DNA of 59,941 nucleotides, the filler included, from Globobulimina sp. (lineage: Eukaryota), in NCBI GenBank assembly GCA_003354225.1. It is 13 parts of 13 records of this genome, joined end to end, with 100 filler letters (N's around TTAATTAATTAA, not from the genome) between each part and the next. Parts side by side here need not be neighbours in the genome. Positions count along the whole stretch, not along the records: positions 13,879 to 18,401 come from PIVH01001167.1; 12 more parts are not named here. The stretch is one strand, 5' to 3'. This document shows, one piece after another, positions 1 through 59,941 of the stretch. The notes below the pieces were generated by a model that worked only from the letters and a program-made list of their open reading frames with translations, made no database searches and was not told the DNA's origin. Made by a program: the position numbers and the translations under genes. The stretch's first letter is position 1, and each line of letters starts with the position of its first letter.

Positions 1-195
1 GAAAGAGCGCAGGAAGCTGTTTATTTGCTATTGACAGAAGATACAGATGAAAGAAACAAAGCAAAATTACCAAAGTTTCATTCATGTTTTCATCAGTTAG
101 AAATTATGAAATGTGATGATGAAACGTATCAAGACTTTGTGGCGAAAATGGAGAGAGTGTTGCGTGAAACTGATGGATCTCTGGGCTTTCTATAA
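1..195 (+). CDS. C-terminal end of a HECT-type E3 ubiquitin ligase (5'-truncated)
   Basis: Frame +1 reads ...KAKLPKFHSCFHQLEIMKCDDETYQDFVAKMERVLRETDGSLGFL*, matching the HECT C-lobe LPxxHTCFxxL motif with catalytic Cys and a terminal GF. Not in the ORF track. Confidence 0.7.
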   Translation, partial: ERAQEAVYLLLTEDTDERNKAKLPKFHSCFHQLEIMKCDDETYQDFVAKMERVLRETDGSLGFL

Positions 196-482
196 TTCGG
201 TCGCTAAAAAAATATTGCAATGTTTCCTTCAATTTAATTGATGATTGAATTAACGTTTAATAAAAACTGTCCTTTGTGAAATATTTCATCTTGAGTAAGA
301 TTGTCGCGATTTGTGCTTTCAAATATTTTGTAAATCACAAAGCTATCATTTCCTATGTTATATTCGTCGGTGGTGATGGGAGCTATTTTTAGAGGCAAAA
401 TTAGATCTAAACTATAAAGGGGAAATTAAATATATATATATACAGAGATTTAATTCTTTATTAAAAATGAATCATATTTAAA

Positions 483-3400
483 TTAAGACGGAATAGATAT
501 TTCTGATCCACGGCCAGTATTTTCTTGTTGATCCTCACCATCTTTTTTAATTTCATTTGGTTTTGTTTGATTTGTATCTTTATTTGCAATGCCAACAGGA
601 CCAATAAGTGATAAAATAACAGGTAAATATAATACAGCATAGCAAGCACCAAACATCATTGTTAATGATAAACACTTCCAAAATGATGTAAATATCACAC
701 TCTTTGAATTTGCCAAAGGAATCAGCGCCACGATTGTCGACATATCACCCGCCAATATTGGCATACCGACGCTATTCAACGCAAATATGACACGCATATT
801 ACGTTCCTGTTGCTTTGTTAATGATTTTGGGATATTTCTAATCGGCGCATTCATAAAAGCATGACAAATATGGGCAGCATTGTCAACGCTAAATCCAACA
901 CTAATTATAACACTGACCATCGCCACAGTGTTAATGGGCAAACCCCACAACGACATATAACCTAAAACGCCAAATAATATTTGGCCAACCGTTGTCATCA
1001 CAAAAATAGTCATCTGAGGATATGGAATCAATATAAGTGTAACAAAACATGCTGCAATCATCGCATAAGCTAAATTGCGAATTGTTTGTTGTATTGTTAC
1101 TAAGTCAGCCTCTGCCGCCGCTGCGTAATAACAATAATAATATGCGCCTAAATCTTTATAATTGGAAACTATTTTACTTTTGAAGTTATCCAAACAATCG
1201 GCCAGACCATCGGTACTCATCCCGGTTGGCACTAAACGCATAACAATCCGACTCGCATTTATATATTGATACGAATATGAACCAATTACATCCCTAGAAA
1301 ACGTCGATGATGATATTGCATGATTTGCATCGCCATCAATAACTATCGTATTCCATATATCATCAATGAATGCAAAGCCTTGTTCAGCCACTAAATATTC
1401 TGAATATAATACATTATAAAATAATGATGAATTTGTATTATTTCCATAATTATTTGATAAATACTGTCGATATGAATGAATCCACGACGATGTCAGATAT
1501 GGAGCTGACTCGAAACATTCATCCTTTTGGAGATCAAGCACCAACGCATTGATTCGGTTAAACACCGCATCGTCGCTGTAATCCAATGGTTTATCCAATA
1601 TAATATTTAATGGAGGTCCAATTTGATCAAAATAAGCTTCGTAACTTTGGAAATATTTAGTCAAATACGAGTCAGCTGGCAGTAAATCAGCACCATCCAC
1701 CGAAGCATATAAAGTCGTAACACCAACAGTGGCACCAACTAAATAACCAACAAATAATAATAAAATTAATATTTTTACCTTCACCGAACCTAATATTAAG
1801 TGTGCGAATTTCTTCATGATTATCGATGCGGACTCATTATTGATCATATATGATAATAGAACATTGATATCATTCACATCATTATCAACAGTCTCGACTT
1901 GAAGCTCTTTCTCATTCTTATCAATGTCGAATGAATTTGTGACTTGTTCGTTTTCTGTTTTCTTTTTGCCGCAAACACAACAAATACAGCAAGTGTCTGG
2001 TCTCGAATCATAGACCATCATTGCAAGAAAAAAAGTGACTTGAAATACAAAATCCTGTTATTTTTAATTTTATAAATATAAAAAAATATATAATATGTGA
2101 TAATGAATGTGGATAATCTATTTATAACATACCAAGAATACACCCACGCCGCAGTATAAACAAAATGCAGAAACACCACCAAACGAAGACGTAGCACCAA
2201 TGCAAAACGCAATTAAATCTGTAAAGGATGTGAAGAATATGGAGATTCCGCCTCGTTCCATTGTTAAAGCAATCCTCTCTGTAATTGAATCTTTTGGATT
2301 TGTCAATTCGTACGCTCGGATTAACACAAACATATCATCCACTATTTATAGGTAAAAAAAACAAGTTCACACAACAGTACATTTGCAGTGTATACAATTT
2401 ACAAACCTCCTAAACCCATCAACAAAAAAGGACTGAACGCAACGATGGCATTCCATTTCACGCCAAAAAAGCCACCAACCACACCAAATGAACTAAAGAT
2501 GGCGCATAATGTGGATATTATGCCCATTATACTTAACTGTGATCTATTTCTCAGCGGATCCATTTTATAGCCTTTTCCTGACATATTCCTCTTGAATCTC
2601 ATCAATATGAATGAAGCAAACACAGCAATCAATATAAAAGATATTGCAAATAATGGTGCATCTCGGGATAAATTACGAGCTAATTCCAAATCGAATGAGC
2701 CCTCTGCAGCGAAAGTTATATCAAATAATGGATTGTAATTATTTTCTTGCTGTAGGAGAGAGATATATTTACCTTCCCAATCTGCCAATAATTCGTCATT
2801 AAACAATATATTATCCAATACATAATGCGCTCTGAAAGCTGGAGTTGCAGTGATATGTTTATTGAGGTCATAGGATATGCCTTGTCCTAAAATTTCAACC
2901 ATCAGCACATAATCGTCACTGTAATCAGAAAAATGTGATGGGAATATTATAGGACTTTCAGTTGTGTTAAATGTCTCGTTTATAAGTGTTTGGTTAAAAT
3001 CATAAAATTGCAGAACTGAGATAATCACACAATTTCCATTTGTGTGTCGATAGCATAAATCACCAAATCTGTACGTATCTCCTTTATGTTTTACTTGTAT
3101 GCCGGTAATCAAGTTATGGATTCTTAAGAATTCACTCAAATATTCAACTGTGAATATGTTTTCTTGTGATGCTAAATCTTTATTGTTGTTTGCAGTGACT
3201 TGGACGCTTTGGCCACTAATTTTATTGTGTACGGCCCAGGTTTTGTCGAAACGTTGATAGTAATCATATGTCAATGTATTCTTTGGCACATATAATTCCA
3301 ACGTATCACTTTCAGTCTGGATAAATAACATTCCACTGACCATAATTGCAGTTGCTATTAATGACGCTATAATTACTGCCAACGGATGTGCTGCCGCGAA

Positions 3401-3487
3401 ATATCCCCATTTTCTAAATGTAATTATTAAATAATGCTCAATCACTGACATTTGGCGGTGCCAACAACGAGTGCAAGTGTCTCCCAT
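483..3487 (-). CDS. Patched/NPC1-family (PTCHD-like) sterol-sensing-domain RND membrane protein, 3 exons
   Basis: GT-AG introns at 2342-2406 and 2055-2132 join three ORFs and restore the SSD motifs MGLGVDDMF and GISIFFTSFTDLIAF; the second half has SVGFSVDNAAH and many TM segments. Confidence 0.9.
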
Positions 3488-3534
3488 TGTTTTGTGTTGA
3501 TTTTCTTGTTAATTTCTTTTCAGCAAAACTAAGT

Positions 3535-3597
3535 TTTATTTTAAAGAGATTCTATTTTAAACTTCTATTTTTAAAGAGATTCTATTTTAAAGAGATT
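3535..3597. repeat. Short degenerate tandem repeat (TTTTAAAGAGATTCTA-like) upstream of the Patched-like gene
   Basis: The ttttaaagagatt unit occurs three times, about 50-110 bp before the ATG. Confidence 0.6.
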
Positions 3598-3667
3598 GCT
3601 AATTATGCAAATTAGGCAGCTGTAGAGTTGTAATATAGTATGTGCACAACCAGTTCAATAGAACGTT

Positions 3668-4527
3668 TTACAACATTTGTTTACAGTTTCTTATATAATC
3701 AAACATTTTCTGCAAATCCGCAATAATTAATTCCGGTGGCTCCAATCCCACATTCAACCTCACCAATCCTTCCGATACTGGCATGCTTGGCGCGTCCTCA
3801 TCATATAAGCATTGATTATGTGTGGTACTCGCAACGTGTTCCACCAAAGACTCAGTTCCACCCAACGACACTGCTCTTATTATCAGATCCAACTCATCCA
3901 ACGACTTACAACAATCATTCCTGTCAATATCACTAATCTCAAACGAAAAAGTACCACCAAATCCTGCTTGCAAATCCCAAAACAATTTTGAGTCATTTTC
4001 ATACGTTTTACGCAAATTCATTTCAGCGATTTCATAGTTTGCAAATGATTCCAGTCCGCAATAATATACTTTGCAAATTATATCACTTTGTTCCTTTTCA
4101 ATCCATTTTGCAATTTGCATGGCCGACTTATTGATCCTATCAGCTCTCATTGGCAGCGTCTTCAATCCCCGATATATTAAGAAACAATCAAACGGAGATA
4201 AAATCGGACCATATACTTTCCGGAAATCGCGCAGTTTTGCATATTTTGCATATTGTCTACAAATCGCACTTCCCGCTGTAACATCGCTGTGACCATTTAA
4301 TATTTTCGTGAGTCGTGACAGCATGAATGACAATGTCGAGCTTATGGTCTTTAATCGGTAATTGGTTGAATGGCGAAGCAAATGTTGAATCAATCACAGT
4401 TAAAATCTCAGTGCCGTTTTTAATGCAATATCTCTCCGATAACTTGCCAAATTCTGTCAAATTAATGATGCAATTCATTGGATTGGAGGGTATTTCTGCA
4501 AACATTAATTTTGTATTTGATTTTATT
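3668..4527 (-). pseudogene. Cys/Met metabolism PLP-dependent lyase (cystathionine gamma-lyase/synthase family), 5'-truncated and frameshifted
   Basis: Motifs AEIPSNP, VIDSTFASPFNQ, TKILNGHSDVTAG, RGLKTLPMR, AVSLGGTESL and GLVRLNVGLE. The frame changes at a 7-nt insertion (4306-4318) beside the PLP lysine codon. Confidence 0.85.
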
Positions 4528-4627
4528 NNNNNNNNNNNNNNNNNNNNNNNNNNNNNNNNNNNNNNNNNNNNTTAATTAATTAANNNNNNNNNNNNNNNNN
4601 NNNNNNNNNNNNNNNNNNNNNNNNNNN
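4528..4627. other. Artificial contig spacer N44-TTAATTAATTAA-N44 (also at 9154, 13779, 18402, 23023, 27643, 32263, 36880, 41496, 46112, 50723 and 55333; 100 bp each)
   Basis: Twelve identical spacers carrying a six-frame stop linker; contig lengths decrease or tie monotonically. Confidence 0.98.
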
Positions 4628-4842
4628 GGAGACCTGCCTTTTTCTAAAAACGTTTTTGATTGTGTTATAGTGCAAGGATAAGTACGTGATAGGTTTCCGT
4701 GTAATATTTCAAAAATCTCAAAGCAACTGAACCACCATTGACTTCATGATGGGTGTTTCTCCGGTTTTATTATTTTAATTAACTACTATTAGGTTGAAAG
4801 AATGATGTACAGCAACAATAAATTATAAGAATTATCATTTTA

Positions 4843-5471
4843 TTATTCACATTCATCCCACTCTTTAGCATGATGTACAAGACACAAGTTATTGTTATTG
4901 TTATTATTATCTATATTTGGTTTTATATATTTATTTTTTTCAAATATTTGAATCATAAATGCTTCTTTTGGATAATCCCATTTACATTTTAATCCGAATT
5001 TATATGCTGATGCAAATCCAAATCTATTGTAATATTTATGATCACCTAATACTGTCAGATAAACACATGAGGACTTATTTTTATATCGATTTATTAATTG
5101 ATTAATCATTTTTGAACCAACCCCATTCATTTGATATTGAGGGTGTACTGCGAGCGGCGCTAAACATAATCCATTACATTGTTTATTATTAAATACATAA
5201 AAGACTTTTGTTGTTGAAAGAAATCCAACTATTTTTTTTCATGAATTGCAATCATAGAATCAATCAAAGCATTGTGTTTAATAAGTTTTAATACAACGTT
5301 TGCTTCACTGTCTGTTGGAAATGCTAATGATAACAAATTCCAAATTCCATCAATTTCTTCTCTTGTATTCCGTGATTCAGTTATTTGAATTTGTGCTAAT
5401 ATTTGAGGTGAATAATTAACGACATATTTTATGCTTCTATCAATTTTTTGCAACAAGCTCACGTGAGACAT
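4843..5471 (-). CDS. GNAT N-acetyltransferase, YhbS-like, with a frame break in an A8 run
   Basis: Joined frames read LAFPTDSEANVV...IAIHEKK/IVGFLST...LAPLAVHPQYQMNGVGSKMI...VLGDHKYYNRFGF...EAFM. The break is at the T8 run 5232-5239 (+ strand). Confidence 0.8.
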
Positions 5472-5701
5472 GCTGTTCAAAGTAGAAGGGGAAATCAAAA
5501 AACGTTAATTTCTCTCAGCGGCACACGCGATGGACAATTGCGGTGATCTCGTCTTGCATGAATTGTTAAATGGTGATTAAGCACGAATCAGCAACATGCA
5601 TGTATATAGAAACATATCTACAAACAAAACAGACACAAATATATATTAATATCTATTTATTAAAAAAATGATTATCTAATTTTTCAAATTCAGCCGTTGT
5701 T

Positions 5702-7236
5702 TTAAAACGAATGAATGAATCTTGCATTAAATAATTTTGCGATATCATTATAATTATCATCATTTAACCATTTATTATAACTATTCATTATACCAATTAA
5801 TTTTAAACGCTTTTTATAACTAATATTTATTTCATATTCACAAACACCATTATTACTATAAATATATCTTTTAAATATATTGAACGCCTTAATCTTATAT
5901 TTATAACACATTTCGTCTTTATTGCTTGGTGTAACACAAGGAATTAAATAATATAATTATATATATATATATATTTCTGTTGCCATATTGCATAAATTCC
6001 ATTATTTAATTCCTTGTACTACCTCAACACAATTATTCCTTTTTCTTTTTTAAAAATAATACTCGAATTTGGTACACATTCTGGCAAATCAAATAATAAT
6101 ATTTTAGCTCCATTTTCGTCACCATCATCATCATTATATTTAATTGCATTTTCTTTAGTTGATTGACTCGAATATATTGATTTTTTATATTGTACCATTT
6201 CCACAAAACTCAATAAACATTCATGACTAAATTCTCCCATTAAATGTGTCATAAACAATTCAAAGCCATCATCATTTGCTAATAATTGGTACAATTGTAA
6301 GTCTTTTCCTTTTTGTGATGTTCTTCGAACTGTAGCTGGTGTATTTTGTGATAATTGCGATAACTGCGCAGCGGAGGAAGAGAGAGACAAAGCAATATTA
6401 TCCATATCATTATAATAACGTGGTTTATACGCAGAAACGCACTTTTTTAATATCCATAATGTACATAAATAGCACCATAATGAGGTCGCAATGATTGCAG
6501 TCCAACTTTGTAAAAGAATTAGTAAAATAATATCCATTTTTAGGAGTACATTCAATCCGCGAACAATAAATATTAGACACCATTCAATGCACCAAATATA
6601 AATTATTATTTTTAATTCATATTTGATAAGAAAATTATCAGTAAACGCTGGCGTTAACTTATAAATAATAATAATTTTGGAACAAAGTAAAGTATCACAT
6701 AACAATTGAAAAATGGTAAAATTTGTAGAATTGAAGAAATAATAACAATTGGAATATATACAAATAATAAACGTTTTAAGACCCATTTAAAATTACCATA
6801 TGTTTGAACATTATTTAAAAACCAATTTTGTTGATTGTCCGTGGAATTAATAATCGTTTTCCATTGTGAATTTTGTGCATGATGCGAAAATTGAATATCA
6901 TAATAAATCATCCAATATCTCCATACAAGACAGCATTGGATACCATGTAAACAAAATGGATAGGAAATGAAATGAATAATATGCATTTTTAATAATGCTT
7001 TATCACCAAATGTCTGACTTACCCACAAAAGTGATAATGGGCGATCAATTAACCATAAATAAACACAAAAGAGTGTAAATATGATTACTATTTGATACCG
7101 TCGCTGCCGAATACTCATCACATTCCGCACTCGATAATACAGTACGAGATAGTATATTGCTATTGGGCTCACAATTAGCCACCATATGCATATACTACCC
7201 CAGATGACCGCATCCAACAACATGACTTTGGACATT
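5702..7236 (-). CDS. Multi-TM (7TM-like) receptor fused to an RGS domain, frame-disrupted
   Basis: N-terminal TM helices with an RYWMIYYD segment, followed by RGS motifs LLANDDGFELFMTHLMGEFSHECLLSFVEMVQYK and AFNIFKRYI...EINISYKKR. Split over three ORFs. Confidence 0.75.
5936..6017. repeat. 82-bp segment bounded by a perfect 17-bp inverted repeat, with an internal (TA)n tract
   Basis: ACAAGGAATTAAATAAT at 5936-5952 and ATTATTTAATTCCTTGT at 6001-6017; AC flanks both sides. Confidence 0.8.
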
Positions 7237-7610
7237 ATGCTTTCGACAACAACTAGGTGACAGCCATGGATCCTCACTAAAATATGTTATACAGATACAT
7301 AAACACCAACATGGTATTAGTATTTTAACTATTTTTAGGAAGCTTTCTCTTTATTTTTTAGCGACTATTTAGCTATTTAGTCTAATTTGGATTGGAAAGT
7401 AGGACTTTAACAACACTGGTGTTGGATGCGCGCTGTTTTCAGGCACTCAAATACACACAAAGGGTTGAAATATAATTTAATTAGTATATATAACACAATT
7501 ATTTCTCAATTTTAATCTTATATTACATGCACATGTACAGTATATTTATAATTAAGTAGTAGAGCCATCATCAGTAACAACAGCATTGTCACCTTCTGTT
7601 TTATTTACTG

Positions 7611-9004
7611 TCAGATGCATTTGCATTGTGTAGTCAGTGTAGTCGGTGTAGTCTGTGTAGTGCCATATAACTCATTGCCACCTGTTTCTGATTCATCTTT
7701 GATGGTTGATTTATAATTATGTGAATACAAATCCTCACCAGAGTCATCACTAATTTCTGGTTCATTTTCACTATGTACTGCTTCCAATTCTATTCCACAC
7801 TCATTCCCACCTTTTATATTTTCAATATTCGCATCTTCCATTGTTTCACCACCAATTATAAAATTTGCTATATTTTTCACCACCAAACGTTTCCGTTTGT
7901 TGTTAAAATAGAATACTGCACAAACAATATTAATGCATGCAATCACTGATAAAACCGATATAAATATCCATATGAACTCTTTAGTGCTGTTCCCTTTCCC
8001 TTTGCCATATTCTATAATAAAAATTCAAATTAATTTAACAATATTTTGCATTCAACAATGGACACAAATAGGAAACAAAACCATTTTGTGACTGGAATGC
8101 TGTTATATTTGTTGACAGCACATTGCCCGATGCAATATTTGTCGGTGCTGTGGAAGGAATCTGTGTTGGATATGATGTTGAGTCTGCTGTTGGGTCTGCT
8201 GTTGGTGCAGTGGAAGGGTTTTGTGTTGGATTGGTAGTGCTTGGATTTAGTGTGGGAATCTGTGTTGGATCGGATGTTGGCTCATTTGTGGGATTTGCTA
8301 ATTATATCATTATACACACAGACACAGACACAGTTTATGCAGATAGAGTCACAAGAAAGAGAAAGAGTATACGGTATACCTTACCAATTGATGATAAATA
8401 TAGGAAATACACAATGATATATAAATGTATACAAACCGATAGTGGGTGTTGCAGTCGTTGGTGCGTCAGTAACTGCATTGTAATGTATTCTGCCATTCCA
8501 GACTCGCTGTGAATAATAAATAAGATATTCTAAACCAATTCCTTCTTTAAAATCCAAATCCGCGTTTGAAGCAAAAATACTTCCAACAGAAACGCCATTT
8601 GTGTACTTGAGACCGCCCGTAGTCAGCGTGACGTAGAAACCTCTACAGTCGCCGTTGTTGATCAGTGCTGGTATGGTGTTGATATTAAATGCATTTAACA
8701 CTGTTAATGTGCCCACTGTTTGACATGTGCCATTTTGTTGGTGAATTAATGTCCAGAATGAATCGCTGAAGATCGGGGCATATGATTCATTGATTGCAGT
8801 TGCTATATATATTTCCATCGTAAATGCCCCATTACAATTTATATCAAGGGATGTTATTTGCAAATTTGTTTTTGCGCATAAGTCAAACATATTTCCGTCG
8901 TTGGTATCTATGCCTTCTATGCCTTCTAAAGTTGTATTTAATGTCGCTGCAGATGTCCTGGTGAATAACAATGAGAATAAGGTAAACGATATTATTTGCA
9001 TCAT
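7611..9004 (-). CDS. Single-pass surface protein: signal peptide, GNMFD...WNGRIHY ectodomain, PT-repeat stalk, TM, acidic tail; 3 exons
   Basis: Hydrophobic N-terminus; intron 8298-8436 and a second at about 8012-8081; stalk ANPTNEPTSDPTQIPT...; TM FIWIFISVLSVIACINIVCAVFYF. Confidence 0.75.
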
Positions 9005-9253
9005 GTTGGTTTGTTTCGATAAAGTATATATGGTTTGGTGGTGATATTCGATGACAAATGAAATGTTTGTAGGGAAAAAATAAGAAATAACAATGTGTAG
9101 TATTACTAGTACTATTTTCGAAACGGTACCAATTTTAAAGTGCCATTATTTTANNNNNNNNNNNNNNNNNNNNNNNNNNNNNNNNNNNNNNNNNNNNTTA
9201 ATTAATTAANNNNNNNNNNNNNNNNNNNNNNNNNNNNNNNNNNNNNNNNNNNN

Positions 9254-9354
9254 GCCATAACTCGGTGGTTGCTATAAGGGGACAACCCCTTGTGATTTTT
9301 AAAAGTGACGATTTCAATAGGACAAAATTTGAATTGCTTTTTTTAATCCCACCA
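9254..9354 (+). repeat. 101-bp terminal direct repeat, left copy
   Basis: Identical to 13678-13778; contains the hairpin AAGGGG-ACAA-CCCCTT at 9276-9291. Confidence 0.95.
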
Positions 9355-9413
9355 CACATTTGGCTTACGTTCTCCATAGCAATAACTTGGTTCACACTTC
9401 CGTTATTCTCTCC

Positions 9414-10055
9414 TTAAGACACTTTCGCGTAACATGACCAACACTTCACACATGTAAGACGACTACGCAGTGCTCGAGTCTTAGTATTAACAGCGATGGC
9501 ATTATCAGATTCGGAATCATTTCCATTGCCATCAAATGATATCACTGTGTTTGTATTTGTTGGTTTACAAAACGAGATCGGAGTCGTCGATATCTCATTT
9601 TCAAATATTTCGTGTTTGATTTGTAATGAATCTGTGCATGTATGCATGAACGGAGTTTATTAAAATGTATATTTTTGTAAACTGAAATATTTATTGTAAC
9701 TTTGGGTATTTCGCTCTTGCTTTGGTGGCGGCGATATTTCAATGACATCATTGTCGTCATCGGATTCAACTTTGATAGGGATTTGTGTCTGTATTTGTGA
9801 TTGGTATGCCACATTTCGTATATTCGATTCTGTTTCCATTTGTATGATCGTTCCAATGATTATCATTACGTCAGATTGTTTTATTTTCTGTCCTTGAGTG
9901 GTCGTTAGTTCTTCGAGGACTTCAGGACAGTCGCTGTAATTGAGCAATTTTTTGTGCGTTGCAATGTTAAGCGTTTTGAGGACATCGAAATAGCTCAGAA
10001 ACTCACATCTATTCAATGCTTGCATTAATATGGTGTGTTTGGATGTGAGTGACAT
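9414..10055 (-). CDS. Hypothetical protein, probably spliced or degraded
   Basis: Protein-like ORF 9660-10055 (IKVESDDDNDVIEISPPPK) followed by ORF 9414-9647; the joining is uncertain and no family was recognised. Confidence 0.35.
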
Positions 10056-10322
10056 GTCAACTGAGACAGTGAGTTTTAATCAAAAACAATAGAAAACGAA
10101 TGTTTCCGATCCGATCAGATCCAACCACACATTCTCCGAAATTTTCCTCCTTTTCAACAAAGGTTTGATTCCTCTATTTCCATTAATGCAGAAGCTTCGG
10201 AATTTTGGCGGGAAAAAAACCAAAATCACTGCAGCTGGGCACTCCTGCAGCTTCGGAATTATGATAAACGCGCTGAAATTAGAATTTTTTTGTCAAAAAA
10301 AGAAAAAAAACAAAGCTAAATA

Positions 10323-11665
10323 ATGAGAAGTCCTCAGTCTTTACAAATGTCAGATCCAAAACACAGAGAACGCAGACAACAATCACAGAATGTATTTATG
10401 AAATCATTTGTTCGTGATGATCATTTGGTAGACCGTTCATTTTGGTCACGTATCAACAAAATAAATTGCATGATTGTATTTGGTGTACCATTATTCGCAT
10501 TGTATGGTTTATGTACCACTCAAACAATTGTATGGCAAACATGGCTATGGTCAATTGTCTATTATTTTTGGACTGGATTGGGTATCACAGGAGGGTATCA
10601 TCGGTTGTGGTCACATAAATCATATTCTGCAACAAGTGCATTGCAATTATTTTTATTGATTGGTGGGACAGGTGCATTGCAAGGGAGTGTTAAATGGTGG
10701 AGCTTATTACATCGTGCACATCACAGATGGACAGATACAGATACAGATAATGATCCTTATAATATTCAAAGAGGTTTGTCCTACTGCCCTTTATTTTGTG
10801 TCTTAATAATAATAATATGAATATAATAATAGGTTTCTGGTATGCACATGTTGGATGGTTGTTATTTGATAGCATTAAAGTAAACGGACATGTCAATATT
10901 AAAGATTTAAAATCAAATTCATTTGTTAGATGGCAACATCAAAATTATGGATGGTTTGGTCCATTTATGGCATTTATATTTCCTGCGATTATCGCATATT
11001 ATTTTTGGGGTGATTTTAGAGGTGGACTTTACATTGCTGGCGGTTTAAGATTATTTTTTGTGCATCATGCAACATGGTTTGTAAACTCATTAGCCCATTA
11101 CATGGGTAGGCAAACATTTGATGACACGATTTCACCTCGTGATTCTATAATAACAGCTTTGTTAACATTAGGTGAAGGATATCATAATTTTCATCATGAA
11201 TTTCCACATGATTATCGTAATGGTGTTAAATGGTATGATTATGATCCCACAAAATGGTTCATATACAGTATGAAATTAATGGGTTTAGCATATAATTTAA
11301 ATGAATTTCCACAAAATGAAATTATTAAAGGTGAAATTGATATGATTGAAAAACAAATCAATGAAACAAAACAAAAGATTAATTATGGGATTCCAATAAA
11401 TACATTACCAATTTGGACAAAGGAAACATTAAAATTGGAAATGAAGGATGCGAAAAAAGCAAAAAAAATATATATTATATTTTCTGATATCGTTTATGAT
11501 TGTACAGAATTTGTTAAGAATGGTAAACATCCAGGTGGGAAATTAATTATTATACAAAGACATGGAAAAGATATCACTCATGATTTTAATGGACATGTTT
11601 ATAATCATACGAATGCAGCAAGAAATTTAATGTCACATATGAGAATTGCCAGGGTTTGTAATTAA
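10323..11665 (+). CDS. OLE1: Acyl-CoA delta-9 desaturase with C-terminal cytochrome b5 (OLE1-type), 2 exons
   Basis: His boxes HRLWSH, HRAHH and HNFHH; FVNSLAH; DYRNG...YDPTKW; b5 motif HPGG and HVYNHTNAARNL. Intron 10774-10832 restores RGFWYAH. Confidence 0.95.
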
Positions 11666-12097
11666 TTAAAGCAATTTAGTGAAGCTGTTGTATTTAATTT
11701 TATATCAGTGCGTTTTCAAATAATTTGTGCGAAACGAATGCTTTCATTACTTTGGCGACGCTCAAAATGTCATTCATTCCATTCTCGCTCAGTTCAGTGT
11801 ACATCTGCAAAACATTTGTCATTTGTGAGTCATTCATTCCATAGAAATCGATTAATAAATGCAATAAATGACAGTAATCATTAATTGCTGAATTTATCAA
11901 AGTTCAAACCAATATTAATCATTTGCGAATGGATTGCTTTGCCTTTTGCGAAATTCTGTGTTTGAAATAATATTCATATTTTTTAAGCCAAAATAGCCAA
12001 ATCAAATAATTTATTATTTATCAAAAGCATTAATTGCGTTAAAGGTACGTATGTGTCATACATTTATATTTAATACATTTATATTTTTGTTTTTAGA

Positions 12098-12679
12098 TGA
12101 AATAAGCGACGAAAACATGATTGAGTTTTGGGAATTATCCATGTTTGATTTCCCATTTTGGACCTATGCAATGAAACAAATCATTGGAATCGCATTCGTA
12201 GTGGACATTAGCAGTTTTAACGAATTCTATTACGATCCGAATAATTATACCAAAACACAGAATAAAATGTGCGAAACCATTGCGACATTCACGCAAATGT
12301 TGAATAATAAATATTTCACAAATCACAATCTTTGTATCAATGTTTGTTTTAATAAAATTGACATTTTTAGACAGAAAGTCAGTAAAGGAATTTCTATCAA
12401 AACATGTCCTCAGTTTAGGGATTATAAGGTATGCAATATATGGAATGTATGCAAATGTTTCTGGATTTGTGCATCAAAATATAATGTTTTTGTGTGTTTC
12501 AAAAGGGCGACGAATACAACGTTAAAGAATGTATGGATTTTATTAAATCTAAATTCGATGATTTGAATGTTGGAAGTGATAGAATGTTATATTTTAATGA
12601 AACCTGTGCGGTGTACAAGGCAGACATGCTAAACGCATTCCGAAATGCATTAATCATGCATAAATTTTTGCTTGGTTGA
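12098..12679 (+). CDS. Degenerate or truncated heterotrimeric G-protein alpha-like protein (C-terminal half)
   Basis: AFVVDISSF, NKMCETIATF, FNKIDIF (G4) and ETCAV (G5); intron 12429-12505. No P-loop or DVGGQ is visible. Confidence 0.7.
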
Positions 12680-13677
12680 TGCATTTTAAAACGCATTAAA
12701 TATGCCTATTAGTATATTACCATAATTCAGTAAAACGAGCGTCTAGTAAACATGTTTCCAGAAAACGTTTTCAATCGAGTGCCAGCGGAACTGCCAGCAG
12801 GGCAGTGTAGCGCAGTCACGAGATTGCACAGAATATTACCGATATCCATCACTCATCCAATCAAATCGGAAACAATTGACATCATCAAAGACACATACAC
12901 TCACAACACAAATCACCTAAGCTTATTCAAACACACATTACCAAACCACAAATGACACAAACACACCGTCAAACCATGGCATTTCCGAATCGCAAATGGC
13001 ACATTCCCAAATCAGAAATGACACTTTCGCATTAATTCATCAATCATAGATTCATATTTTCAATGACACAATCACAAACCCACGTACACAAATCACATTT
13101 TATTGAACAAAATTCAGATCGCAACCAAGGACAAACTGACAAACAAATTGCCAAAACAAAAAAACCTATATACAGAGATTATTAGCAATTTTTATGACAC
13201 AACCAAAATCGTCCACATTCCAGATTTTCAATGTCAGATCTGAAATCCTGAGAGAGCAACGTGAAAGCGATATAAAAAAAGAAATGTGCAAATATCATTA
13301 GCATTATTGAAAGGAATATATTAACCAAATCATACATATTATGAAAAGATTCAAAACGGAACATTTTCCAATGCATGTCTCGTTCAGCAATGGCAGGCGC
13401 AGCTGCTGAGAATAATCCCAAAACAAAGTATTGCAACTGAAGTTTCGAATCGATGGACGCACTCTTGAAATAATTGGCGCCTTCTTGTTCATAATCTCTG
13501 GTTGTGTTTAAGTACGAGTGATGGCTGATGACATGGAACGATGACCACGACTCATTGTCGCCCCAGCCTATATATTTTTGAAAATAAAGTATAGATATTT
13601 TAATTTAGTCAAAATATGAACCAGGGTTTTTTAACGACTCAAAAAAAGTTAAAGACTTTGACTTTTTAACACACTTT

Positions 13678-13778
13678 GCCATAACTCGGTGGTTGCTATA
13701 AGGGGACAACCCCTTGTGATTTTTAAAAGTGACGATTTCAATAGGACAAAATTTGAATTGCTTTTTTTAATCCCACCA
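13678..13778 (+). repeat. 101-bp terminal direct repeat, right copy
   Basis: Identical to 9254-9354 and ends exactly at the contig end. Confidence 0.95.
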
Positions 13779-13878
13779 NNNNNNNNNNNNNNNNNNNNNN
13801 NNNNNNNNNNNNNNNNNNNNNNTTAATTAATTAANNNNNNNNNNNNNNNNNNNNNNNNNNNNNNNNNNNNNNNNNNNN

Positions 13879-14637
13879 ACGCCCTAAGATAATGATTCCG
13901 TCAAAATAAACCCAAAAGATAGCATTGATTGCAGTAAAACATCATTTTCAACAATTTATAATGCGAATTTATTGCCGTTGCAATCAGTTTCGAGTCTTGA
14001 TTGTCCATCAAAAAGGAAACCAAAAAGATATCAATATGGTATTAAATTACCTCGTTTAACTGAATCTATTTTAAAAGAAAAAGATTCGATTGATTCACAT
14101 CAAAGTTTTTGTGACCGAAAGTCAACATTTTCTGCTCCCATTTTCAATAATAATCATCATAATATTGCCTATAATATTGCATTCCATCGGAAACGACAGA
14201 CAACAACAATTATTGATGATTTTTTTACAAATACATGTGATGAATCTGTAGATAATTCTGTACAGCCACACAGAAATAGTAATAATTCAATGTTTTTACC
14301 AAATATAAATAGACATAAATTAAAAGCAAAATTTAAACGAAAACCGGCGTATTCTGTCTGTGAATATGACCTATTAAAAGAAGAAAAGAAATTGGAACAA
14401 TCCTTATTGAAAATAAATGAAACTTTATCAAAATTATCAGTAAACAAAATAAATAATAAAAAAAGAATACAATTAAACTATAAAAATAAGTATCCTGTAA
14501 ATACAATTAAAAAAAGAGCCTGTAAATACGCAAACTATTTGAATGAAACAAAGGTTCCAAGCATTCCGCGGAAAATTAAAGTTAAAAGGTCTCCCACATT
14601 TAAATCAAATCGGAGAAGGAGAAGATGGAATATATAA
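13879..14637 (+). CDS. Basic Lys/Arg-rich hypothetical protein (probably 5'-truncated)
   Basis: Long open frame of low complexity ending RRRRRWNI*; no recognised domain. Confidence 0.45.
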
Positions 14638-14738
14638 ATAAAGACAATGTAATTTGTTTCGTTCTTTGTGTTGTTTGTTCTTTGTAGTTGGTGCTTGTAT
14701 TTAATGCATAAAAAAAACAGTTTAACTAAAGCCAAATA

Positions 14739-15764
14739 ATGCCAATTGTATTCAAGAAACACTTTGGAGATAGTGATGATGATAAAGATTTAGATTTATT
14801 TTTAGAACAACCACCAAAAAAAAAAAGAAAACTAAACAATGAAAAATGTCAACCAATAAACCTGTCAGCAAAAACTGAGAGAAATAAAAAAGATGAAAGT
14901 AAAGGTACATTAACAAAATTACGACTTAAAAGAACAAAAAAAAGAGTAGCGAATTTCCAAGAATTTAATCCACGATTAGTAAATAATAAAAATAATAAAA
15001 GTAAAAAAAATAAAAATCCAATCATTTCATTTGAATCAATAAAACCAAATCACATCGCAATCTCATTTCAAACATTATTTTTGAAAACATTTAAAACCAC
15101 AACAGAAGATCTTGGATTTAAATTTAAACCCTCTCATTTTGTAGAAGTAACCACTAAAAATACACCGCGTGGATCATTGGATATTTTGCAACATTTTTTA
15201 AGGAATTATTTTAGTAATACGGTACAGGACAATGATACTGAGGAAAATCCCGAAAATTTGAAAAAATCAAAAGAATGGATTGCATGCACAAAATCTATGC
15301 AAGTAATGGTTATTTCCCCATCCGTTCGAAAAGCAGTTGATACCATAAAAGCATTACGAACTGTTAAGGTCAAACATTCATTTGTTCATAAAAAAGAGTT
15401 AAACAAAATGAGTGTGGAAGAGTATGAAGAATATGAACAAAATAAAGATGAAAACGTAGCCGTGATTGGATTGCGAGTATGTGAGTTATTTGGGAAGCAT
15501 CGAACAATTAAATTTCAAAAAAACGAATTAATAAATAAATCATGGCATTGCGGGGTTGGTGGAATAAATCGAATAAATAAATTATTTCAATCAAAACATT
15601 TAACATTAAAGAAATGTGAATTAATTGTCATTGATTTACAAAGAAATGTAAAAACTATGTCTATTCTTGATATGAAGCAAGTTTGTAAAGAATTATGTCA
15701 ATGGTTACAGGAATATGCATTTACACGAATCAACAATAAACATACTAAAATTGCATTCTTTTGA
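14739..15764 (+). CDS. CMSS1: Cms1/CMSS1-like 90S pre-ribosome factor (degenerate helicase-like fold)
   Basis: Lys-rich N-terminus, then VISPSVRKAVD, ELFGKHRTIKFQ, GVGGINRINKL and LIVID...VKTMSILDM, resembling the Cms1 LFAKH / GVGTPGR pattern. Confidence 0.75.
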   Translation: MPIVFKKHFGDSDDDKDLDLFLEQPPKKKRKLNNEKCQPINLSAKTERNKKDESKGTLTKLRLKRTKKRVANFQEFNPRLVNNKNNKSKKNKNPIISFESIKPNHIAISFQTLFLKTFKTTTEDLGFKFKPSHFVEVTTKNTPRGSLDILQHFLRNYFSNTVQDNDTEENPENLKKSKEWIACTKSMQVMVISPSVRKAVDTIKALRTVKVKHSFVHKKELNKMSVEEYEEYEQNKDENVAVIGLRVCELFGKHRTIKFQKNELINKSWHCGVGGINRINKLFQSKHLTLKKCELIVIDLQRNVKTMSILDMKQVCKELCQWLQEYAFTRINNKHTKIAFF

Positions 15765-15912
15765 TTTCTCTCATTACATTCTTTTCAGTTTAACTGACCA
15801 CTCGTTGATTTATTATAAAATTTTTGCTTTTATCAGGATTTGTTCGGATTTATGTAATCACCTAAAATTACACAAAAATAATTCAAAAACACACAAAAAA
15901 AATCTATTTTGC

Positions 15913-17526
15913 TCAAATTGCACCAAATACTTTCTCAAATTGACATACAAACTTATCCATTGTTTGTTTTTTTTTATGATCCAAAATAGCAAACACAACT
16001 TTCCTGAATACATTACAATATCGATTCTTCAACAAATCCGCAAATATCATCGCCACCATATTTGGTTTATTACCGAATACGCCGCAACCCCATGCACCCA
16101 GAACCACGCATTCATTGTCATGTTTCATTGCTAATTCTAACACACGTTTACATCTTTCTGTCATGACATGTTTTACAACATTCCATGCTCCACTTTTCCT
16201 TTGTTCTTCATCAACATTTTCATTTTTATTCTCATCCAATTTGCCATCATCGCCATATTTCTTCCTCATTGCTCGTTTAACATACATTCCAGCATTGACC
16301 GCTGGAGATGTAATAATGTCACATTTATAATATCCATTCTCAAATTGTTTAATCTGTACACCATTGCCATGTTTCATAACCACAATATCCGGACTATATA
16401 TTAAAGCATGTGAGTATAACATTGTTTTCTTTTGTTTTCTGTGATAATCATAAAATTGCCGTTGGTATTTAAGTAAAGTGGGAATCAATGTGGATGACCG
16501 CGCAATGCTCTCTTCCTGAGCCACCGCCCCTGTGTCCCACCCACCGCCCGGATTTTTGGCAGAGGAGAAATTTAACACACAAATATTTATACAGTCTCCA
16601 TATTGCAATCTTAATCTATATGCACAGTCCAATGTTGTTTCGTGATTTATTGATATCTCCATTCTCGGATATTTGCGGAGTTTATGATGGTCGATGTCGA
16701 TATATTTAAATTCATCTTTCTCTAAATATAACTCACTGTGCGCATCGCTAAAAGACATATCGTTTTTAATATTTGTTTTTTCATTCGTTTTGGGATGAAT
16801 AAAACATTGATTTTCAAGAATTTGTTTGGTTTTATTGGCAATGATTTTATATTCCTTTCGTTTTAATTTTGTATGTAATTGCGGCTCTTGAATTATTCGC
16901 CGTTTATTGTGATTTAAGGTGACATTATTACCATTTAAATCTGTGTTAAATATCAATAATAATTCATTCAACATTGCAATGGTTTGGTTAGTTTGTGATT
17001 TTCCATCATCTTTCCCGTCGTCAATGTTTTCAAATTCTTGTTTGTTATCTCGTTCATTGCTGTTCTCCGGATCGTTTCTTTGTGATTTCGGAATATTTGC
17101 AATGTCTGTTTCAAATAATAATGAACGCAAAGATTGAGTGTTTCGGTTTGTTTCTCCTGAACAATATAATCTGTCTAATTTTGATTGTTTGTCCCAAATT
17201 ATAATCTTTTGAGCATCAAATAAGTATAATACGAAATAATTGATTTTATGCATTGGAATATCACCTCCATCATCAATCATTACCCAATCTAAAAATGGCA
17301 TTTCTGCAATGTTTTCACGATCCAGATAGCCGATGGAAACATAATTTAAATCAATCCCGATGTTTGGATCATGGATTAAGCGTTTATAGACATCATACGA
17401 TGTTCGCAATTTCTTTTTCTTTTTCTTGGTTGATGAATTCATTGAATTGTCATCATTATTTTGCGACTGATAATCAGGTTTCACATAGCGTTTATGCTTT
17501 GAAGTAGTTTTCTTTTTACGCGGCAT
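15913..17526 (-). CDS. Fusion of an MJ1316/DUF504 RNA-repair domain and a bacterial-type PARG (TIGR02452/DUF2263 macrodomain)
   Basis: N-terminal RTSYDVYKRLIHDP...IGYLDR...DIPMHKINYF...IIWDKQSKLD; C-terminal VLNFSSAKNPGGG...GAVAQEESIARSS, IYSPD, DIITSPA and VLGAWGCGVFGN. Likely ATG at 17526 (MPRKKK). Confidence 0.85.
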   Translation of the reverse strand: MPRKKKTTSKHKRYVKPDYQSQNNDDNSMNSSTKKKKKKLRTSYDVYKRLIHDPNIGIDLNYVSIGYLDRENIAEMPFLDWVMIDDGGDIPMHKINYFVLYLFDAQKIIIWDKQSKLDRLYCSGETNRNTQSLRSLLFETDIANIPKSQRNDPENSNERDNKQEFENIDDGKDDGKSQTNQTIAMLNELLLIFNTDLNGNNVTLNHNKRRIIQEPQLHTKLKRKEYKIIANKTKQILENQCFIHPKTNEKTNIKNDMSFSDAHSELYLEKDEFKYIDIDHHKLRKYPRMEISINHETTLDCAYRLRLQYGDCINICVLNFSSAKNPGGGWDTGAVAQEESIARSSTLIPTLLKYQRQFYDYHRKQKKTMLYSHALIYSPDIVVMKHGNGVQIKQFENGYYKCDIITSPAVNAGMYVKRAMRKKYGDDGKLDENKNENVDEEQRKSGAWNVVKHVMTERCKRVLELAMKHDNECVVLGAWGCGVFGNKPNMVAMIFADLLKNRYCNVFRKVVFAILDHKKKQTMDKFVCQFEKVFGAI

Positions 17527-17606
17527 AATAAGATATTGTCTTGCTAACTGAATATGGAAACAACAAAAGTGAGAATGTGGATGGAATGTGAAACAAATGA
17601 AGGCAC

Positions 17607-18401
17607 TCAAAAACTATCCCACATAAATGACAAAACGTTTGTAAAAAGCAAAGCAATTATAAAATTGCAAATACTTGATCTGTCAATTTCAATTCCTATT
17701 AATTGATAACAACATGAATATTTTTTCATCAAATACTTTAATCTGTTCAATATCTCTAAAGCACATTCTTGTTTGCTATGCAATATGATACTTTTACACA
17801 ACACATCCATATCAATATCCACATTATTTTCCTTTTCTTTTCGTATAATTGCATTCATTAAATTATTTAAAATCAAATCAGAATGGAAATGCAAACGTGT
17901 TTTTAGTATTTTATTTAATTTCTCGTTTATAATCCGTACTTTTAACGTATTTACCTTTTCCGTCATTAACATGGCTGGCCATAATACAAACATTGCCATT
18001 AATAAATATATCAATGCTTCAATACTATTATAAACAATCCAAGCTCCATTATTTGTAGCATCTGTATCATATGGATGCATATATATTGATACCGTATGCC
18101 AACATGCCATAATCATTTGTAACAATAAATTTATAATCCACAAATAAAATAACTGACAATAGGTCGCAATTTTTTTGTTCATAAACACATATTTTTCACA
18201 CAAACCTGCATCAATTATGTCATCATTTGAGGTCATTGATTCAATTTGATTGACAAATATTTTTGCATACAAATAACACTCCGTAAAATATAATCTTGCT
18301 ACAATGGCCATTAATAAATCTGGAATTATTATGGTGACAATAAACACAGTCGCTTGAATCACAATAAATGCAATCCATAAAATATATGAAATGCGGTTGA
18401 A
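17607..18401 (-). CDS. Multi-pass membrane protein, C-terminal part; possible gustatory-receptor-like (7TM ion channel/DUF3537) protein
   Basis: Several TM helices, a long loop before the last helix, and the ending YQLIGIEIDRSSICNFIIALLF. Confidence 0.45.
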   Translation of the reverse strand, partial: FNRISYILWIAFIVIQATVFIVTIIIPDLLMAIVARLYFTECYLYAKIFVNQIESMTSNDDIIDAGLCEKYVFMNKKIATYCQLFYLWIINLLLQMIMACWHTVSIYMHPYDTDATNNGAWIVYNSIEALIYLLMAMFVLWPAMLMTEKVNTLKVRIINEKLNKILKTRLHFHSDLILNNLMNAIIRKEKENNVDIDMDVLCKSIILHSKQECALEILNRLKYLMKKYSCCYQLIGIEIDRSSICNFIIALLFTNVLSFMWDSF

Positions 18402-18654
18402 NNNNNNNNNNNNNNNNNNNNNNNNNNNNNNNNNNNNNNNNNNNNTTAATTAATTAANNNNNNNNNNNNNNNNNNNNNNNNNNNNNNNNNNNNNNNNNNN
18501 NAATTCGAAATTGGGCAAAATAATGAATTCTGCCACGCAATATCGCAATATTTGTGTCCTTACGGATTGGTTTATGATCATCGCGATGTTGATTGAGATC
18601 GCGCCAATCGTCGTAGTAATTAGTTTGTAATATTTGTCGCGGAATGGGTTGAAT

Positions 18655-18807
18655 AATGAGCTTTGTAATTCCCGCCGCGAAATGAATGAGAATGAGCTTT
18701 GTAATTCTGCCGCGAAATGAGTTAAAATGAGATTGTAATTTCTGCGATTTGCCACCGCAGAATGAGTGTTATTGACCGCGTCCGAATGAGTGTTATTGAT
18801 CGTGTCC
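18655..18807. repeat. Tandem repeats with about 36-bp and 24-bp periods
   Basis: AATGAGCTTTGTAATTC..GCCGCGAAATGA at 18655 and 18691 plus a degenerate third copy; GAATGAGTGTTATTGA at 18760 and 18784. Confidence 0.8.
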
Positions 18808-19299
18808 TAATTGATTGTGATCAAACCCATCCAGGTTCCCATTAAATGCCTGGTTGGGTTAAAATCAATCATATATTCATTAATTACAAATCAATTAATT
18901 TGATGAATAATCAATTTAAAATTCAACAAAAAATAAGTTAATTTTTTTTTTTTATATATATATTTATCTTTTTCTTTTTTTTTTCTGTTTGTTTGTCTAT
19001 TATAATATATACAGATTATTCGTATCAAGGTCCGCAGCCATTAAATCACCACCAAATGCCGAGAACGCCGCAGATATCGAGAATTTGCCACTAATTTAGT
19101 TAGGATTTTCTTTGTTTTTTGTTTCTTTTTTTGTTTTTTATATTTTTTACATATTTATTTTTTATATATTTATATAGACATAAATAATTTATTCAGATTA
19201 AATCCGCGATGATCGTCGATGATGCCAAATCGTCGAATCGTCGAAAATAATTCCACAACCACCGTGGTCGAGATCGAGATGGCTCCAATTCCGCGGTCG

Positions 19300-19375
19300 A
19301 AAACCATCGAAAACCATCGAAAATGCCACAAACGCCGTGGTCAAACCTCTTCGTAAATGCCACAAACGCCGTGGC
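19300..19375. repeat. Short direct repeats AAAACCATCG x2 and AAATGCCACAAACGCCGTGG x2
   Basis: Visible exact duplications. Confidence 0.8.
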
Positions 19376-19384
19376 TGCACCTTA

Positions 19385-19481
19385 TTTATAGCTAATATCC
19401 CTCGAGTTTCTTGAAAAAGTATCCCTCGGCTTCGCCTGGCAAATAACTTTTTCAGAAACCTCAGGGATATTTTCTAATAAA
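19385..19481. repeat. Imperfect palindrome of about 97 bp centred on GGCTTCGCC
   Basis: AATATCCCT...TGAAAAAGT pairs with ACTTTTTCA...AGGGATATT; the outer TTTATAG pairs imperfectly with CTAATAAA. Confidence 0.7.
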
Positions 19482-19898
19482 GCGACATCAGTACAATATA
19501 AATCATTGTGTTTACTTTTTTATATTATTTAAATGATTCTTCATTTCAAATATTTGCTGGATTTAACTATAAAACATTAATAAATAATACACCAACCCTG
19601 ATTTTTTATTGTATACCGAGTCTGAAGAAGAACTGCAAAATATTGATCTCTACCTTCAAATAATATTATTTATACATATTATTATTATGTTGTCATGTGA
19701 CATGCAATCGAAGCTATATAAATACTGCTTCTTTATATCATTGATAAACTTATGGGGTATAATATTTCCACATCTTAACAAGTTGCGGTGACTAGTTATA
19801 AATCCGACCCATATTTGTATACAATTCGCTCAGTTTTTATGCAAACCAAAAACACATTTATAGCAAATCCATTTTTACTTGCGTGAAAAACACATTAC

Positions 19899-21350
19899 TT
19901 GCGTGAAGATGACATTTTTAAATTTTCGACAGTAAATAAATATTTTAATACAATCGGCATGGATAAAAATGCAATGAGTCAACTCAGATTTGCATTCGCC
20001 GATTTGATGGTAAAAGTTAATAAAAATAGATACAGTAAGATTAAGGAATTAGTAGTATCTGTGGGCCGATCTAACCGTCATAACTTCCCAAGAAGTCGTC
20101 GACTAATTATCCCACGCCAAACATCAAAAAATTTGAAGTGTTTGTTTGTGAGCGAACTGCAAACGGATGTCATTCAACATCAATTTGAAAATTTGTATCG
20201 CATATCATTAGTGCACATAAATCCAAACAAAGTATTCACCAAAATTGAGGATTCTCATAAATTGAAGTTGAAAGAGGTAGAATTATGTCTTTGCTCCTTC
20301 GATATTTTAACTTGTAAATCGCTGATAAATTGCAGAAATTTAGAACGTTTATGCCTGACACGATTCACCCGCATAACACCAAGTGATAGAACAGAATTCG
20401 ATAATATTGTTAAACAATGCAAAAGAGACAAACATGCATTTTCCAATCTGAATTATGTGGAATTCGATATTTCCACAATGATAATATTGAAATCATTTTT
20501 CTATCATTTGCTGTCATCATCAAACGAAACAAAGTTAGAAATTGACTGTCATTTTGTTGACCGTCGACATCAACACCAAATCGGTCAACTGTTTTCATTG
20601 AATGATTATGAAAACAAAGAAGAAATTCAACATATTTTGTCAAAATTGAAAGCGTTGAAGTTTTATTTAGATGATTTTGGTGGTTTAATAGTGGCCAAAA
20701 ACATTGCAGAGTGCGTCGCAGAATGGAATGTTTTGCAAAAATTAGAAATGTTTGGATTTGAGGCTAATGGTCACATCTATAAAGATGCAGAATATGAATA
20801 TCCAATAAATTCAATAAATGTCCATGCAATATTGGATCCCATTGTTGCTAAGGCAAAGAACAGCAGATTGCAAATACTTTATGCTGCGAATATTACACAA
20901 CCATTAATTAAACAGTTTTATGCAGATACAAATAACAATAAATATTGTTCCCATCAACTAATTATAAAAAATATGTTTTCGCCGTCAATTGAGCAATATA
21001 TTGAAATGACTGATATCGATGAATGTCCACCAGATTTATGGGCTGGAATTGCGGCTGGATTGGTCTGTGGCAGTTGGTTAAAACCCTGGATTGAGTTAAT
21101 GGACAATACCAATATTTTTAGTCTGCAAAATAGCAAAGTTCCGAAATTTGAGGTAATTATCGTACTTGATGATGAAGTGACTTTTTGGAGGGGGAAAGAA
21201 TCGGAATGGACAAATGCTGTGCTTGCATTAGATGAACGTGTGTACGTAAAATTGTCTCGTTACAAGCACATCAGCTATAAGCTCAGTGCAGGGCATGACA
21301 TCGAATCGAGCTATAACTTCAGGGTGTTAGTATTGGATGTGTATGTTTGA
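19899..21350 (+). CDS. F-box-like/LRR-like hypothetical protein with a disrupted 5' end
   Basis: 483-aa ORF starting (YL)REDDIFKFSTVNKYFN (F-box-like) with LxxL repeats (LKLKEVELC, CRNLERLCL, LSKLKALKF, LQKLEMF). Confidence 0.5.
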   Translation: MREDDIFKFSTVNKYFNTIGMDKNAMSQLRFAFADLMVKVNKNRYSKIKELVVSVGRSNRHNFPRSRRLIIPRQTSKNLKCLFVSELQTDVIQHQFENLYRISLVHINPNKVFTKIEDSHKLKLKEVELCLCSFDILTCKSLINCRNLERLCLTRFTRITPSDRTEFDNIVKQCKRDKHAFSNLNYVEFDISTMIILKSFFYHLLSSSNETKLEIDCHFVDRRHQHQIGQLFSLNDYENKEEIQHILSKLKALKFYLDDFGGLIVAKNIAECVAEWNVLQKLEMFGFEANGHIYKDAEYEYPINSINVHAILDPIVAKAKNSRLQILYAANITQPLIKQFYADTNNNKYCSHQLIIKNMFSPSIEQYIEMTDIDECPPDLWAGIAAGLVCGSWLKPWIELMDNTNIFSLQNSKVPKFEVIIVLDDEVTFWRGKESEWTNAVLALDERVYVKLSRYKHISYKLSAGHDIESSYNFRVLVLDVYV

Positions 21351-21427
21351 CAATAACTCCGTTGTGTGCGAAATTACTATAATGTTTCTAATTTTTTAAT
21401 TTAGTTTAAAAACACTTTGATTAATAC

Positions 21428-22822
21428 ATGCCTGTATTTCAACATCCAAACACAACTACTACATCAGAATGTGGTTACGGTTCATACAACGATGGAAATA
21501 AATGTCTATCAATACCATCACCTTTAAAATGTGAAGCAGTATACCTTTATACAGTCCATAATTATCTCCACATTCATTTAATATGGAACGGAATGCAATC
21601 AATACACGTACAACACATACCAGACAACATAAGATATAGAATACGCTATTTAAATGCACATGGATCAGAAGATATAATCATAACAAAATCCAATACATCC
21701 ATTACCAATTCGTTTCTCAATAACGATATCAACGATTATACCTCATATTATCATAAAGCTATCGCATTCATTCAAACTATATTTGACTACAACACCAAAA
21801 CAAACCAATATCCGGCATCCTCACTATCAAATACCTCCACAAATTGTACCTTTATTATACCGTCATTAACCACACCGACACCAATCCAAATAACCACTGC
21901 CATGATCTCTTTTGATGGGCCGTTTTGCAATGAACATTCAAACAATTGCGACAATAACAAACATATAATATCCAAATACAACACAATAACACAGATAAAA
22001 TATGTATTGAACCATACATATATTATTCGACATCCTTTATCATACTTTGAATATGACATATTAGTATCAATATACTTCTGTGTCAACAAAACAAACCAAC
22101 AATATATATGTGACCAGCAGCGTAGCATATTGCATACAAACGATTCACGGACATTGTCACCAGTCAGAGTACCAACATCATATTTGTTTGATATTTCTGA
22201 ATTTGAGGCCATTGCAATGCGATTGAATTGCAGCGTATTGAATACTGAGGATTATGAATGTATGTTAGGAGAGCCAATGGAATTAACATTTATTTTAAAT
22301 GATGATAGCTCCGATAATATAAATGTAGCGACGTTATGGTGGTTTTGGTTGGCAATCGGATTGTCGTTATTGATATTATTTTGTATATGCATTTTATTTC
22401 AATTAATGTGTAAACACAAACATTTAACAAAGAAATTGTATATAACAAGAAACGAATTACATGTGCAAAAAAGAGATAATCAGCAGCTGTTGTATGGACA
22501 TTATAGCAATGATACTGATGCCCGACATATGAATCGCAATCCAATAGGAACGGGAATACCAGATAGTATCCCATCATATGTCCCAGATGCAATTGAACAA
22601 GAAATAAATAAAAGGAAACAGCGAGAACAATATATTTCAACTGTTGAGGATATTGGATTTGAATATAAAATAAAAATAAAACCGAATGTTGTAGAAACAA
22701 ATGAAAAGAACCATGTTAACAATTTTTGTGGTAAACCTCAGGAAATGTTTGAGTTGGATGTTAAAGGAAGGAAAAAAGTTCAAGTTTGGAAAACCTCCTT
22801 TGAAGAACCATTGCTACAATGA
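21428..22822 (+). CDS. Single-pass membrane protein with a Cys/Thr-rich ectodomain
   Basis: 464-aa ORF with TM LWWFWLAIGLSLLILFCICILF followed by basic residues. Confidence 0.65.
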   Translation: MPVFQHPNTTTTSECGYGSYNDGNKCLSIPSPLKCEAVYLYTVHNYLHIHLIWNGMQSIHVQHIPDNIRYRIRYLNAHGSEDIIITKSNTSITNSFLNNDINDYTSYYHKAIAFIQTIFDYNTKTNQYPASSLSNTSTNCTFIIPSLTTPTPIQITTAMISFDGPFCNEHSNNCDNNKHIISKYNTITQIKYVLNHTYIIRHPLSYFEYDILVSIYFCVNKTNQQYICDQQRSILHTNDSRTLSPVRVPTSYLFDISEFEAIAMRLNCSVLNTEDYECMLGEPMELTFILNDDSSDNINVATLWWFWLAIGLSLLILFCICILFQLMCKHKHLTKKLYITRNELHVQKRDNQQLLYGHYSNDTDARHMNRNPIGTGIPDSIPSYVPDAIEQEINKRKQREQYISTVEDIGFEYKIKIKPNVVETNEKNHVNNFCGKPQEMFELDVKGRKKVQVWKTSFEEPLLQ

Positions 22823-23337
22823 TTTAAATTCATGTCTGACACCTTCATTGGTATATAGAGCTTATAGCACAGTTTGATCATGATACCATATTGAGCATCT
22901 CACATGATTGCATGTTTCAGACTTCTGTAATCATGAAACGACCTCTTTAAGATTACTGAAACATGGGCAATAAGCAATAATTATAGTAAATAAGAATTGG
23001 GAATGTCACTATTAATAATTACNNNNNNNNNNNNNNNNNNNNNNNNNNNNNNNNNNNNNNNNNNNNTTAATTAATTAANNNNNNNNNNNNNNNNNNNNNN
23101 NNNNNNNNNNNNNNNNNNNNNNTAAGAAAAGTGTTGCCATTGTTTGGTTGAACTTGCTCAGCAAAAACGTTTCAAAGCCACAAAATGTTTTATTATCTTG
23201 TTTGCGTACGGGTTTTTGTTATCTGACCATCGGTTTTATATTTTATAGAACCGTTTTTGATTTGTATTTGTTCTGTACCTCTTTAGAAAAAAGAAAAGAA
23301 AAAAAAAGTTTGATTAATGTTGTGTAATGTGTATATT

Positions 23338-24885
23338 TTAATCATCAACAATTTGATCATCATCATCTTCACAAATACTCGACGGCGCAGAGGCTTTGAT
23401 TAAAAAATTGTTACTTTGCTGTGTACTCAATTTCCAAATGCCATTTTCTGCGGCTTGCCTTATCGCATCACTGTCAATTCCAAATATTAACATATTTGTC
23501 CATTGCCGCGAAAACTGAACACTTCCTCGTAAATCTACATTGTATACATGCAAATACAATCGATCATTCTCATTAAAATACATAAAACTAACGTACCTGA
23601 ATCGCATTTCATATAAAAATACACATCCCAGCATTTATCCCAATCCTTCCCCGTATTTTCTATCTGCGCACCATAATATTTCCTACATATTGCAATTACA
23701 AATTGTCCATCAACGCAAAATCGCAGACAGATATAGAGAGACAACAGAACTTTGCAAATATTGGGCATTGGACAGTGCCGCACAAATAATATATAACCCC
23801 TGTCATAACCACCTCGTGATAGGCAAAATATATCTCATTAATCGCATTGATGTTCATTGTGGGATAAATATCGATGTTATTACCAATGGTCCATCTATGC
23901 TCAACAAGCGATAATTTCTCTAAAATGCTTCGAAATTCCTGCGATTTCCATTGTTTGTTGCGATTTTGAGGCGCAATATCCGTATATTCCACAATTAGAG
24001 AGACGATATGGTCGTTGCTGCCAAATGGAAAGATGTCAATTAGCGCTTTTTTGCAAAGTGATTCACGCGTTGTAAATAATGCATTTTCATTGGATGCAAA
24101 ATCAGCAAATAAATCCATCGATTGCCGCTTGGAGACACTATTTATTTTCTGCAAATTTTCTAAATCCATTCCGGAATGTTGCTGATCGAAATTTTCTTTG
24201 CTCTCATTTTCGAAATCTAAGATTTTATTTTTTAAGTCAGGATAACATGCATTGAGTTGTTCAATTAATTGGTAAAAGGTCTCATCGATGTCCTTATCAT
24301 TACAAATCACACAATCAAAGAAATTGGGATTGTTTTGTAAAAAATCAAGCTCTTTTTGCGCAGTTTCTAATCTGGCCTGTATTTTTTGATTAGATTCTGT
24401 TTGTTTTTCAATTAATCTCTTTTTTAATGTACTTAAACCATTCGATGTGGTAATAAATAAATAATTACATTGCATTTTGGCACTGTTTTGTAATATCTCT
24501 GCACCAAAAACATCAATTTCTAAGATGCAAATTAAATTTTTATCACTTATATCATTTATTGCTTTAATTGATGTGCCGTAATATTCATTGTCATATAATA
24601 CATATTCGACGAATTTATTGTCTGCAATATCAATTTCAAATTGTTTTTTGTCTGTAAAATAATAATCAATTCCATTTGTTTCCGCGTTTCGTGGTTTACG
24701 AGTTGTATGAGATATTGCTACGGCAAATGTATCACTTAATTTTAATTGTAACCGTTGAACTAGTGATTTTATGCCAACTCCTACAATATTATTACAATTG
24801 ACATAAAAATAAATAATATGCATTATATGTATACTGAGTCTACACTATACTCACCTGATGGTCCACAGATAACTGTCGGTTTCAT
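23338..24885 (-). CDS. Guanylate-kinase-like domain fused to an unknown, frame-disrupted C-terminal region
   Basis: Exon 1 MKPTVICGPS, intron 24781-24854, then GVGIKSL, SHTTRKPR..E.NGIDYYF, YYGTS and ILEIDVFGA. The tail is spread over three overlapping ORFs. Confidence 0.8.
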
Positions 24886-25264
24886 GATACTCAGCTCAGT
24901 GTACTGACAACTTTTAAAAAAATGTTCTGGAAAATCGTTTGATTGGAATCAATAAAATCCCAACATTGTTCCAATAATTTATTCTTTGATATTCTCTTTT
25001 TTGGTACCAATGTCTCTTTCCACAGAAACGGTACGATTTGTTACCTTTTGTTAACAAAAAGGAACGAACAAGCAAACACAGTCAACACAAACGAAATCAT
25101 TTTGTGTTTTCTAACACGTCCTATTCTAAAGTACATATTTCAAAACAGACACATCAATCCGGTGTATGTAATAAGTAATATAACAAAACACATAATATTA
25201 CAAAACACCACAATTTGTATGAAATATATAACACAAAATAATAATAATATATAATATACAATTT

Positions 25265-26410
25265 TCAATTTAAGATGGCGATATTATCACCAATTGTAAT
25301 GGTAATAGTTTGATCTAATTCATCTAAATCCATTTTATTTTGTTGTAATGGATCGTTGGCTAACAATGACGGTTCAATAACTTCAATTGACGGAAGAGTC
25401 TGCGAACAAATTGCTGGACTTTCAGTACATGTGTTTGCCGCACTTTCTCTATATGTACTTGATGTTTTTGATGCTGTTTCGTTTTTCTGTTTGCTATGTC
25501 TCAAATCGGAATGATTTCTTTGAATCTTCAACATATTTAAATTTGTAAACGCAGCATGCACTCTGGAACAATATTTCTTATATTTTCCATCATTCCACGC
25601 AAATAATAAATAAATGCTTATTGAACTGATTGTGCAATCAATGACAATCCAAAGCATGGCCGACGGCATCCACTCACCGGGATTCGTTAAATAATTAACA
25701 ACCAATGTTGATGTAAAACAAATGAACGATGAACAAATAGCAATTGGTACCAACAAAGCATGCTTGACAACCACAAAAAATATATCTTCATCAACGGAGG
25801 CACCACTTTTGTGTGATACTTCCAATAATAATTGAATTTTACTAATAAATGCAAGACAAAGTGCTAATGACAGACCAAAATATAAAACTACCCAAATCCC
25901 AGCAATTATTGCAAATATCTCCCATCGTTCATACAAAAGAGCTAAACAAAAAAATACGAAAAATACAAGAAAAAATACAGATGAACAATATAAACATTTT
26001 GTAATAAATGGAGAATATCCAACGTCAGAACCTTTAAATGTTAAATGTGTTTTGATTACGAATAAAAATATCATGGCTGTTTGAGATATAAAATAAAGCG
26101 AAACACTGCTTTTTGCGAATGCTTCGGTGACAGCTAATTCGTGATTATGATCATCGGAGAGTAATACGAGTAATGTGCATATAAAAACAGCAGTAGCTGA
26201 AAATAAGAATAATATTGTTGTGGCTAAACTGAATATCATAATCAATTTTGAAACATTTACTTTTTTCAAATAGGGAATAATCTGCGTTGATAAAGAAATA
26301 TTCGTCAATATTAGAATGGAAACGCCAATAAACATTCCTGTTGCTGATAACCATTCGACTACTCTCGGTTCTGCTGATTCTCGAAATTCAAAATTAGAAT
26401 GATGTTCCAT
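25265..26410 (-). CDS. 7TM GPCR-like membrane protein
   Basis: Seven hydrophobic segments, a last helix WIVIDCTISSISIYLLF, then KYKKYC and a Ser/Thr-rich tail. Confidence 0.7.
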   Translation of the reverse strand: MEHHSNFEFRESAEPRVVEWLSATGMFIGVSILILTNISLSTQIIPYLKKVNVSKLIMIFSLATTILFLFSATAVFICTLLVLLSDDHNHELAVTEAFAKSSVSLYFISQTAMIFLFVIKTHLTFKGSDVGYSPFITKCLYCSSVFFLVFFVFFCLALLYERWEIFAIIAGIWVVLYFGLSLALCLAFISKIQLLLEVSHKSGASVDEDIFFVVVKHALLVPIAICSSFICFTSTLVVNYLTNPGEWMPSAMLWIVIDCTISSISIYLLFAWNDGKYKKYCSRVHAAFTNLNMLKIQRNHSDLRHSKQKNETASKTSSTYRESAANTCTESPAICSQTLPSIEVIEPSLLANDPLQQNKMDLDELDQTITITIGDNIAILN

Positions 26411-26583
26411 TGCTAGTCCAGTAAACGTTTTTGGTAATTTCTAACTTTGCCATTCTGAATGAAGACAATACGCACAATAATAAACCACAAACAAGCAAAA
26501 TTAATTGAGGCAGAGTTCAAAAACCAAACATATTAACGGGAATATACAAAAAATAAAAACAATCGAGTCAATGACAATTAATT

Positions 26584-27565
26584 TTATTCTTCACCAGTTC
26601 CAGATTCTTCATCAGCTTCTGGATCTTTGCCATTCCCCGCGTTTTCGTCCTGTCTCTCCTCCTCTTTTTTTTCAGCTCTGGCCACTGCGGCACCTTCATC
26701 TGCTTCATCAGCTTTTGCCTTTTTTGTTAATGCCACTTTGGCCTTTGCTTTTAACTTTTTTTTTGTATCCGCAGCAACTTCCTTCCCCGCCTCATCCTGT
26801 GCTTCTTTGGCTGTTTTGCCTGAATCCAAACCACTGGTTTGTTCCTCATCAGGTTCCGGTCCATCATTTTCTTTTTCGTCTCCGCCTTCCTGTGGTAGCC
26901 ACTCATTGTATGCATACGCATTTACATAATTATTATATGCCGTATATGCATTGAAAACCTTTCGTATTTTTTCTTGCTGTTTTGCCTGTTCTCCTTGTTC
27001 CATATTTAATAATTCGTTTTCATATAAATAATTTGCATAATTTTGTCTTTGTTTTATATAGTTTTTAAAGAGTTTATTATAATTTTGTTTGTATTGATTG
27101 AAATCATAATAATCCTGCAATGCTGATATTGCATATTCTAATTCATCATATAACTCATCATCATAATCATACTCATATTCATCGTCATAGTCATCACCAT
27201 ATAAATCATTATCATACAAATCTGCATATAAATCGTCCCAATCATCATCATCTTCATCTTCATAATCATAATCATCCTCATCCTCATATTCAAAATCATC
27301 ATCATATGCATATGCATAATCATCCTCATATTCATCATCGCCATCATAGTCATATTCATATTCATATCCATCGTCATTCCCGTACTCATCATCATATTCA
27401 TATTCATCATAATATTGCAGTTTTTGTGCACCGAAAATTGGATTGTTTTTCATATTGTTTATGTTGTTCATATATTGTTGGATTAATCGCCTATTTTGGT
27501 CAGTATTTGCATAATTTCCTATATTTCCGGGTTTCAAATGCTGATCAATGGCACCTATCATCACT
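26584..27565 (-). CDS. Asp/Tyr/Glu-rich acidic low-complexity protein (last exon)
   Basis: About 95-aa tract YYDEYEYDDEY...DDELYDELEY followed by an Ala/Lys/Glu-rich tail; an AG acceptor lies just upstream (TTCTATAG on the - strand). Confidence 0.75.
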
Positions 27566-27742
27566 ATAGAAATATTTTATTATTTTTCTCATTTGAAATA
27601 CTTAACTCGCTTTGATTAAAATAATGCATAAAAATATAATGTNNNNNNNNNNNNNNNNNNNNNNNNNNNNNNNNNNNNNNNNNNNNTTAATTAATTAANN
27701 NNNNNNNNNNNNNNNNNNNNNNNNNNNNNNNNNNNNNNNNNN

Positions 27743-30700
27743 ACAAAAATATGGTATAATTGAGTTATCGACATGTTGTGAGTTGGACACGTACAGCAAT
27801 TCATATTGCAATACAACATCATTAGACACGAATTTATATATTTTATATGAAAAAAAAGGACAAATTAATTTGTTAGAGACATCAGACGATGTAGATCCAG
27901 AAATATGTCAAAACGAACACAAATCGTTTCTAAATTTGGTTAATTATCCCAATGGACTATACATTATTGCTGTTGGTGGCTATGCTCAAGAAGCTGGGAA
28001 ATATCATCTAAAATTAAAATGTCAGAGCGATTCTTCAACCTATAATGGACCAGTAACAAATGAGTGGTTTAGAGAACAAATTATTTTAATACCAGAATTA
28101 CCAGAATTAGCCTGTGTTTTTTTTGATTGGGAGTTTGATTTCAATGCCACAACAATGGATGATGGGGTAAAAGTGGCCAATCAGTTTGCAACATCGACAG
28201 ATGCATACGATTTAGTAAAATATTATATGTTGAATATTACCACAGAAATGAAGCAAACGTTCAGCTCATCGTTATTTATAACAACTTGTTGCGCTTTTGA
28301 TGCTTGCGAGGCCTTATTTAGCCAATATACTACATTGTATGGACAAGATCTAAATAATACGGCGCTCGATGAATGTGATGAAAGCTTGTTTGAAGTTCTT
28401 ATCTGGGGCCAAAATGGGTTTTCATATCAAGATCATTGTACATCTGACTCAGTAGATACATATTTATATATTTTGCAAGAAAAACGGGGACAATTTAATT
28501 TGGTTGAAGCTGTAGATGACACTGTCAGCTGTAGCAACACACAGAAATCACAGATTGATTTATCAACCTATGAGGAAGGTGTGTACGTTGTCGCAGTTGG
28601 AGGATATGGAAAGGATTATGGGTCATTTTTTCTTCAGATTGACTGTATTCAATACTCCTGGCCAATGCCTGAAGATCAGGTTAATCCAACTAGTTCCAGT
28701 GCATTGTACTGCAATCAGTCGCTACCTAATGAGCTGACTACAGAGCAAAGACATGTTTCATATTACGATCTAAACATAACAGCAGATACGTACCCTCCAA
28801 TTGTCATAGTAACCCAACTTACCCAAGGTACCAATGTCGATGTTTATGTATTTAAATTGACGGACAATAAATATGAAATGCGATGTAGTAACTATACTTA
28901 CGATCCATTGTGTTATGTATATTATATGTACAATGATAGTGATACTATGGTGACTGAAATTTATCCGAGAAACGTAACAGATTTTGGTACGTATACTGTT
29001 GTGGTGCAAGGTATTTTTAACCTTCCCGTGGATTATTCCATCAGTACGATGTGCGGTGATCCTCCGACATATTCACCATCAAATGTACCTACTTTCCATC
29101 CCACTGTAGACCCAACGAGAGCACCTACGGCAACACCAACACCTGCACCAACTCTACGATATTCATGGCCAATTAAAAAAGCAGAATTTCTTATTCCAGA
29201 TAATGCACTTACATTAACATGCAATCAAAGGATCTCTAATCAGAGTGATACTGCCAACCATTTAGCTTCATATTATAGATGCAGGATTGTTTCAGAAATA
29301 GCACCAAGGTTTGTATCGACCTGTCCTGCTACGGAAACAATCGACGATACAACCTCAATATATGACACGTACATGTACATAATACAAGATTATGGAGACA
29401 TTATCACTGTTTTGGATGAATCTGATATAGCTTCATGTGATGACAAATCAGCAGAAATTGATATTAGTTCGTACAGCATTGGTGAATATGTGGCGGTTGT
29501 CCAAGGTTACGAGAACGCGTTGGGTAATTTTTCGATAGTCATGCAATGTACTGAGCCATTACCAAAAGTGTCCCGACAATTTGTGATGTCATTGGTATTT
29601 GGTTTATGCGGTTTGACTACAGTTTTATTTGTGGTGTATTACTGTTATCGGTGGAGAGAATATATCCGAAATAAACCAAAAATGCAAAAGAAAACGACAG
29701 CTCGTTCGCATACATTGCTTGCTCAAGAAGCAGATTCTGAATCTGACGGCGCAGCGAATGAAACAAATGTATCCAGCACAGAATTACAGCCAATTTCCAT
29801 ACAAACGCAGGAACTTAAAGACGAAAATGATGCGAATATTTTTGAAAACGCAGAAACGATACATTTCCATCACTCGCGTTTCAGTGAGTTGAAAATACGC
29901 CTATTTGATAACGATCGCAGCGTCGTGGAGCAGTTACATAAGGATGAAGATGTGGTGCAACTGGTATTGGCTCATGCGATACAATGTTGTGAGGACCAAC
30001 AAGGTGTCGATGTGTATCAATTACTGGCCATTCAATATTACGATCCAGAATCAAGAAATGTGCGCGGAGTGCGACCGTTTTATGCGATAGGGATTAACAC
30101 TGAATTCATTGTACTCTCACCCTTCTTCCAAACAGTATGGATTGGCAGTGTTTGTGCATTGGCGCAAACAATGGGTATTTCAATTGTTGTTTATAAGTTA
30201 TTCTATGCATATTTTGAACAATCTGAAGGATTTACAGCGGAGATCTGCGTAATGGATGCAATGAGATGGCGTAACGTATATTCACTTAAGATGTTATCGT
30301 TTTTATTGTCAATGGTGATCACTTTTTATATCGGCATTGTATTAACCAATATCCAGCACGCCGGTTTGTATGAGAGTTTGAGTCGTTTGGAGCCAAAACA
30401 TATGACTCGGATCAATGAAAAACACGAAGCGCATGAATTCCAAGCAGATAATCATAAAATTTGGTTAGGCGCATTATTTATTGGCCAGACCATCAATTAC
30501 TATGTATGTTTATTGGCGGTGATTGGCTCATATTTTATTATATTTTCGTCGAATAAAGGAGACCAATCGGAAGGTAACAAAATTGATTATTCAGACGCTG
30601 GATTGGATATGATTTTAAATGCGGTGGCATTGTTTTTTATGTTGGATTTGGACAATATGATGGTATCTGTACAGAATTATAATGATTGTAAGCAGCATTT

Positions 30701-30926
30701 GGAAGGGATTTTGGATGTTTATGCCGTGAATGAAGCAATAAATAAGGATTATGATAAAACCTATATTGACACTCATTGTCGATGTGTATGTGAATGTAAG
30801 TATAACAAAAAAACGTGTTGCTTAAATTCCGCATATAGGTTGGTTGCTATATTTTCCTTATTTGTTAAAATATGTTGTTATGGGGGTGGATTTGTAGCAC
30901 CCTTTGTTATATTTTTTTGTTGGTAA
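27743..30926 (+). CDS. Large receptor-like membrane protein: repeated PPC-like beta-sandwich ectodomains, PT stalk, TM, cytoplasmic linker, multi-TM C-terminal domain (5'-truncated)
   Basis: The pattern DTYLYIL...DD..C..KS.IDL...G.Y.VAVGGY...G.F.L...C recurs about four times; PTYSPSNVPTFHPTVDPT; C-terminal helices with DMILNAVALFFMLDLDN. Confidence 0.8.
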
Positions 30927-31001
30927 ACATTATTAGTATCAATTAATAATTTTTTAATTTTAAAAAAAACATTTTTGAAGTTCCGACACGAAAACTTGAC
31001 A

Positions 31002-32262
31002 ATGAGCTACAAGCCAAGAAAATCAGAGTTAAAAGAACTACAACAGCTTAAAGTACAGTTAAATATTTATCAAAAGAAAATTAACGGACAAAATGAGAAA
31101 TTAAAAAAAGCAAAAGAAAAGCTCGAAGCAGGCATGTTACATTAATTTGATTCGTATATTTTACATCAATATGTTCCACCAAATATTCAGAAAATAAAAA
31201 AATAACAATTGAAAGAAGAGAATTAGAAAAAGAAAGATTGCGATTTGAAAGAGACAAAACTTTGCAAGAAAAACAACTGTCAGCCAATTCCATGAGGAAT
31301 AACCGTTCAGGTTCTTCATCTTCGTCGTTACACAAAAATGTAAAATCAAGACAAGAATTTATGGAAATATCAAGAAAATATGAGAAAGAATGCAAAAAAT
31401 CATTAGATTTACAAAAGCAATTCGATGCGACAGCTGCTCAAAATAATGTATTAATGATCAAAGTGAAACATTTATCAGAATCTCTCAAAAAAAAAAGAGA
31501 GGACGATATCGATCCTCGTTTAAGACAGCTAAACATTGAAAACCGCGATTTACGAAAAAAACTAAAAGCAATGTTTACTACAATTAACAGTGAAAAAAGA
31601 TGGTACATTCGTTCTATTCAAATATTTAAAGACAATCAAAATAAATGGATTGAAAAACAACGAACTTTGTTTAAAGATAAAAAATTGATCATAAAATACG
31701 TTTTTTTGGATGATATTAAATCCATTAAACAATATAAAAAGGCACAGATCGATTCAAATAAACTGGAGTTTAAAAACGGAGTCACATTTAAAATGAGAAA
31801 CGGTGCAGAAACCACAAAAAAAGGTATACAAATTATAGTATCGGAGGAAAAAAAAGATGAAAACTGCGAGGATTTAATGGAGGATAAGTTAATGGATGAA
31901 TTAATGGCAGAGTTTGAAACAAATGACGATGAATATATGGAGGAAAATATGGACGCAAATATTGGAGCAAATCTGGCGGAAAATATGGACACAAACATCG
32001 GAGCACATATGGAGGGAAATATTAACAGTGGACAGTGGTTATTGAGTCAGAGTGCCACGGAAGAGGTGGATGAGAATGATGAGGTGGCGGAGTTACAGAA
32101 ACGTTTGGATGTGTTACAGAAACAGATTGAATCAAAAGATATTATGATTGGCGAAATGAAGAATAAGGAGGAGTTTAAAGAAGAACATAGTGCACAACAA
32201 AGGAAAGAGCTGAAAAAGAAACGTATGAGGAATAAATTGAATATTGTAATCTTACAGAAATT
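31002..32262 (+). CDS. Coiled-coil protein with a GC-AG first intron (3'-truncated)
   Basis: ATG at 31002; intron 31132-31190 (AG/GCATGT...TTCAG/) joins KLEA-ENKKITIERRELEKERLRFE in frame with ORF 31238; Lys/Glu heptads and a 12-aa repeat MEENMDANIGAN. Confidence 0.75.
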
Positions 32263-32362
32263 NNNNNNNNNNNNNNNNNNNNNNNNNNNNNNNNNNNNNN
32301 NNNNNNTTAATTAATTAANNNNNNNNNNNNNNNNNNNNNNNNNNNNNNNNNNNNNNNNNNNN

Positions 32363-35300
32363 CGGTAAACATGCCATTTCCTGCTGCTGAAGACATTGTT
32401 CAAAATGCTGAAATTTACGCTTCAAGATACAATCAGCATAGACACAGCCATACATGTTGGAAAAATAATAGGCCTAAATGTCGTATGGCCATGCGGCAGC
32501 CACAAACACCTGTTACATTCTTTACTGAAATTCATGAAACTTGTGATGGTGAACCAGTTCGGAAATTTCCTGGAAGTGGTCCTGGACATGAGATCATTTC
32601 AAATCCTCCGAATCGCGGTGATGGGAATATTTTTTCAGTACCAGATCGTCGTATAATTGTAGGTAGATTGGCTAGGCGTGACGAATGGGAACAAAAAACA
32701 GTAGAATTTAGCCCTGTTACAACTGCGTGTGTTCGTTGTAACACTTCCATACAAATTTTGATGAGTGAAAGCCAAGGAAAGTCTGCAACATTTTATTGTG
32801 CGAAATACATGAGCAAGACATTATATCCACTGCAAAAAATGCTTCCGTTATTAAAGCAAGCTGAAGAGGAAAACAGAAAATATGGCTCGAAAGCTATAGA
32901 TGATGGTGCACCAACAAGAAAAGCTAAGAATATTTTGCAGAAACTCGTTAACAAATCAGGTTTAATCGAAATATCAGATCAACAAGCAGCAGCTGGTGTC
33001 ATGAATTATCCGTCAGCTCTATCAAGTCATAAATTCTGTTTCGTATATCCTTTCGATGCAATCAAACACTATAATAAAGGAAACAACGACCAACCAAACG
33101 ACTCTGATGAAGAAATTACAGCATACTTGGAATGTGAGACAGATACTGGAAATGCTGTAGCCATTTCGAATTTTGAAAAGTATAGGAGTCGTGGAAAGCA
33201 ATTAGAAAGATTGTGTCAATTTGATTATTTTGCAAGAATCCAAATTCGGACCCCAAGTAAACGAAAGTCAAAAAAAGCAAATAAAAGTTCAGTCGGCAGA
33301 AAAGCAAATAAGATTTTTCCTTTTGAAACAGATTCTAAGGCATCCAAATGTTTAGAACAAATCATTAGCTCGGTTCCAAGAATACCTCGGATAGCTGGCA
33401 AACAGAAACCACCTAAATATCCAGGTAACAAACCACATGAAAGAGAAGAGAGACTGTCATGGAATGGTGATGCCAAAACATTTGTTGAGTTTTATACATT
33501 TTTGTTCTTACCACTTGATAAGAACGGAGAACCATTGGAACCATATGATAATATTTTGCCATGGAATGAAATAAGCTCATGGGACAATTTTTGGGTTGTG
33601 TTTAACGATTTTGAAGGTTCAAATTATTGGTATGAGCGTGCAAAATTTGGAATTTTTCAAAATATGGTTAATAACATGCGTCAATCTGATTATGAGAGAT
33701 CGGAGCAAAGATTGCGATGTACCTACTGTCCAGACAAATAAGAGAAAGCAGACAATTGAAACCGGTGAAATTGAAAGTCATGACGATCTAGATGCACTTG
33801 TTCAACAAATACGGATCAAATATGGTGATGATGGAGAATTATCTGTAAAAGAAAAAAACCTTAAAAAGGCAAATAGATTCTTAGGAGACCAAATGGAACG
33901 ATATGAGGATCTTGCAAAGACAGAAAGCAGACGTTTTCAAGCTTCAATGTTCAAAAAATTCACAATGGACGATTGTAAACAAATGTTAAAAGGAGATTAC
34001 ATTGAATTTAAGGAAGAAGATATTAAACATTATGATGAAGATGGAAAAATGCAAGAAAATGCGAAACAAGTTACAGATGATAAACAGATTTTATTGCGTG
34101 ATTTTCAAAAAAAAGTTGTTGACCAATTACAAGAAATGAAAAAACAGAAGGACCCTATGCCTGGCAAGAAAGACTATCAACTATTAGCATTCATTCAAGG
34201 TATACCTGGATCTGGTAAAACAACAACTGCATCTGTATTAGCAGATTATTTAGGCATGAGTGTTTTGTTTTCTGGGACAACAGGAACTGCTGCTGCGGAA
34301 TTAAAAGCTGATGTGATTAACACACTTCTCAAATTGGGAAAAAATTATAAAGATTTTGATGATACAAAAAAGGTGGCGTACTCAAAGAAACAACATATAA
34401 TGGGTGCTTTGCAAAATATCGATTTATTAGTTATTGATGAGGTAAGTATGTTAACTCCAACTACTTTAGCAAAAATTGATAAACATTTACGAGAAACTTT
34501 CGATGCGGAATATTGTTTTGGTGGAAAAGATATCTTACTAATTGGGGACATGTTTCAATTTCCGCCTGTTGATAAAGGTTTAACAAATCCGGCATTATAT
34601 CAAGCTGCTGTTATGTTGGGACTGGGTTTACGGATGCCTAATCAACGCTTTAGCAATGGTGCGTCTTTATTTGTGATGTTTAAAAGAGTTATTTTGGATG
34701 GACAAGTTCGAGCGACACAGGAATTTGATAAATGGTTAGGAAGATTAAGAAACACAAAAATTGAATATCCAATTACCAAAGAATGGTTATCGCATTTTCG
34801 AACTTTGACACGAGAAGATTTTAAAAATAAAGAGATTGACTGGACCAGCACTGGAATAGTTGTTTCTACAAATATTGAAAGAAGAAAATTCATGGCAAAG
34901 AAGATTATTGATTATGGAATTAAATTCAATCAACCTATCTTACGTTGGATATGTCCTGTAAAAACAGGAAAAAGTGGCAACAGAAACGTATATGGACAGC
35001 TTCCTTTTGATCCTTCAGAGCATGGCTCAGGTTGGTTCGATGAGTTGATTCGATACTATGCACGCGGAGCAGCATGTGTTTTGACAGAGACCATCGATAC
35101 AAAATCAGGTTTAGGGAAAGCAACAAATGGAACTTATATTGATGTTATTTGGAAAGAAGATGGATCAGATGAAGCAGTGCCTCGTTTAGACGATATGCCT
35201 ACTGGTGAAGTAACCACTGTCAGGCAACCAGATTATATTATTATTAAAGTTAAGAAAAAATACATTGCCATTAAATTAACAGGTAGATCAATGAAAGATG

Positions 35301-36879
35301 AAGCTGGTACAGATCGAACTTATTTACAACATAATTGTGAACTATCAATTTCTGTTACTTATCACAAAATGCAAGGCAAAACAGTAGGATCAACATGTTT
35401 ATCACTGAATGCAAGACGTGGAATATGCAGCAAAATTCTTCCTACTTCATTGCCCAGCCTATATGTTGGATGCAGTCGGGTTAAAGGGTTTCCGAATCTA
35501 CGAAGGCTTCCTATGAGCAAAGAAGATGAAGAAGCATTGATGAAATTAAAATGGCATCCTTATTTACCTATTTGGTATGACAATTATGATGAAAATGGAA
35601 AATGGAAGACAAATGGATTAAAAAAACATAGACAAGATTTTGTTAGAACACACATGATCAAACTTGGTATCATAGATTTGCAAGCATTGACAATAGAAGA
35701 GGCTCGAAAATTTACTAAACACTTGGATTTGATTGTGGATTCGAAATCAACTTACATTAGTCGTGCAGTGTATCTCAAATCTTTGAAAGAGACACATGTT
35801 AAAGCAAGAAAATTAGTGTGTGAAAACAATCGGGAATTATTAATAAAAGAGCGAGCTAAAGTTATGAAAGATTTACTTACAAATCGGATTGGTAAACTAG
35901 ACGCCAAAACTGCAAGGTATTTCGCTAAAAGATTAGGAATAAATGATAGTAATAAGATGGGCAAAGCTCATGTGATTGCGGCACTACAAGAATTGGTTAG
36001 GGGAAAGGATAACTCACTACAAGAATTTGTTAAAGCTCGCAAAAACAGAAAGAGAAAAGCTGAAGATACACATCAGAGTAGTAAACATCCAAAAAAAAGA
36101 ATAAAGAGATCTGATAAAGAGGAAATGTCTGATGAAGAGATGACACCAAAGAAACAATTTGAGAATAAACAGGAAAACAATCGTCCTGCAAAACAAAACA
36201 GAACCTCCCCGCGGTTGCAAGAACAAAGACAGAGGAAATTAATGCGGTTGCAAGAACAAACACAGAGTTTGCAAGAAAAAAGACAGAGGAATTTAATGCG
36301 GTTGCAAGAACAAAGACAGAGGAATTTAATTTTAGCTACTTTTCCAAATTCTTACAATGCCTGTTGGATGGAAGCAACTGTTGAGATATTTTATCGAGCA
36401 TTCAAAATGTTACCCAGAATGCGGAGGTTAATGATGAAAATGAAAGATGAAGGATCTTACAATAAATTGTTGGTGGAAACATTCGAACAGCGACAAAATT
36501 TGGAGGACCTGGAAATTCCAATCAATCAATTTAAAGAATGGTTAAGAAGGGAAAAAATAAAATTAGTGAACCCTATTTGGTTGGCAGATAAATTTTTTCG
36601 TGATAAAAATGGATATATGGAATACAAACAGGCTACAGTTCCTACATTTTTCGCACATTGGTTAGATAGGAATGGAATTTCTACATTTAACAAGGATGAA
36701 GTTTTTGGTTATAAAAAAATGAGATGCCAGAATTGTAGCAACGCGGGAATAAATCCACCGAGAGAGTTTCATTATCCAGACATTCCTCTGACGCGTAAAT
36801 ATTTTACAGAGACGATGAGTACAGTGGTGTATCGGATAAGATGCAGACGCTATGACCACTTTTTCAATATGACCACTTT
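32363..36879 (+). mobile_element. Helitron-type rolling-circle transposon Rep-helicase ORF (partial; one frame break near 33700)
   Basis: Rep motifs QHRHSHTCWK...CR, RCNTSIQIL, FYCAKYMSK (YxxKY catalytic tyrosines) and EISDQQAA...SSHKF. PIF1/SF1B motifs GIPGSGKTT, LLVIDEVSML, FGGKDILLIGDMFQFPPV, QVR, TYHKMQGKT and YVGCSRVK. No introns seen. Confidence 0.9.
36211..36330 (+). repeat. Coding tandem repeat of about 33 bp (RLQEQRQRNLM)
   Basis: GCGGTTGCAAGAACAAAGACAGAGGAA.TTAAT, three to four copies, one shortened. Confidence 0.85.
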
Positions 36880-36979
36880 NNNNNNNNNNNNNNNNNNNNN
36901 NNNNNNNNNNNNNNNNNNNNNNNTTAATTAATTAANNNNNNNNNNNNNNNNNNNNNNNNNNNNNNNNNNNNNNNNNNNN

Positions 36980-39900
36980 ATTATTATTTTTTTGCGAAGC
37001 AATACGTTCCAAAACCGACGACTTTCTTTTTTGCATAGCACCTCTTCTTTTTGTATTGCTTTGCGTGAAAAACTGCAATAAAAACTTATATATACACTCA
37101 AAGATATTCTCATTTAATATCACATTTATTATCTTAATGGAGGATATATTGCTAAATAAATTGCAAAACAAATCAATTTTTATCCACCCAAACTCATCAA
37201 ATAAATGCTTATAAACCATTGGAAGTGCGATGAAATGCAATGGATTTAACGTGATTTGTCCTAAAATATAATCCCTGCAAAATGAGGAAAATAAGCATTG
37301 TATATAGCTTGGAATTAATTTCTTGCTCATCGTAATTGCCTTTTTCGTTCTGCTATCACTTCGATCGCGGGATATCTGCGATTGTATCAACAATGACAAA
37401 CAATGCATATCCTGCTCGTTATAATTACAATGGTTATCATTGCCATTTATAATGCAATATAATATATTGATGGCGTTCCAAAAGGATTTATAATTGCAAC
37501 ACGTCTCAATATTGATGATATTATGGATCTCAAATATATTGGACACGCATTTATTTGTACCAAATATAATCTTTTCGTCATAATTGGCATAATCTGAGAT
37601 CCAATTACAATTAAAGTGCGCTACATTATTATCTTTACATTTCAACGCAAAAATAATCCCATTCCGAGGCGAAAATGTATGCACAATCGACAAGTGTTGA
37701 TTACACGACATTGGATAACAAAACTTTACATATTTCGGCGATAAAAACGTTTGATTTGTACTGGAATGATATAACACATTTGCATTATTACACAGACCCA
37801 TATCGATGCCGTTACTATTCATCACCGCATCGCGCAAATACTGCGTCCAATGGCAATACTCTGCGTTGCGTAATTTCCAATTACTCACAGTCTCAGCCAT
37901 GGATTGTGGATAAAACGTCGCATTTAGTTTAAACCGCAAATTATCAAAATCACAATACAACAGCACCGCCATTAAATGTTGTATGCTCATTGTCTGCCAT
38001 TCCTCCTCTTCCTTCATCTCAATGAAGGTGTTTTTGGGCGAATGCCGCGCCGAATTATCATCGCTATCACTCACCAACGACGGTGGCAAAGGTGTGGGCG
38101 AATTGGGTGCATGCGGCGTGATAGACTTTGCGCCATATTTTATATGTTTGGCAATGCTCGATTTCTGTAATATTAATGCTTTGCAATACGTATCGTTCCA
38201 AGAGTCGCAGGCAATTTGCAGTATATTGTTATGTAACAACTCCTCCTTGAAATTGTTGTATTTCTTATGAATATACCATCCGCGCACCGCACTGGGACTG
38301 TTATTGTTTGTTTGCGCCTCTTTTTTGCCGTGTAAATTGCCATCGAAATAATCGAATGTCTGTCCTAATTTATACACTTCTTCGTCGTCCTCCTCATCAT
38401 CTAACTCATCGTCCATATACACGGCGTTGTTGTTATTTATCCGCTGTATAAATAGCGAGATATTCGAACTGAATTTAGTGCCTTTAATGCGATGCACACC
38501 GCGGATTTGAATTAATTTCTCGGATTTGGGGGTCAATATTTCTTTCAACATTACATAATTTTGGTCTTGTTTTGGACTTTGATTGCGACTCAATGTGGAT
38601 TTGCGTGGTTGCGGTTGGAGCAGGCTGTCTTTTTCTGGCTTTATCTCGGAAATCGTCTGCTTTTCCTCGGTGGATAAGCGCAGCGTATCAAAGGTGTGGA
38701 AGAAATAACAATGGAACTTATCCAAGATTTGTTGCGTGCAAATCTCGTCGCTTTGCTTGTACCCAAAATATATCTTCATTTTCCACGGTCGGTTCTTATC
38801 TTGATCTCGGTTGCGATTATTTCGTTTCATACACGTACATTGCGAGATATTTACACAGGCATTGCCTCCCATGGCCTCACGCAAATTAGTCATAATCTGT
38901 TCCAATTCCTCGTCACTCGAATGATACCGCAGGATATGGTTGAAATCATTGATTAATTGCACATTGTTATAGTTTGATAGCGAAGTGATAAAATCGAGGA
39001 TGCGGTGGTTATATTTATTGAGCTCTTTGGTAATGGTCAAGGTCGCAGTGGATTGTCTGTGTGGATTTATGTTCCTTTTTATGAGCCATTTCCGGTAATA
39101 CTGCAATATAAAGGTCAGCCTATCAATGCAATCACAAAAGTTGGTATCTCGATGATTTTTGCAGTTGTTCCATGATTGCTGCTCAAGATCCAGCTCCGTC
39201 AGGTCTTTCATGACCGAGTCCCATTTATCGATCTGTTCCTGATACGGTTTGTTGCCATTAAAGATATGCGACCTCCGCTGCATCTGTAGATTGTAGTTAT
39301 TCTCATTCGGGTCTTGTATAAATTCCTCTTCGTATTTGGTGTGGTTGTGTTTCCTATATAATATCCTATACTTTATGGCTAAATCTGTAAATTCCATGAC
39401 AGAGAACAGTATCTTGCTCGTGGGAGCCGCAGTGAATGCGTTATACAACGAAGGACATAACACCACCGCCATGGAGCGAGAATTCATTTTGTTCATCTTC
39501 TCACGAATCACAATATCGACGCACAAATCCAGCAACCACTCAAAGGACGACTTGTACGGCTCTTTGATCAATTTGATCACTTTCGGGATGTCAGTGGCGT
39601 GCTTACACGCGGACAATATGGCAATATCGATATTATTCAATACCTTGACTGGCAAATCGTGGTAAAACGCTTTAATCGCATTGGCGATACTATGCGTATC
39701 GTCAGTTTTGGCGCACTTATTATTGGCATTCAAGTCTTGTTTGAATTTCTTAAACTGCGTACTATCCGCACTGAATCTGAAGATCTCCCTCGTTTTAAAG
39801 CCGCCTTTGGCCTTCAAATAATTGCGTAAATGGATCAATATCTTCGGTATTCGAGACGCATAATCCACAAATTTGATCGTACCACGCACGCATTCCAAGG

Positions 39901-41300
39901 GAATACCAAACTGTTCGCCGCATTGCAAACGCAACACTTTCTCCAATCGCTCCCGAATCGGCAAAGAAGACACCATTTTCTTATCAATATCGTACTGGAA
40001 CTTATTGCCACGCAAATTGAGACTCGCCTCGTTCTGCAAACGCGTAAACGTCGCGGAATATTTCTTGATTTTCTTGTATTTTACGATATGTTCCCGGGGC
40101 AGACACGTATTCACATCAATTAAGCTCGTATGGTTGCTCAATAACTGCAGGTACTCAATCAAACAGTGCTGCGGTATCTTGTTATTGGAGACCTTCAGCG
40201 CGCGGATAAAGGTCCGGTTATATGACAACGAGCTGATTAACAGTCCGATATGTTTATCATTGAACTTATTATTGGACAAATCTATAAATTTGAGGTTGGA
40301 TAGATACGCAATGCCGGATAAGAAGGGTTCCAATCCCAGCGACAAATCGTTGGTATTCATGATCAACCGCTCCAATTTCGTCGCTCTTCCACACAAATTC
40401 GCCAATGAATGGCCTAAGATGTTGGGGCCGGTAACCACCGCTTTCTTGCTGTCTTCCTTTGCTTTCTTCTGTTTGCTTTTCAGTTTGTTCTTCTTCCCAA
40501 TAATGCCGCTGCCAAAATTATTGTTTCTGAAAATGTTTTGTTTGCTGATATTGTCGCTGATATTGAGCGATTCCAAACAAATACAACAATGCAAATTGTT
40601 TAAGATGTTCGACAGGGTCATACTATCGAAATTATTGCCCGCCAACGACAATGACACAATGGTGTAATTACCAATGTTGCCGCCAAGCAATCGATACTGC
40701 AACAACTGACATATAATATGGCTGCCTTTGGCCGCTAAGTTATTGTAACTTAAATCCAATGTCAAGCGCATCAACTCGCGACATTGTATAATGTCACAAC
40801 GTGTCGGTCGGTACGCTAGCAACACATTGTTGTTCTGCGACTGGTGCTGTGTGATACTCGTTGGTTTGGTGTGTTTGCGTGACATGAAATGCAACGACGA
40901 GGCACTCACACTGGCATTGGCAGTGCTGATGGGCGCAGTGCTCGGATCCGCCGCACAGTGCTCCTCGACACTGGTATCGGACTTTTCATCCTCGTCTTCT
41001 TCCTCAAGCACAAGCTCTTGGTCCTCCTCCTCCGCATTGTCTGTTATGTATTGTAAGCCCGAGTTGTTCGCCAACGCGCCTTCGAATATTTTATGCAACT
41101 GCTCACTGGACATATTGCATCGGGACAACTTCAGACACTGCAAAGCCTGCGCCCGTTGCACAAAATTGCTCAGTTTGCGAGCACCGTGATCTCCGATCAA
41201 ATTGCCACTGAAATCCAAGTACAATAAGCACTGCAAATGGTGCTTAATCCCGATGTTGTTATAGTTGTTAATGTGCAATCCGTTGAAGAATATGTTGCCA
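36980..41300 (-). CDS. Multidomain protein: RI-like LRRs, RhoGAP, unnamed helical domain, ADP-ribosyltransferase-like domain (both ends incomplete)
   Basis: LRRs LYLDFSGNLIGDHGA, LTLDLSYNNL and LKFIDLSNNKF. RhoGAP IPKIL...EIFRFS...AIKAFYHDLP...NKMNSRSMAVVLCPSL. ART-like region AVLLYCD...LYHS...PMSC...GIIFAL...FNCNWISDYANYDEKIIFG. Confidence 0.8.
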
Positions 41301-41304
41301 CATG

Positions 41305-41424
41305 AATAATACCATAATAAATACCCATAATAAATAATAATAATACCCATAATAAATACCATAATATACATATAAGAATACCATAATAAATAATCCAATA
41401 AATACCATAATAAATACCAAATAA
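41305..41424. repeat. Degenerate tandem repeat CCATAATAAATA
   Basis: About seven imperfect copies; produces the spurious YLLWY start of the 1488-aa ORF. Confidence 0.85.
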
Positions 41425-41429
41425 TTTGT

Positions 41430-41495
41430 TGGGGCTGCCTCAGGCTTTGAACCTGAATCTTCTGGATATATCTATCCAGTGCTCTACTTGAGCTA
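41430..41495 (-). ncRNA. tRNA-like element (pseudo-tRNA or tRNA-derived SINE head), 5' end cut by the contig end
   Basis: - strand: TAGCTCAAGTAGAGC (D arm/A box), CTGGA-TAGATATA-TCCAG (anticodon-like arm, 8-nt loop), TCAGG-TTCAAAG-CCTGA (T arm/B box), GGCAGCCCCA. Confidence 0.65.
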
Positions 41496-41595
41496 NNNNN
41501 NNNNNNNNNNNNNNNNNNNNNNNNNNNNNNNNNNNNNNNTTAATTAATTAANNNNNNNNNNNNNNNNNNNNNNNNNNNNNNNNNNNNNNNNNNNN

Positions 41596-41778
41596 TTCAA
41601 GAATGAGGAGAACGAGATCGCAAATGTGGTCTGCAAAGCGTGCAAGCAGTCGTTTCATAAAAGTTGTTTACTGCAATGGTTTAACTCACTCACTGCAATA
41701 AACCATCATTACACGTCAATTGACGGCAAATGTCCGCATTGTCATAAAAGTATATCTTTTGAATTAAACAAACTGTGA
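41596..41778 (+). CDS. FANCL-like RING domain, C-terminal end
   Basis: Reads VVCKACKQSFHKSCLLQWFNSL...SIDGKCPHCHKSI, matching the FANCL C-terminal RING pattern. Not in the ORF track. Confidence 0.7.
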   Translation, partial: FKNEENEIANVVCKACKQSFHKSCLLQWFNSLTAINHHYTSIDGKCPHCHKSISFELNKL

Positions 41779-41807
41779 TGATCGATGTTTTCTAAACGGA
41801 CACAAGC

Positions 41808-44057
41808 TCAATTCAAAGGATTTTCGTTGCCAAATTCATTTTTATTCTGCAATCGGATCAATTCTATTTTGGATTCTTTCTTTTTCGCAGCATATATTTT
41901 CTCATCAAGCTGCTCCTCCAACGCTTGCAGTCCGAGCATAATTTGTCTCGAATTCTCGAGAGCTGTCAGATGTGCTGGGGTGTCAGACGTGGCGTCAATC
42001 GACGTTCGCAACCTTAATTTCTGCAATCTCTTGTCATCCCTCCCAATATTATTTGCAACCTCTTTTTCATTCAACTCAACCAAATGCGACACATTCCAAA
42101 CATCCCAATCCTTGTGGTCCGGGTGCACCGTCAAATGGTGATTTCTTTGAAACGCATCCCATTCCGCAGACGTATCTTTATTTCGATCCAATCCGATCTC
42201 AAAATCATCCCTATCAAATTTGAATCCTTCCGCATCATATAAGCCAACGTAGCCGCCCAACGACCACGTAAAGAGTGATATTTCCATATCCAACCAATCT
42301 CCGTCTAATAACTTACCCATTTTCGCCTCCAACCGGCTCAAATGCGGCAATAACTTATCAAACCACCAGTCTTTGCGAATAAACAGTGGGCCCATTCTCG
42401 CGCAAGTTATAAACATAAATGGAATCCACGTCTCTCCCGCTCCATTCCTCAATGCGTTCCATGTTCTAATTTTCTGTTCATAGGGAATAAAAAAATAGTC
42501 GACCACAGTTTGTCCGCCGGGTTGCAGCAAAATGTCACATTTCTCCTCCTCTTTCTCGCTCGGATCGCCTTTCATAATCTGCACACATTCCAGTCGATCC
42601 TCATTGATTTTCTTCAATATTTTGGCTGGAATCGGTAGCCGACGTTCAATCTCTTTCTCCTACTGCTCCAAAAACCTTTTATTAACAATGAATTGGATCC
42701 CTTCCAAGCCGGTTTGCACTTTGTTGTGATCGAAATGCGGCTCATCTTCATTCAGAAACACTTCCGCATCGAAATCGTTTAAAAACTCCATAGAAAATAA
42801 GCCGACGGGCTCATCATCGTCATCCACAAACGGATTGTCATTTTTGTACATTTGTTTGGCTTTGGCCCAAAACGAAGTCCAGTACTGGTCAAAATAGGTT
42901 TGCTTGTATTTATTCATCAACTCGACAATATTTACGCGAGACTCATCGTACCTGCGCTTATTCACCATTTGGGAGTAATAATTGCTCTCTCTGCTCATCA
43001 CAAACACCTTTGCTTCCGCGTCCATGTTCGCGCTCCGCATGTCCCGCACCGACACATCGCCAAAAGTGTGGCCCTGTTTGATGACGCCTCTAAAACAACC
43101 CAACACTTGCAAGTTCTCATATTGCTCGAACAATGCCACCGCATTCCGTACCCACTCGTCATCAAACGGTAATTGATGGAAAGTGTCTAAAAACAAAAGA
43201 ACTTCCATCTTATTTTTAGATTGCTGCTGAGAGTGTTTTTTCGTTTTTGGAACATAGGCTAATCGCGAACCCATTTCGTAAGCTTTCCATATTCCGATAT
43301 TGCTGGTACGCAGAAACTGTTTTGAATGCGGTTTGATAGCTTCCATAGCGTCCCATTTCCGATATCTTTGCTGCACATTTTCGTCAAACAAGTCTGTGAT
43401 TTTCAGTTGTTCGGAAGGCAATTTGTCATCAAATAATATCTCCTGTTCCCATAATTCTGCAGATTTGTGATTGGCAGTGTCGTCGATGATGGTCATTTGA
43501 TCGATGCTGTTTTCATAATATAAGGCTGTTAATGGCAGAGCTACTTCGCCGATGCGTGTGTTATATTGGTTGGAATATACAATGGCCGCAATATGGACAC
43601 TGCTGTTCAAACCATCTGGATTGTGGTTGACGTATTTATTTTCTTCAACATCGATATCCATAAAATATAAATTCTTTTTCCAAATGGCAGTTAGATCGAA
43701 TTTTCCGTTCATTAATGCTGTGCTGGTTTTATGTTTGACTCTGCGATTTGTTTTCATGCCTTTTACGACATGGTCCATTAAGACTGGCGTATAGATGTAA
43801 TCTGGTGACTTACAGTCTGCTTTGATTAGACCTTCTTTAAAGGCACACATATAATGGGAGCCGACGTACAAGCCCGCAATCAATGATACAATCCATAACA
43901 ATAACCATACGACCCAAGGCACGTGGACAGTGAAAGGTGGTTTCATTTGAAGATGCGTCACCTGGATGCTGTCGCCGTCGCGATTGAGATCGCTCATGTT
44001 GCCCATTCTGCGTCGTAAGCCACTTGTATCGACACGTAATCCTTGTCGTGTAGACAT
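41808..44057 (-). CDS. Type II membrane glycosyltransferase-like (GT2-like) protein interrupted by one in-frame TAG
   Basis: N-terminal TM; LLFLDT...WVRNAVALFEQYENLQVLG and IPFMFI...GPLFIRK...DMEISL..WSLGGYVGLY. The two ORFs are in one frame, separated only by TAG at 42660-42662. Confidence 0.6.
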
Positions 44058-44139
44058 GTTTCACTTTTTTGGATTTAACACAGAAACGTTTTAAAAAGTT
44101 TTGCATTTGGGGTTTCAAGCCTGGGAAAACTTTTTAACA

Positions 44140-46111
44140 ATGACAGAATCAGATCAAGTTTCTAAATCTTCAAACCTAGCAAGTAATATGAAATAATTAA
44201 TATATATATGTAATATGAAATAATTGCTACAATATGAACCAATTTGTTAATTTGTAATTATAAATCTATTCAGATAACCAACAAGACGAGAAATCAGAAA
44301 TAAATGAAAACACTACACATGAATCCAAAGAAGGTTATAGAACCTACATGATTGGAACGAGAATATTATCTCGTAACTATGCAACCGATGACATAATTAA
44401 TTACGATTCTGATCCATTTGCAAACGACATCACCGTATCACATAAAAACACAGCCATCATCATTGCACTTGACATCAATTCCAAAGCAATCACCATCAAA
44501 AACATAGACACCGCTAAAGTCCTTTCCTACCAATTAAATAACATTGCCATTGAATTGGAGGAACATGACAGCGACAACGACCATATCGATGGCTTAGCCA
44601 CAATCCAACACAAACAAAGCAAACACAACAAGACCAGCACAGAAACAGCTATTCCTGGCATTATGCAACGTCACGACACCCAAATGATCCGTCATACGGC
44701 CTTAGCGATGCAAAAACAAAAGGATGACACAAATAATTCCGAGAAACGAAAACGAGAACGAAAACACGAAGAGTCCTATGATAAACTCGTCCAATCCATC
44801 GACGATGATTCAGCTCCACGTATCGCGCACAATGAGTTAGCATATCGACCCTATAAATATATCTCCACTGCAGTCACCAGACCCAATCTCAAAGCTCATC
44901 CCAATGGGAAAAGTATATTATTCACACCGTATATAACTGATATAGGCAATGCTGATGACATTAATAACCAGCATCAATTTAATTATTTTCGATATTGGAT
45001 TGGTAGATATAGCACATTTCGTGACAACGCACAGATGATCTCCGATGATTTTGCCAGTGTGATATTACGCGACGAGTATGATTTGGAAAATATTCGCGAA
45101 GATATGTTGATTGAGAATAGCAATGATGACAGTGTTGAATCTATGATATTAAATGAAGCTGAATTTGAGAAATATGGCTGGAATCATTTGAAGCAAACGC
45201 AAATTCGTCTGATTTGCTGTCAAGTGATTGATATTTTGCCGTTTTATATGGAATGGATCAAAGAGTTAACGACTTATAAATCTGTGGATGATTTAATCCC
45301 AACGATGCAAAGCCAGTGTGGTACGCTGCCCTGTCCCGCATTGAAACGGTTGTTGATTGTATCAAAGTTTTACAAACAATGGATTGCGCAGAATTTTGAT
45401 CAGCAGTTGCAACCCAAAAATAAAGTTAATTGTTTTAATTTTGTTATTAAATGTACTGTACATTAATGCTGTTAATGTGTTGCAATAGTTTCATTTTTCG
45501 GTGCATGATTTTATGGATTGTTTGGAACATTATAACTCTGTGGAGTTTCAAAATGATTATCAACACCTACAACATTGCCATATTGAACCTATTAATGCTG
45601 CCACAAAAGTACATCATGGCGATGCGTTTGGATTGAATGTAGGCACTGTGCAGAATCCATATAGCGAGGATGAGGAGGATGAGGATGAGGAGGATGAGGA
45701 TGAAGATTCGGAGGATGAGGAGGTGGAGGAAAAAGCAGTAATTGATGATAAAAAAAAGGAAGCGTATAAGGTGATATTAGATGTTGAGAATCGAAATATT
45801 TATGAGTGGTTTGAAGATTTTGTAGGTGAATGTGATGTGGAGAGCTGTGCCATATTTGAGAGGACATATAGGTCGCGGTATGATAGTGGGTTTGAACAGG
45901 AATCGGATCGATATTATGTATTGAATGAAAAGGAAAAGAATGATTGGTTAGAACGTGTGGCAGAGATACAATATCAAAGGATATTTGATGGAATGCATAC
46001 GATTTTGTTTCATTCATCGGCGAGGTTTGATTGTATGGGATTGGGCAACTCTGAGGAACATAGAAAATTTGTCATGTTATCTACCGAGAAACGAAAAGCG
46101 ATTAAAGCGAA
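44140..46111 (+). CDS. Spliced hypothetical protein carrying the same unnamed domain as the RhoGAP protein (3'-truncated)
   Basis: ATG at 44140 and short AT-rich introns near 44183-44273 and 45425-45488; CPALKRL...YKQW...NDYQHL...C...R..R...QRIFDGMHTILFH; acidic (GAGGAT)n tract. Confidence 0.65.
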
Positions 46112-46211
46112 NNNNNNNNNNNNNNNNNNNNNNNNNNNNNNNNNNNNNNNNNNNNTTAATTAATTAANNNNNNNNNNNNNNNNNNNNNNNNNNNNNNNNN
46201 NNNNNNNNNNN

Positions 46212-47047
46212 ATTATTATTTTATTCGTGCTTCTGTCTACAACAAATTATGTCAAATGCAACGATTACAAAAACAAGATGTAAATAATGTGGATTTCGAG
46301 TGTGCAGAACGTGACTTTGAGAAAGCAATACAATTAAATGAAAATGTTCTATTTAAGGCGAAATTGCATTTATTGCATTTGGATTATGAAGAAGCACTAA
46401 AATGTATACCAGGAGTGGTTGAACTGGTTGGTTTAAACAGGAATTTACATCTTTGGCAGACTTATTATGATGTTGCATTTATAGATGACGAGGAGGGAAT
46501 TTCCAGTCAGGGTTATAAGAGATTTCTCGCTCGATTGAGTAAAGCAACAAGAGCTGTTTTTGCGTCATGTGGCACGTTTGATGACCTTTCTGGTGATGAT
46601 AATCGTATTCATACAAAACACTTTGACGCAATGCTTGATGAATTTAATAATCGTGATATAGATCTATCTGATTCCATTTTGAGTTTGGCTCAAGATATAG
46701 TAAAAGAGTTTGAGATAACACAAGAAAATGAAAAGCATTTAGATTCTTCAAAATCGATACAATTCATCTCATCAATATTGACAGATGAGTCGGAACAAAG
46801 CGTACGTAACATCTTCTGGAAAATATATACGGGGGTCGAGTGTGATGATGGCAGTTTAACTGAGAATGAATGGACAAGATTTGTAGAATTATTGCCACCT
46901 ATTTTGCTTGAAATGCCGAATATGGATAAAATGTATCATAACTATGCTGGCGAAGATGGAATAATGGATATTGACGAGTTTAGGAAATTGTGTGATCAGG
47001 AAATTATTCGCATTATACACAAAATATGCATTGGGTTTGCAACTTAG
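46212..47047 (+). CDS. TPR-like plus EF-hand protein (5'-truncated)
   Basis: AERDFEKAIQLN (TPR-like); EF-hand-like loops CDDGSLTENEW and AGEDGIMDIDEF. Confidence 0.6.
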
Positions 47048-47235
47048 ATCTGTTTTTTTTTTTGTATAGTGAATGAAGTTCAAACCATTGATAGATATTC
47101 TCCCTTTTTTCAATTTGCAATTTAAGTCCAGCTATACACTCTCATCTTATCTCATACAAATTCAAAAAATGTAATTTAAGTCTCTGCAGAGTTTAATTCT
47201 TAGATGTTTTCAGTAAACTCCACCTGACGTTTGTA

Positions 47236-50200
47236 ATGATGGCGTCTTGTATTGAAGCAAACAGGTTACTAACAACGATATCATTTATTTCAATAATGTC
47301 AATAGTATCAGCCCACATAACAATCATCAATTCGACAAGTAACAATGGCTTATGGCTGGATGATTTTGTATACGGCCATTTTGGAATTCTCAATGGTTGG
47401 AGTAATAACCTGACACACTTAGATACCACAGTCATCCCAAACAAACAATATCATGGTCGTTTCACAGATGTGGATACCGATATAAATACCATAATGTCCA
47501 ATATATTATTACGTACATTCCGATGTTCATCCCGTTCAAACATATTCCTATCATACAGCGCAGCATTTGATTGTGGCACAGAACCAAACCAAGCAGACGG
47601 CGTTGCATTTTATTTCAACGATTCATTACAAGCACTCCGATTAACTCCGGGCGATGCCAAGAATTCTGGCGAGCCAACCATTCCAGTCTCGTCTTTGCCG
47701 GATTATTTGGGACAATGTGCCGCATCAAATAAACCGTGGGATGTCATACATTCTGGTTTGATGGATCTTGGCATCATACAATCAACACACGTTTTTGAAT
47801 TAAAATGGATTGCAGAAGCCACACATCTCAATGATGGCATTGTTATATATAATATACAGGTTTCCTGCGAAAAATACACGACATTAAATCCTACCTTTTA
47901 TCCCACCAATAATCCAAGCTATGACCCCACCAATGATCCCACCACGAATCCTACATTCGACCCTACCAATGATCCGACAGCAGATCCAACCAATGATCCA
48001 ACACATTATCCGACATTTGACCCTACCAATGACCCGACAGCAGATCCTACGACGGACCCTACCAATGATCCAACTGCAGATCCAAGCACTGACCCTACAT
48101 TTGATCCTACTGCGGACCCAACATACGACCCAACTCATGACCCAACTATGGATCCTACGCATGATCCAACGCAGGATCCCACGTACGACCCCATTGGAAA
48201 TATAACCTATGGCTGGGAGACAACGGTGACAGATAAAGGTATTTTGTGTTGACAGTTCGTAGACATATTTAGTATACAAAAAGCGTTAACTTATATTTCT
48301 TGACACAAACAGGTGTAATGGGCGGCGGTTTATTTATTCATGACTCATACAGCAAATTCGAAGCGACCATAACAATGGATTTAAATTTATTAAAATCACT
48401 TAATCGGCTGCGATGGGAATATGTTGATTGGAATGCACCAAATTTAACAAATAACACAAACTGGACAGAAATCAGCAAGGAGTATTATAAAAATATAAAT
48501 ATTTATACCGCACAAGTTACGGATGTTTACAAGCTCAAAGACTTAGGCTTTGCTGCTGATGATTTGGTGTATTCATCGGTGTTGACAATATCAGCAATTC
48601 GCGTTTTGAATTCCGGCTATTGTTACAATACAACAACAGCAAAAAAACACTTATTACAACCCGGGAAACATTATGGTTTCAGATTGTTCATTGTGGCGGA
48701 TTCACTTATAAATGATCGGTATGATGAATATTTTTACAGCGATGTGATGAATTTAACAACAAACCAATTTGTCACCGGCGGTCAATGCATATTACAATTA
48801 TTAGATAAAACCAGTACTACCGCCCGGTTGTTAGACAAATTTTATTTTGATTGTGCTGGTTGGAGTGATCCCGACTCATTGACTCAAAACTTTTCATTGC
48901 GATTCAACGGTTTAATGAACGATGTATTAATCAACAATGCATTGCTAAGTGAGTCATGGAGCAAAGTGCCCGCATCCATCATTGGTGTGATCGGTACCAA
49001 AGCTTTGAAAATCACTGCATTGATGCGGGATGATTTGGGCGCGATTACATGTTATCCAATAAACATCGACGACTCGTTCCCATCCGCATGTATGTTACCT
49101 ATGTTTCTCTAAAAACAGCGCATGCAAACATTAAACAAACAGCGCTTTCTGACGAGGAGATATTAGCGGCGATCCGCAGGATAATACGCGAGAATAAGTT
49201 AGGTGAAGATAATGCGATAGCGGTCGCATTAGATACAATCTTGGAAGGTTTGCTGTATATTGGTTATGCGAATAATACGGTTTTGTCGCAAATTATGGAT
49301 TTAATTGTGAGCAATGTGGTGGATACATCGTATGCTACGGACCCCGCACAAACCTCTTCTGGCCGCGTCTTGTCTGAATCTATTTTGATGAAAGGTTTAT
49401 TGTCTGAAAATAGATTAATTTTTCCAAACTCTGCGTCGTTGATCGTGGATGCTTATTTGCCGCAGTTGTATAGCACCATTGACCAGGAAATTATTACTGC
49501 GCCGGCGATACAGTTGGATCAATCTATCGGCGATTCGTTGAATCAAATTGGACTGAAATCACTAGACTTGGCGGACAAATTGGAGTCGTTTATGACCAAA
49601 TCTTCCGAGTTGAAAGATTTTGATCTTAATCATAACCAAGTATTAGAATCTTTTGTTGAATTTTCTGCGTATTCTGGACATATTGCATTAGGTATATATT
49701 GCCCATAAAATTCAAAAACGTTTTTAATTTGTGAATTAATAATAAATTTGTGATTTGTACATAGCGCAATCGTACCCAGGTGCGGTGTTTGAATACTTTG
49801 ACGAAGCGGCGGGAAAGAATATATTCACAAAGAAAATCGACCCACACACCACAGACTCAGCTACAGCGCAAGAATGTGGCATTACTGATGGTAATAACAT
49901 CCGTATACCGCCCATATTTGATACTTTTTATGATTGCAGTTTTGTGGATCAATCGGATGCATACTTCGAACCAAATGATGATATTAAAAAAATGGAGGAA
50001 AGCAGAACCAATACGTTATCAAAGACCGTCACTATTAACTTATACAACGGCTCTGTGTATAATTCCGTATTTGATGTCCGTAGACGAAGAATGATCGAAG
50101 ATCATAAACGTAGGAGGTTGCAGGGAGAGGTTATCGATTTAAGTAATTCTTTATTAGCTTCTACGCAAATTGAAGATCGATGTCAACCGTATTTTATTCA

Positions 50201-50510
50201 TATTAACTTGAATCAAAACGATGCAGATTTGTATACGTTGCCAGACAGATTAAGTAACAGTTACGCATTAGGCGAGAATACACCATATCCGGCGTGTACT
50301 TTTTGGAACACTGTAACTAAAGAATGGGATAAGGACAATTGTTTTGTGTATAATTATACTGAGAGTGAGGTGTTGTGTGCTTGTCTGCATTTGACTACTT
50401 TTAACATTAAAGCGTCAGATTTTAAACCCGAAGCGAATATTGTTACGTGGTATGATTTTCGATCATTGAATAAAAAAACATTGTTGCAATACCCATTTGT
50501 ATGGATCACT
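47236..50510 (+). CDS. Polycystin-1/adhesion-receptor-like protein: signal peptide, TxDP stalk, REJ-like region, GAIN/GPS; truncated by a chimeric junction
   Basis: GT-AG introns 48239-48312, 49090-49142 and 49692-49764 join four ORFs; GGQC...FDCAGWSDPD (REJ-like); CTFWN...WDKDNC...CACLHLTTF (GPS). Confidence 0.85.
47886..48192 (+). repeat. Coding 12-bp PT repeat (PTxD)n
   Basis: About 25 consecutive PTND/PTAD/PTFD/PTHD-type units. Confidence 0.9.
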
Positions 50511-50722
50511 TTAGTCGCTATGTTGATTACGATTTCACCGCCGCTCTGGAAGAGGATCTGGATGCCATCTCCCGTGGTGAGAAAGCCTGGATTCCGGCGG
50601 TCAAGCAGTTTTGGGATCCCTTTACCGCCCTGTTGCAGCAGAAGGACAAGGAAGTCAGCAAGGCCGACGTGACCACCGAAAAGACCGACAAGATCTGCCC
50701 TGAATGCAGCAAGGAGCTCGTC
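50504..50722 (+). CDS. topA: Bacterial type IA DNA topoisomerase I fragment
   Basis: HFSRYVDYDFTAALEEDLDAISRGE..W......FWDPF...CPECSKELV; abrupt rise in GC content and GC-ending codons. Confidence 0.9.
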
Positions 50723-50822
50723 NNNNNNNNNNNNNNNNNNNNNNNNNNNNNNNNNNNNNNNNNNNNTTAATTAATTAANNNNNNNNNNNNNNNNNNNNNN
50801 NNNNNNNNNNNNNNNNNNNNNN

Positions 50823-51879
50823 TGGACGAATGTAAATAGGCTGATGATAAATTTGGAAATATGGAGCGAATTAAATCGTCATTATCAAATTTAAAAGGAT
50901 TTGTTTATGCAGAAAATGCAAAGGAAACACAAGAATGTAGATTTTTAAAATTAGCAACCAATATTTTATCAAATTTAATATCGTTTAAACAATTGCAATC
51001 ATTACATACTCATTCTCACATAATGGATTAATATCGTTATATTTCCACAATAATAATATAAATGCTTTAAATAAAATATTGGAATTATGTATTTCTGTAT
51101 CGATATCAACATCAATTATAAATGAATCAGAAACATGTCCGTCTCCTTTGTTTAACCTTAGCGCATTTTTCCCAAATCTAGAGAAATTATGCATAGTTTT
51201 TAATTTTGCAGATGTTGATAGCGAGGTACCATCGAAAAAGAAAATTGCATCACATATTAAAAAATATGAAGGATCAATTCAATCCATATTAAAAAATCAA
51301 ACTAAATTAAAATTATTTCAAATTGTAGCTGATCTGCATGATAATAATTATAACGTTAACGACATTTTTAACTTTAACGATTTTTGTGCGAGAAAACTCA
51401 ATATTTTAAGTGATTTTGGTAAAACATTGGTTAACGCATTTAAAGGTTTGGGTGATTCTGATTTGCACGCAAAACAACCATTGATTTTTAAATTTCATTT
51501 AAAATCTTCCTTAAGTACAGGGAAAATGCAATATGAAATATCAGATTCAGAAAGGTTTGCACATATCGGAGATATAATAATGAGCTATTTAACTGTATAT
51601 ACAAATGGCAAAATTCAATTTAAATTGAGTTATAAACATAATATGTTTACGGGTGATCGGCCTACTTTGAATCCTTATAAGTATCTGAATGAATTAAATG
51701 GTATATTTAAACTTGTTGTAAAAGGAGATGAAGATGGATTGGATTCGAATTCATTTGATTCGATATCATTTGAATCAATATATGCAGTGAATGCAACTAA
51801 TTATAAAACGAATATTGCTGAGGAAAATATTACATGGAAAGTTGACTGCCGTTATTGTTGTAATACTCCTTGGGTTTGA
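50823..51879 (+). CDS. LRR-like hypothetical protein ending in a CxxC motif; partial and frame-disrupted
   Basis: LSNLKGF, LQSLH, FPNLEKLCI, ...WKVDCRYCCNTPWV*. In-frame TAG at 50837-50839 and a frame change near 51020. Confidence 0.55.
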
Positions 51880-52029
51880 TACCAATTACTTACTATTTTA
51901 TATATCTATTATGTATTATGTTATCTATTATCAAATTTACTATCTATTACTTAATATTATCATAGTTTTAGGATTTGTTTCCAAATTACACCCACCATAA
52001 TATCGAGCTTTTGTTGAAAAACATTGAAG

Positions 52030-52509
52030 ATGTTGCACTTGCAAAAAGTGAGATGCTTGGCAAATAAAAGAGCAGAAAGTATCTTTTGTTGTTTCTATTC
52101 AAGATTCACGATATCTAACCGCAATCAATATTTTATTGGTCAATATCGATTGTTTTCGTTGGCCAAACAACCAAGACAACGAACTAAAAGGCAACGAGCA
52201 ACGTTACAGAAACATTCTGAGCAAGAAAGTGATAGTGATGATATATGGAGTTGGATTGGTGACAATTCATACAATTGGTCTATGGAAATATTGTATTTTA
52301 ATATCAAACTGATTGTAGGATGTTTATTTTTTGCCCAAGTCTATACTGTTTATGAATATCTTAGATATGGCAAAATAAAGTGGATAAGAAGGGTGTTATT
52401 GTGGCTGCCAAATTATATGCCTCAACCAGTACTCAACAAATTGCGAGATATAAACAAGAAAATAAAGACTGAACAGAATGCTGCCAATATAACGGATGAT
52501 GATAAGTAA
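52030..52509 (+). CDS. Small TM protein with a mitochondrial-presequence-like N-terminus
   Basis: Arg/Ser-rich, acid-poor N-terminus (YRLFS) and one TM LIVGCLFFAQVYTVY. Confidence 0.5.
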   Translation: MLHLQKVRCLANKRAESIFCCFYSRFTISNRNQYFIGQYRLFSLAKQPRQRTKRQRATLQKHSEQESDSDDIWSWIGDNSYNWSMEILYFNIKLIVGCLFFAQVYTVYEYLRYGKIKWIRRVLLWLPNYMPQPVLNKLRDINKKIKTEQNAANITDDDK

Positions 52510-52831
52510 TTTTCTGGAAATTTCAGTTTTATTTATTTGCTTTGACAAATGCTGCAATCATTGTTTTATAATGTATTAACTTAGAACGCTTTGAAGATCT
52601 TGACATACTGTACTCACTAAAAAACTTAAGTCACGTTTTTATGACAACTCATCCTCACCATTTGGTCATATTTGTTTAGTTTTGTCCAATTACAATTTAA
52701 TATCATATAAAAGCAGCAACCACTCGTTATTTCCTATTACAAAACCAACTATACACGATTTAAAAACACAAACCATTCAACTTTACGCAAATTAACTTCA
52801 AAATCCTATTCCTAATCTATCCACTATCAAT

Positions 52832-53767
52832 ATGAATTTACCACAAATTACACCGTATCATTCATTAATGCATAATGCTAATAATAATTTCGTATCAATA
52901 CATCCATCAAATCGACCTCCAAATATTCCACCTAAAGCACAACCAAAAGATGAAGCGAAAGTTATTCAAATTCTATACAATTTAGCTCGAATAAAACACC
53001 AAGCTTTATTTTTCAATTTAATTCCGCATTCCTCCCAATCCCAATTACCCCCAACAATCACAGCAACAATTACTGATATTCCCGAATCAATTGCAACCAA
53101 TCAAGGCACTCAAAAACCAAACAAATTAAAAAAACATAAATGTAAACAATGCTCATATTCTACCTCAAACTCTGCTCATTTAACCAAACATATCCGTGTA
53201 CATTCCGGACAACGTCCATTTAAATGCAATAAATGCGACAAATCATTTAAACAGAAATCAAATTTAAAAACACATTCACGTATTCACAGTGGAGTTCGTC
53301 CATATATTTGTAAGGAATGTGGTTATGCTTTTACACAGAGATCGAGTTTAGCTCAACACGAAAAAACCCATTCCGCAATAAAACCATTTATCTGCAATCA
53401 ATGCAATAAAGCATTCCGACGGAAAGACCATTTACAATCACATCGGAGAACACATTCTGGCATAAAACCATTTGTTTGTAATTGGCATGATACTCATCAG
53501 GAAATATCAAAGTGCAAATTCGTAAAAGATGTTCATGGTAAATGTATTAAACGATTTGCTACCATACAACAGTTAAAATTACATGTGATGAACCATTCGG
53601 GTGTTCGACCATTTCCATGCAATCAATGTAGCAAAGCATTCAAATCACAGAGTTTATTGAATCGACATCAAAATACACATTTAAAAATAAAACCGTATTC
53701 ATGTAAAATATGTCACAAAGGATTTACTAGAAAGAATAGGTTGAAAAAACATAATTGTTGTAATTAA
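52832..53767 (+). CDS. C2H2 zinc-finger transcription factor, about 7 fingers
   Basis: CxxC...HxxxH fingers with HSGQRPF, HSGVRPY and HSGIKPF linkers. Confidence 0.95.
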   Translation: MNLPQITPYHSLMHNANNNFVSIHPSNRPPNIPPKAQPKDEAKVIQILYNLARIKHQALFFNLIPHSSQSQLPPTITATITDIPESIATNQGTQKPNKLKKHKCKQCSYSTSNSAHLTKHIRVHSGQRPFKCNKCDKSFKQKSNLKTHSRIHSGVRPYICKECGYAFTQRSSLAQHEKTHSAIKPFICNQCNKAFRRKDHLQSHRRTHSGIKPFVCNWHDTHQEISKCKFVKDVHGKCIKRFATIQQLKLHVMNHSGVRPFPCNQCSKAFKSQSLLNRHQNTHLKIKPYSCKICHKGFTRKNRLKKHNCCN

Positions 53768-54027
53768 AACTTATTGTATTACTGTTTTTGATTGTTTTTC
53801 TTTTTATAAAGTATTAGATTGTAAAATAAAAGTAATAAAATATGTAATAACAAGCCAACATGTAATATTAAACAAAACCTCTACTAACTTAGTACTAAGA
53901 CCATGGTGTTTGGATACGAAACAGGAACCATCAATGTCATTGTTCCAGATAACAGTTAAATAGTTTATGAGCAAGCAAAACCTGATGTGAATACAAAACA
54001 ATAAATACAGTACGATTTTCATCGACA

Positions 54028-55290
54028 TTGATATTCTTTACAGAATTAATTCTTGTGTTTTCAGCTTTGTTTATCATATCTGTATTAGCAATGGTATCAA
54101 TACAAATTTTGATGAATAGATATTCTTTGAATGATAACAAAAACCAAACCCAATTATTATCAGTTCCCTCTCACGAATCACAAATATCGGAACAAACATC
54201 AGAATCCGCATCAAATATTTTTCATAAAACACTAAATAAAAGAAAAAATATAATGATTTGGTCATATTTAGTATTTGTAACATCATTAATAACCACAATG
54301 TTTTATTTATTAATGTATACGACAATTATTACCCCATCGGATACATTTAATTGCACGAATCTGTTACAAATTGGTAATATCTTATTAATATTATCCAGAT
54401 TTGCATTATACATATATTGGAATGAATATTTATTATATTCAACATCTGTTTATTTGTCTTATTACATTGGGAATAACAATATATTTATTAAACAATTCCC
54501 CGATTTAAAACCAATAAAATCATTGGCAACATTTAAAAAACGAATGGCGAACTTGCAGCATAATTTGGACCAACATATACATAATAGATTCAGTGATGGC
54601 GAACAGTATTTATATTACAAAATATTTTATAAATATTATATTTATCGATTTTTTATTATATTGTGGGTTTTGATATATTTAATTGGATTAATAATATACA
54701 CCGAGGGGAAAAACATATATTTGACCATTGACAGTAATAATATTGATGAGGACGGAACAGTTTGCAAAGAGATATTTGATACGTTGAGCATAGGAATGTT
54801 TTTCTATACATTTGGTGTTTGTTGTGACATAATGACCATTTTACACATCATTGAAGAATATATTATATGTTTTGCAAATAATTTATTAATTATTTTAAAA
54901 GATGAAGAATCTTTTAATCAGAATATCTTCGTCATATTAAATATGAAAAAAAATATAACATTAGTATTAATATCGATGTTTAGTACTTTACTTTTTCGAT
55001 TATTATCATTTGCATCCGGCTTAGAAGCCACTTTATATCCATTGGGTTATACAATAAATATTTTAATGGTATTTTTAATGTTTCCATCCAATGGAATAAC
55101 ATATAAACGATGCTGTTCCCAAAGAATTCAAATGGAAAGATTCTGTTTTTTTATTTCATTTACTTTATCAAAATGTTGTTGCAGATATAAATATGGCGAA
55201 TATAAAACTAATGAAATAGATCAAAGACTAAAAAAAGAAAACGATATCACTGTAGAATTGCAAATAATAGAAAAGAAATCTGTTAAATAA
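54028..55290 (+). CDS. 7TM GPCR-like membrane protein
   Basis: About seven hydrophobic segments with extracellular Cys residues and a YKRCC juxtamembrane motif like that of the 25265-26410 gene; start uncertain. Confidence 0.6.
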   Translation: MIFFTELILVFSALFIISVLAMVSIQILMNRYSLNDNKNQTQLLSVPSHESQISEQTSESASNIFHKTLNKRKNIMIWSYLVFVTSLITTMFYLLMYTTIITPSDTFNCTNLLQIGNILLILSRFALYIYWNEYLLYSTSVYLSYYIGNNNIFIKQFPDLKPIKSLATFKKRMANLQHNLDQHIHNRFSDGEQYLYYKIFYKYYIYRFFIILWVLIYLIGLIIYTEGKNIYLTIDSNNIDEDGTVCKEIFDTLSIGMFFYTFGVCCDIMTILHIIEEYIICFANNLLIILKDEESFNQNIFVILNMKKNITLVLISMFSTLLFRLLSFASGLEATLYPLGYTINILMVFLMFPSNGITYKRCCSQRIQMERFCFFISFTLSKCCCRYKYGEYKTNEIDQRLKKENDITVELQIIEKKSVK

Positions 55291-55626
55291 TAGTTATATA
55301 ATCATTAAATAATGAAAAAAAAGTGTCGGATCNNNNNNNNNNNNNNNNNNNNNNNNNNNNNNNNNNNNNNNNNNNNTTAATTAATTAANNNNNNNNNNNN
55401 NNNNNNNNNNNNNNNNNNNNNNNNNNNNNNNNAAAACAATAGTAATACAAATAATGAAAAAATATTAACTTAGGGTTGAGTCATCCATTCTCACTGTCGT
55501 AGATTAAAAGATATATCTTAGCTAAATAAAAACGGTAAAAAGGTAAAAATTAAAGTTACAATTGAATCTCAAATCAAAAGGCAAGGAAATGTAAATCTAT
55601 TTCTAAATTTAGCTTTGAATGTTTGT

Positions 55627-57981
55627 TTATTGTGCTGCAAAATAAGAACCAGCTGACTCTTCAGGCACATCATAATATAAATCACCATCATGTTTACTCA
55701 TGAAATCATCATCACTCAGTAACAAGAATGTGTGTGAATGTGATATAGCAGTTCCTGTATTTGATACAAGACTTTCGCGTCGTGATATTGGTCGACCACT
55801 ATATGGAGTCATTGGACCAACCACATTTTCATTCACTCTCCGATAATAATTTGCATTAAATTGTGGCGTTGATGGATTAAATGGTGATACTGAGCCAGGG
55901 GTACTTGTCGACCTTCTACTTCTATGATATTCGTCATAATGATCACATGCATCCACATCAATGCTCATTCCATGGCCAATATCATACTCATCATTAAACA
56001 CAAAAACTTTTTCATCCAGATTAAGTTTCCGTGATTTCTCTCTTGGAGTTACTTCATTTGATGTCAACGTTTGCGCATTGTCTTCAACTGACGATCCATT
56101 CTCGTTTGTAGCTGTTCCAACATATTCATTCTCCACATTAACTCCGGCAAAACTAAACTTAGTATCCACTGTTTTAAACTTTGATGGTTTCTTACGGATT
56201 GTCACTAGTTTGCCCGTAATATCATCATCTTCGTGGAATGTTTCGTCAAACGATTTACGTGTACGGGATAAACGATTCTTTGTTTTAGCAGCTGTATCGT
56301 TTGATTGTTTATAATATCCATGTCTGTCACATAAGGCACCAAAGGAGAAGAAACACATTGCTTTCTTGCAACAATATATTTTATCATCCTGTAATATTTG
56401 CATGTATTTTATTTCATCATTTATCCATTTCCAACGCAAACATTTAAACAATATCCAACCAATAAGTGATATGACCAATGCAATGATGGAAAACATAAAT
56501 AATATAAATTGCATATTGACCTCATGGGTTAAACAACCAATCAGTGGACCAATTACTAGACCTAAATAAACACTAAATCGATACAGATTGAATGCGGTTT
56601 GTGTTGTTTGCTTCCTGTATTTACGAAAAAGTGCATTTCTTAAATATAATAAAAATGGGGCGGTGCTGAATGCGCTTGACATGGCCACGATAATTAATCC
56701 TATCAATATGGAATTAGACAGCAATAATAAACCGATACACATTCCAAACATTCCAGATAACATTGTTTTAAGTGATCCACAATAACGATATGTTACATTG
56801 CTTGCTACAAATGATAAGGCAACGAAACAGACAGCAAATACCAAATAACATGTTGTGATATATATAAGTCCCATATTACTATCCGTATTAAAATGATCTG
56901 GATTTATGTCATTCAAATATAAAGTTAACATACTCAATAAATATGTGATACATATCTATGAATAGGTGTTTGTAATGGAGGCATACATAATATTCAAATG
57001 TGATATCGTATCTGTATATGATATCGTTGCTGTATTATTTATATTTATGTGTGAGGGAATTCGGATATTTCCTTTGCTGATAAATGCGGCCATAATGGTA
57101 ATGACACCGATCACTATAAATACAAGTTCATAGCCAACAAAACAGTATAAATATCCACTCAAAAATGGTCCAACCATTAATCCAATCATGCAAAACAATG
57201 GGTATTTATGTATCTGCGCGCCATTAATTATGTTTTCCGGCGCTACTTTGAGGAGAACAGATAACATCGATACTTCGACTACGACAGAAATAAGACCACA
57301 CAACACACGGATCAGTCCATTGCATATATAAAATATATATACACTATTTACTGTGGCGGTGCTATCAATAATTTGCGGAATAAATCCAAATAAAATACAT
57401 GATAATCCTTCAAGCAATAATCCAATAACAATACACTGTGATAGTCCGATTTTATAAATACACTGCGATGTACTCGCAAATATCGGTAGAAATATTAAGG
57501 ATGTTAATGGTAATAAAATAATTGTAATGACAACACCATTTATATTGGTAGAAATGTCATGTTTTGGATCCATAGTATAAAATGATAATAGCACTGAGTA
57601 TATAACATATTGTATGAACCATATAATACCGCTAGTTCTGACCACCAATTTATAGCATGTTTGTTGTTCCTGGATTTCAGCGGAGGTTAAATGTGCATAT
57701 GTTTGCGGAATGGATAAATCATAGATTTCAGATTCTTCCCTTATTCCTTGGTGTATTGAGGTATCAAAATAAAATCAGTCACTTATAGCAGATTCAGTGC
57801 ATAAACAACAACAGTATTTACGATATGATACAACTGTGGTTGAATCTTTCTGTGAATTCTCAGCCAAAGTCTGTGGAGTCGCAGTCATGTAATGTTCAAG
57901 GTACACAGCAAAATTTCTCATTAGTAGAGTGGAGAGGGCATCGACATGATTTGCCGGATGTGCACACAAATCTAAGTCCAT
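55627..57981 (-). CDS. MFS transporter-like protein with a long Ser/Thr-rich tail, interrupted by two in-frame stops
   Basis: About 12 TMs with RVLCGL, IGLMVGPFLSGYLY and LGLVIGPLIG. The three ORFs share one frame, separated by TGA at 57775-57777 and TAG at 56956-56958. Confidence 0.75.
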
Positions 57982-57990
57982 TTTTTTGCA

Positions 57991-59208
57991 ATGCCAAAGA
58001 AAAAAAGAAAACAGATTAAAGCCAAACCTCCTGCATTGGTAAGAAATAGCAACATCCCATATTCACTGACTTTGCAAGAATTGTATGCTATTCCATTGGA
58101 TAAATATATTCAAAAAACTGTGGTTCTCAAGTATTGGCAAGACTTTCCTGATGTTTTCGTAGGTCAAATATCATGTATTAGCAGCAAAATGCAGATGAGA
58201 TTACAACATATGAATGCTTTATATGTGAATGCGTCATTGCTACCAAAAGAATTGCATCATGCGTATTGGTTTCATTTTAAAAACATCAAACGTATATATC
58301 ATGAGAATAAAGACATAACCACGGAAATTATGGATATAATGAAATATCGAATGATGCAGTCATTTTTATTTTATTGCTCACAAAATGTAACGTATACAAA
58401 ATCAACACAATATATTGAATACTTACAAAATGATAATGTTATAAAAATATTGAATCAATTAACTAAACATCCTTCAAATTATGAATTATATTTAGAGTGT
58501 CACATCCCAGACATACTTGAAATGGCAATTAAACATTCTTTCGCTGCAACAATTAAACAGCGCCACTTTAGAAATGCAACAGAAAGTTTTTTGTATGATA
58601 TGAACAGAAGTAACAGTCATTTGTTACTTAAAGGAGTTTTTAAAAATAAACAACGAATTGCAGCATGTTTTGAGTTAAAGGAAATGTTGCAAATGTTAGA
58701 TCAGTACAAACGGTTAGTTATAGAATATGTAAAACAGTTATATGGAATCAATAATGTTAATATTAGGAATTATACAAAACATGTTCAACGAGAATTTTTT
58801 GCTGACAGCAAAATTGAAGATTCTGATGATGATAAATCGTCATGGTCCAGCTATATCGATTGGGACTCAAAAGATGTTACTCACACTGTGCGGAATTGGA
58901 AGTTGTATAAAGCAGACGTTTCATGCAGTAAATTATATAGAACTTCATGTTGGAGCAATGAACCAACAAAGTTACGATCAAACATTTTAACGTTTCATCG
59001 TTCACATATAAAAAAACGTGGAGGGTGTGCAAAAAATGATGGTTTGGACAATAGATATAAATCACAGCGGTTAGATAAAAGGTTCAAAAATCGGCATGCG
59101 AATCCTCTGCATCATGGGAAAAATTTTCAAAGAGCGAAAAAGTTGAATAGGAAACGAAATAGAATTAATACTGAAAAAGAGACAATATTTATATTAAATG
59201 AATGTTAA
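57991..59208 (+). CDS. Hypothetical protein with basic termini
   Basis: 405-aa ORF starting MPKKKRKQ (NLS-like); no recognised domain. Confidence 0.6.
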   Translation: MPKKKRKQIKAKPPALVRNSNIPYSLTLQELYAIPLDKYIQKTVVLKYWQDFPDVFVGQISCISSKMQMRLQHMNALYVNASLLPKELHHAYWFHFKNIKRIYHENKDITTEIMDIMKYRMMQSFLFYCSQNVTYTKSTQYIEYLQNDNVIKILNQLTKHPSNYELYLECHIPDILEMAIKHSFAATIKQRHFRNATESFLYDMNRSNSHLLLKGVFKNKQRIAACFELKEMLQMLDQYKRLVIEYVKQLYGINNVNIRNYTKHVQREFFADSKIEDSDDDKSSWSSYIDWDSKDVTHTVRNWKLYKADVSCSKLYRTSCWSNEPTKLRSNILTFHRSHIKKRGGCAKNDGLDNRYKSQRLDKRFKNRHANPLHHGKNFQRAKKLNRKRNRINTEKETIFILNEC

Positions 59209-59280
59209 AAAGATTACAGAAATGTGCATGTTTCAAAAAACTTTACTAGGAAAAAATAGCTTACTAATCAATAATCATTC

Positions 59281-59728
59281 AATGGCACAAGCAGTGAGAA
59301 AGAATGATAATAGCTCATTATTATGTGAATTGTATAAGCAACAGCCGGAAGCATTTCGTAAACGTTGTTCAAATATGCTGTTAAAATACAAAGACGAGAT
59401 TACGAATAAATGGGATGATGAAATTACACAACCTCAATTTATACGATATTTAAATGGAAAAATGTCCTCAAGTCTCGCTAAAATCACATTTGAAATGATT
59501 TGTGAAAAGAAAATAGAAACGCAAAATCCTAAAATATCAAGTGATGATATTGAACAATTTATATCCAATGTGGAAATAGTTAAAATAGAAAAAGAAAAGC
59601 CTAAAAACGTTGCATCGCTCGTAGATAATATTAATATTAATCCTGTACTTAAACAATGTTCTGCTATTTCAATGCCTGTACTTAAACAATTTATTGAAGG
59701 GATTTGGGTCAAAATTAAAAATGTGTAA
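59281..59728 (+). CDS. Hypothetical protein, possible degenerate EF-hands; may be a first exon
   Basis: DDEITQPQFIRYL and KISSDDIEQFI resemble EF-hand exit helices. Confidence 0.4.
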
Positions 59729-59941
59729 CGATCATAATATTAATTATATTCACATATAAATAATGAATGATCATAAATAATGTATAAACCTCCTGCTTGT
59801 TTTGGATGCACGTTGTCGCATTTTCTGTCTTTTCTTTTTTTTTATTATATAAATGCCTGTTTTTTTTCCCTATTTTTTTTTTTTTTTTTTTTTTTTATTT
59901 TTTTATTTTGTGAATTTTTTTTTCTTTTTTTCTTTCAAAAA

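What the first reader, a model, noticed from the sequence alone, without database searches (positions are those of the whole stretch)
15913..17526. MJ1316 RNA-end-recognition domain fused to a bacterial-type PARG
Seen: one uninterrupted ORF with an NLS-like start, an MJ1316/DUF504-like module at about 17155-17410 (DVxxRLxxDP, IGYLDR, DIPxHKIxYF, IWDKxxxLD), an acidic linker, and a TIGR02452/DUF2263 PARG with an intact GGG-x6-QEE catalytic loop and GAWGCGVF. Established: MJ1316 domains occur in RNA-repair proteins (with 2H phosphoesterases and nucleotidyltransferases) and are predicted to bind damaged RNA ends; bacterial-type PARGs remove ADP-ribose from proteins and nucleic acids. Inference: an enzyme that is targeted to RNA ends and removes ADP-ribose from them, linking RNA repair and ADP-ribosylation. 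I do not recall this pairing being described.
Basis: partly seen in the sequence, partly recalled or inferred. Interest (0 to 1): 0.78.

Follow-up and report, generated by a model that had tools for sequence, protein, structure and literature searches.

The report
MJ1316 domain fused to bacterial-type PARG
A single intact gene joins a predicted RNA-end-sensing domain to a bacterial-type enzyme that strips ADP-ribose, a rare pairing found so far only in foraminifera-like protists, which suggests clean-up of ADP-ribose marks on RNA.

Summary
Window 15913-17526 (-) is one open frame of 537 aa. Pfam finds MJ1316 (residues 41-113, 32.4 bits, cut-off 26.3) and microbial-type PARG (124.5 bits); TIGR02452 scores 203.8 bits. 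The catalytic signature is GGG-x7-QEE, not x6, and the GAWGCGVFGN loop matches T. curvata PARG. The model superposes on 3SIG (TM 0.89).

The fusion is real. Full-length relatives of 58-62% identity exist, one from a foraminiferal transcriptome, and contigs of other runs bridge the linker.

It is rare: 4 of 120 listed homologues, and 1 of the 150 best representatives among 1.84 billion proteins. All named ones are foraminiferal; none carries an NCBI or UniRef record.

The same N-terminal module is joined in this lineage to NMNAT-like, cpYpsA-SLOG, NUDIX, DUF6939-like, PhyH-like and exonuclease domains. Elsewhere PARG is fused to Tpt1, cREC, RNase T and RapZ-C.

Most likely function, inferred not shown: an ADP-ribosyl hydrolase tethered to RNA. 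I rate it a new variant of known kinds, of moderate interest.

The parts
15913..17526 (-). Whole gene: single-exon ORF, 537 aa plus stop
   Evidence: The first four residues MPRK are invariant in 7 of 7 aligned relatives. No joints were seen in the laid contigs (table 5).
17407..17526 (-). Basic N-terminal tail, residues 1-40 (14 K/R), with a conserved MPRK...KPDY.SQN motif. NLS-like, untested.
   Evidence: Modelled as disordered: pLDDT below 50 for residues 1-3, 16-26 and 28-32.
17188..17406 (-). MJ1316 domain (PF04457), residues 41-113: one helix and four strands
   Evidence: 32.4 bits, cut-off 26.3. Searches give the model, pLDDT about 90 over this range. R49 and H93 are invariant in 34 aligned MJ1316 proteins.
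17092..17187 (-). Conserved continuation of the N-module, residues 114-145 (KLDRL..SG.T motif plus short helices)
   Evidence: D118 and S123 nearly invariant
16984..17091 (-). Acidic disordered linker, residues 146-181
   Evidence: 10 D/E of 36. (pLDDT below 50 for residues 153-162 and 164-180). It varies in length among relatives. A 3-base in-frame insertion lies here in two related contigs.
16948..16983 (-). Conserved amphipathic helix, residues 182-193 (TIAMLNELLLIF). It travels with the N-module even in relatives whose catalytic domain is not PARG.
15916..16947 (-). Bacterial-type PARG: N-terminal extension plus macro-fold catalytic domain, residues 194-537
   Evidence: Foldseek against 3sij and 3sig, E about 1e-24, TM 0.89 on the target.
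16510..16548 (-). PARG signature GGG-x7-QEE, residues 327-339. E338 and E339 are the catalytic glutamates.
   Evidence: In the alignment, E339 aligns with the residue mutated in the 3sij E115A chain.
16075..16098 (-). Diphosphate-binding loop GAWGCGVF(GN), residues 477-484
   Evidence: identical to T. curvata PARG
16171..16290 (-). Lineage-specific charged insert in the PARG domain, residues 413-452
   Evidence: a gap between the two matched stretches. (pLDDT 60-66 over about residues 421-440). An 18-base in-frame deletion lies here in related contigs.

Best explanation
This is a real, intact, single-exon eukaryotic gene, probably from a foraminiferan or a close rhizarian.

The protein has five parts in order:
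- a basic, NLS-like tail;
- an MJ1316 domain;
- a disordered acidic tether;
- a short conserved helix;
- a catalytically complete bacterial-type PARG.

Proposed mechanism. The N-terminal module brings the enzyme to RNA, either to damaged or processed ends (2',3'-cyclic phosphate or phosphate ends) or to the machinery that handles them. The flexibly tethered PARG domain then cleaves the bond at C1'' of an ADP-ribose attached to that RNA. The attachment could be on a terminal phosphate, as Tpt1-type transferases make, or on a ribose 2'-OH. Free ADP-ribose and clean RNA are released.

Shown here: the domain identities, the intact catalytic motifs, the fold, the reality of the fusion, and its rarity.

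Inferred: RNA targeting, the substrate, and nuclear location.

The gene is one member of a lineage-specific set in which the same N-module is joined to other enzymes, most of them from families that handle NAD, ADP-ribose or nucleotides.
For: Domains:
- MJ1316 scores 32.4 bits (cut-off 26.3) and PF10021 scores 124.5 bits. TIGR02452 scores 203.8 bits.
- phmmer against T. curvata PARG 3sig gives E 4e-30, with GGG..QEE and LGAWGCGVFGN conserved.
- The full model has mean pLDDT 85.6. Foldseek to 3sij/3sig gives E about 1e-24 and TM 0.89.
- A profile of the N-module retrieves classical MJ1316 proteins fused to 2H, EEP, PAP and tRNA-ligase CPD domains. R49 and H93 are invariant in 34 sequences.

The fusion is real:
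- P0002, P0003 and P0004 align over 99-100% of the query at 58-62% identity.
- P0004 comes from a Nonionella stella transcriptome.
- Contigs from three other runs, about 95% identical, bridge the linker. The longest spans 15982-17409. Their only indels are 18 and 3 bases, both in frame and both in disordered parts.

Biochemistry of the family (passages of PMC11833690):
- Bacterial-type PARGs SCO0909 and DRB0099 remove ADP-ribose from RNA 2'-OH and from 5'-phosphate ends.
- The D. radiodurans PARG sits in an operon with a ligase and a PNKP-like kinase/phosphatase.

Independent fusions of PARG to RNA-end domains among the 150 best representatives:
- Tpt1/KptA (P0238)
- cREC cyclic-phosphate REC domain (P0065)
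- RNase_T exonuclease (P0197, P0227)
- RapZ C-terminal domain (P0226)

Other domains joined to the same N-module:
- NMNAT-like (P0010, P0204)
- cpYpsA SLOG (P0144)
- NUDIX (P0266, P0267)
- CCCH plus RNase_T (P0265)
- PhyH-like (P0260)
- DUF6939-like (P0263)
Against: - No result here shows RNA binding or a substrate.
- The MJ1316 model has no convincing structural relative in the PDB. The best Foldseek E is 0.33 and the best VIA Z is 4.8. The fold therefore gives no independent support for nucleic-acid binding.
- The MJ1316 score is only about 6 bits above threshold.
- Bacterial-type PARGs also hydrolyse protein-linked poly(ADP-ribose) (passage of PMC8120803), so a protein substrate is equally compatible with the catalytic domain.
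- One divergent foraminiferal relative, P0126, keeps PARG but has lost the GGDIPMH motif of the N-module. The module is therefore not indispensable.
- PARG-only relatives exist (P0009, P0011), though some may be truncated records.
- The runs that bridge the linker are RNA only by the tool's guess.
Confidence: 0.55

Rival explanations
1. It is a protein-directed PAR/MAR hydrolase of the nucleus. The PARG domain turns over poly- or mono-ADP-ribose on proteins, as in the DNA-damage response. The MJ1316 module only localises or regulates it, for example by binding RNA, PAR (itself a ribose-phosphate polymer) or a partner protein.
For: - Bacterial-type PARGs hydrolyse PAR in vitro (passage of PMC8120803).
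- The catalytic motifs are the same ones used for PAR hydrolysis.
- The basic NLS-like tail fits a nuclear enzyme.
- The canonical PARG profile PF05028 is only sub-threshold here (15.1 bits against 26.3). This protein could therefore be the cell's working PARG. That could not be checked, because no genome is held.
Against: - In this lineage the same N-module also carries NUDIX, exonuclease, NMNAT-like and SLOG domains. These are hard to read as protein-PAR enzymes.
- Elsewhere PARG recurs fused to RNA-end enzymes: Tpt1, cREC, RNase_T and RapZ_C.
Confidence: 0.25
2. It is a metabolite-clearing enzyme of the Tpt1 pathway. [quoted passage not shown] The macro-fold domain then processes this by-product of RNA 2'-phosphate removal.
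For: - Pfam names MJ1316 a 'cyclic group end recognition domain'.
- PARG is fused to Tpt1/KptA (P0238) and to the cyclic-phosphate-processing REC domain (P0065) in other lineages.
Against: - The PARG signature residues catalyse glycosidic cleavage at C1'' (passage of PMC8120803), not phosphoester hydrolysis.
- No 2H or phosphatase domain is present in this protein.
- By my recollection only, ADP-ribose-1''-phosphate phosphatase activity belongs to MacroD/Poa1-type macrodomains, not to PARGs.
Confidence: 0.15
3. It is an artefact or a dead gene: two neighbouring genes read through by chance, an assembly chimera, or a pseudogene.
For: The organism's own RNA was not shown, and no listed run is on record as RNA. 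The exact protein is not in the 15-billion collection.
Against: - The frame is 537 codons long and open.
- The architecture is colinear in P0002, P0003 and P0004, which come from different sources.
- Contigs from four runs in three studies cover the junction with only in-frame indels.
- The catalytic and domain-core residues are conserved.
Confidence: 0.03

Closest known systems
Bacterial-type (microbial) PARG, DUF2263 / PF10021 / TIGR02452, e.g. Thermomonospora curvata PARG (3SIG) and Deinococcus radiodurans DRB0099 (5ZDA)
   Same: - The GGG-x7-QEE signature and the GAWGCGVFGN loop are the same.
- The fold is the same: TM 0.89 on 3sij/3sig and 0.82-0.84 on the 5zd* chains.
- The family has shown activity on PAR and on ADP-ribosylated RNA and DNA ends.
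   Different: - This is a eukaryotic gene with about 195 extra N-terminal residues: basic tail, MJ1316, acidic tether and helix.
- It has a 40-residue charged insert at residues 413-452.
- Sequence identity to the solved enzymes is only about 30%.
- The status of the ribose cap was not examined.
Classical eukaryotic MJ1316 fusion proteins: MJ1316 with 2H phosphoesterase (AKAP7_NLS, 2_5_RNA_ligase2), EEP, PAP-type nucleotidyltransferase, tRNA-ligase CPD, RWD or CCCH
   Same: - The domain is homologous. The N-module profile finds these proteins at E 6e-13 to 1e-2.
- R49 and H93 are conserved.
- The logic is the same: a small N-terminal recognition domain attached to an RNA-end-processing enzyme (passage of PMC6514570).
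   Different: - The catalytic partner here is an ADP-ribosyl glycohydrolase, not a phosphoesterase, nuclease or nucleotidyltransferase.
- None of the 19 hits from P0272 down, which include all the classical-type fusions, carries PF10021.
Other PARG fusions to RNA-linked domains: Tpt1/KptA-PARG (P0238), cREC-PARG (P0065), PARG-RNase_T (P0197, P0227), PARG-RapZ_C (P0226), PARG-NADAR (P0109)
   Same: They show the same theme: a microbial-type PARG physically coupled to a domain that acts on or binds RNA ends or ADP-ribose derivatives.
   Different: The partner domains differ. These records are unnamed contigs of unknown taxon, and none has MJ1316.
Canonical eukaryotic PARG (PF05028 plus accessory domain)
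   Same: The macro-fold core and the catalytic QEE chemistry are shared. Weak Foldseek hits to mouse and Tetrahymena PARG have E about 1e-4.
   Different: PF05028 scores only 15.1 bits against a cut-off of 26.3, and no accessory domain is present. This protein is not a member.

Membership tests
Microbial-type PARG (PF10021 / TIGR02452) | Profile match above the curated cut-off | tested here: met
   PF10021 scores 124.5 bits against 23.5. TIGR02452 scores 203.8 bits against 50.
Microbial-type PARG (PF10021 / TIGR02452) | PARG signature GGG-X6-8-QEE with both glutamates | tested here: met
   GGGWDTGAVAQEE at residues 327-339. It aligns with the T. curvata signature. The definition of the signature was read in PMC8120803.
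Microbial-type PARG (PF10021 / TIGR02452) | Diphosphate-binding glycine-rich loop | tested here: met
   LGAWGCGVFGN is identical to that of 3sig.
Microbial-type PARG (PF10021 / TIGR02452) | Macro fold with an N-terminal helical extension | tested here: met
   For the predicted model, Foldseek to 3sij/3sig gives E about 1e-24 and TM 0.89 (target-normalised). For 5zd* the TM is 0.82-0.84. This rests on a prediction, not a solved structure.
Microbial-type PARG (PF10021 / TIGR02452) | ADP-ribosyl glycohydrolase activity, and exo versus endo mode (ribose cap) | not testable with these tools
   This needs an enzyme assay. The residue equivalent to the T. curvata ribose cap was not mapped.
MJ1316 domain (PF04457) | Profile match above the gathering score | tested here: met
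   32.4 bits against 26.3, E 1.6e-7, covering profile positions 2-75 of 75.
MJ1316 domain (PF04457) | Reciprocal retrieval of undisputed family members, and conserved core residues | tested here: met
   The N-module profile A2 finds proteins with MJ1316 plus 2H, EEP or PAP domains. Their own Pfam MJ1316 scores are 29-58 bits. R49 and H93 are invariant in 34 sequences.
MJ1316 domain (PF04457) | Recognition of RNA 2',3'-cyclic phosphate (or other RNA) ends | not testable with these tools
   This is stated in PMC6514570, which cites computational papers that are not held. No binding data were seen.
MJ1316 domain (PF04457) | Fold shared with a solved family member | tested here: inconclusive
   No PDB sequence relative was found. 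The best Foldseek E is 0.33 and the best VIA Z is 4.8. There appears to be no solved reference to compare with.
Canonical eukaryotic PARG (PF05028) | Profile match above the gathering score, plus the accessory domain | tested here: not met
   15.1 bits against 26.3, over 25 residues only.

The most novel reading that the evidence does not exclude
Foraminifera carry a modular 'MJ1316 toolkit'. One conserved N-terminal unit (basic tail, MJ1316, acidic tether, helix) has been shuffled onto at least seven catalytic domains. Five of them belong to families that handle NAD or ADP-ribose: bacterial-type PARG, NMNAT-like adenylyltransferase, NUDIX, cpYpsA-SLOG and a DUF6939 domain with NADAR links.

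This would imply that a free-living eukaryote runs an extensive system for writing, sensing and erasing ADP-ribose or NAD-derived marks or caps on RNA ends. The gene in this window would be that system's eraser.
Probability: 0.3. Interest if true: 0.75.

Novelty: new variant of a known kind. Interest (0 to 1): 0.55.

Why it matters
Activity of bacterial-type PARGs on ADP-ribosylated RNA was reported in 2025 (PMC11833690, passages read). That paper calls the physiological role of such PARGs unexplored.

A natural fusion of this PARG to a domain otherwise found on RNA-repair enzymes is genomic evidence that RNA is a physiological substrate, and that this holds in a eukaryote. It also gives a ready construct for testing what MJ1316 binds. 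I saw no experimental data on that.

The wider pattern points to a lineage where RNA-linked NAD and ADP-ribose chemistry may be unusually elaborate. There the same N-module is combined with NUDIX, NMNAT-like, SLOG, DUF6939, exonuclease and oxygenase domains.

If the enzyme turns out to act only on protein PAR, the finding reduces to a lineage-specific domain shuffle.

Tried and rejected
- **Earlier findings:** the store was not open.
- **Genome:** no whole genome is held for the window. Paralogues, Tpt1, PARPs and a canonical PARG in the same organism could not be looked for.
- **RNA evidence:** no RNA holder is listed among the sequencing runs. Three runs marked 'RNA?' are guesses. Their contigs bridge the linker, but parts without cover are not evidence.
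- **Literature searches:** 'MJ1316' with 'ADP-ribose' gave 0 papers. 'MJ1316' alone gave 2, 'DUF504' gave 1 and 'DUF2263' gave 7. 'PARG', 'Tpt1', 'cyclic phosphate' and 'fusion' together gave 2.
- **Papers read:** I read only passages of PMC6514570, PMC11833690, PMC8120803 and PMC7050489. None mentions MJ1316 joined to PARG.
- **Papers not held:** Burroughs and Aravind 2016 (PMC5062991, also tried by DOI) and Mazumder et al. 2002 (PMC137960) are not held. Prior description there cannot be excluded.
- **MJ1316 fold:** there is no PDB sequence match, no Foldseek match at E 0.001 or better, and the best VIA-wide Z is 4.8. This shows neither a new fold nor a known one.
- **ESM Atlas:** the whole protein gave only PARG clusters at score 0.82, a lead-level score.
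- **Viral and metagenome contigs:** the viral-contig scan gave 63 pattern matches and the metagenome-contig scan gave 107. None was confirmed by tblastn.
- **PADLOC:** no hit for this protein.
- **Giant-virus origin:** I considered this because of the compact spacing. I rejected it because the window holds split cellular genes with short introns and typical eukaryotic families: NPC1/Patched, G-alpha, RhoGAP, GPS/REJ, C2H2 and CMS1.
- **DUF6939-like partner:** its PDB search found nothing.
Full report
**1. The observation**

Window 15913-17526 on the minus strand is one uninterrupted frame of 537 codons plus a stop. The one correction is that the PARG signature is GGG-x7-QEE (residues 327-339), not x6. 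That is within the published GGG-X6-8-QEE definition (passage of PMC8120803).

Curated profiles confirm both domains:
- Pfam MJ1316 (PF04457) covers residues 41-113 and essentially the whole 75-position model. It scores 32.4 bits against a gathering score of 26.3, E 1.6e-7.
- Pfam PARG_cat_microb (PF10021) scores 124.5 bits.
- NCBIfam TIGR02452 scores 203.8 bits against a cut-off of 50.
- The canonical eukaryotic PARG model PF05028 stays below threshold, at 15.1 bits against 26.3.

**2. The PARG half**

phmmer against all PDB chains finds Thermomonospora curvata PARG (3sig, E 4e-30) and Deinococcus radiodurans PARG (5zda and related, E about 3e-28). The alignment shows NF.SA..PGGG...GA.AQEE conserved and the loop LGAWGCGVFGN identical. 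E339 aligns with the residue mutated in the E115A chain 3sij.

An AlphaFold2 model built on a 72-sequence alignment has mean pLDDT 85.6. Foldseek places it on 3sij/3sig at E about 1e-24 with TM 0.89 normalised on the target. It places it on the D. radiodurans enzyme with TM 0.82-0.84. Ordinary macrodomains and canonical PARGs follow far behind.

A 40-residue charged insert (residues 413-452) separates the two stretches matched to the bacterial enzymes.

**3. The MJ1316 half**

The Pfam score is modest, so I tested it reciprocally. I built a profile from ten N-terminal modules of this protein's relatives (alignment A2). Searching proteins longer than 259 residues gave 40 hits.

The hits include undisputed MJ1316 proteins fused to:
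- 2H phosphoesterases (2_5_RNA_ligase2, AKAP7_NLS)
- EEP nucleases
- the poly(A)-polymerase central domain
- the fungal tRNA-ligase CPD domain
- RWD domains and CCCH fingers

Examples come from Schistosoma and Acanthaster. The own Pfam MJ1316 scores of the seven non-foraminiferal hits that I scanned (P0269-P0274, plus P0266) are 29-58 bits.

In a 34-sequence alignment across these groups, R49 and H93 are invariant. D45, D53, G66, Y67, D69, P91, Y97, F98, W111, D118 and S123 are nearly so.

The domain models confidently as one helix and four strands (pLDDT about 90 over residues 41-120). It has no convincing relative among solved structures:
- no PDB sequence match
- best Foldseek E 0.33
- best VIA-align Z 4.8 against 48,161 chains

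Membership in the family is therefore established. The family's stated function, recognition of RNA 2',3'-cyclic ends (passage of PMC6514570), could not be checked.

**4. Is the fusion real?**

Three full-length relatives, P0002, P0003 and P0004, align over 99-100% of the query at 58-62% identity. They share the same order of parts. P0004 and the partial P0007 come from the EukProt transcriptome of the foraminiferan Nonionella stella.

Contigs of four public runs from three studies were laid on 15700-17750. In three runs that the tool guesses to be RNA, single contigs of about 95% identity bridge the linker:
- 15982-17409
- 16267-17247
- 16703-17443

No joints were reported. The only indels are 18 bases, inside the PARG insert, and 3 bases, inside the acidic linker. 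Both are in frame and both lie in poorly ordered parts of the model.

This supports one coding unit under selection. It does not prove transcription in the source organism, because no listed run is on record as RNA.

**5. How common is it?**

- Among the 120 listed of 842 word-indexed homologues, 4 carry both PF10021 and PF04457.
- An exhaustive phmmer scan of 1.84 billion cluster representatives gave 8031 hits at E 0.001 or better.
- I scanned all 150 best of these with Pfam. Exactly one, P0007, has both domains at E 0.01 or better.
- P0133 is a fragment of another fused gene: its match spans query residues 52-230.
- P0126, from Bolivina argentea, has PARG plus a degenerate N-module that has lost the GGDIPMH motif.
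- In the N-module search, 5 of 40 hits carry PF10021.

Every named source is a foraminiferal transcriptome. The rest are unnamed contigs, and none carries an NCBI, nr or UniRef record. Scans of viral and JGI metagenome contigs found no relative. The exact protein is not in the 15-billion collection.

**6. Context that bears on function**

*(a) The catalytic family acts on RNA.* Passages of PMC11833690 report three things. Bacterial-type PARGs SCO0909 and DRB0099, alone in a panel of hydrolases, reverse RhsP2-made 2'-OH RNA ADP-ribosylation. [quoted passage not shown] The D. radiodurans gene lies in an operon with a ligase and a PNKP-like protein.

*(b) PARG is repeatedly fused to RNA-end domains elsewhere.* Among the 150 best representatives are:
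- Tpt1/KptA-PARG (P0238)
- cREC 'cyclic-phosphate processing receiver'-PARG (P0065)
- PARG-RNase_T (P0197, P0227)
- PARG-RapZ_C (P0226)

P0109 combines PARG with NADAR.

*(c) The N-module moves as a unit in this lineage.* The unit comprises the MPRK... basic tail, MJ1316, the KLDRL..SG.T segment, a variable acidic linker and a short helix. It is attached to:

| Partner domain | Proteins |
|---|---|
| NMN/NaMN-adenylyltransferase-like (PF01467; TIGR00482 at 47 and 44.5 bits, below its cut-off of 112) | P0010; P0204 from Ammonia sp. |
| cpYpsA SLOG (PF12694, 57.9 bits) | P0144 |
| NUDIX | P0266, P0267 |
| CCCH finger plus RNase_T exonuclease | P0265 |
| PhyH-like oxygenase | P0266 by Pfam; P0260 at 36% identity to that region |
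| DUF6939-like | P0122, P0263 |

The DUF6939 assignment is only a lead. The Pfam score is sub-threshold, and the ESM-feature score is 0.93 to DUF6939 clusters, one of which also carries NADAR-DarT1 on 14% of its members.

Most of these partners belong to families that handle NAD, ADP-ribose or nucleotides, or that process RNA. This is what one expects if the N-module is a shared targeting device for nucleic-acid ends.

**7. Mechanism proposed**

The basic tail and MJ1316 module bind RNA ends or the RNA-end-processing machinery. The roughly 35-residue acidic tether (10 D/E of 36, disordered) lets the PARG domain reach an ADP-ribose attached to the same RNA. E338 and E339 catalyse cleavage at C1''. 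Free ADP-ribose is released and a ligatable or functional RNA end is restored.

Shown: the architecture, the intact motifs, the fold, and the rarity. Inferred: everything about targeting and substrate. I give this reading about 0.55.

Rivals:
- A nuclear protein-PAR/MAR hydrolase that uses the module only for localisation: 0.25.
- An artefact or pseudogene: 0.03.

**8. The organism and its surroundings**

The window is cellular eukaryotic DNA with 26-42% G+C. It is gene-dense, with short introns splitting several genes. It holds NPC1/Patched, a fatty-acid desaturase with cytochrome b5, G-alpha, RhoGAP, PIF1-like helicase, GPS/REJ, C2H2 fingers, guanylate kinase and a CMS1-like neighbour convergent with this gene.

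The nearest relatives of the protein are foraminiferal, so a foraminiferan or close rhizarian source is likely but not established.

**9. Comparison and novelty**

The protein is a member of the microbial-type PARG family and carries a member of the MJ1316 family. It is not a canonical eukaryotic PARG. The combination follows two known themes: MJ1316 attached to RNA-repair enzymes, and PARG coupled to RNA-end enzymes.

I did not find the combination described. The literature searches were made, and I read passages of four papers. The caveat is that the principal MJ1316 paper is not held, and its supplements could not be seen.

I rate it a new variant of a known kind, with interest 0.55. The bolder reading is a foraminiferal MJ1316 toolkit for ADP-ribose or NAD marks on RNA. 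That would deserve about 0.75 if true, and I give it about 0.3.

Noticed in passing
window 17248-17294: In all four laid runs this 47-base stretch has extra depth. It encodes the conserved W.MI..GGDIPMH core of MJ1316. Contigs diverge on both sides of it, with loose ends at 17248 and 17294. This suggests several paralogous genes carrying the N-module in the same samples.
   Followed up: partly
relatives P0010, P0204, P0144, P0122/P0263, P0260-P0262, P0265-P0267: There is a lineage-specific expansion. The same N-module (basic tail, MJ1316, acidic linker, helix) is fused to NMNAT-like, cpYpsA-SLOG, DUF6939-like, PhyH-like, CCCH plus RNase_T, and NUDIX domains.
   Followed up: partly
relatives P0238, P0065, P0197, P0227, P0226, P0109: Microbial-type PARG is fused to Tpt1/KptA, cREC, RNase_T, RapZ C-terminal and NADAR domains in unnamed contigs. 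These fusions were not mentioned in the paper passages I read.
   Followed up: no
relatives P0006 and P0008 (Nonionella stella transcriptome): These are variants of the fused protein. They keep the N-terminal tail and the PARG domain, but an RGG-rich, low-complexity segment replaces the MJ1316 core. They could be an alternative isoform, a paralogue or an assembly chimera.
   Followed up: no
window 28155-36931 (+): Four consecutive long ORFs lie on one strand (923, 340, 456 and 1099 aa). The last has a PIF1-like helicase domain and the other three have no Pfam match. This may be a Helitron-like or other mobile unit.
   Followed up: no
window 38001-44000: G+C rises to 0.40-0.42 against about 0.31-0.35 elsewhere. 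The rise lies over a 1479-aa RhoGAP ORF and two unassigned ORFs.
   Followed up: no
window 47236-50672 (+): A cluster of ORFs shows PT-repeat, REJ and GPS motifs. It looks like the exons of one polycystin- or adhesion-GPCR-like gene.
   Followed up: no
window 483-3487 (-), 10323-11665 (+), 55627-57573 (-): Three genes are split across adjacent or overlapping ORFs: NPC1/Patched-like, fatty-acid desaturase with cytochrome b5, and an MFS transporter. This indicates short introns or frame changes, in contrast to the intron-free PARG gene.
   Followed up: no

Follow-up and report, generated by a model that had tools for sequence, protein, structure and literature searches.

An LRR-RhoGAP protein of Globobulimina sp. 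carries a predicted ADP-ribosyltransferase-fold cassette with a remodelled active site

Does a foraminiferal protein that joins LRRs and a RhoGAP to an ADP-ribosyltransferase (ART)-like tail still work with NAD+, and is its architecture an invention comparable to that of the toxins ExoS and ExoT? The question was raised by a 4.5 kb contig (positions 36980-41495) in the window, a stretch of 59,941 nucleotides of Globobulimina sp. DNA (GCA_003354225.1) that consists of 13 contigs joined by N44-TTAATTAATTAA-N44 spacers. On the minus strand, a frame without a stop runs from 41398 down to the contig edge at 36980, of which the part up to 41299 was retained as a single truncated gene (protein P0003, the query; Table 1). 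A coding ORF above 41299 was rejected, the sequence there being a 12-base tandem repeat inside a high-copy element: word depth in X1 was 6976 in this element vs ~7 across the gene, and contigs of X1, X5 and X8 have loose ends at 41299, where other sequence continues. The contig end looked tRNA-like, and a tRNA scan and an Rfam scan of it gave no match.

The ORF was colinear with contigs from four of four runs, no intron-like joint was seen inside it, and the junction between RhoGAP and the downstream region was bridged or overlapped by contigs in all four. Two joints (38723->41332 in X5 and 41335->41419 in X1) were set aside, their short sides lying within repeat sequence. X6 and X8 may be RNA data sets. 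Among the 40 best-supported of 281 differences to three other data sets, 35 were synonymous, 34 fell on codon position 3, and the sole indel comprised 3 bases.

Table 1 Features of the contig; residues are those of P0003, and positions count along the window
Feature	Residues	Position	Strand	Remarks
Single ORF, P0003	1440 codons	36980..41299	-	neither start (5') nor stop (3'); truncated by contig
RI-type LRRs	1-445	39965..41299	-	LRR_6; interrupted by two low-complexity inserts; region extends upstream past contig
RhoGAP	462-642	39374..39916	-	Pfam core 485-619 = 39847-39443
Cassette N-module	~680-1057	38129..39262	-	all-helical; model pLDDT 70
ART-fold domain (predicted)	1100-1270	37490..38002	-	AF2 model and fold search
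Y1130	1130	37910-37912 (codon)	-	Arg in family
H1178	1178	37766-37768 (codon)	-	followed by S1179 (Gly in family)
S1198	1198	37706-37708 (codon)	-	strand-2 Ser
Y1240	1240	37580-37582 (codon)	-	first Glu in family
E1242	1242	37574-37576 (codon)	-	catalytic Glu position
Cassette C-module	1271-1440	36980..37489	-	alpha/beta; kept in many family members; cut by contig end
12-base tandem repeat (41300-41424) and high-copy element		41300..41495	.	contig end, outside gene

The head of the protein was identified at sequence level. Pfam LRR_6 was matched in the N-terminal 470 residues with 30.4 bits (E 3.2e-7; cut-off 23.4 bits), and six matches of the LxxLxLxxNxL type lie at residues 25, 53, 214, 309, 336 and 365, which bears out the RI-like LRRs that a sequence-only reading of this DNA had placed at about 41300-40110; the region also weakly resembled DRC5, an LRR protein (E 0.0098). 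The same reading had placed a RhoGAP with the arginine finger EIFRFS at about 39910-39370, and this was confirmed by PF00620 (E 6.6e-14; 52.5 bits vs a cut-off of 24.5 bits) and by alignment of the full domain with RhoGAPs of the PDB (RLIP76, 1.7e-5; ARHGAP11A, 5.9e-5; p50RhoGAP, 2e-4), in which the finger residue R508 (codon 39776-39778) stands opposite the Arg of GLFRKSG in ARHGAP11A and of GIYRVSG in RLIP76. The conserved Asn of the RhoGAP helix NLA.V..P.L is considered important; here Ser609 faces the Asn of RLIP76 and ARHGAP11A. Most likely, such a head would bind partners and switch off Rho-family GTPases.

For the C-terminal domain, an AF2 model (pLDDT 81, pTM 0.81) was obtained, according to which the protein is predicted to continue, in one frame after the RhoGAP, into a split beta-sheet of the ART type, as the earlier reading had proposed. 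In the model, VLYHSST forms strand 1, MSCN forms strand 2 and E1242 lies immediately ahead of strand 5, in agreement with the proposed equivalence of LYHS, PMSCN and NYDE to the YRG, STS and ExE positions. The best 17 chains in VIA-align were ARTs only (Z 11.0-7.8; model residues 16-186), and so, without exception, were the 15 chains with Z>=8 that matched this predicted model, Z<8 being a range that may reflect just a common arrangement. Among them were 8za7_B (Z 11.0), ART2.2 (Z 10.2; rmsd 2.8 over 137 residues), C3stau2 (9.4), ExoS (9.0) and VIP2 (8.9). The top rows of a Foldseek search were nearly all R-S-E ARTs with a best E of 0.018, and nothing was returned at E<=1e-3. The top match in a viral library was annotated 'ADP-ribosyltransferase exoenzyme' (E 2.5e-3), and Atlas features pointed to ART clusters (0.91). 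Sequence searches with the query domain found no match to PF01129 (ART) or PF03496 (ADPrib_exo_Tox) in Pfam at E<=10, and PDB searches with the single domain and with profile A1 (the domain and 43 relatives) gave chance matches and no ART.

R-S-E clade enzymes are recognised by an Arg in strand 1, S-T-S in strand 2 and [QE]-x-E before strand 5. The query has His1178 at the end of strand 1, S-C-N in strand 2 with the first Ser (S1198) retained, where its family has S-T-[TS], and Y1240-D-E1242 ahead of strand 5, thus the second Glu only. The partial degeneracy of catalytic residues that had been read from the sequence is real: His for Arg, HS for HG, and the first Glu missing. Over about 140 residues, the fold is that of the R-S-E ARTs (ART2.2, 1gxy; C3, 1ojz and 1r45; VIP2, 1qs1; CPILE-a, 5gtt; Listeria toxin, 8za7_B), with Z 11.0-8.9 and rmsd 2.8-4.3; shared with them are a Glu fronting strand 5, a strand-2 motif that contains Ser and precedes A..F and, family-wide, the full E-x-E. 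Unlike in these enzymes, to which identity is 12-15%, strand 1 carries a PARP-like His-Gly for Arg, the family has an additional invariant Arg in its helical subdomain, the query reads Y-x-E, and the domain lies in an intracellular multi-domain protein between an N- and a C-module.

The earlier ART-like region (37980-37550) was located correctly, but the conserved unit is far larger and spans about residues 680-1440. Family-wide, it is a cassette of ~760 residues in which the ART fold stands between a helical N-module and a C-module. The N-module, common to 42 of 159 family proteins, carries the motifs C..C..RN.RDR, Q.LD.IHC...HSFD and WYI..KY..LK.ELL.N (consensus in alignment A2), whose conserved Cys/His/Asp pattern suggests a putative metal site; a fold search with this module recognised no known fold (best VIA Z 4.8; Atlas scores <0.8). 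Fold-search matches stop short of the C-module, of which ~100-130 residues are lost at the contig end as judged from P0005; contigs of X5 and X6 extend 183 and 620 bases beyond 36980.

The family search returned 1206 representative clusters at E<=1e-3, 287 of them at E<=1e-10 (best E 1.9e-122), and the query belongs to this foraminiferal family, which it resembles in sequence across the ART core as well as the N- and C-modules. Foraminiferal transcripts accounted for 18 of the 20 members looked up. The family consensus is TFR / Y-H-G / P-T-S-T / E-x-E, with His at the Arg position of the clade. In 132 domain sequences, the equivalent of Y1115 was retained in 130, His in 95, Gly in 122, the strand-2 Ser in 128, and the first and second Glu in 125 and 130, respectively; H, S, E and E occur jointly in 88. 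Apart from His, the strand-1 residue was Cys in 18 sequences, Ser in 11 and Arg in none. Because most copies thus keep an active-looking site (Y-H-G, S-T-S/T, E-x-E and the invariant Arg of the helical subdomain), the family, judged by its motifs, most likely consists of working NAD+-using mono-ADP-ribosyltransferases.

The cassette is a mobile unit that Foraminifera have multiplied enormously and joined to many targeting domains: heads in relatives include PH, WH1, PUB/UBA, PITH, SAM, CAP-Gly and C1, and some members of ~750-790 aa are nothing but the cassette. Pfam recognised an ART family in none of 109 full-length relatives; of the 44 sequences in alignment A1, two reached PF01129 (best E 0.037). 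A word-indexed search with the whole protein gave no match among proteins of 792-2520 aa, a range set by the index that does not imply uniqueness; the C-terminal piece gave three matches and profile A1 gave 14, none of them named. On viral contigs, 223 patterns built from the tighter alignment A3 were matched and no relative was confirmed. In the literature listings searched, no description of the family or architecture was found, although one may exist in Aravind et al. 2015 and de Souza & Aravind 2012.

Within this family, the query forms a subclade with P0004, P0005 and P0006 (support 1.0), nested within sequences that read R-H-G-S-E-E. Three changes are fixed in it: TFY replaces TFR, HS replaces HG, and Tyr or Phe stands in for the first Glu. 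The query thus departs from the family consensus (Y, H-S, S, Y-x-E) while retaining His, the strand-2 Ser and the catalytic Glu; P0004 and P0005 are the same and P0006 is similar, with Ala in place of the strand-2 Ser. Conservation among foraminiferal homologues, which the sequence-only reading had named as a check, accordingly has two sides: H-G / S-T-[ST] / E-x-E is kept family-wide, but the closest relatives share the query's substitutions. Across the family, the first Glu is absent from 7 of 20 sequences without the helix Arg vs 0 of 112 with it, counts behind which stand only about four independent lineages.

We are highly confident that the frame, the domains and the fold are as described, that the query is a family member with fixed substitutions, and that purifying selection acts on it. 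As a whole, our preferred reading, to which we assign a probability of roughly 45%, is a truncated LRR-RhoGAP-cassette signalling protein whose ART domain is not dead, still binds NAD+ and is re-specialised. The gene, which lacks both of its ends, represents a cytosolic foraminiferal signalling protein whose tail is one copy of the cassette; in its derived subclade, the helix Arg, the first ExE Glu and the Gly that follows His were replaced and later held fixed, and the domain may now hydrolyse NAD+ beside the Rho machinery or transfer ADP-ribose to an acceptor other than arginine. What we infer here is that NAD+ is bound, that there is any catalysis, which target is involved and how the domain is linked to Rho. 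The deviations of the query (His for Arg; the first Glu, Gly and helix Arg missing) and the Ala of P0006 fit a pseudoenzyme equally well.

Such a pseudoenzyme is a serious contender, although we would sooner bet against it than for it: the ART fold of the subclade would have lost catalysis and would bind NAD+, ADP-ribose or a protein partner, or act as a scaffold, regulating or localising the RhoGAP. Three family-invariant positions are altered (Tyr for the helix Arg, Ser for Gly, Tyr for the first Glu), the strand-2 Ser is also gone in P0006, and the first Glu is lost, family-wide, only along with the helix Arg, a pattern that looks like one site being dismantled. Against this, His1178 and Glu1242 are retained by every close relative covering these positions, and six of the seven sequences that cover the loop WISDYANYDE share it unchanged at an overall identity of 57-75%, so that the loop is more conserved than the whole domain. 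R-S-E enzymes without the first Glu retain NAD glycohydrolase activity, which likewise speaks for a live site. In eukaryotes, the ART-like domains of LRRC9 and TASOR, whose sites diverge, have been read as pseudoenzymes (PMC7955679), a precedent in favour of the scaffold role. The same study describes LRRC9 as joining LRRs to an ART-like domain that lies between two LRR blocks, groups with PARPs and is without conserved catalytic residues (PMC7955679), and the ART-like domain of NEURL4 is described as PARP-like, H-Y-E[D-Q] (PMC8932523). Both resemble the present case as intracellular eukaryotic ART-fold domains missed by Pfam; their published motifs differ from the S-T-S and E-x-E of the family described here, whose top structural matches are R-S-E enzymes.

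A fully active protein in the manner of ExoS/ExoT, its GAP inactivating Rho GTPases and its ART modifying arginines of cytoskeletal or GTPase targets, appears improbable. The structural matches include ExoS (6gn0_E; Z 9.0, rmsd 3.6, 130 residues) and C3 enzymes (Z 9.4 and 9.2), and arginine finger and catalytic Glu are both present; however, the first Glu of ExE, which is required for arginine-directed transfer, is Tyr in the query and in five of the six close relatives covering it, and Phe in the sixth. Moreover, a scan of 109 other family members detected no RhoGAP, and the family function is therefore not tied to Rho. The parallel with these toxins is one of architecture only: a single polypeptide combines an ART fold of the R-S-E type with a GAP that acts on Rho and has an arginine finger. 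ExoS and ExoT combine a bacterial-type GAP with a secretion signal and a 14-3-3-dependent ART, and the GAP of ExoS has a bacterial fold unrelated to PF00620; the GAP here is of the eukaryotic PF00620 type, the protein is endogenous rather than injected, the first ExE Glu is missing, and the ART belongs to a cassette shared by a whole family. Because this cassette is mobile and carries many heads, with RhoGAP-LRR one among these, the view of GAP-plus-ART as a special invention comparable to ExoS/ExoT is not supported, and the proposed regulation of Rho and the cytoskeleton by ADP-ribosylation is conjectural. Least probable, in our view, is a misleading resemblance of fold in a domain whose function is unrelated to NAD+. 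It would account for the missing sequence-level link to ARTs, for Foldseek values that all lie above 1e-3 and for the common arrangement that VIA Z values below 8 may reflect, but it is at odds with the purely ART composition of the chains at Z>=8 and with family-invariant residues that coincide exactly with the three motif positions of ARTs, one each in strands 1, 2 and 5.

Intracellular ADP-ribosylation in eukaryotes is usually attributed to PARPs and sirtuins, R-S-E-type enzymes being known mainly as bacterial toxins and vertebrate ecto-enzymes. The unlinked PARG noted earlier in the window was verified on another contig as microbial-type (15916-17613; PF10021, E 1.1e-35). It is conceivable, though unlikely, that Foraminifera operate a large, hitherto undescribed intracellular mono-ADP-ribosylation system, with hundreds of H-S-ExE cassettes on cytoskeletal, lipid and ubiquitin-p97 adaptors, PARG as a candidate eraser, and a RhoGAP subclade that has turned a new acceptor chemistry on Rho GTPases or their partners. 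If true, this subclade would be an endogenous equivalent of the C3 and ExoS/T toxins, which act from outside. The cassette itself constitutes an R-S-E-like fold family of >1200 clusters, invisible to Pfam, with a His-for-Arg site, flanking modules of its own and typical cytosolic partner domains, and is expressed in several foraminifera. It offers a concrete, testable way to approach a signalling system that is still unexplored, in organisms known for extreme cytoskeletal dynamics. With three coupled active-site substitutions fixed across species, the RhoGAP-fused copy amounts to a natural experiment that could reveal which residues of the ART fold decide the acceptor, or how an enzyme of this fold becomes a pseudoenzyme.

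The tail of P0003, the 1440-codon frame that carries LRRs, a RhoGAP and then a cassette (N-module, ART fold and C-module), adopts an ADP-ribosyltransferase (ART) fold in the predicted model. A Pfam scan of P0003 gave no match beyond RhoGAP, and PDB sequence searches with the tail domain found no ART. Residues 1085–1440 were modelled with AlphaFold2 (pLDDT 81, pTM 0.81), using as input A1, an alignment of 43 short matches with the window's ART domain, and the model was compared with 48,161 PDB representatives using VIA-align. Fifteen chains reached Z of at least 8, and the best 17 rows were ADP-ribosyltransferases without exception: a Listeria ART toxin (Z 11.0), rat ART2.2 (Z 10.2, rmsd 2.8, 137 residues), CPILE-a (9.8), C3stau2 (9.4), ExoS (9.0) and VIP2 (8.9), with Certhrax, C3bot2, Vis, C2-I, XopAI, HopU1, SpvB and SidE also among them. 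Foldseek placed the same ARTs on top, weakly (best E 0.018, none at 1e-3); the best row of a viral library was an iridovirus 'ADP-ribosyltransferase exoenzyme' (E 2.5e-3), and language-model features pointed to ART clusters at 0.91, taken as a lead only. In the model, VLYHSST forms strand 1, MSCN forms strand 2 and E1242 lies directly before strand 5; the motif equivalences that the sequence-only reading had proposed for these ART elements were therefore correct. Residue equivalences with ARTs are putative, being drawn from secondary structure and motif order rather than from an inspected superposition.

Coordinates of the features in the window
Feature	Position	Strand	Remarks
Contig with LRR-RhoGAP-cassette gene	36980-41495		
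P0003 frame	41299-36980	minus	1440 codons
Tandem repeat	41300-41424		period 12
N-module	38129-39262	minus	
ART-fold region	38002-37490	minus	model residues 16-186; P0003 1100-1270; span of all VIA-align ART matches
PARG-MJ1316 ORF	15916-17613	minus	566 aa; PF10021 E 1.1e-35; PF04457 E 1.7e-7; separate contig
PIF1-like helicase frame	33575-36877	plus	1101 aa, into contig end; PF05970 E 1.1e-14; long unassigned flanks

The window is not one locus: its 13 unlinked contigs of ~4.5 kb are merely chained by N44-TTAATTAATTAA-N44 spacers (12 spacer motifs; N runs), and neighbourhood across spacers is therefore without meaning. No stop codon interrupts the minus-strand frame between 41398 and 36980, where the contig ends. 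Contigs from four public runs of four studies (X1, X5, X6 and X8) were compared with the window. Those of X1, X5 and X8 all diverge from it exactly at 41299/41300, and X1 word depth rises from ~7 across the gene to 6976 at 41359–41495, which makes the top 200 bases a high-copy element and places the upstream continuation of the gene elsewhere. Besides the 12-base repeat, 41300–41495 contains a stretch resembling by eye the 3′ half of a tRNA; ARAGORN and Rfam scans of this contig end gave no match; a tRNA-derived SINE or an assembly join may account for it. One X5 contig adds 997 bases upstream of 41299, where, judged by eye, the frame stays open through a 30-letter loose-end consensus, and contigs of X5 and X6 extend 183 and 620 bases beyond 36980. 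Given the high-copy element and these extensions, P0003 was taken to be the internal part of a longer gene, both ends of which are missing.

X1 and X5 were near-identical to the window, and X6 and X8 were 90–96% alike and colinear across LRR, RhoGAP, N-module and ART domain. Three records span the junction of RhoGAP and cassette, X1 record 3 (38295–39562), X6 record 21 (38880–39531) and X8 record 29 (39134–39664), and X5 records 13 and 14 overlap it. Among the 40 best-supported of 281 differences, 34 were at codon position 3 and 35 were synonymous, the only indel of these 40 being 3 bases long. It follows that the gene is genuine, does not result from a chimeric assembly at this junction, and evolves under purifying selection.

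In the head, the first 470 residues matched LRR_6, the RI-type repeat model, above cut-off (30.4 bits, E 3.2e-7), with 6 LxxLxLxxNxL-type matches spread across residues 25–375. RhoGAP (PF00620) matched residues 485–619 (E 6.6e-14); residues 462–642 aligned with the PDB RhoGAPs RLIP76, ARHGAP11A and p50RhoGAP, R508 (EIFRFS) standing opposite the finger arginine and Ser609 facing Asn in both RLIP76 and ARHGAP11A.

Searching 1.84 billion representatives by HMMER, with residues 975–1440 as the query, gave 1206 matches at E ≤ 1e-3, of which 287 reached 1e-10 and 8 reached 1e-30. From 150 listed matches, 132 domain sequences were taken (domain i-E ≤ 1e-10, query coverage ≤40 to ≥190), leaving out fragments such as P0007–P0011. 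Their consensus was LYCD..L..FS.TFR ... FYHG ... P-T-S-T-[TS] ... VA..F..G.II.L ... F.CSW.S.F..E.E.LF.GG. Among these 132 sequences, Tyr1115 was present in 130 and the helix Arg in 112; strand 1 had His in 95, Cys in 18, Ser in 11 and Arg in 0, followed by Gly in 122; the strand-2 Ser (128/132), first Glu (125/132) and second Glu (130/132) were similarly frequent, and H, S, E and E occurred together in 88. By these counts the family resembles an R-S-E-type enzyme whose strand 1 carries a PARP-like His-Gly. Pfam ART models matched 0 of 109 full-length members (48 at E ≤ 1e-3; 61 at E ≤ 1e-4), and PF01129 was touched by only 2 of the 44 A1 rows (E 0.037 or worse). Eighteen of 20 members looked up were labelled Nonionella stella, Bolivina argentea or Elphidium margaritaceum (foraminifera), from EukProt or MMETSP, the EukProt sets presumably being transcriptomes. 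P0030 (1827 aa, Bolivina argentea label) has two ART cores, at residues 209–395 and 956–1163.

Similarity reaches beyond the ART fold on its upstream side: of 159 family proteins, 42 matched somewhere within residues 678–1079, and in 33 of these the match lay upstream of residue 900; the LRR-RhoGAP part matched 0 of the 159, and a RhoGAP was found in 0 of the 109 full-length members. The N-module consensus (alignment A2) reads C..C..RN.RDR; Q.LD.IHC...HSFD.G.RL; YSFG.RY.YW; WYI..KY..LK.ELL.N. Its model was all-helical (pLDDT 70), and a structural search gave no convincing match (best Z 4.8; Atlas <0.8). Residues ~815–871 hold near-invariant Arg, Asp, His, His and Asp with conserved Cys, and the C..C ... 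D..HC...H..D residues map to a loop plus a long helix at high model confidence; the predicted pattern resembles that of a metal-binding or second catalytic site. Many members of ~750–790 residues are the cassette alone. Added domains occurred in 6 of 48 members (PH, SAM, PITH, FKBP, CAP-Gly or fn3) and in 11 of 61 (WH1, UBA, PUB, PITH, TLDc, C1 or PH). The cassette recurs behind PUB and UBA (p97/ubiquitin adaptors) or PITH (P0086, P0088, P0089, P0099, P0136; P0053, P0131, P0135), heads that hint at a link to the ubiquitin-proteasome system.

Relative to the family, P0003 replaces the helix Arg by Tyr, H-G by H-S, S-T-[TS] by S-C-N and E-x-E by Y-D-E. These changes are not private decay: its closest relatives P0004 (62% identity over matched stretches), P0005 and P0006 share TFYP, YHS[ST]T, PMSCN/PMACS and NYDE (DFGE in P0006). 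As far as they reach, P0007 and P0010, both fragments from Bolivina, and P0011 carry the same motifs, and WISDYANYDE was identical in 6 of 7 sequences covering it. With FastTree (133 core sequences), P0003–P0006 formed a clade (support 1.0) that falls within the R-H-G-S-E-E sequences. A Y-H-S-S-E-E sequence branches next (weak support, 0.49), an order suggesting that Arg and Gly had changed before the first Glu was lost. That Glu was missing in 7 of 20 sequences without the helix Arg versus 0 of 112 with it (Fisher p 7e-7), the sequences being related and representing ~4 independent events.

Domains, family, fixed substitutions and constraint are established, as is the fold at the level of predicted models. 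We favour, at a probability of about 0.45, a subclade site that would still bind NAD+, with a changed acceptor or a hydrolase role, because His, Ser and the catalytic Glu are retained and the pre-strand-5 loop is unusually conserved. Set against these retained residues, the substituted helix Arg, Gly and first Glu would also fit a pseudoenzyme, a serious if somewhat less probable reading. When R-S-E enzymes lack the first Glu or Gln, they usually retain NADase activity and lose arginine transfer, and a classical arginine-specific ART, for all its matching fold and second Glu, is improbable here. Least credible is a role unrelated to NAD+.

The likeness to ExoS/ExoT raised in the sequence-only reading holds for architecture and goes no further, since the GAP here belongs to PF00620, a eukaryotic type, and the family cassette supplies the ART part. 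LRRC9 is LRR-flanked and PARP-like with a non-conserved site (PMC7955679) and the NEURL4 ART-like domain is H-Y-E[D-Q] (PMC8932523); by these published motifs both differ from the cassette family. A literature search of limited reach found no description of the family or of a eukaryotic RhoGAP-ART protein.

On other contigs, the PIF1-like helicase frame may belong to a Helitron-type element, and a microbial-type PARG catalytic domain is joined to an MJ1316 domain for RNA cyclic-end recognition, a partner not usual for an ADP-ribose eraser. Provided that the contigs come from one genome, this PARG is a candidate eraser. In P0003, the LRRs would bind partners and the RhoGAP would stimulate GTP hydrolysis on Rho-type GTPases; canonical cassette members are probably NAD+-using mono-ARTs.
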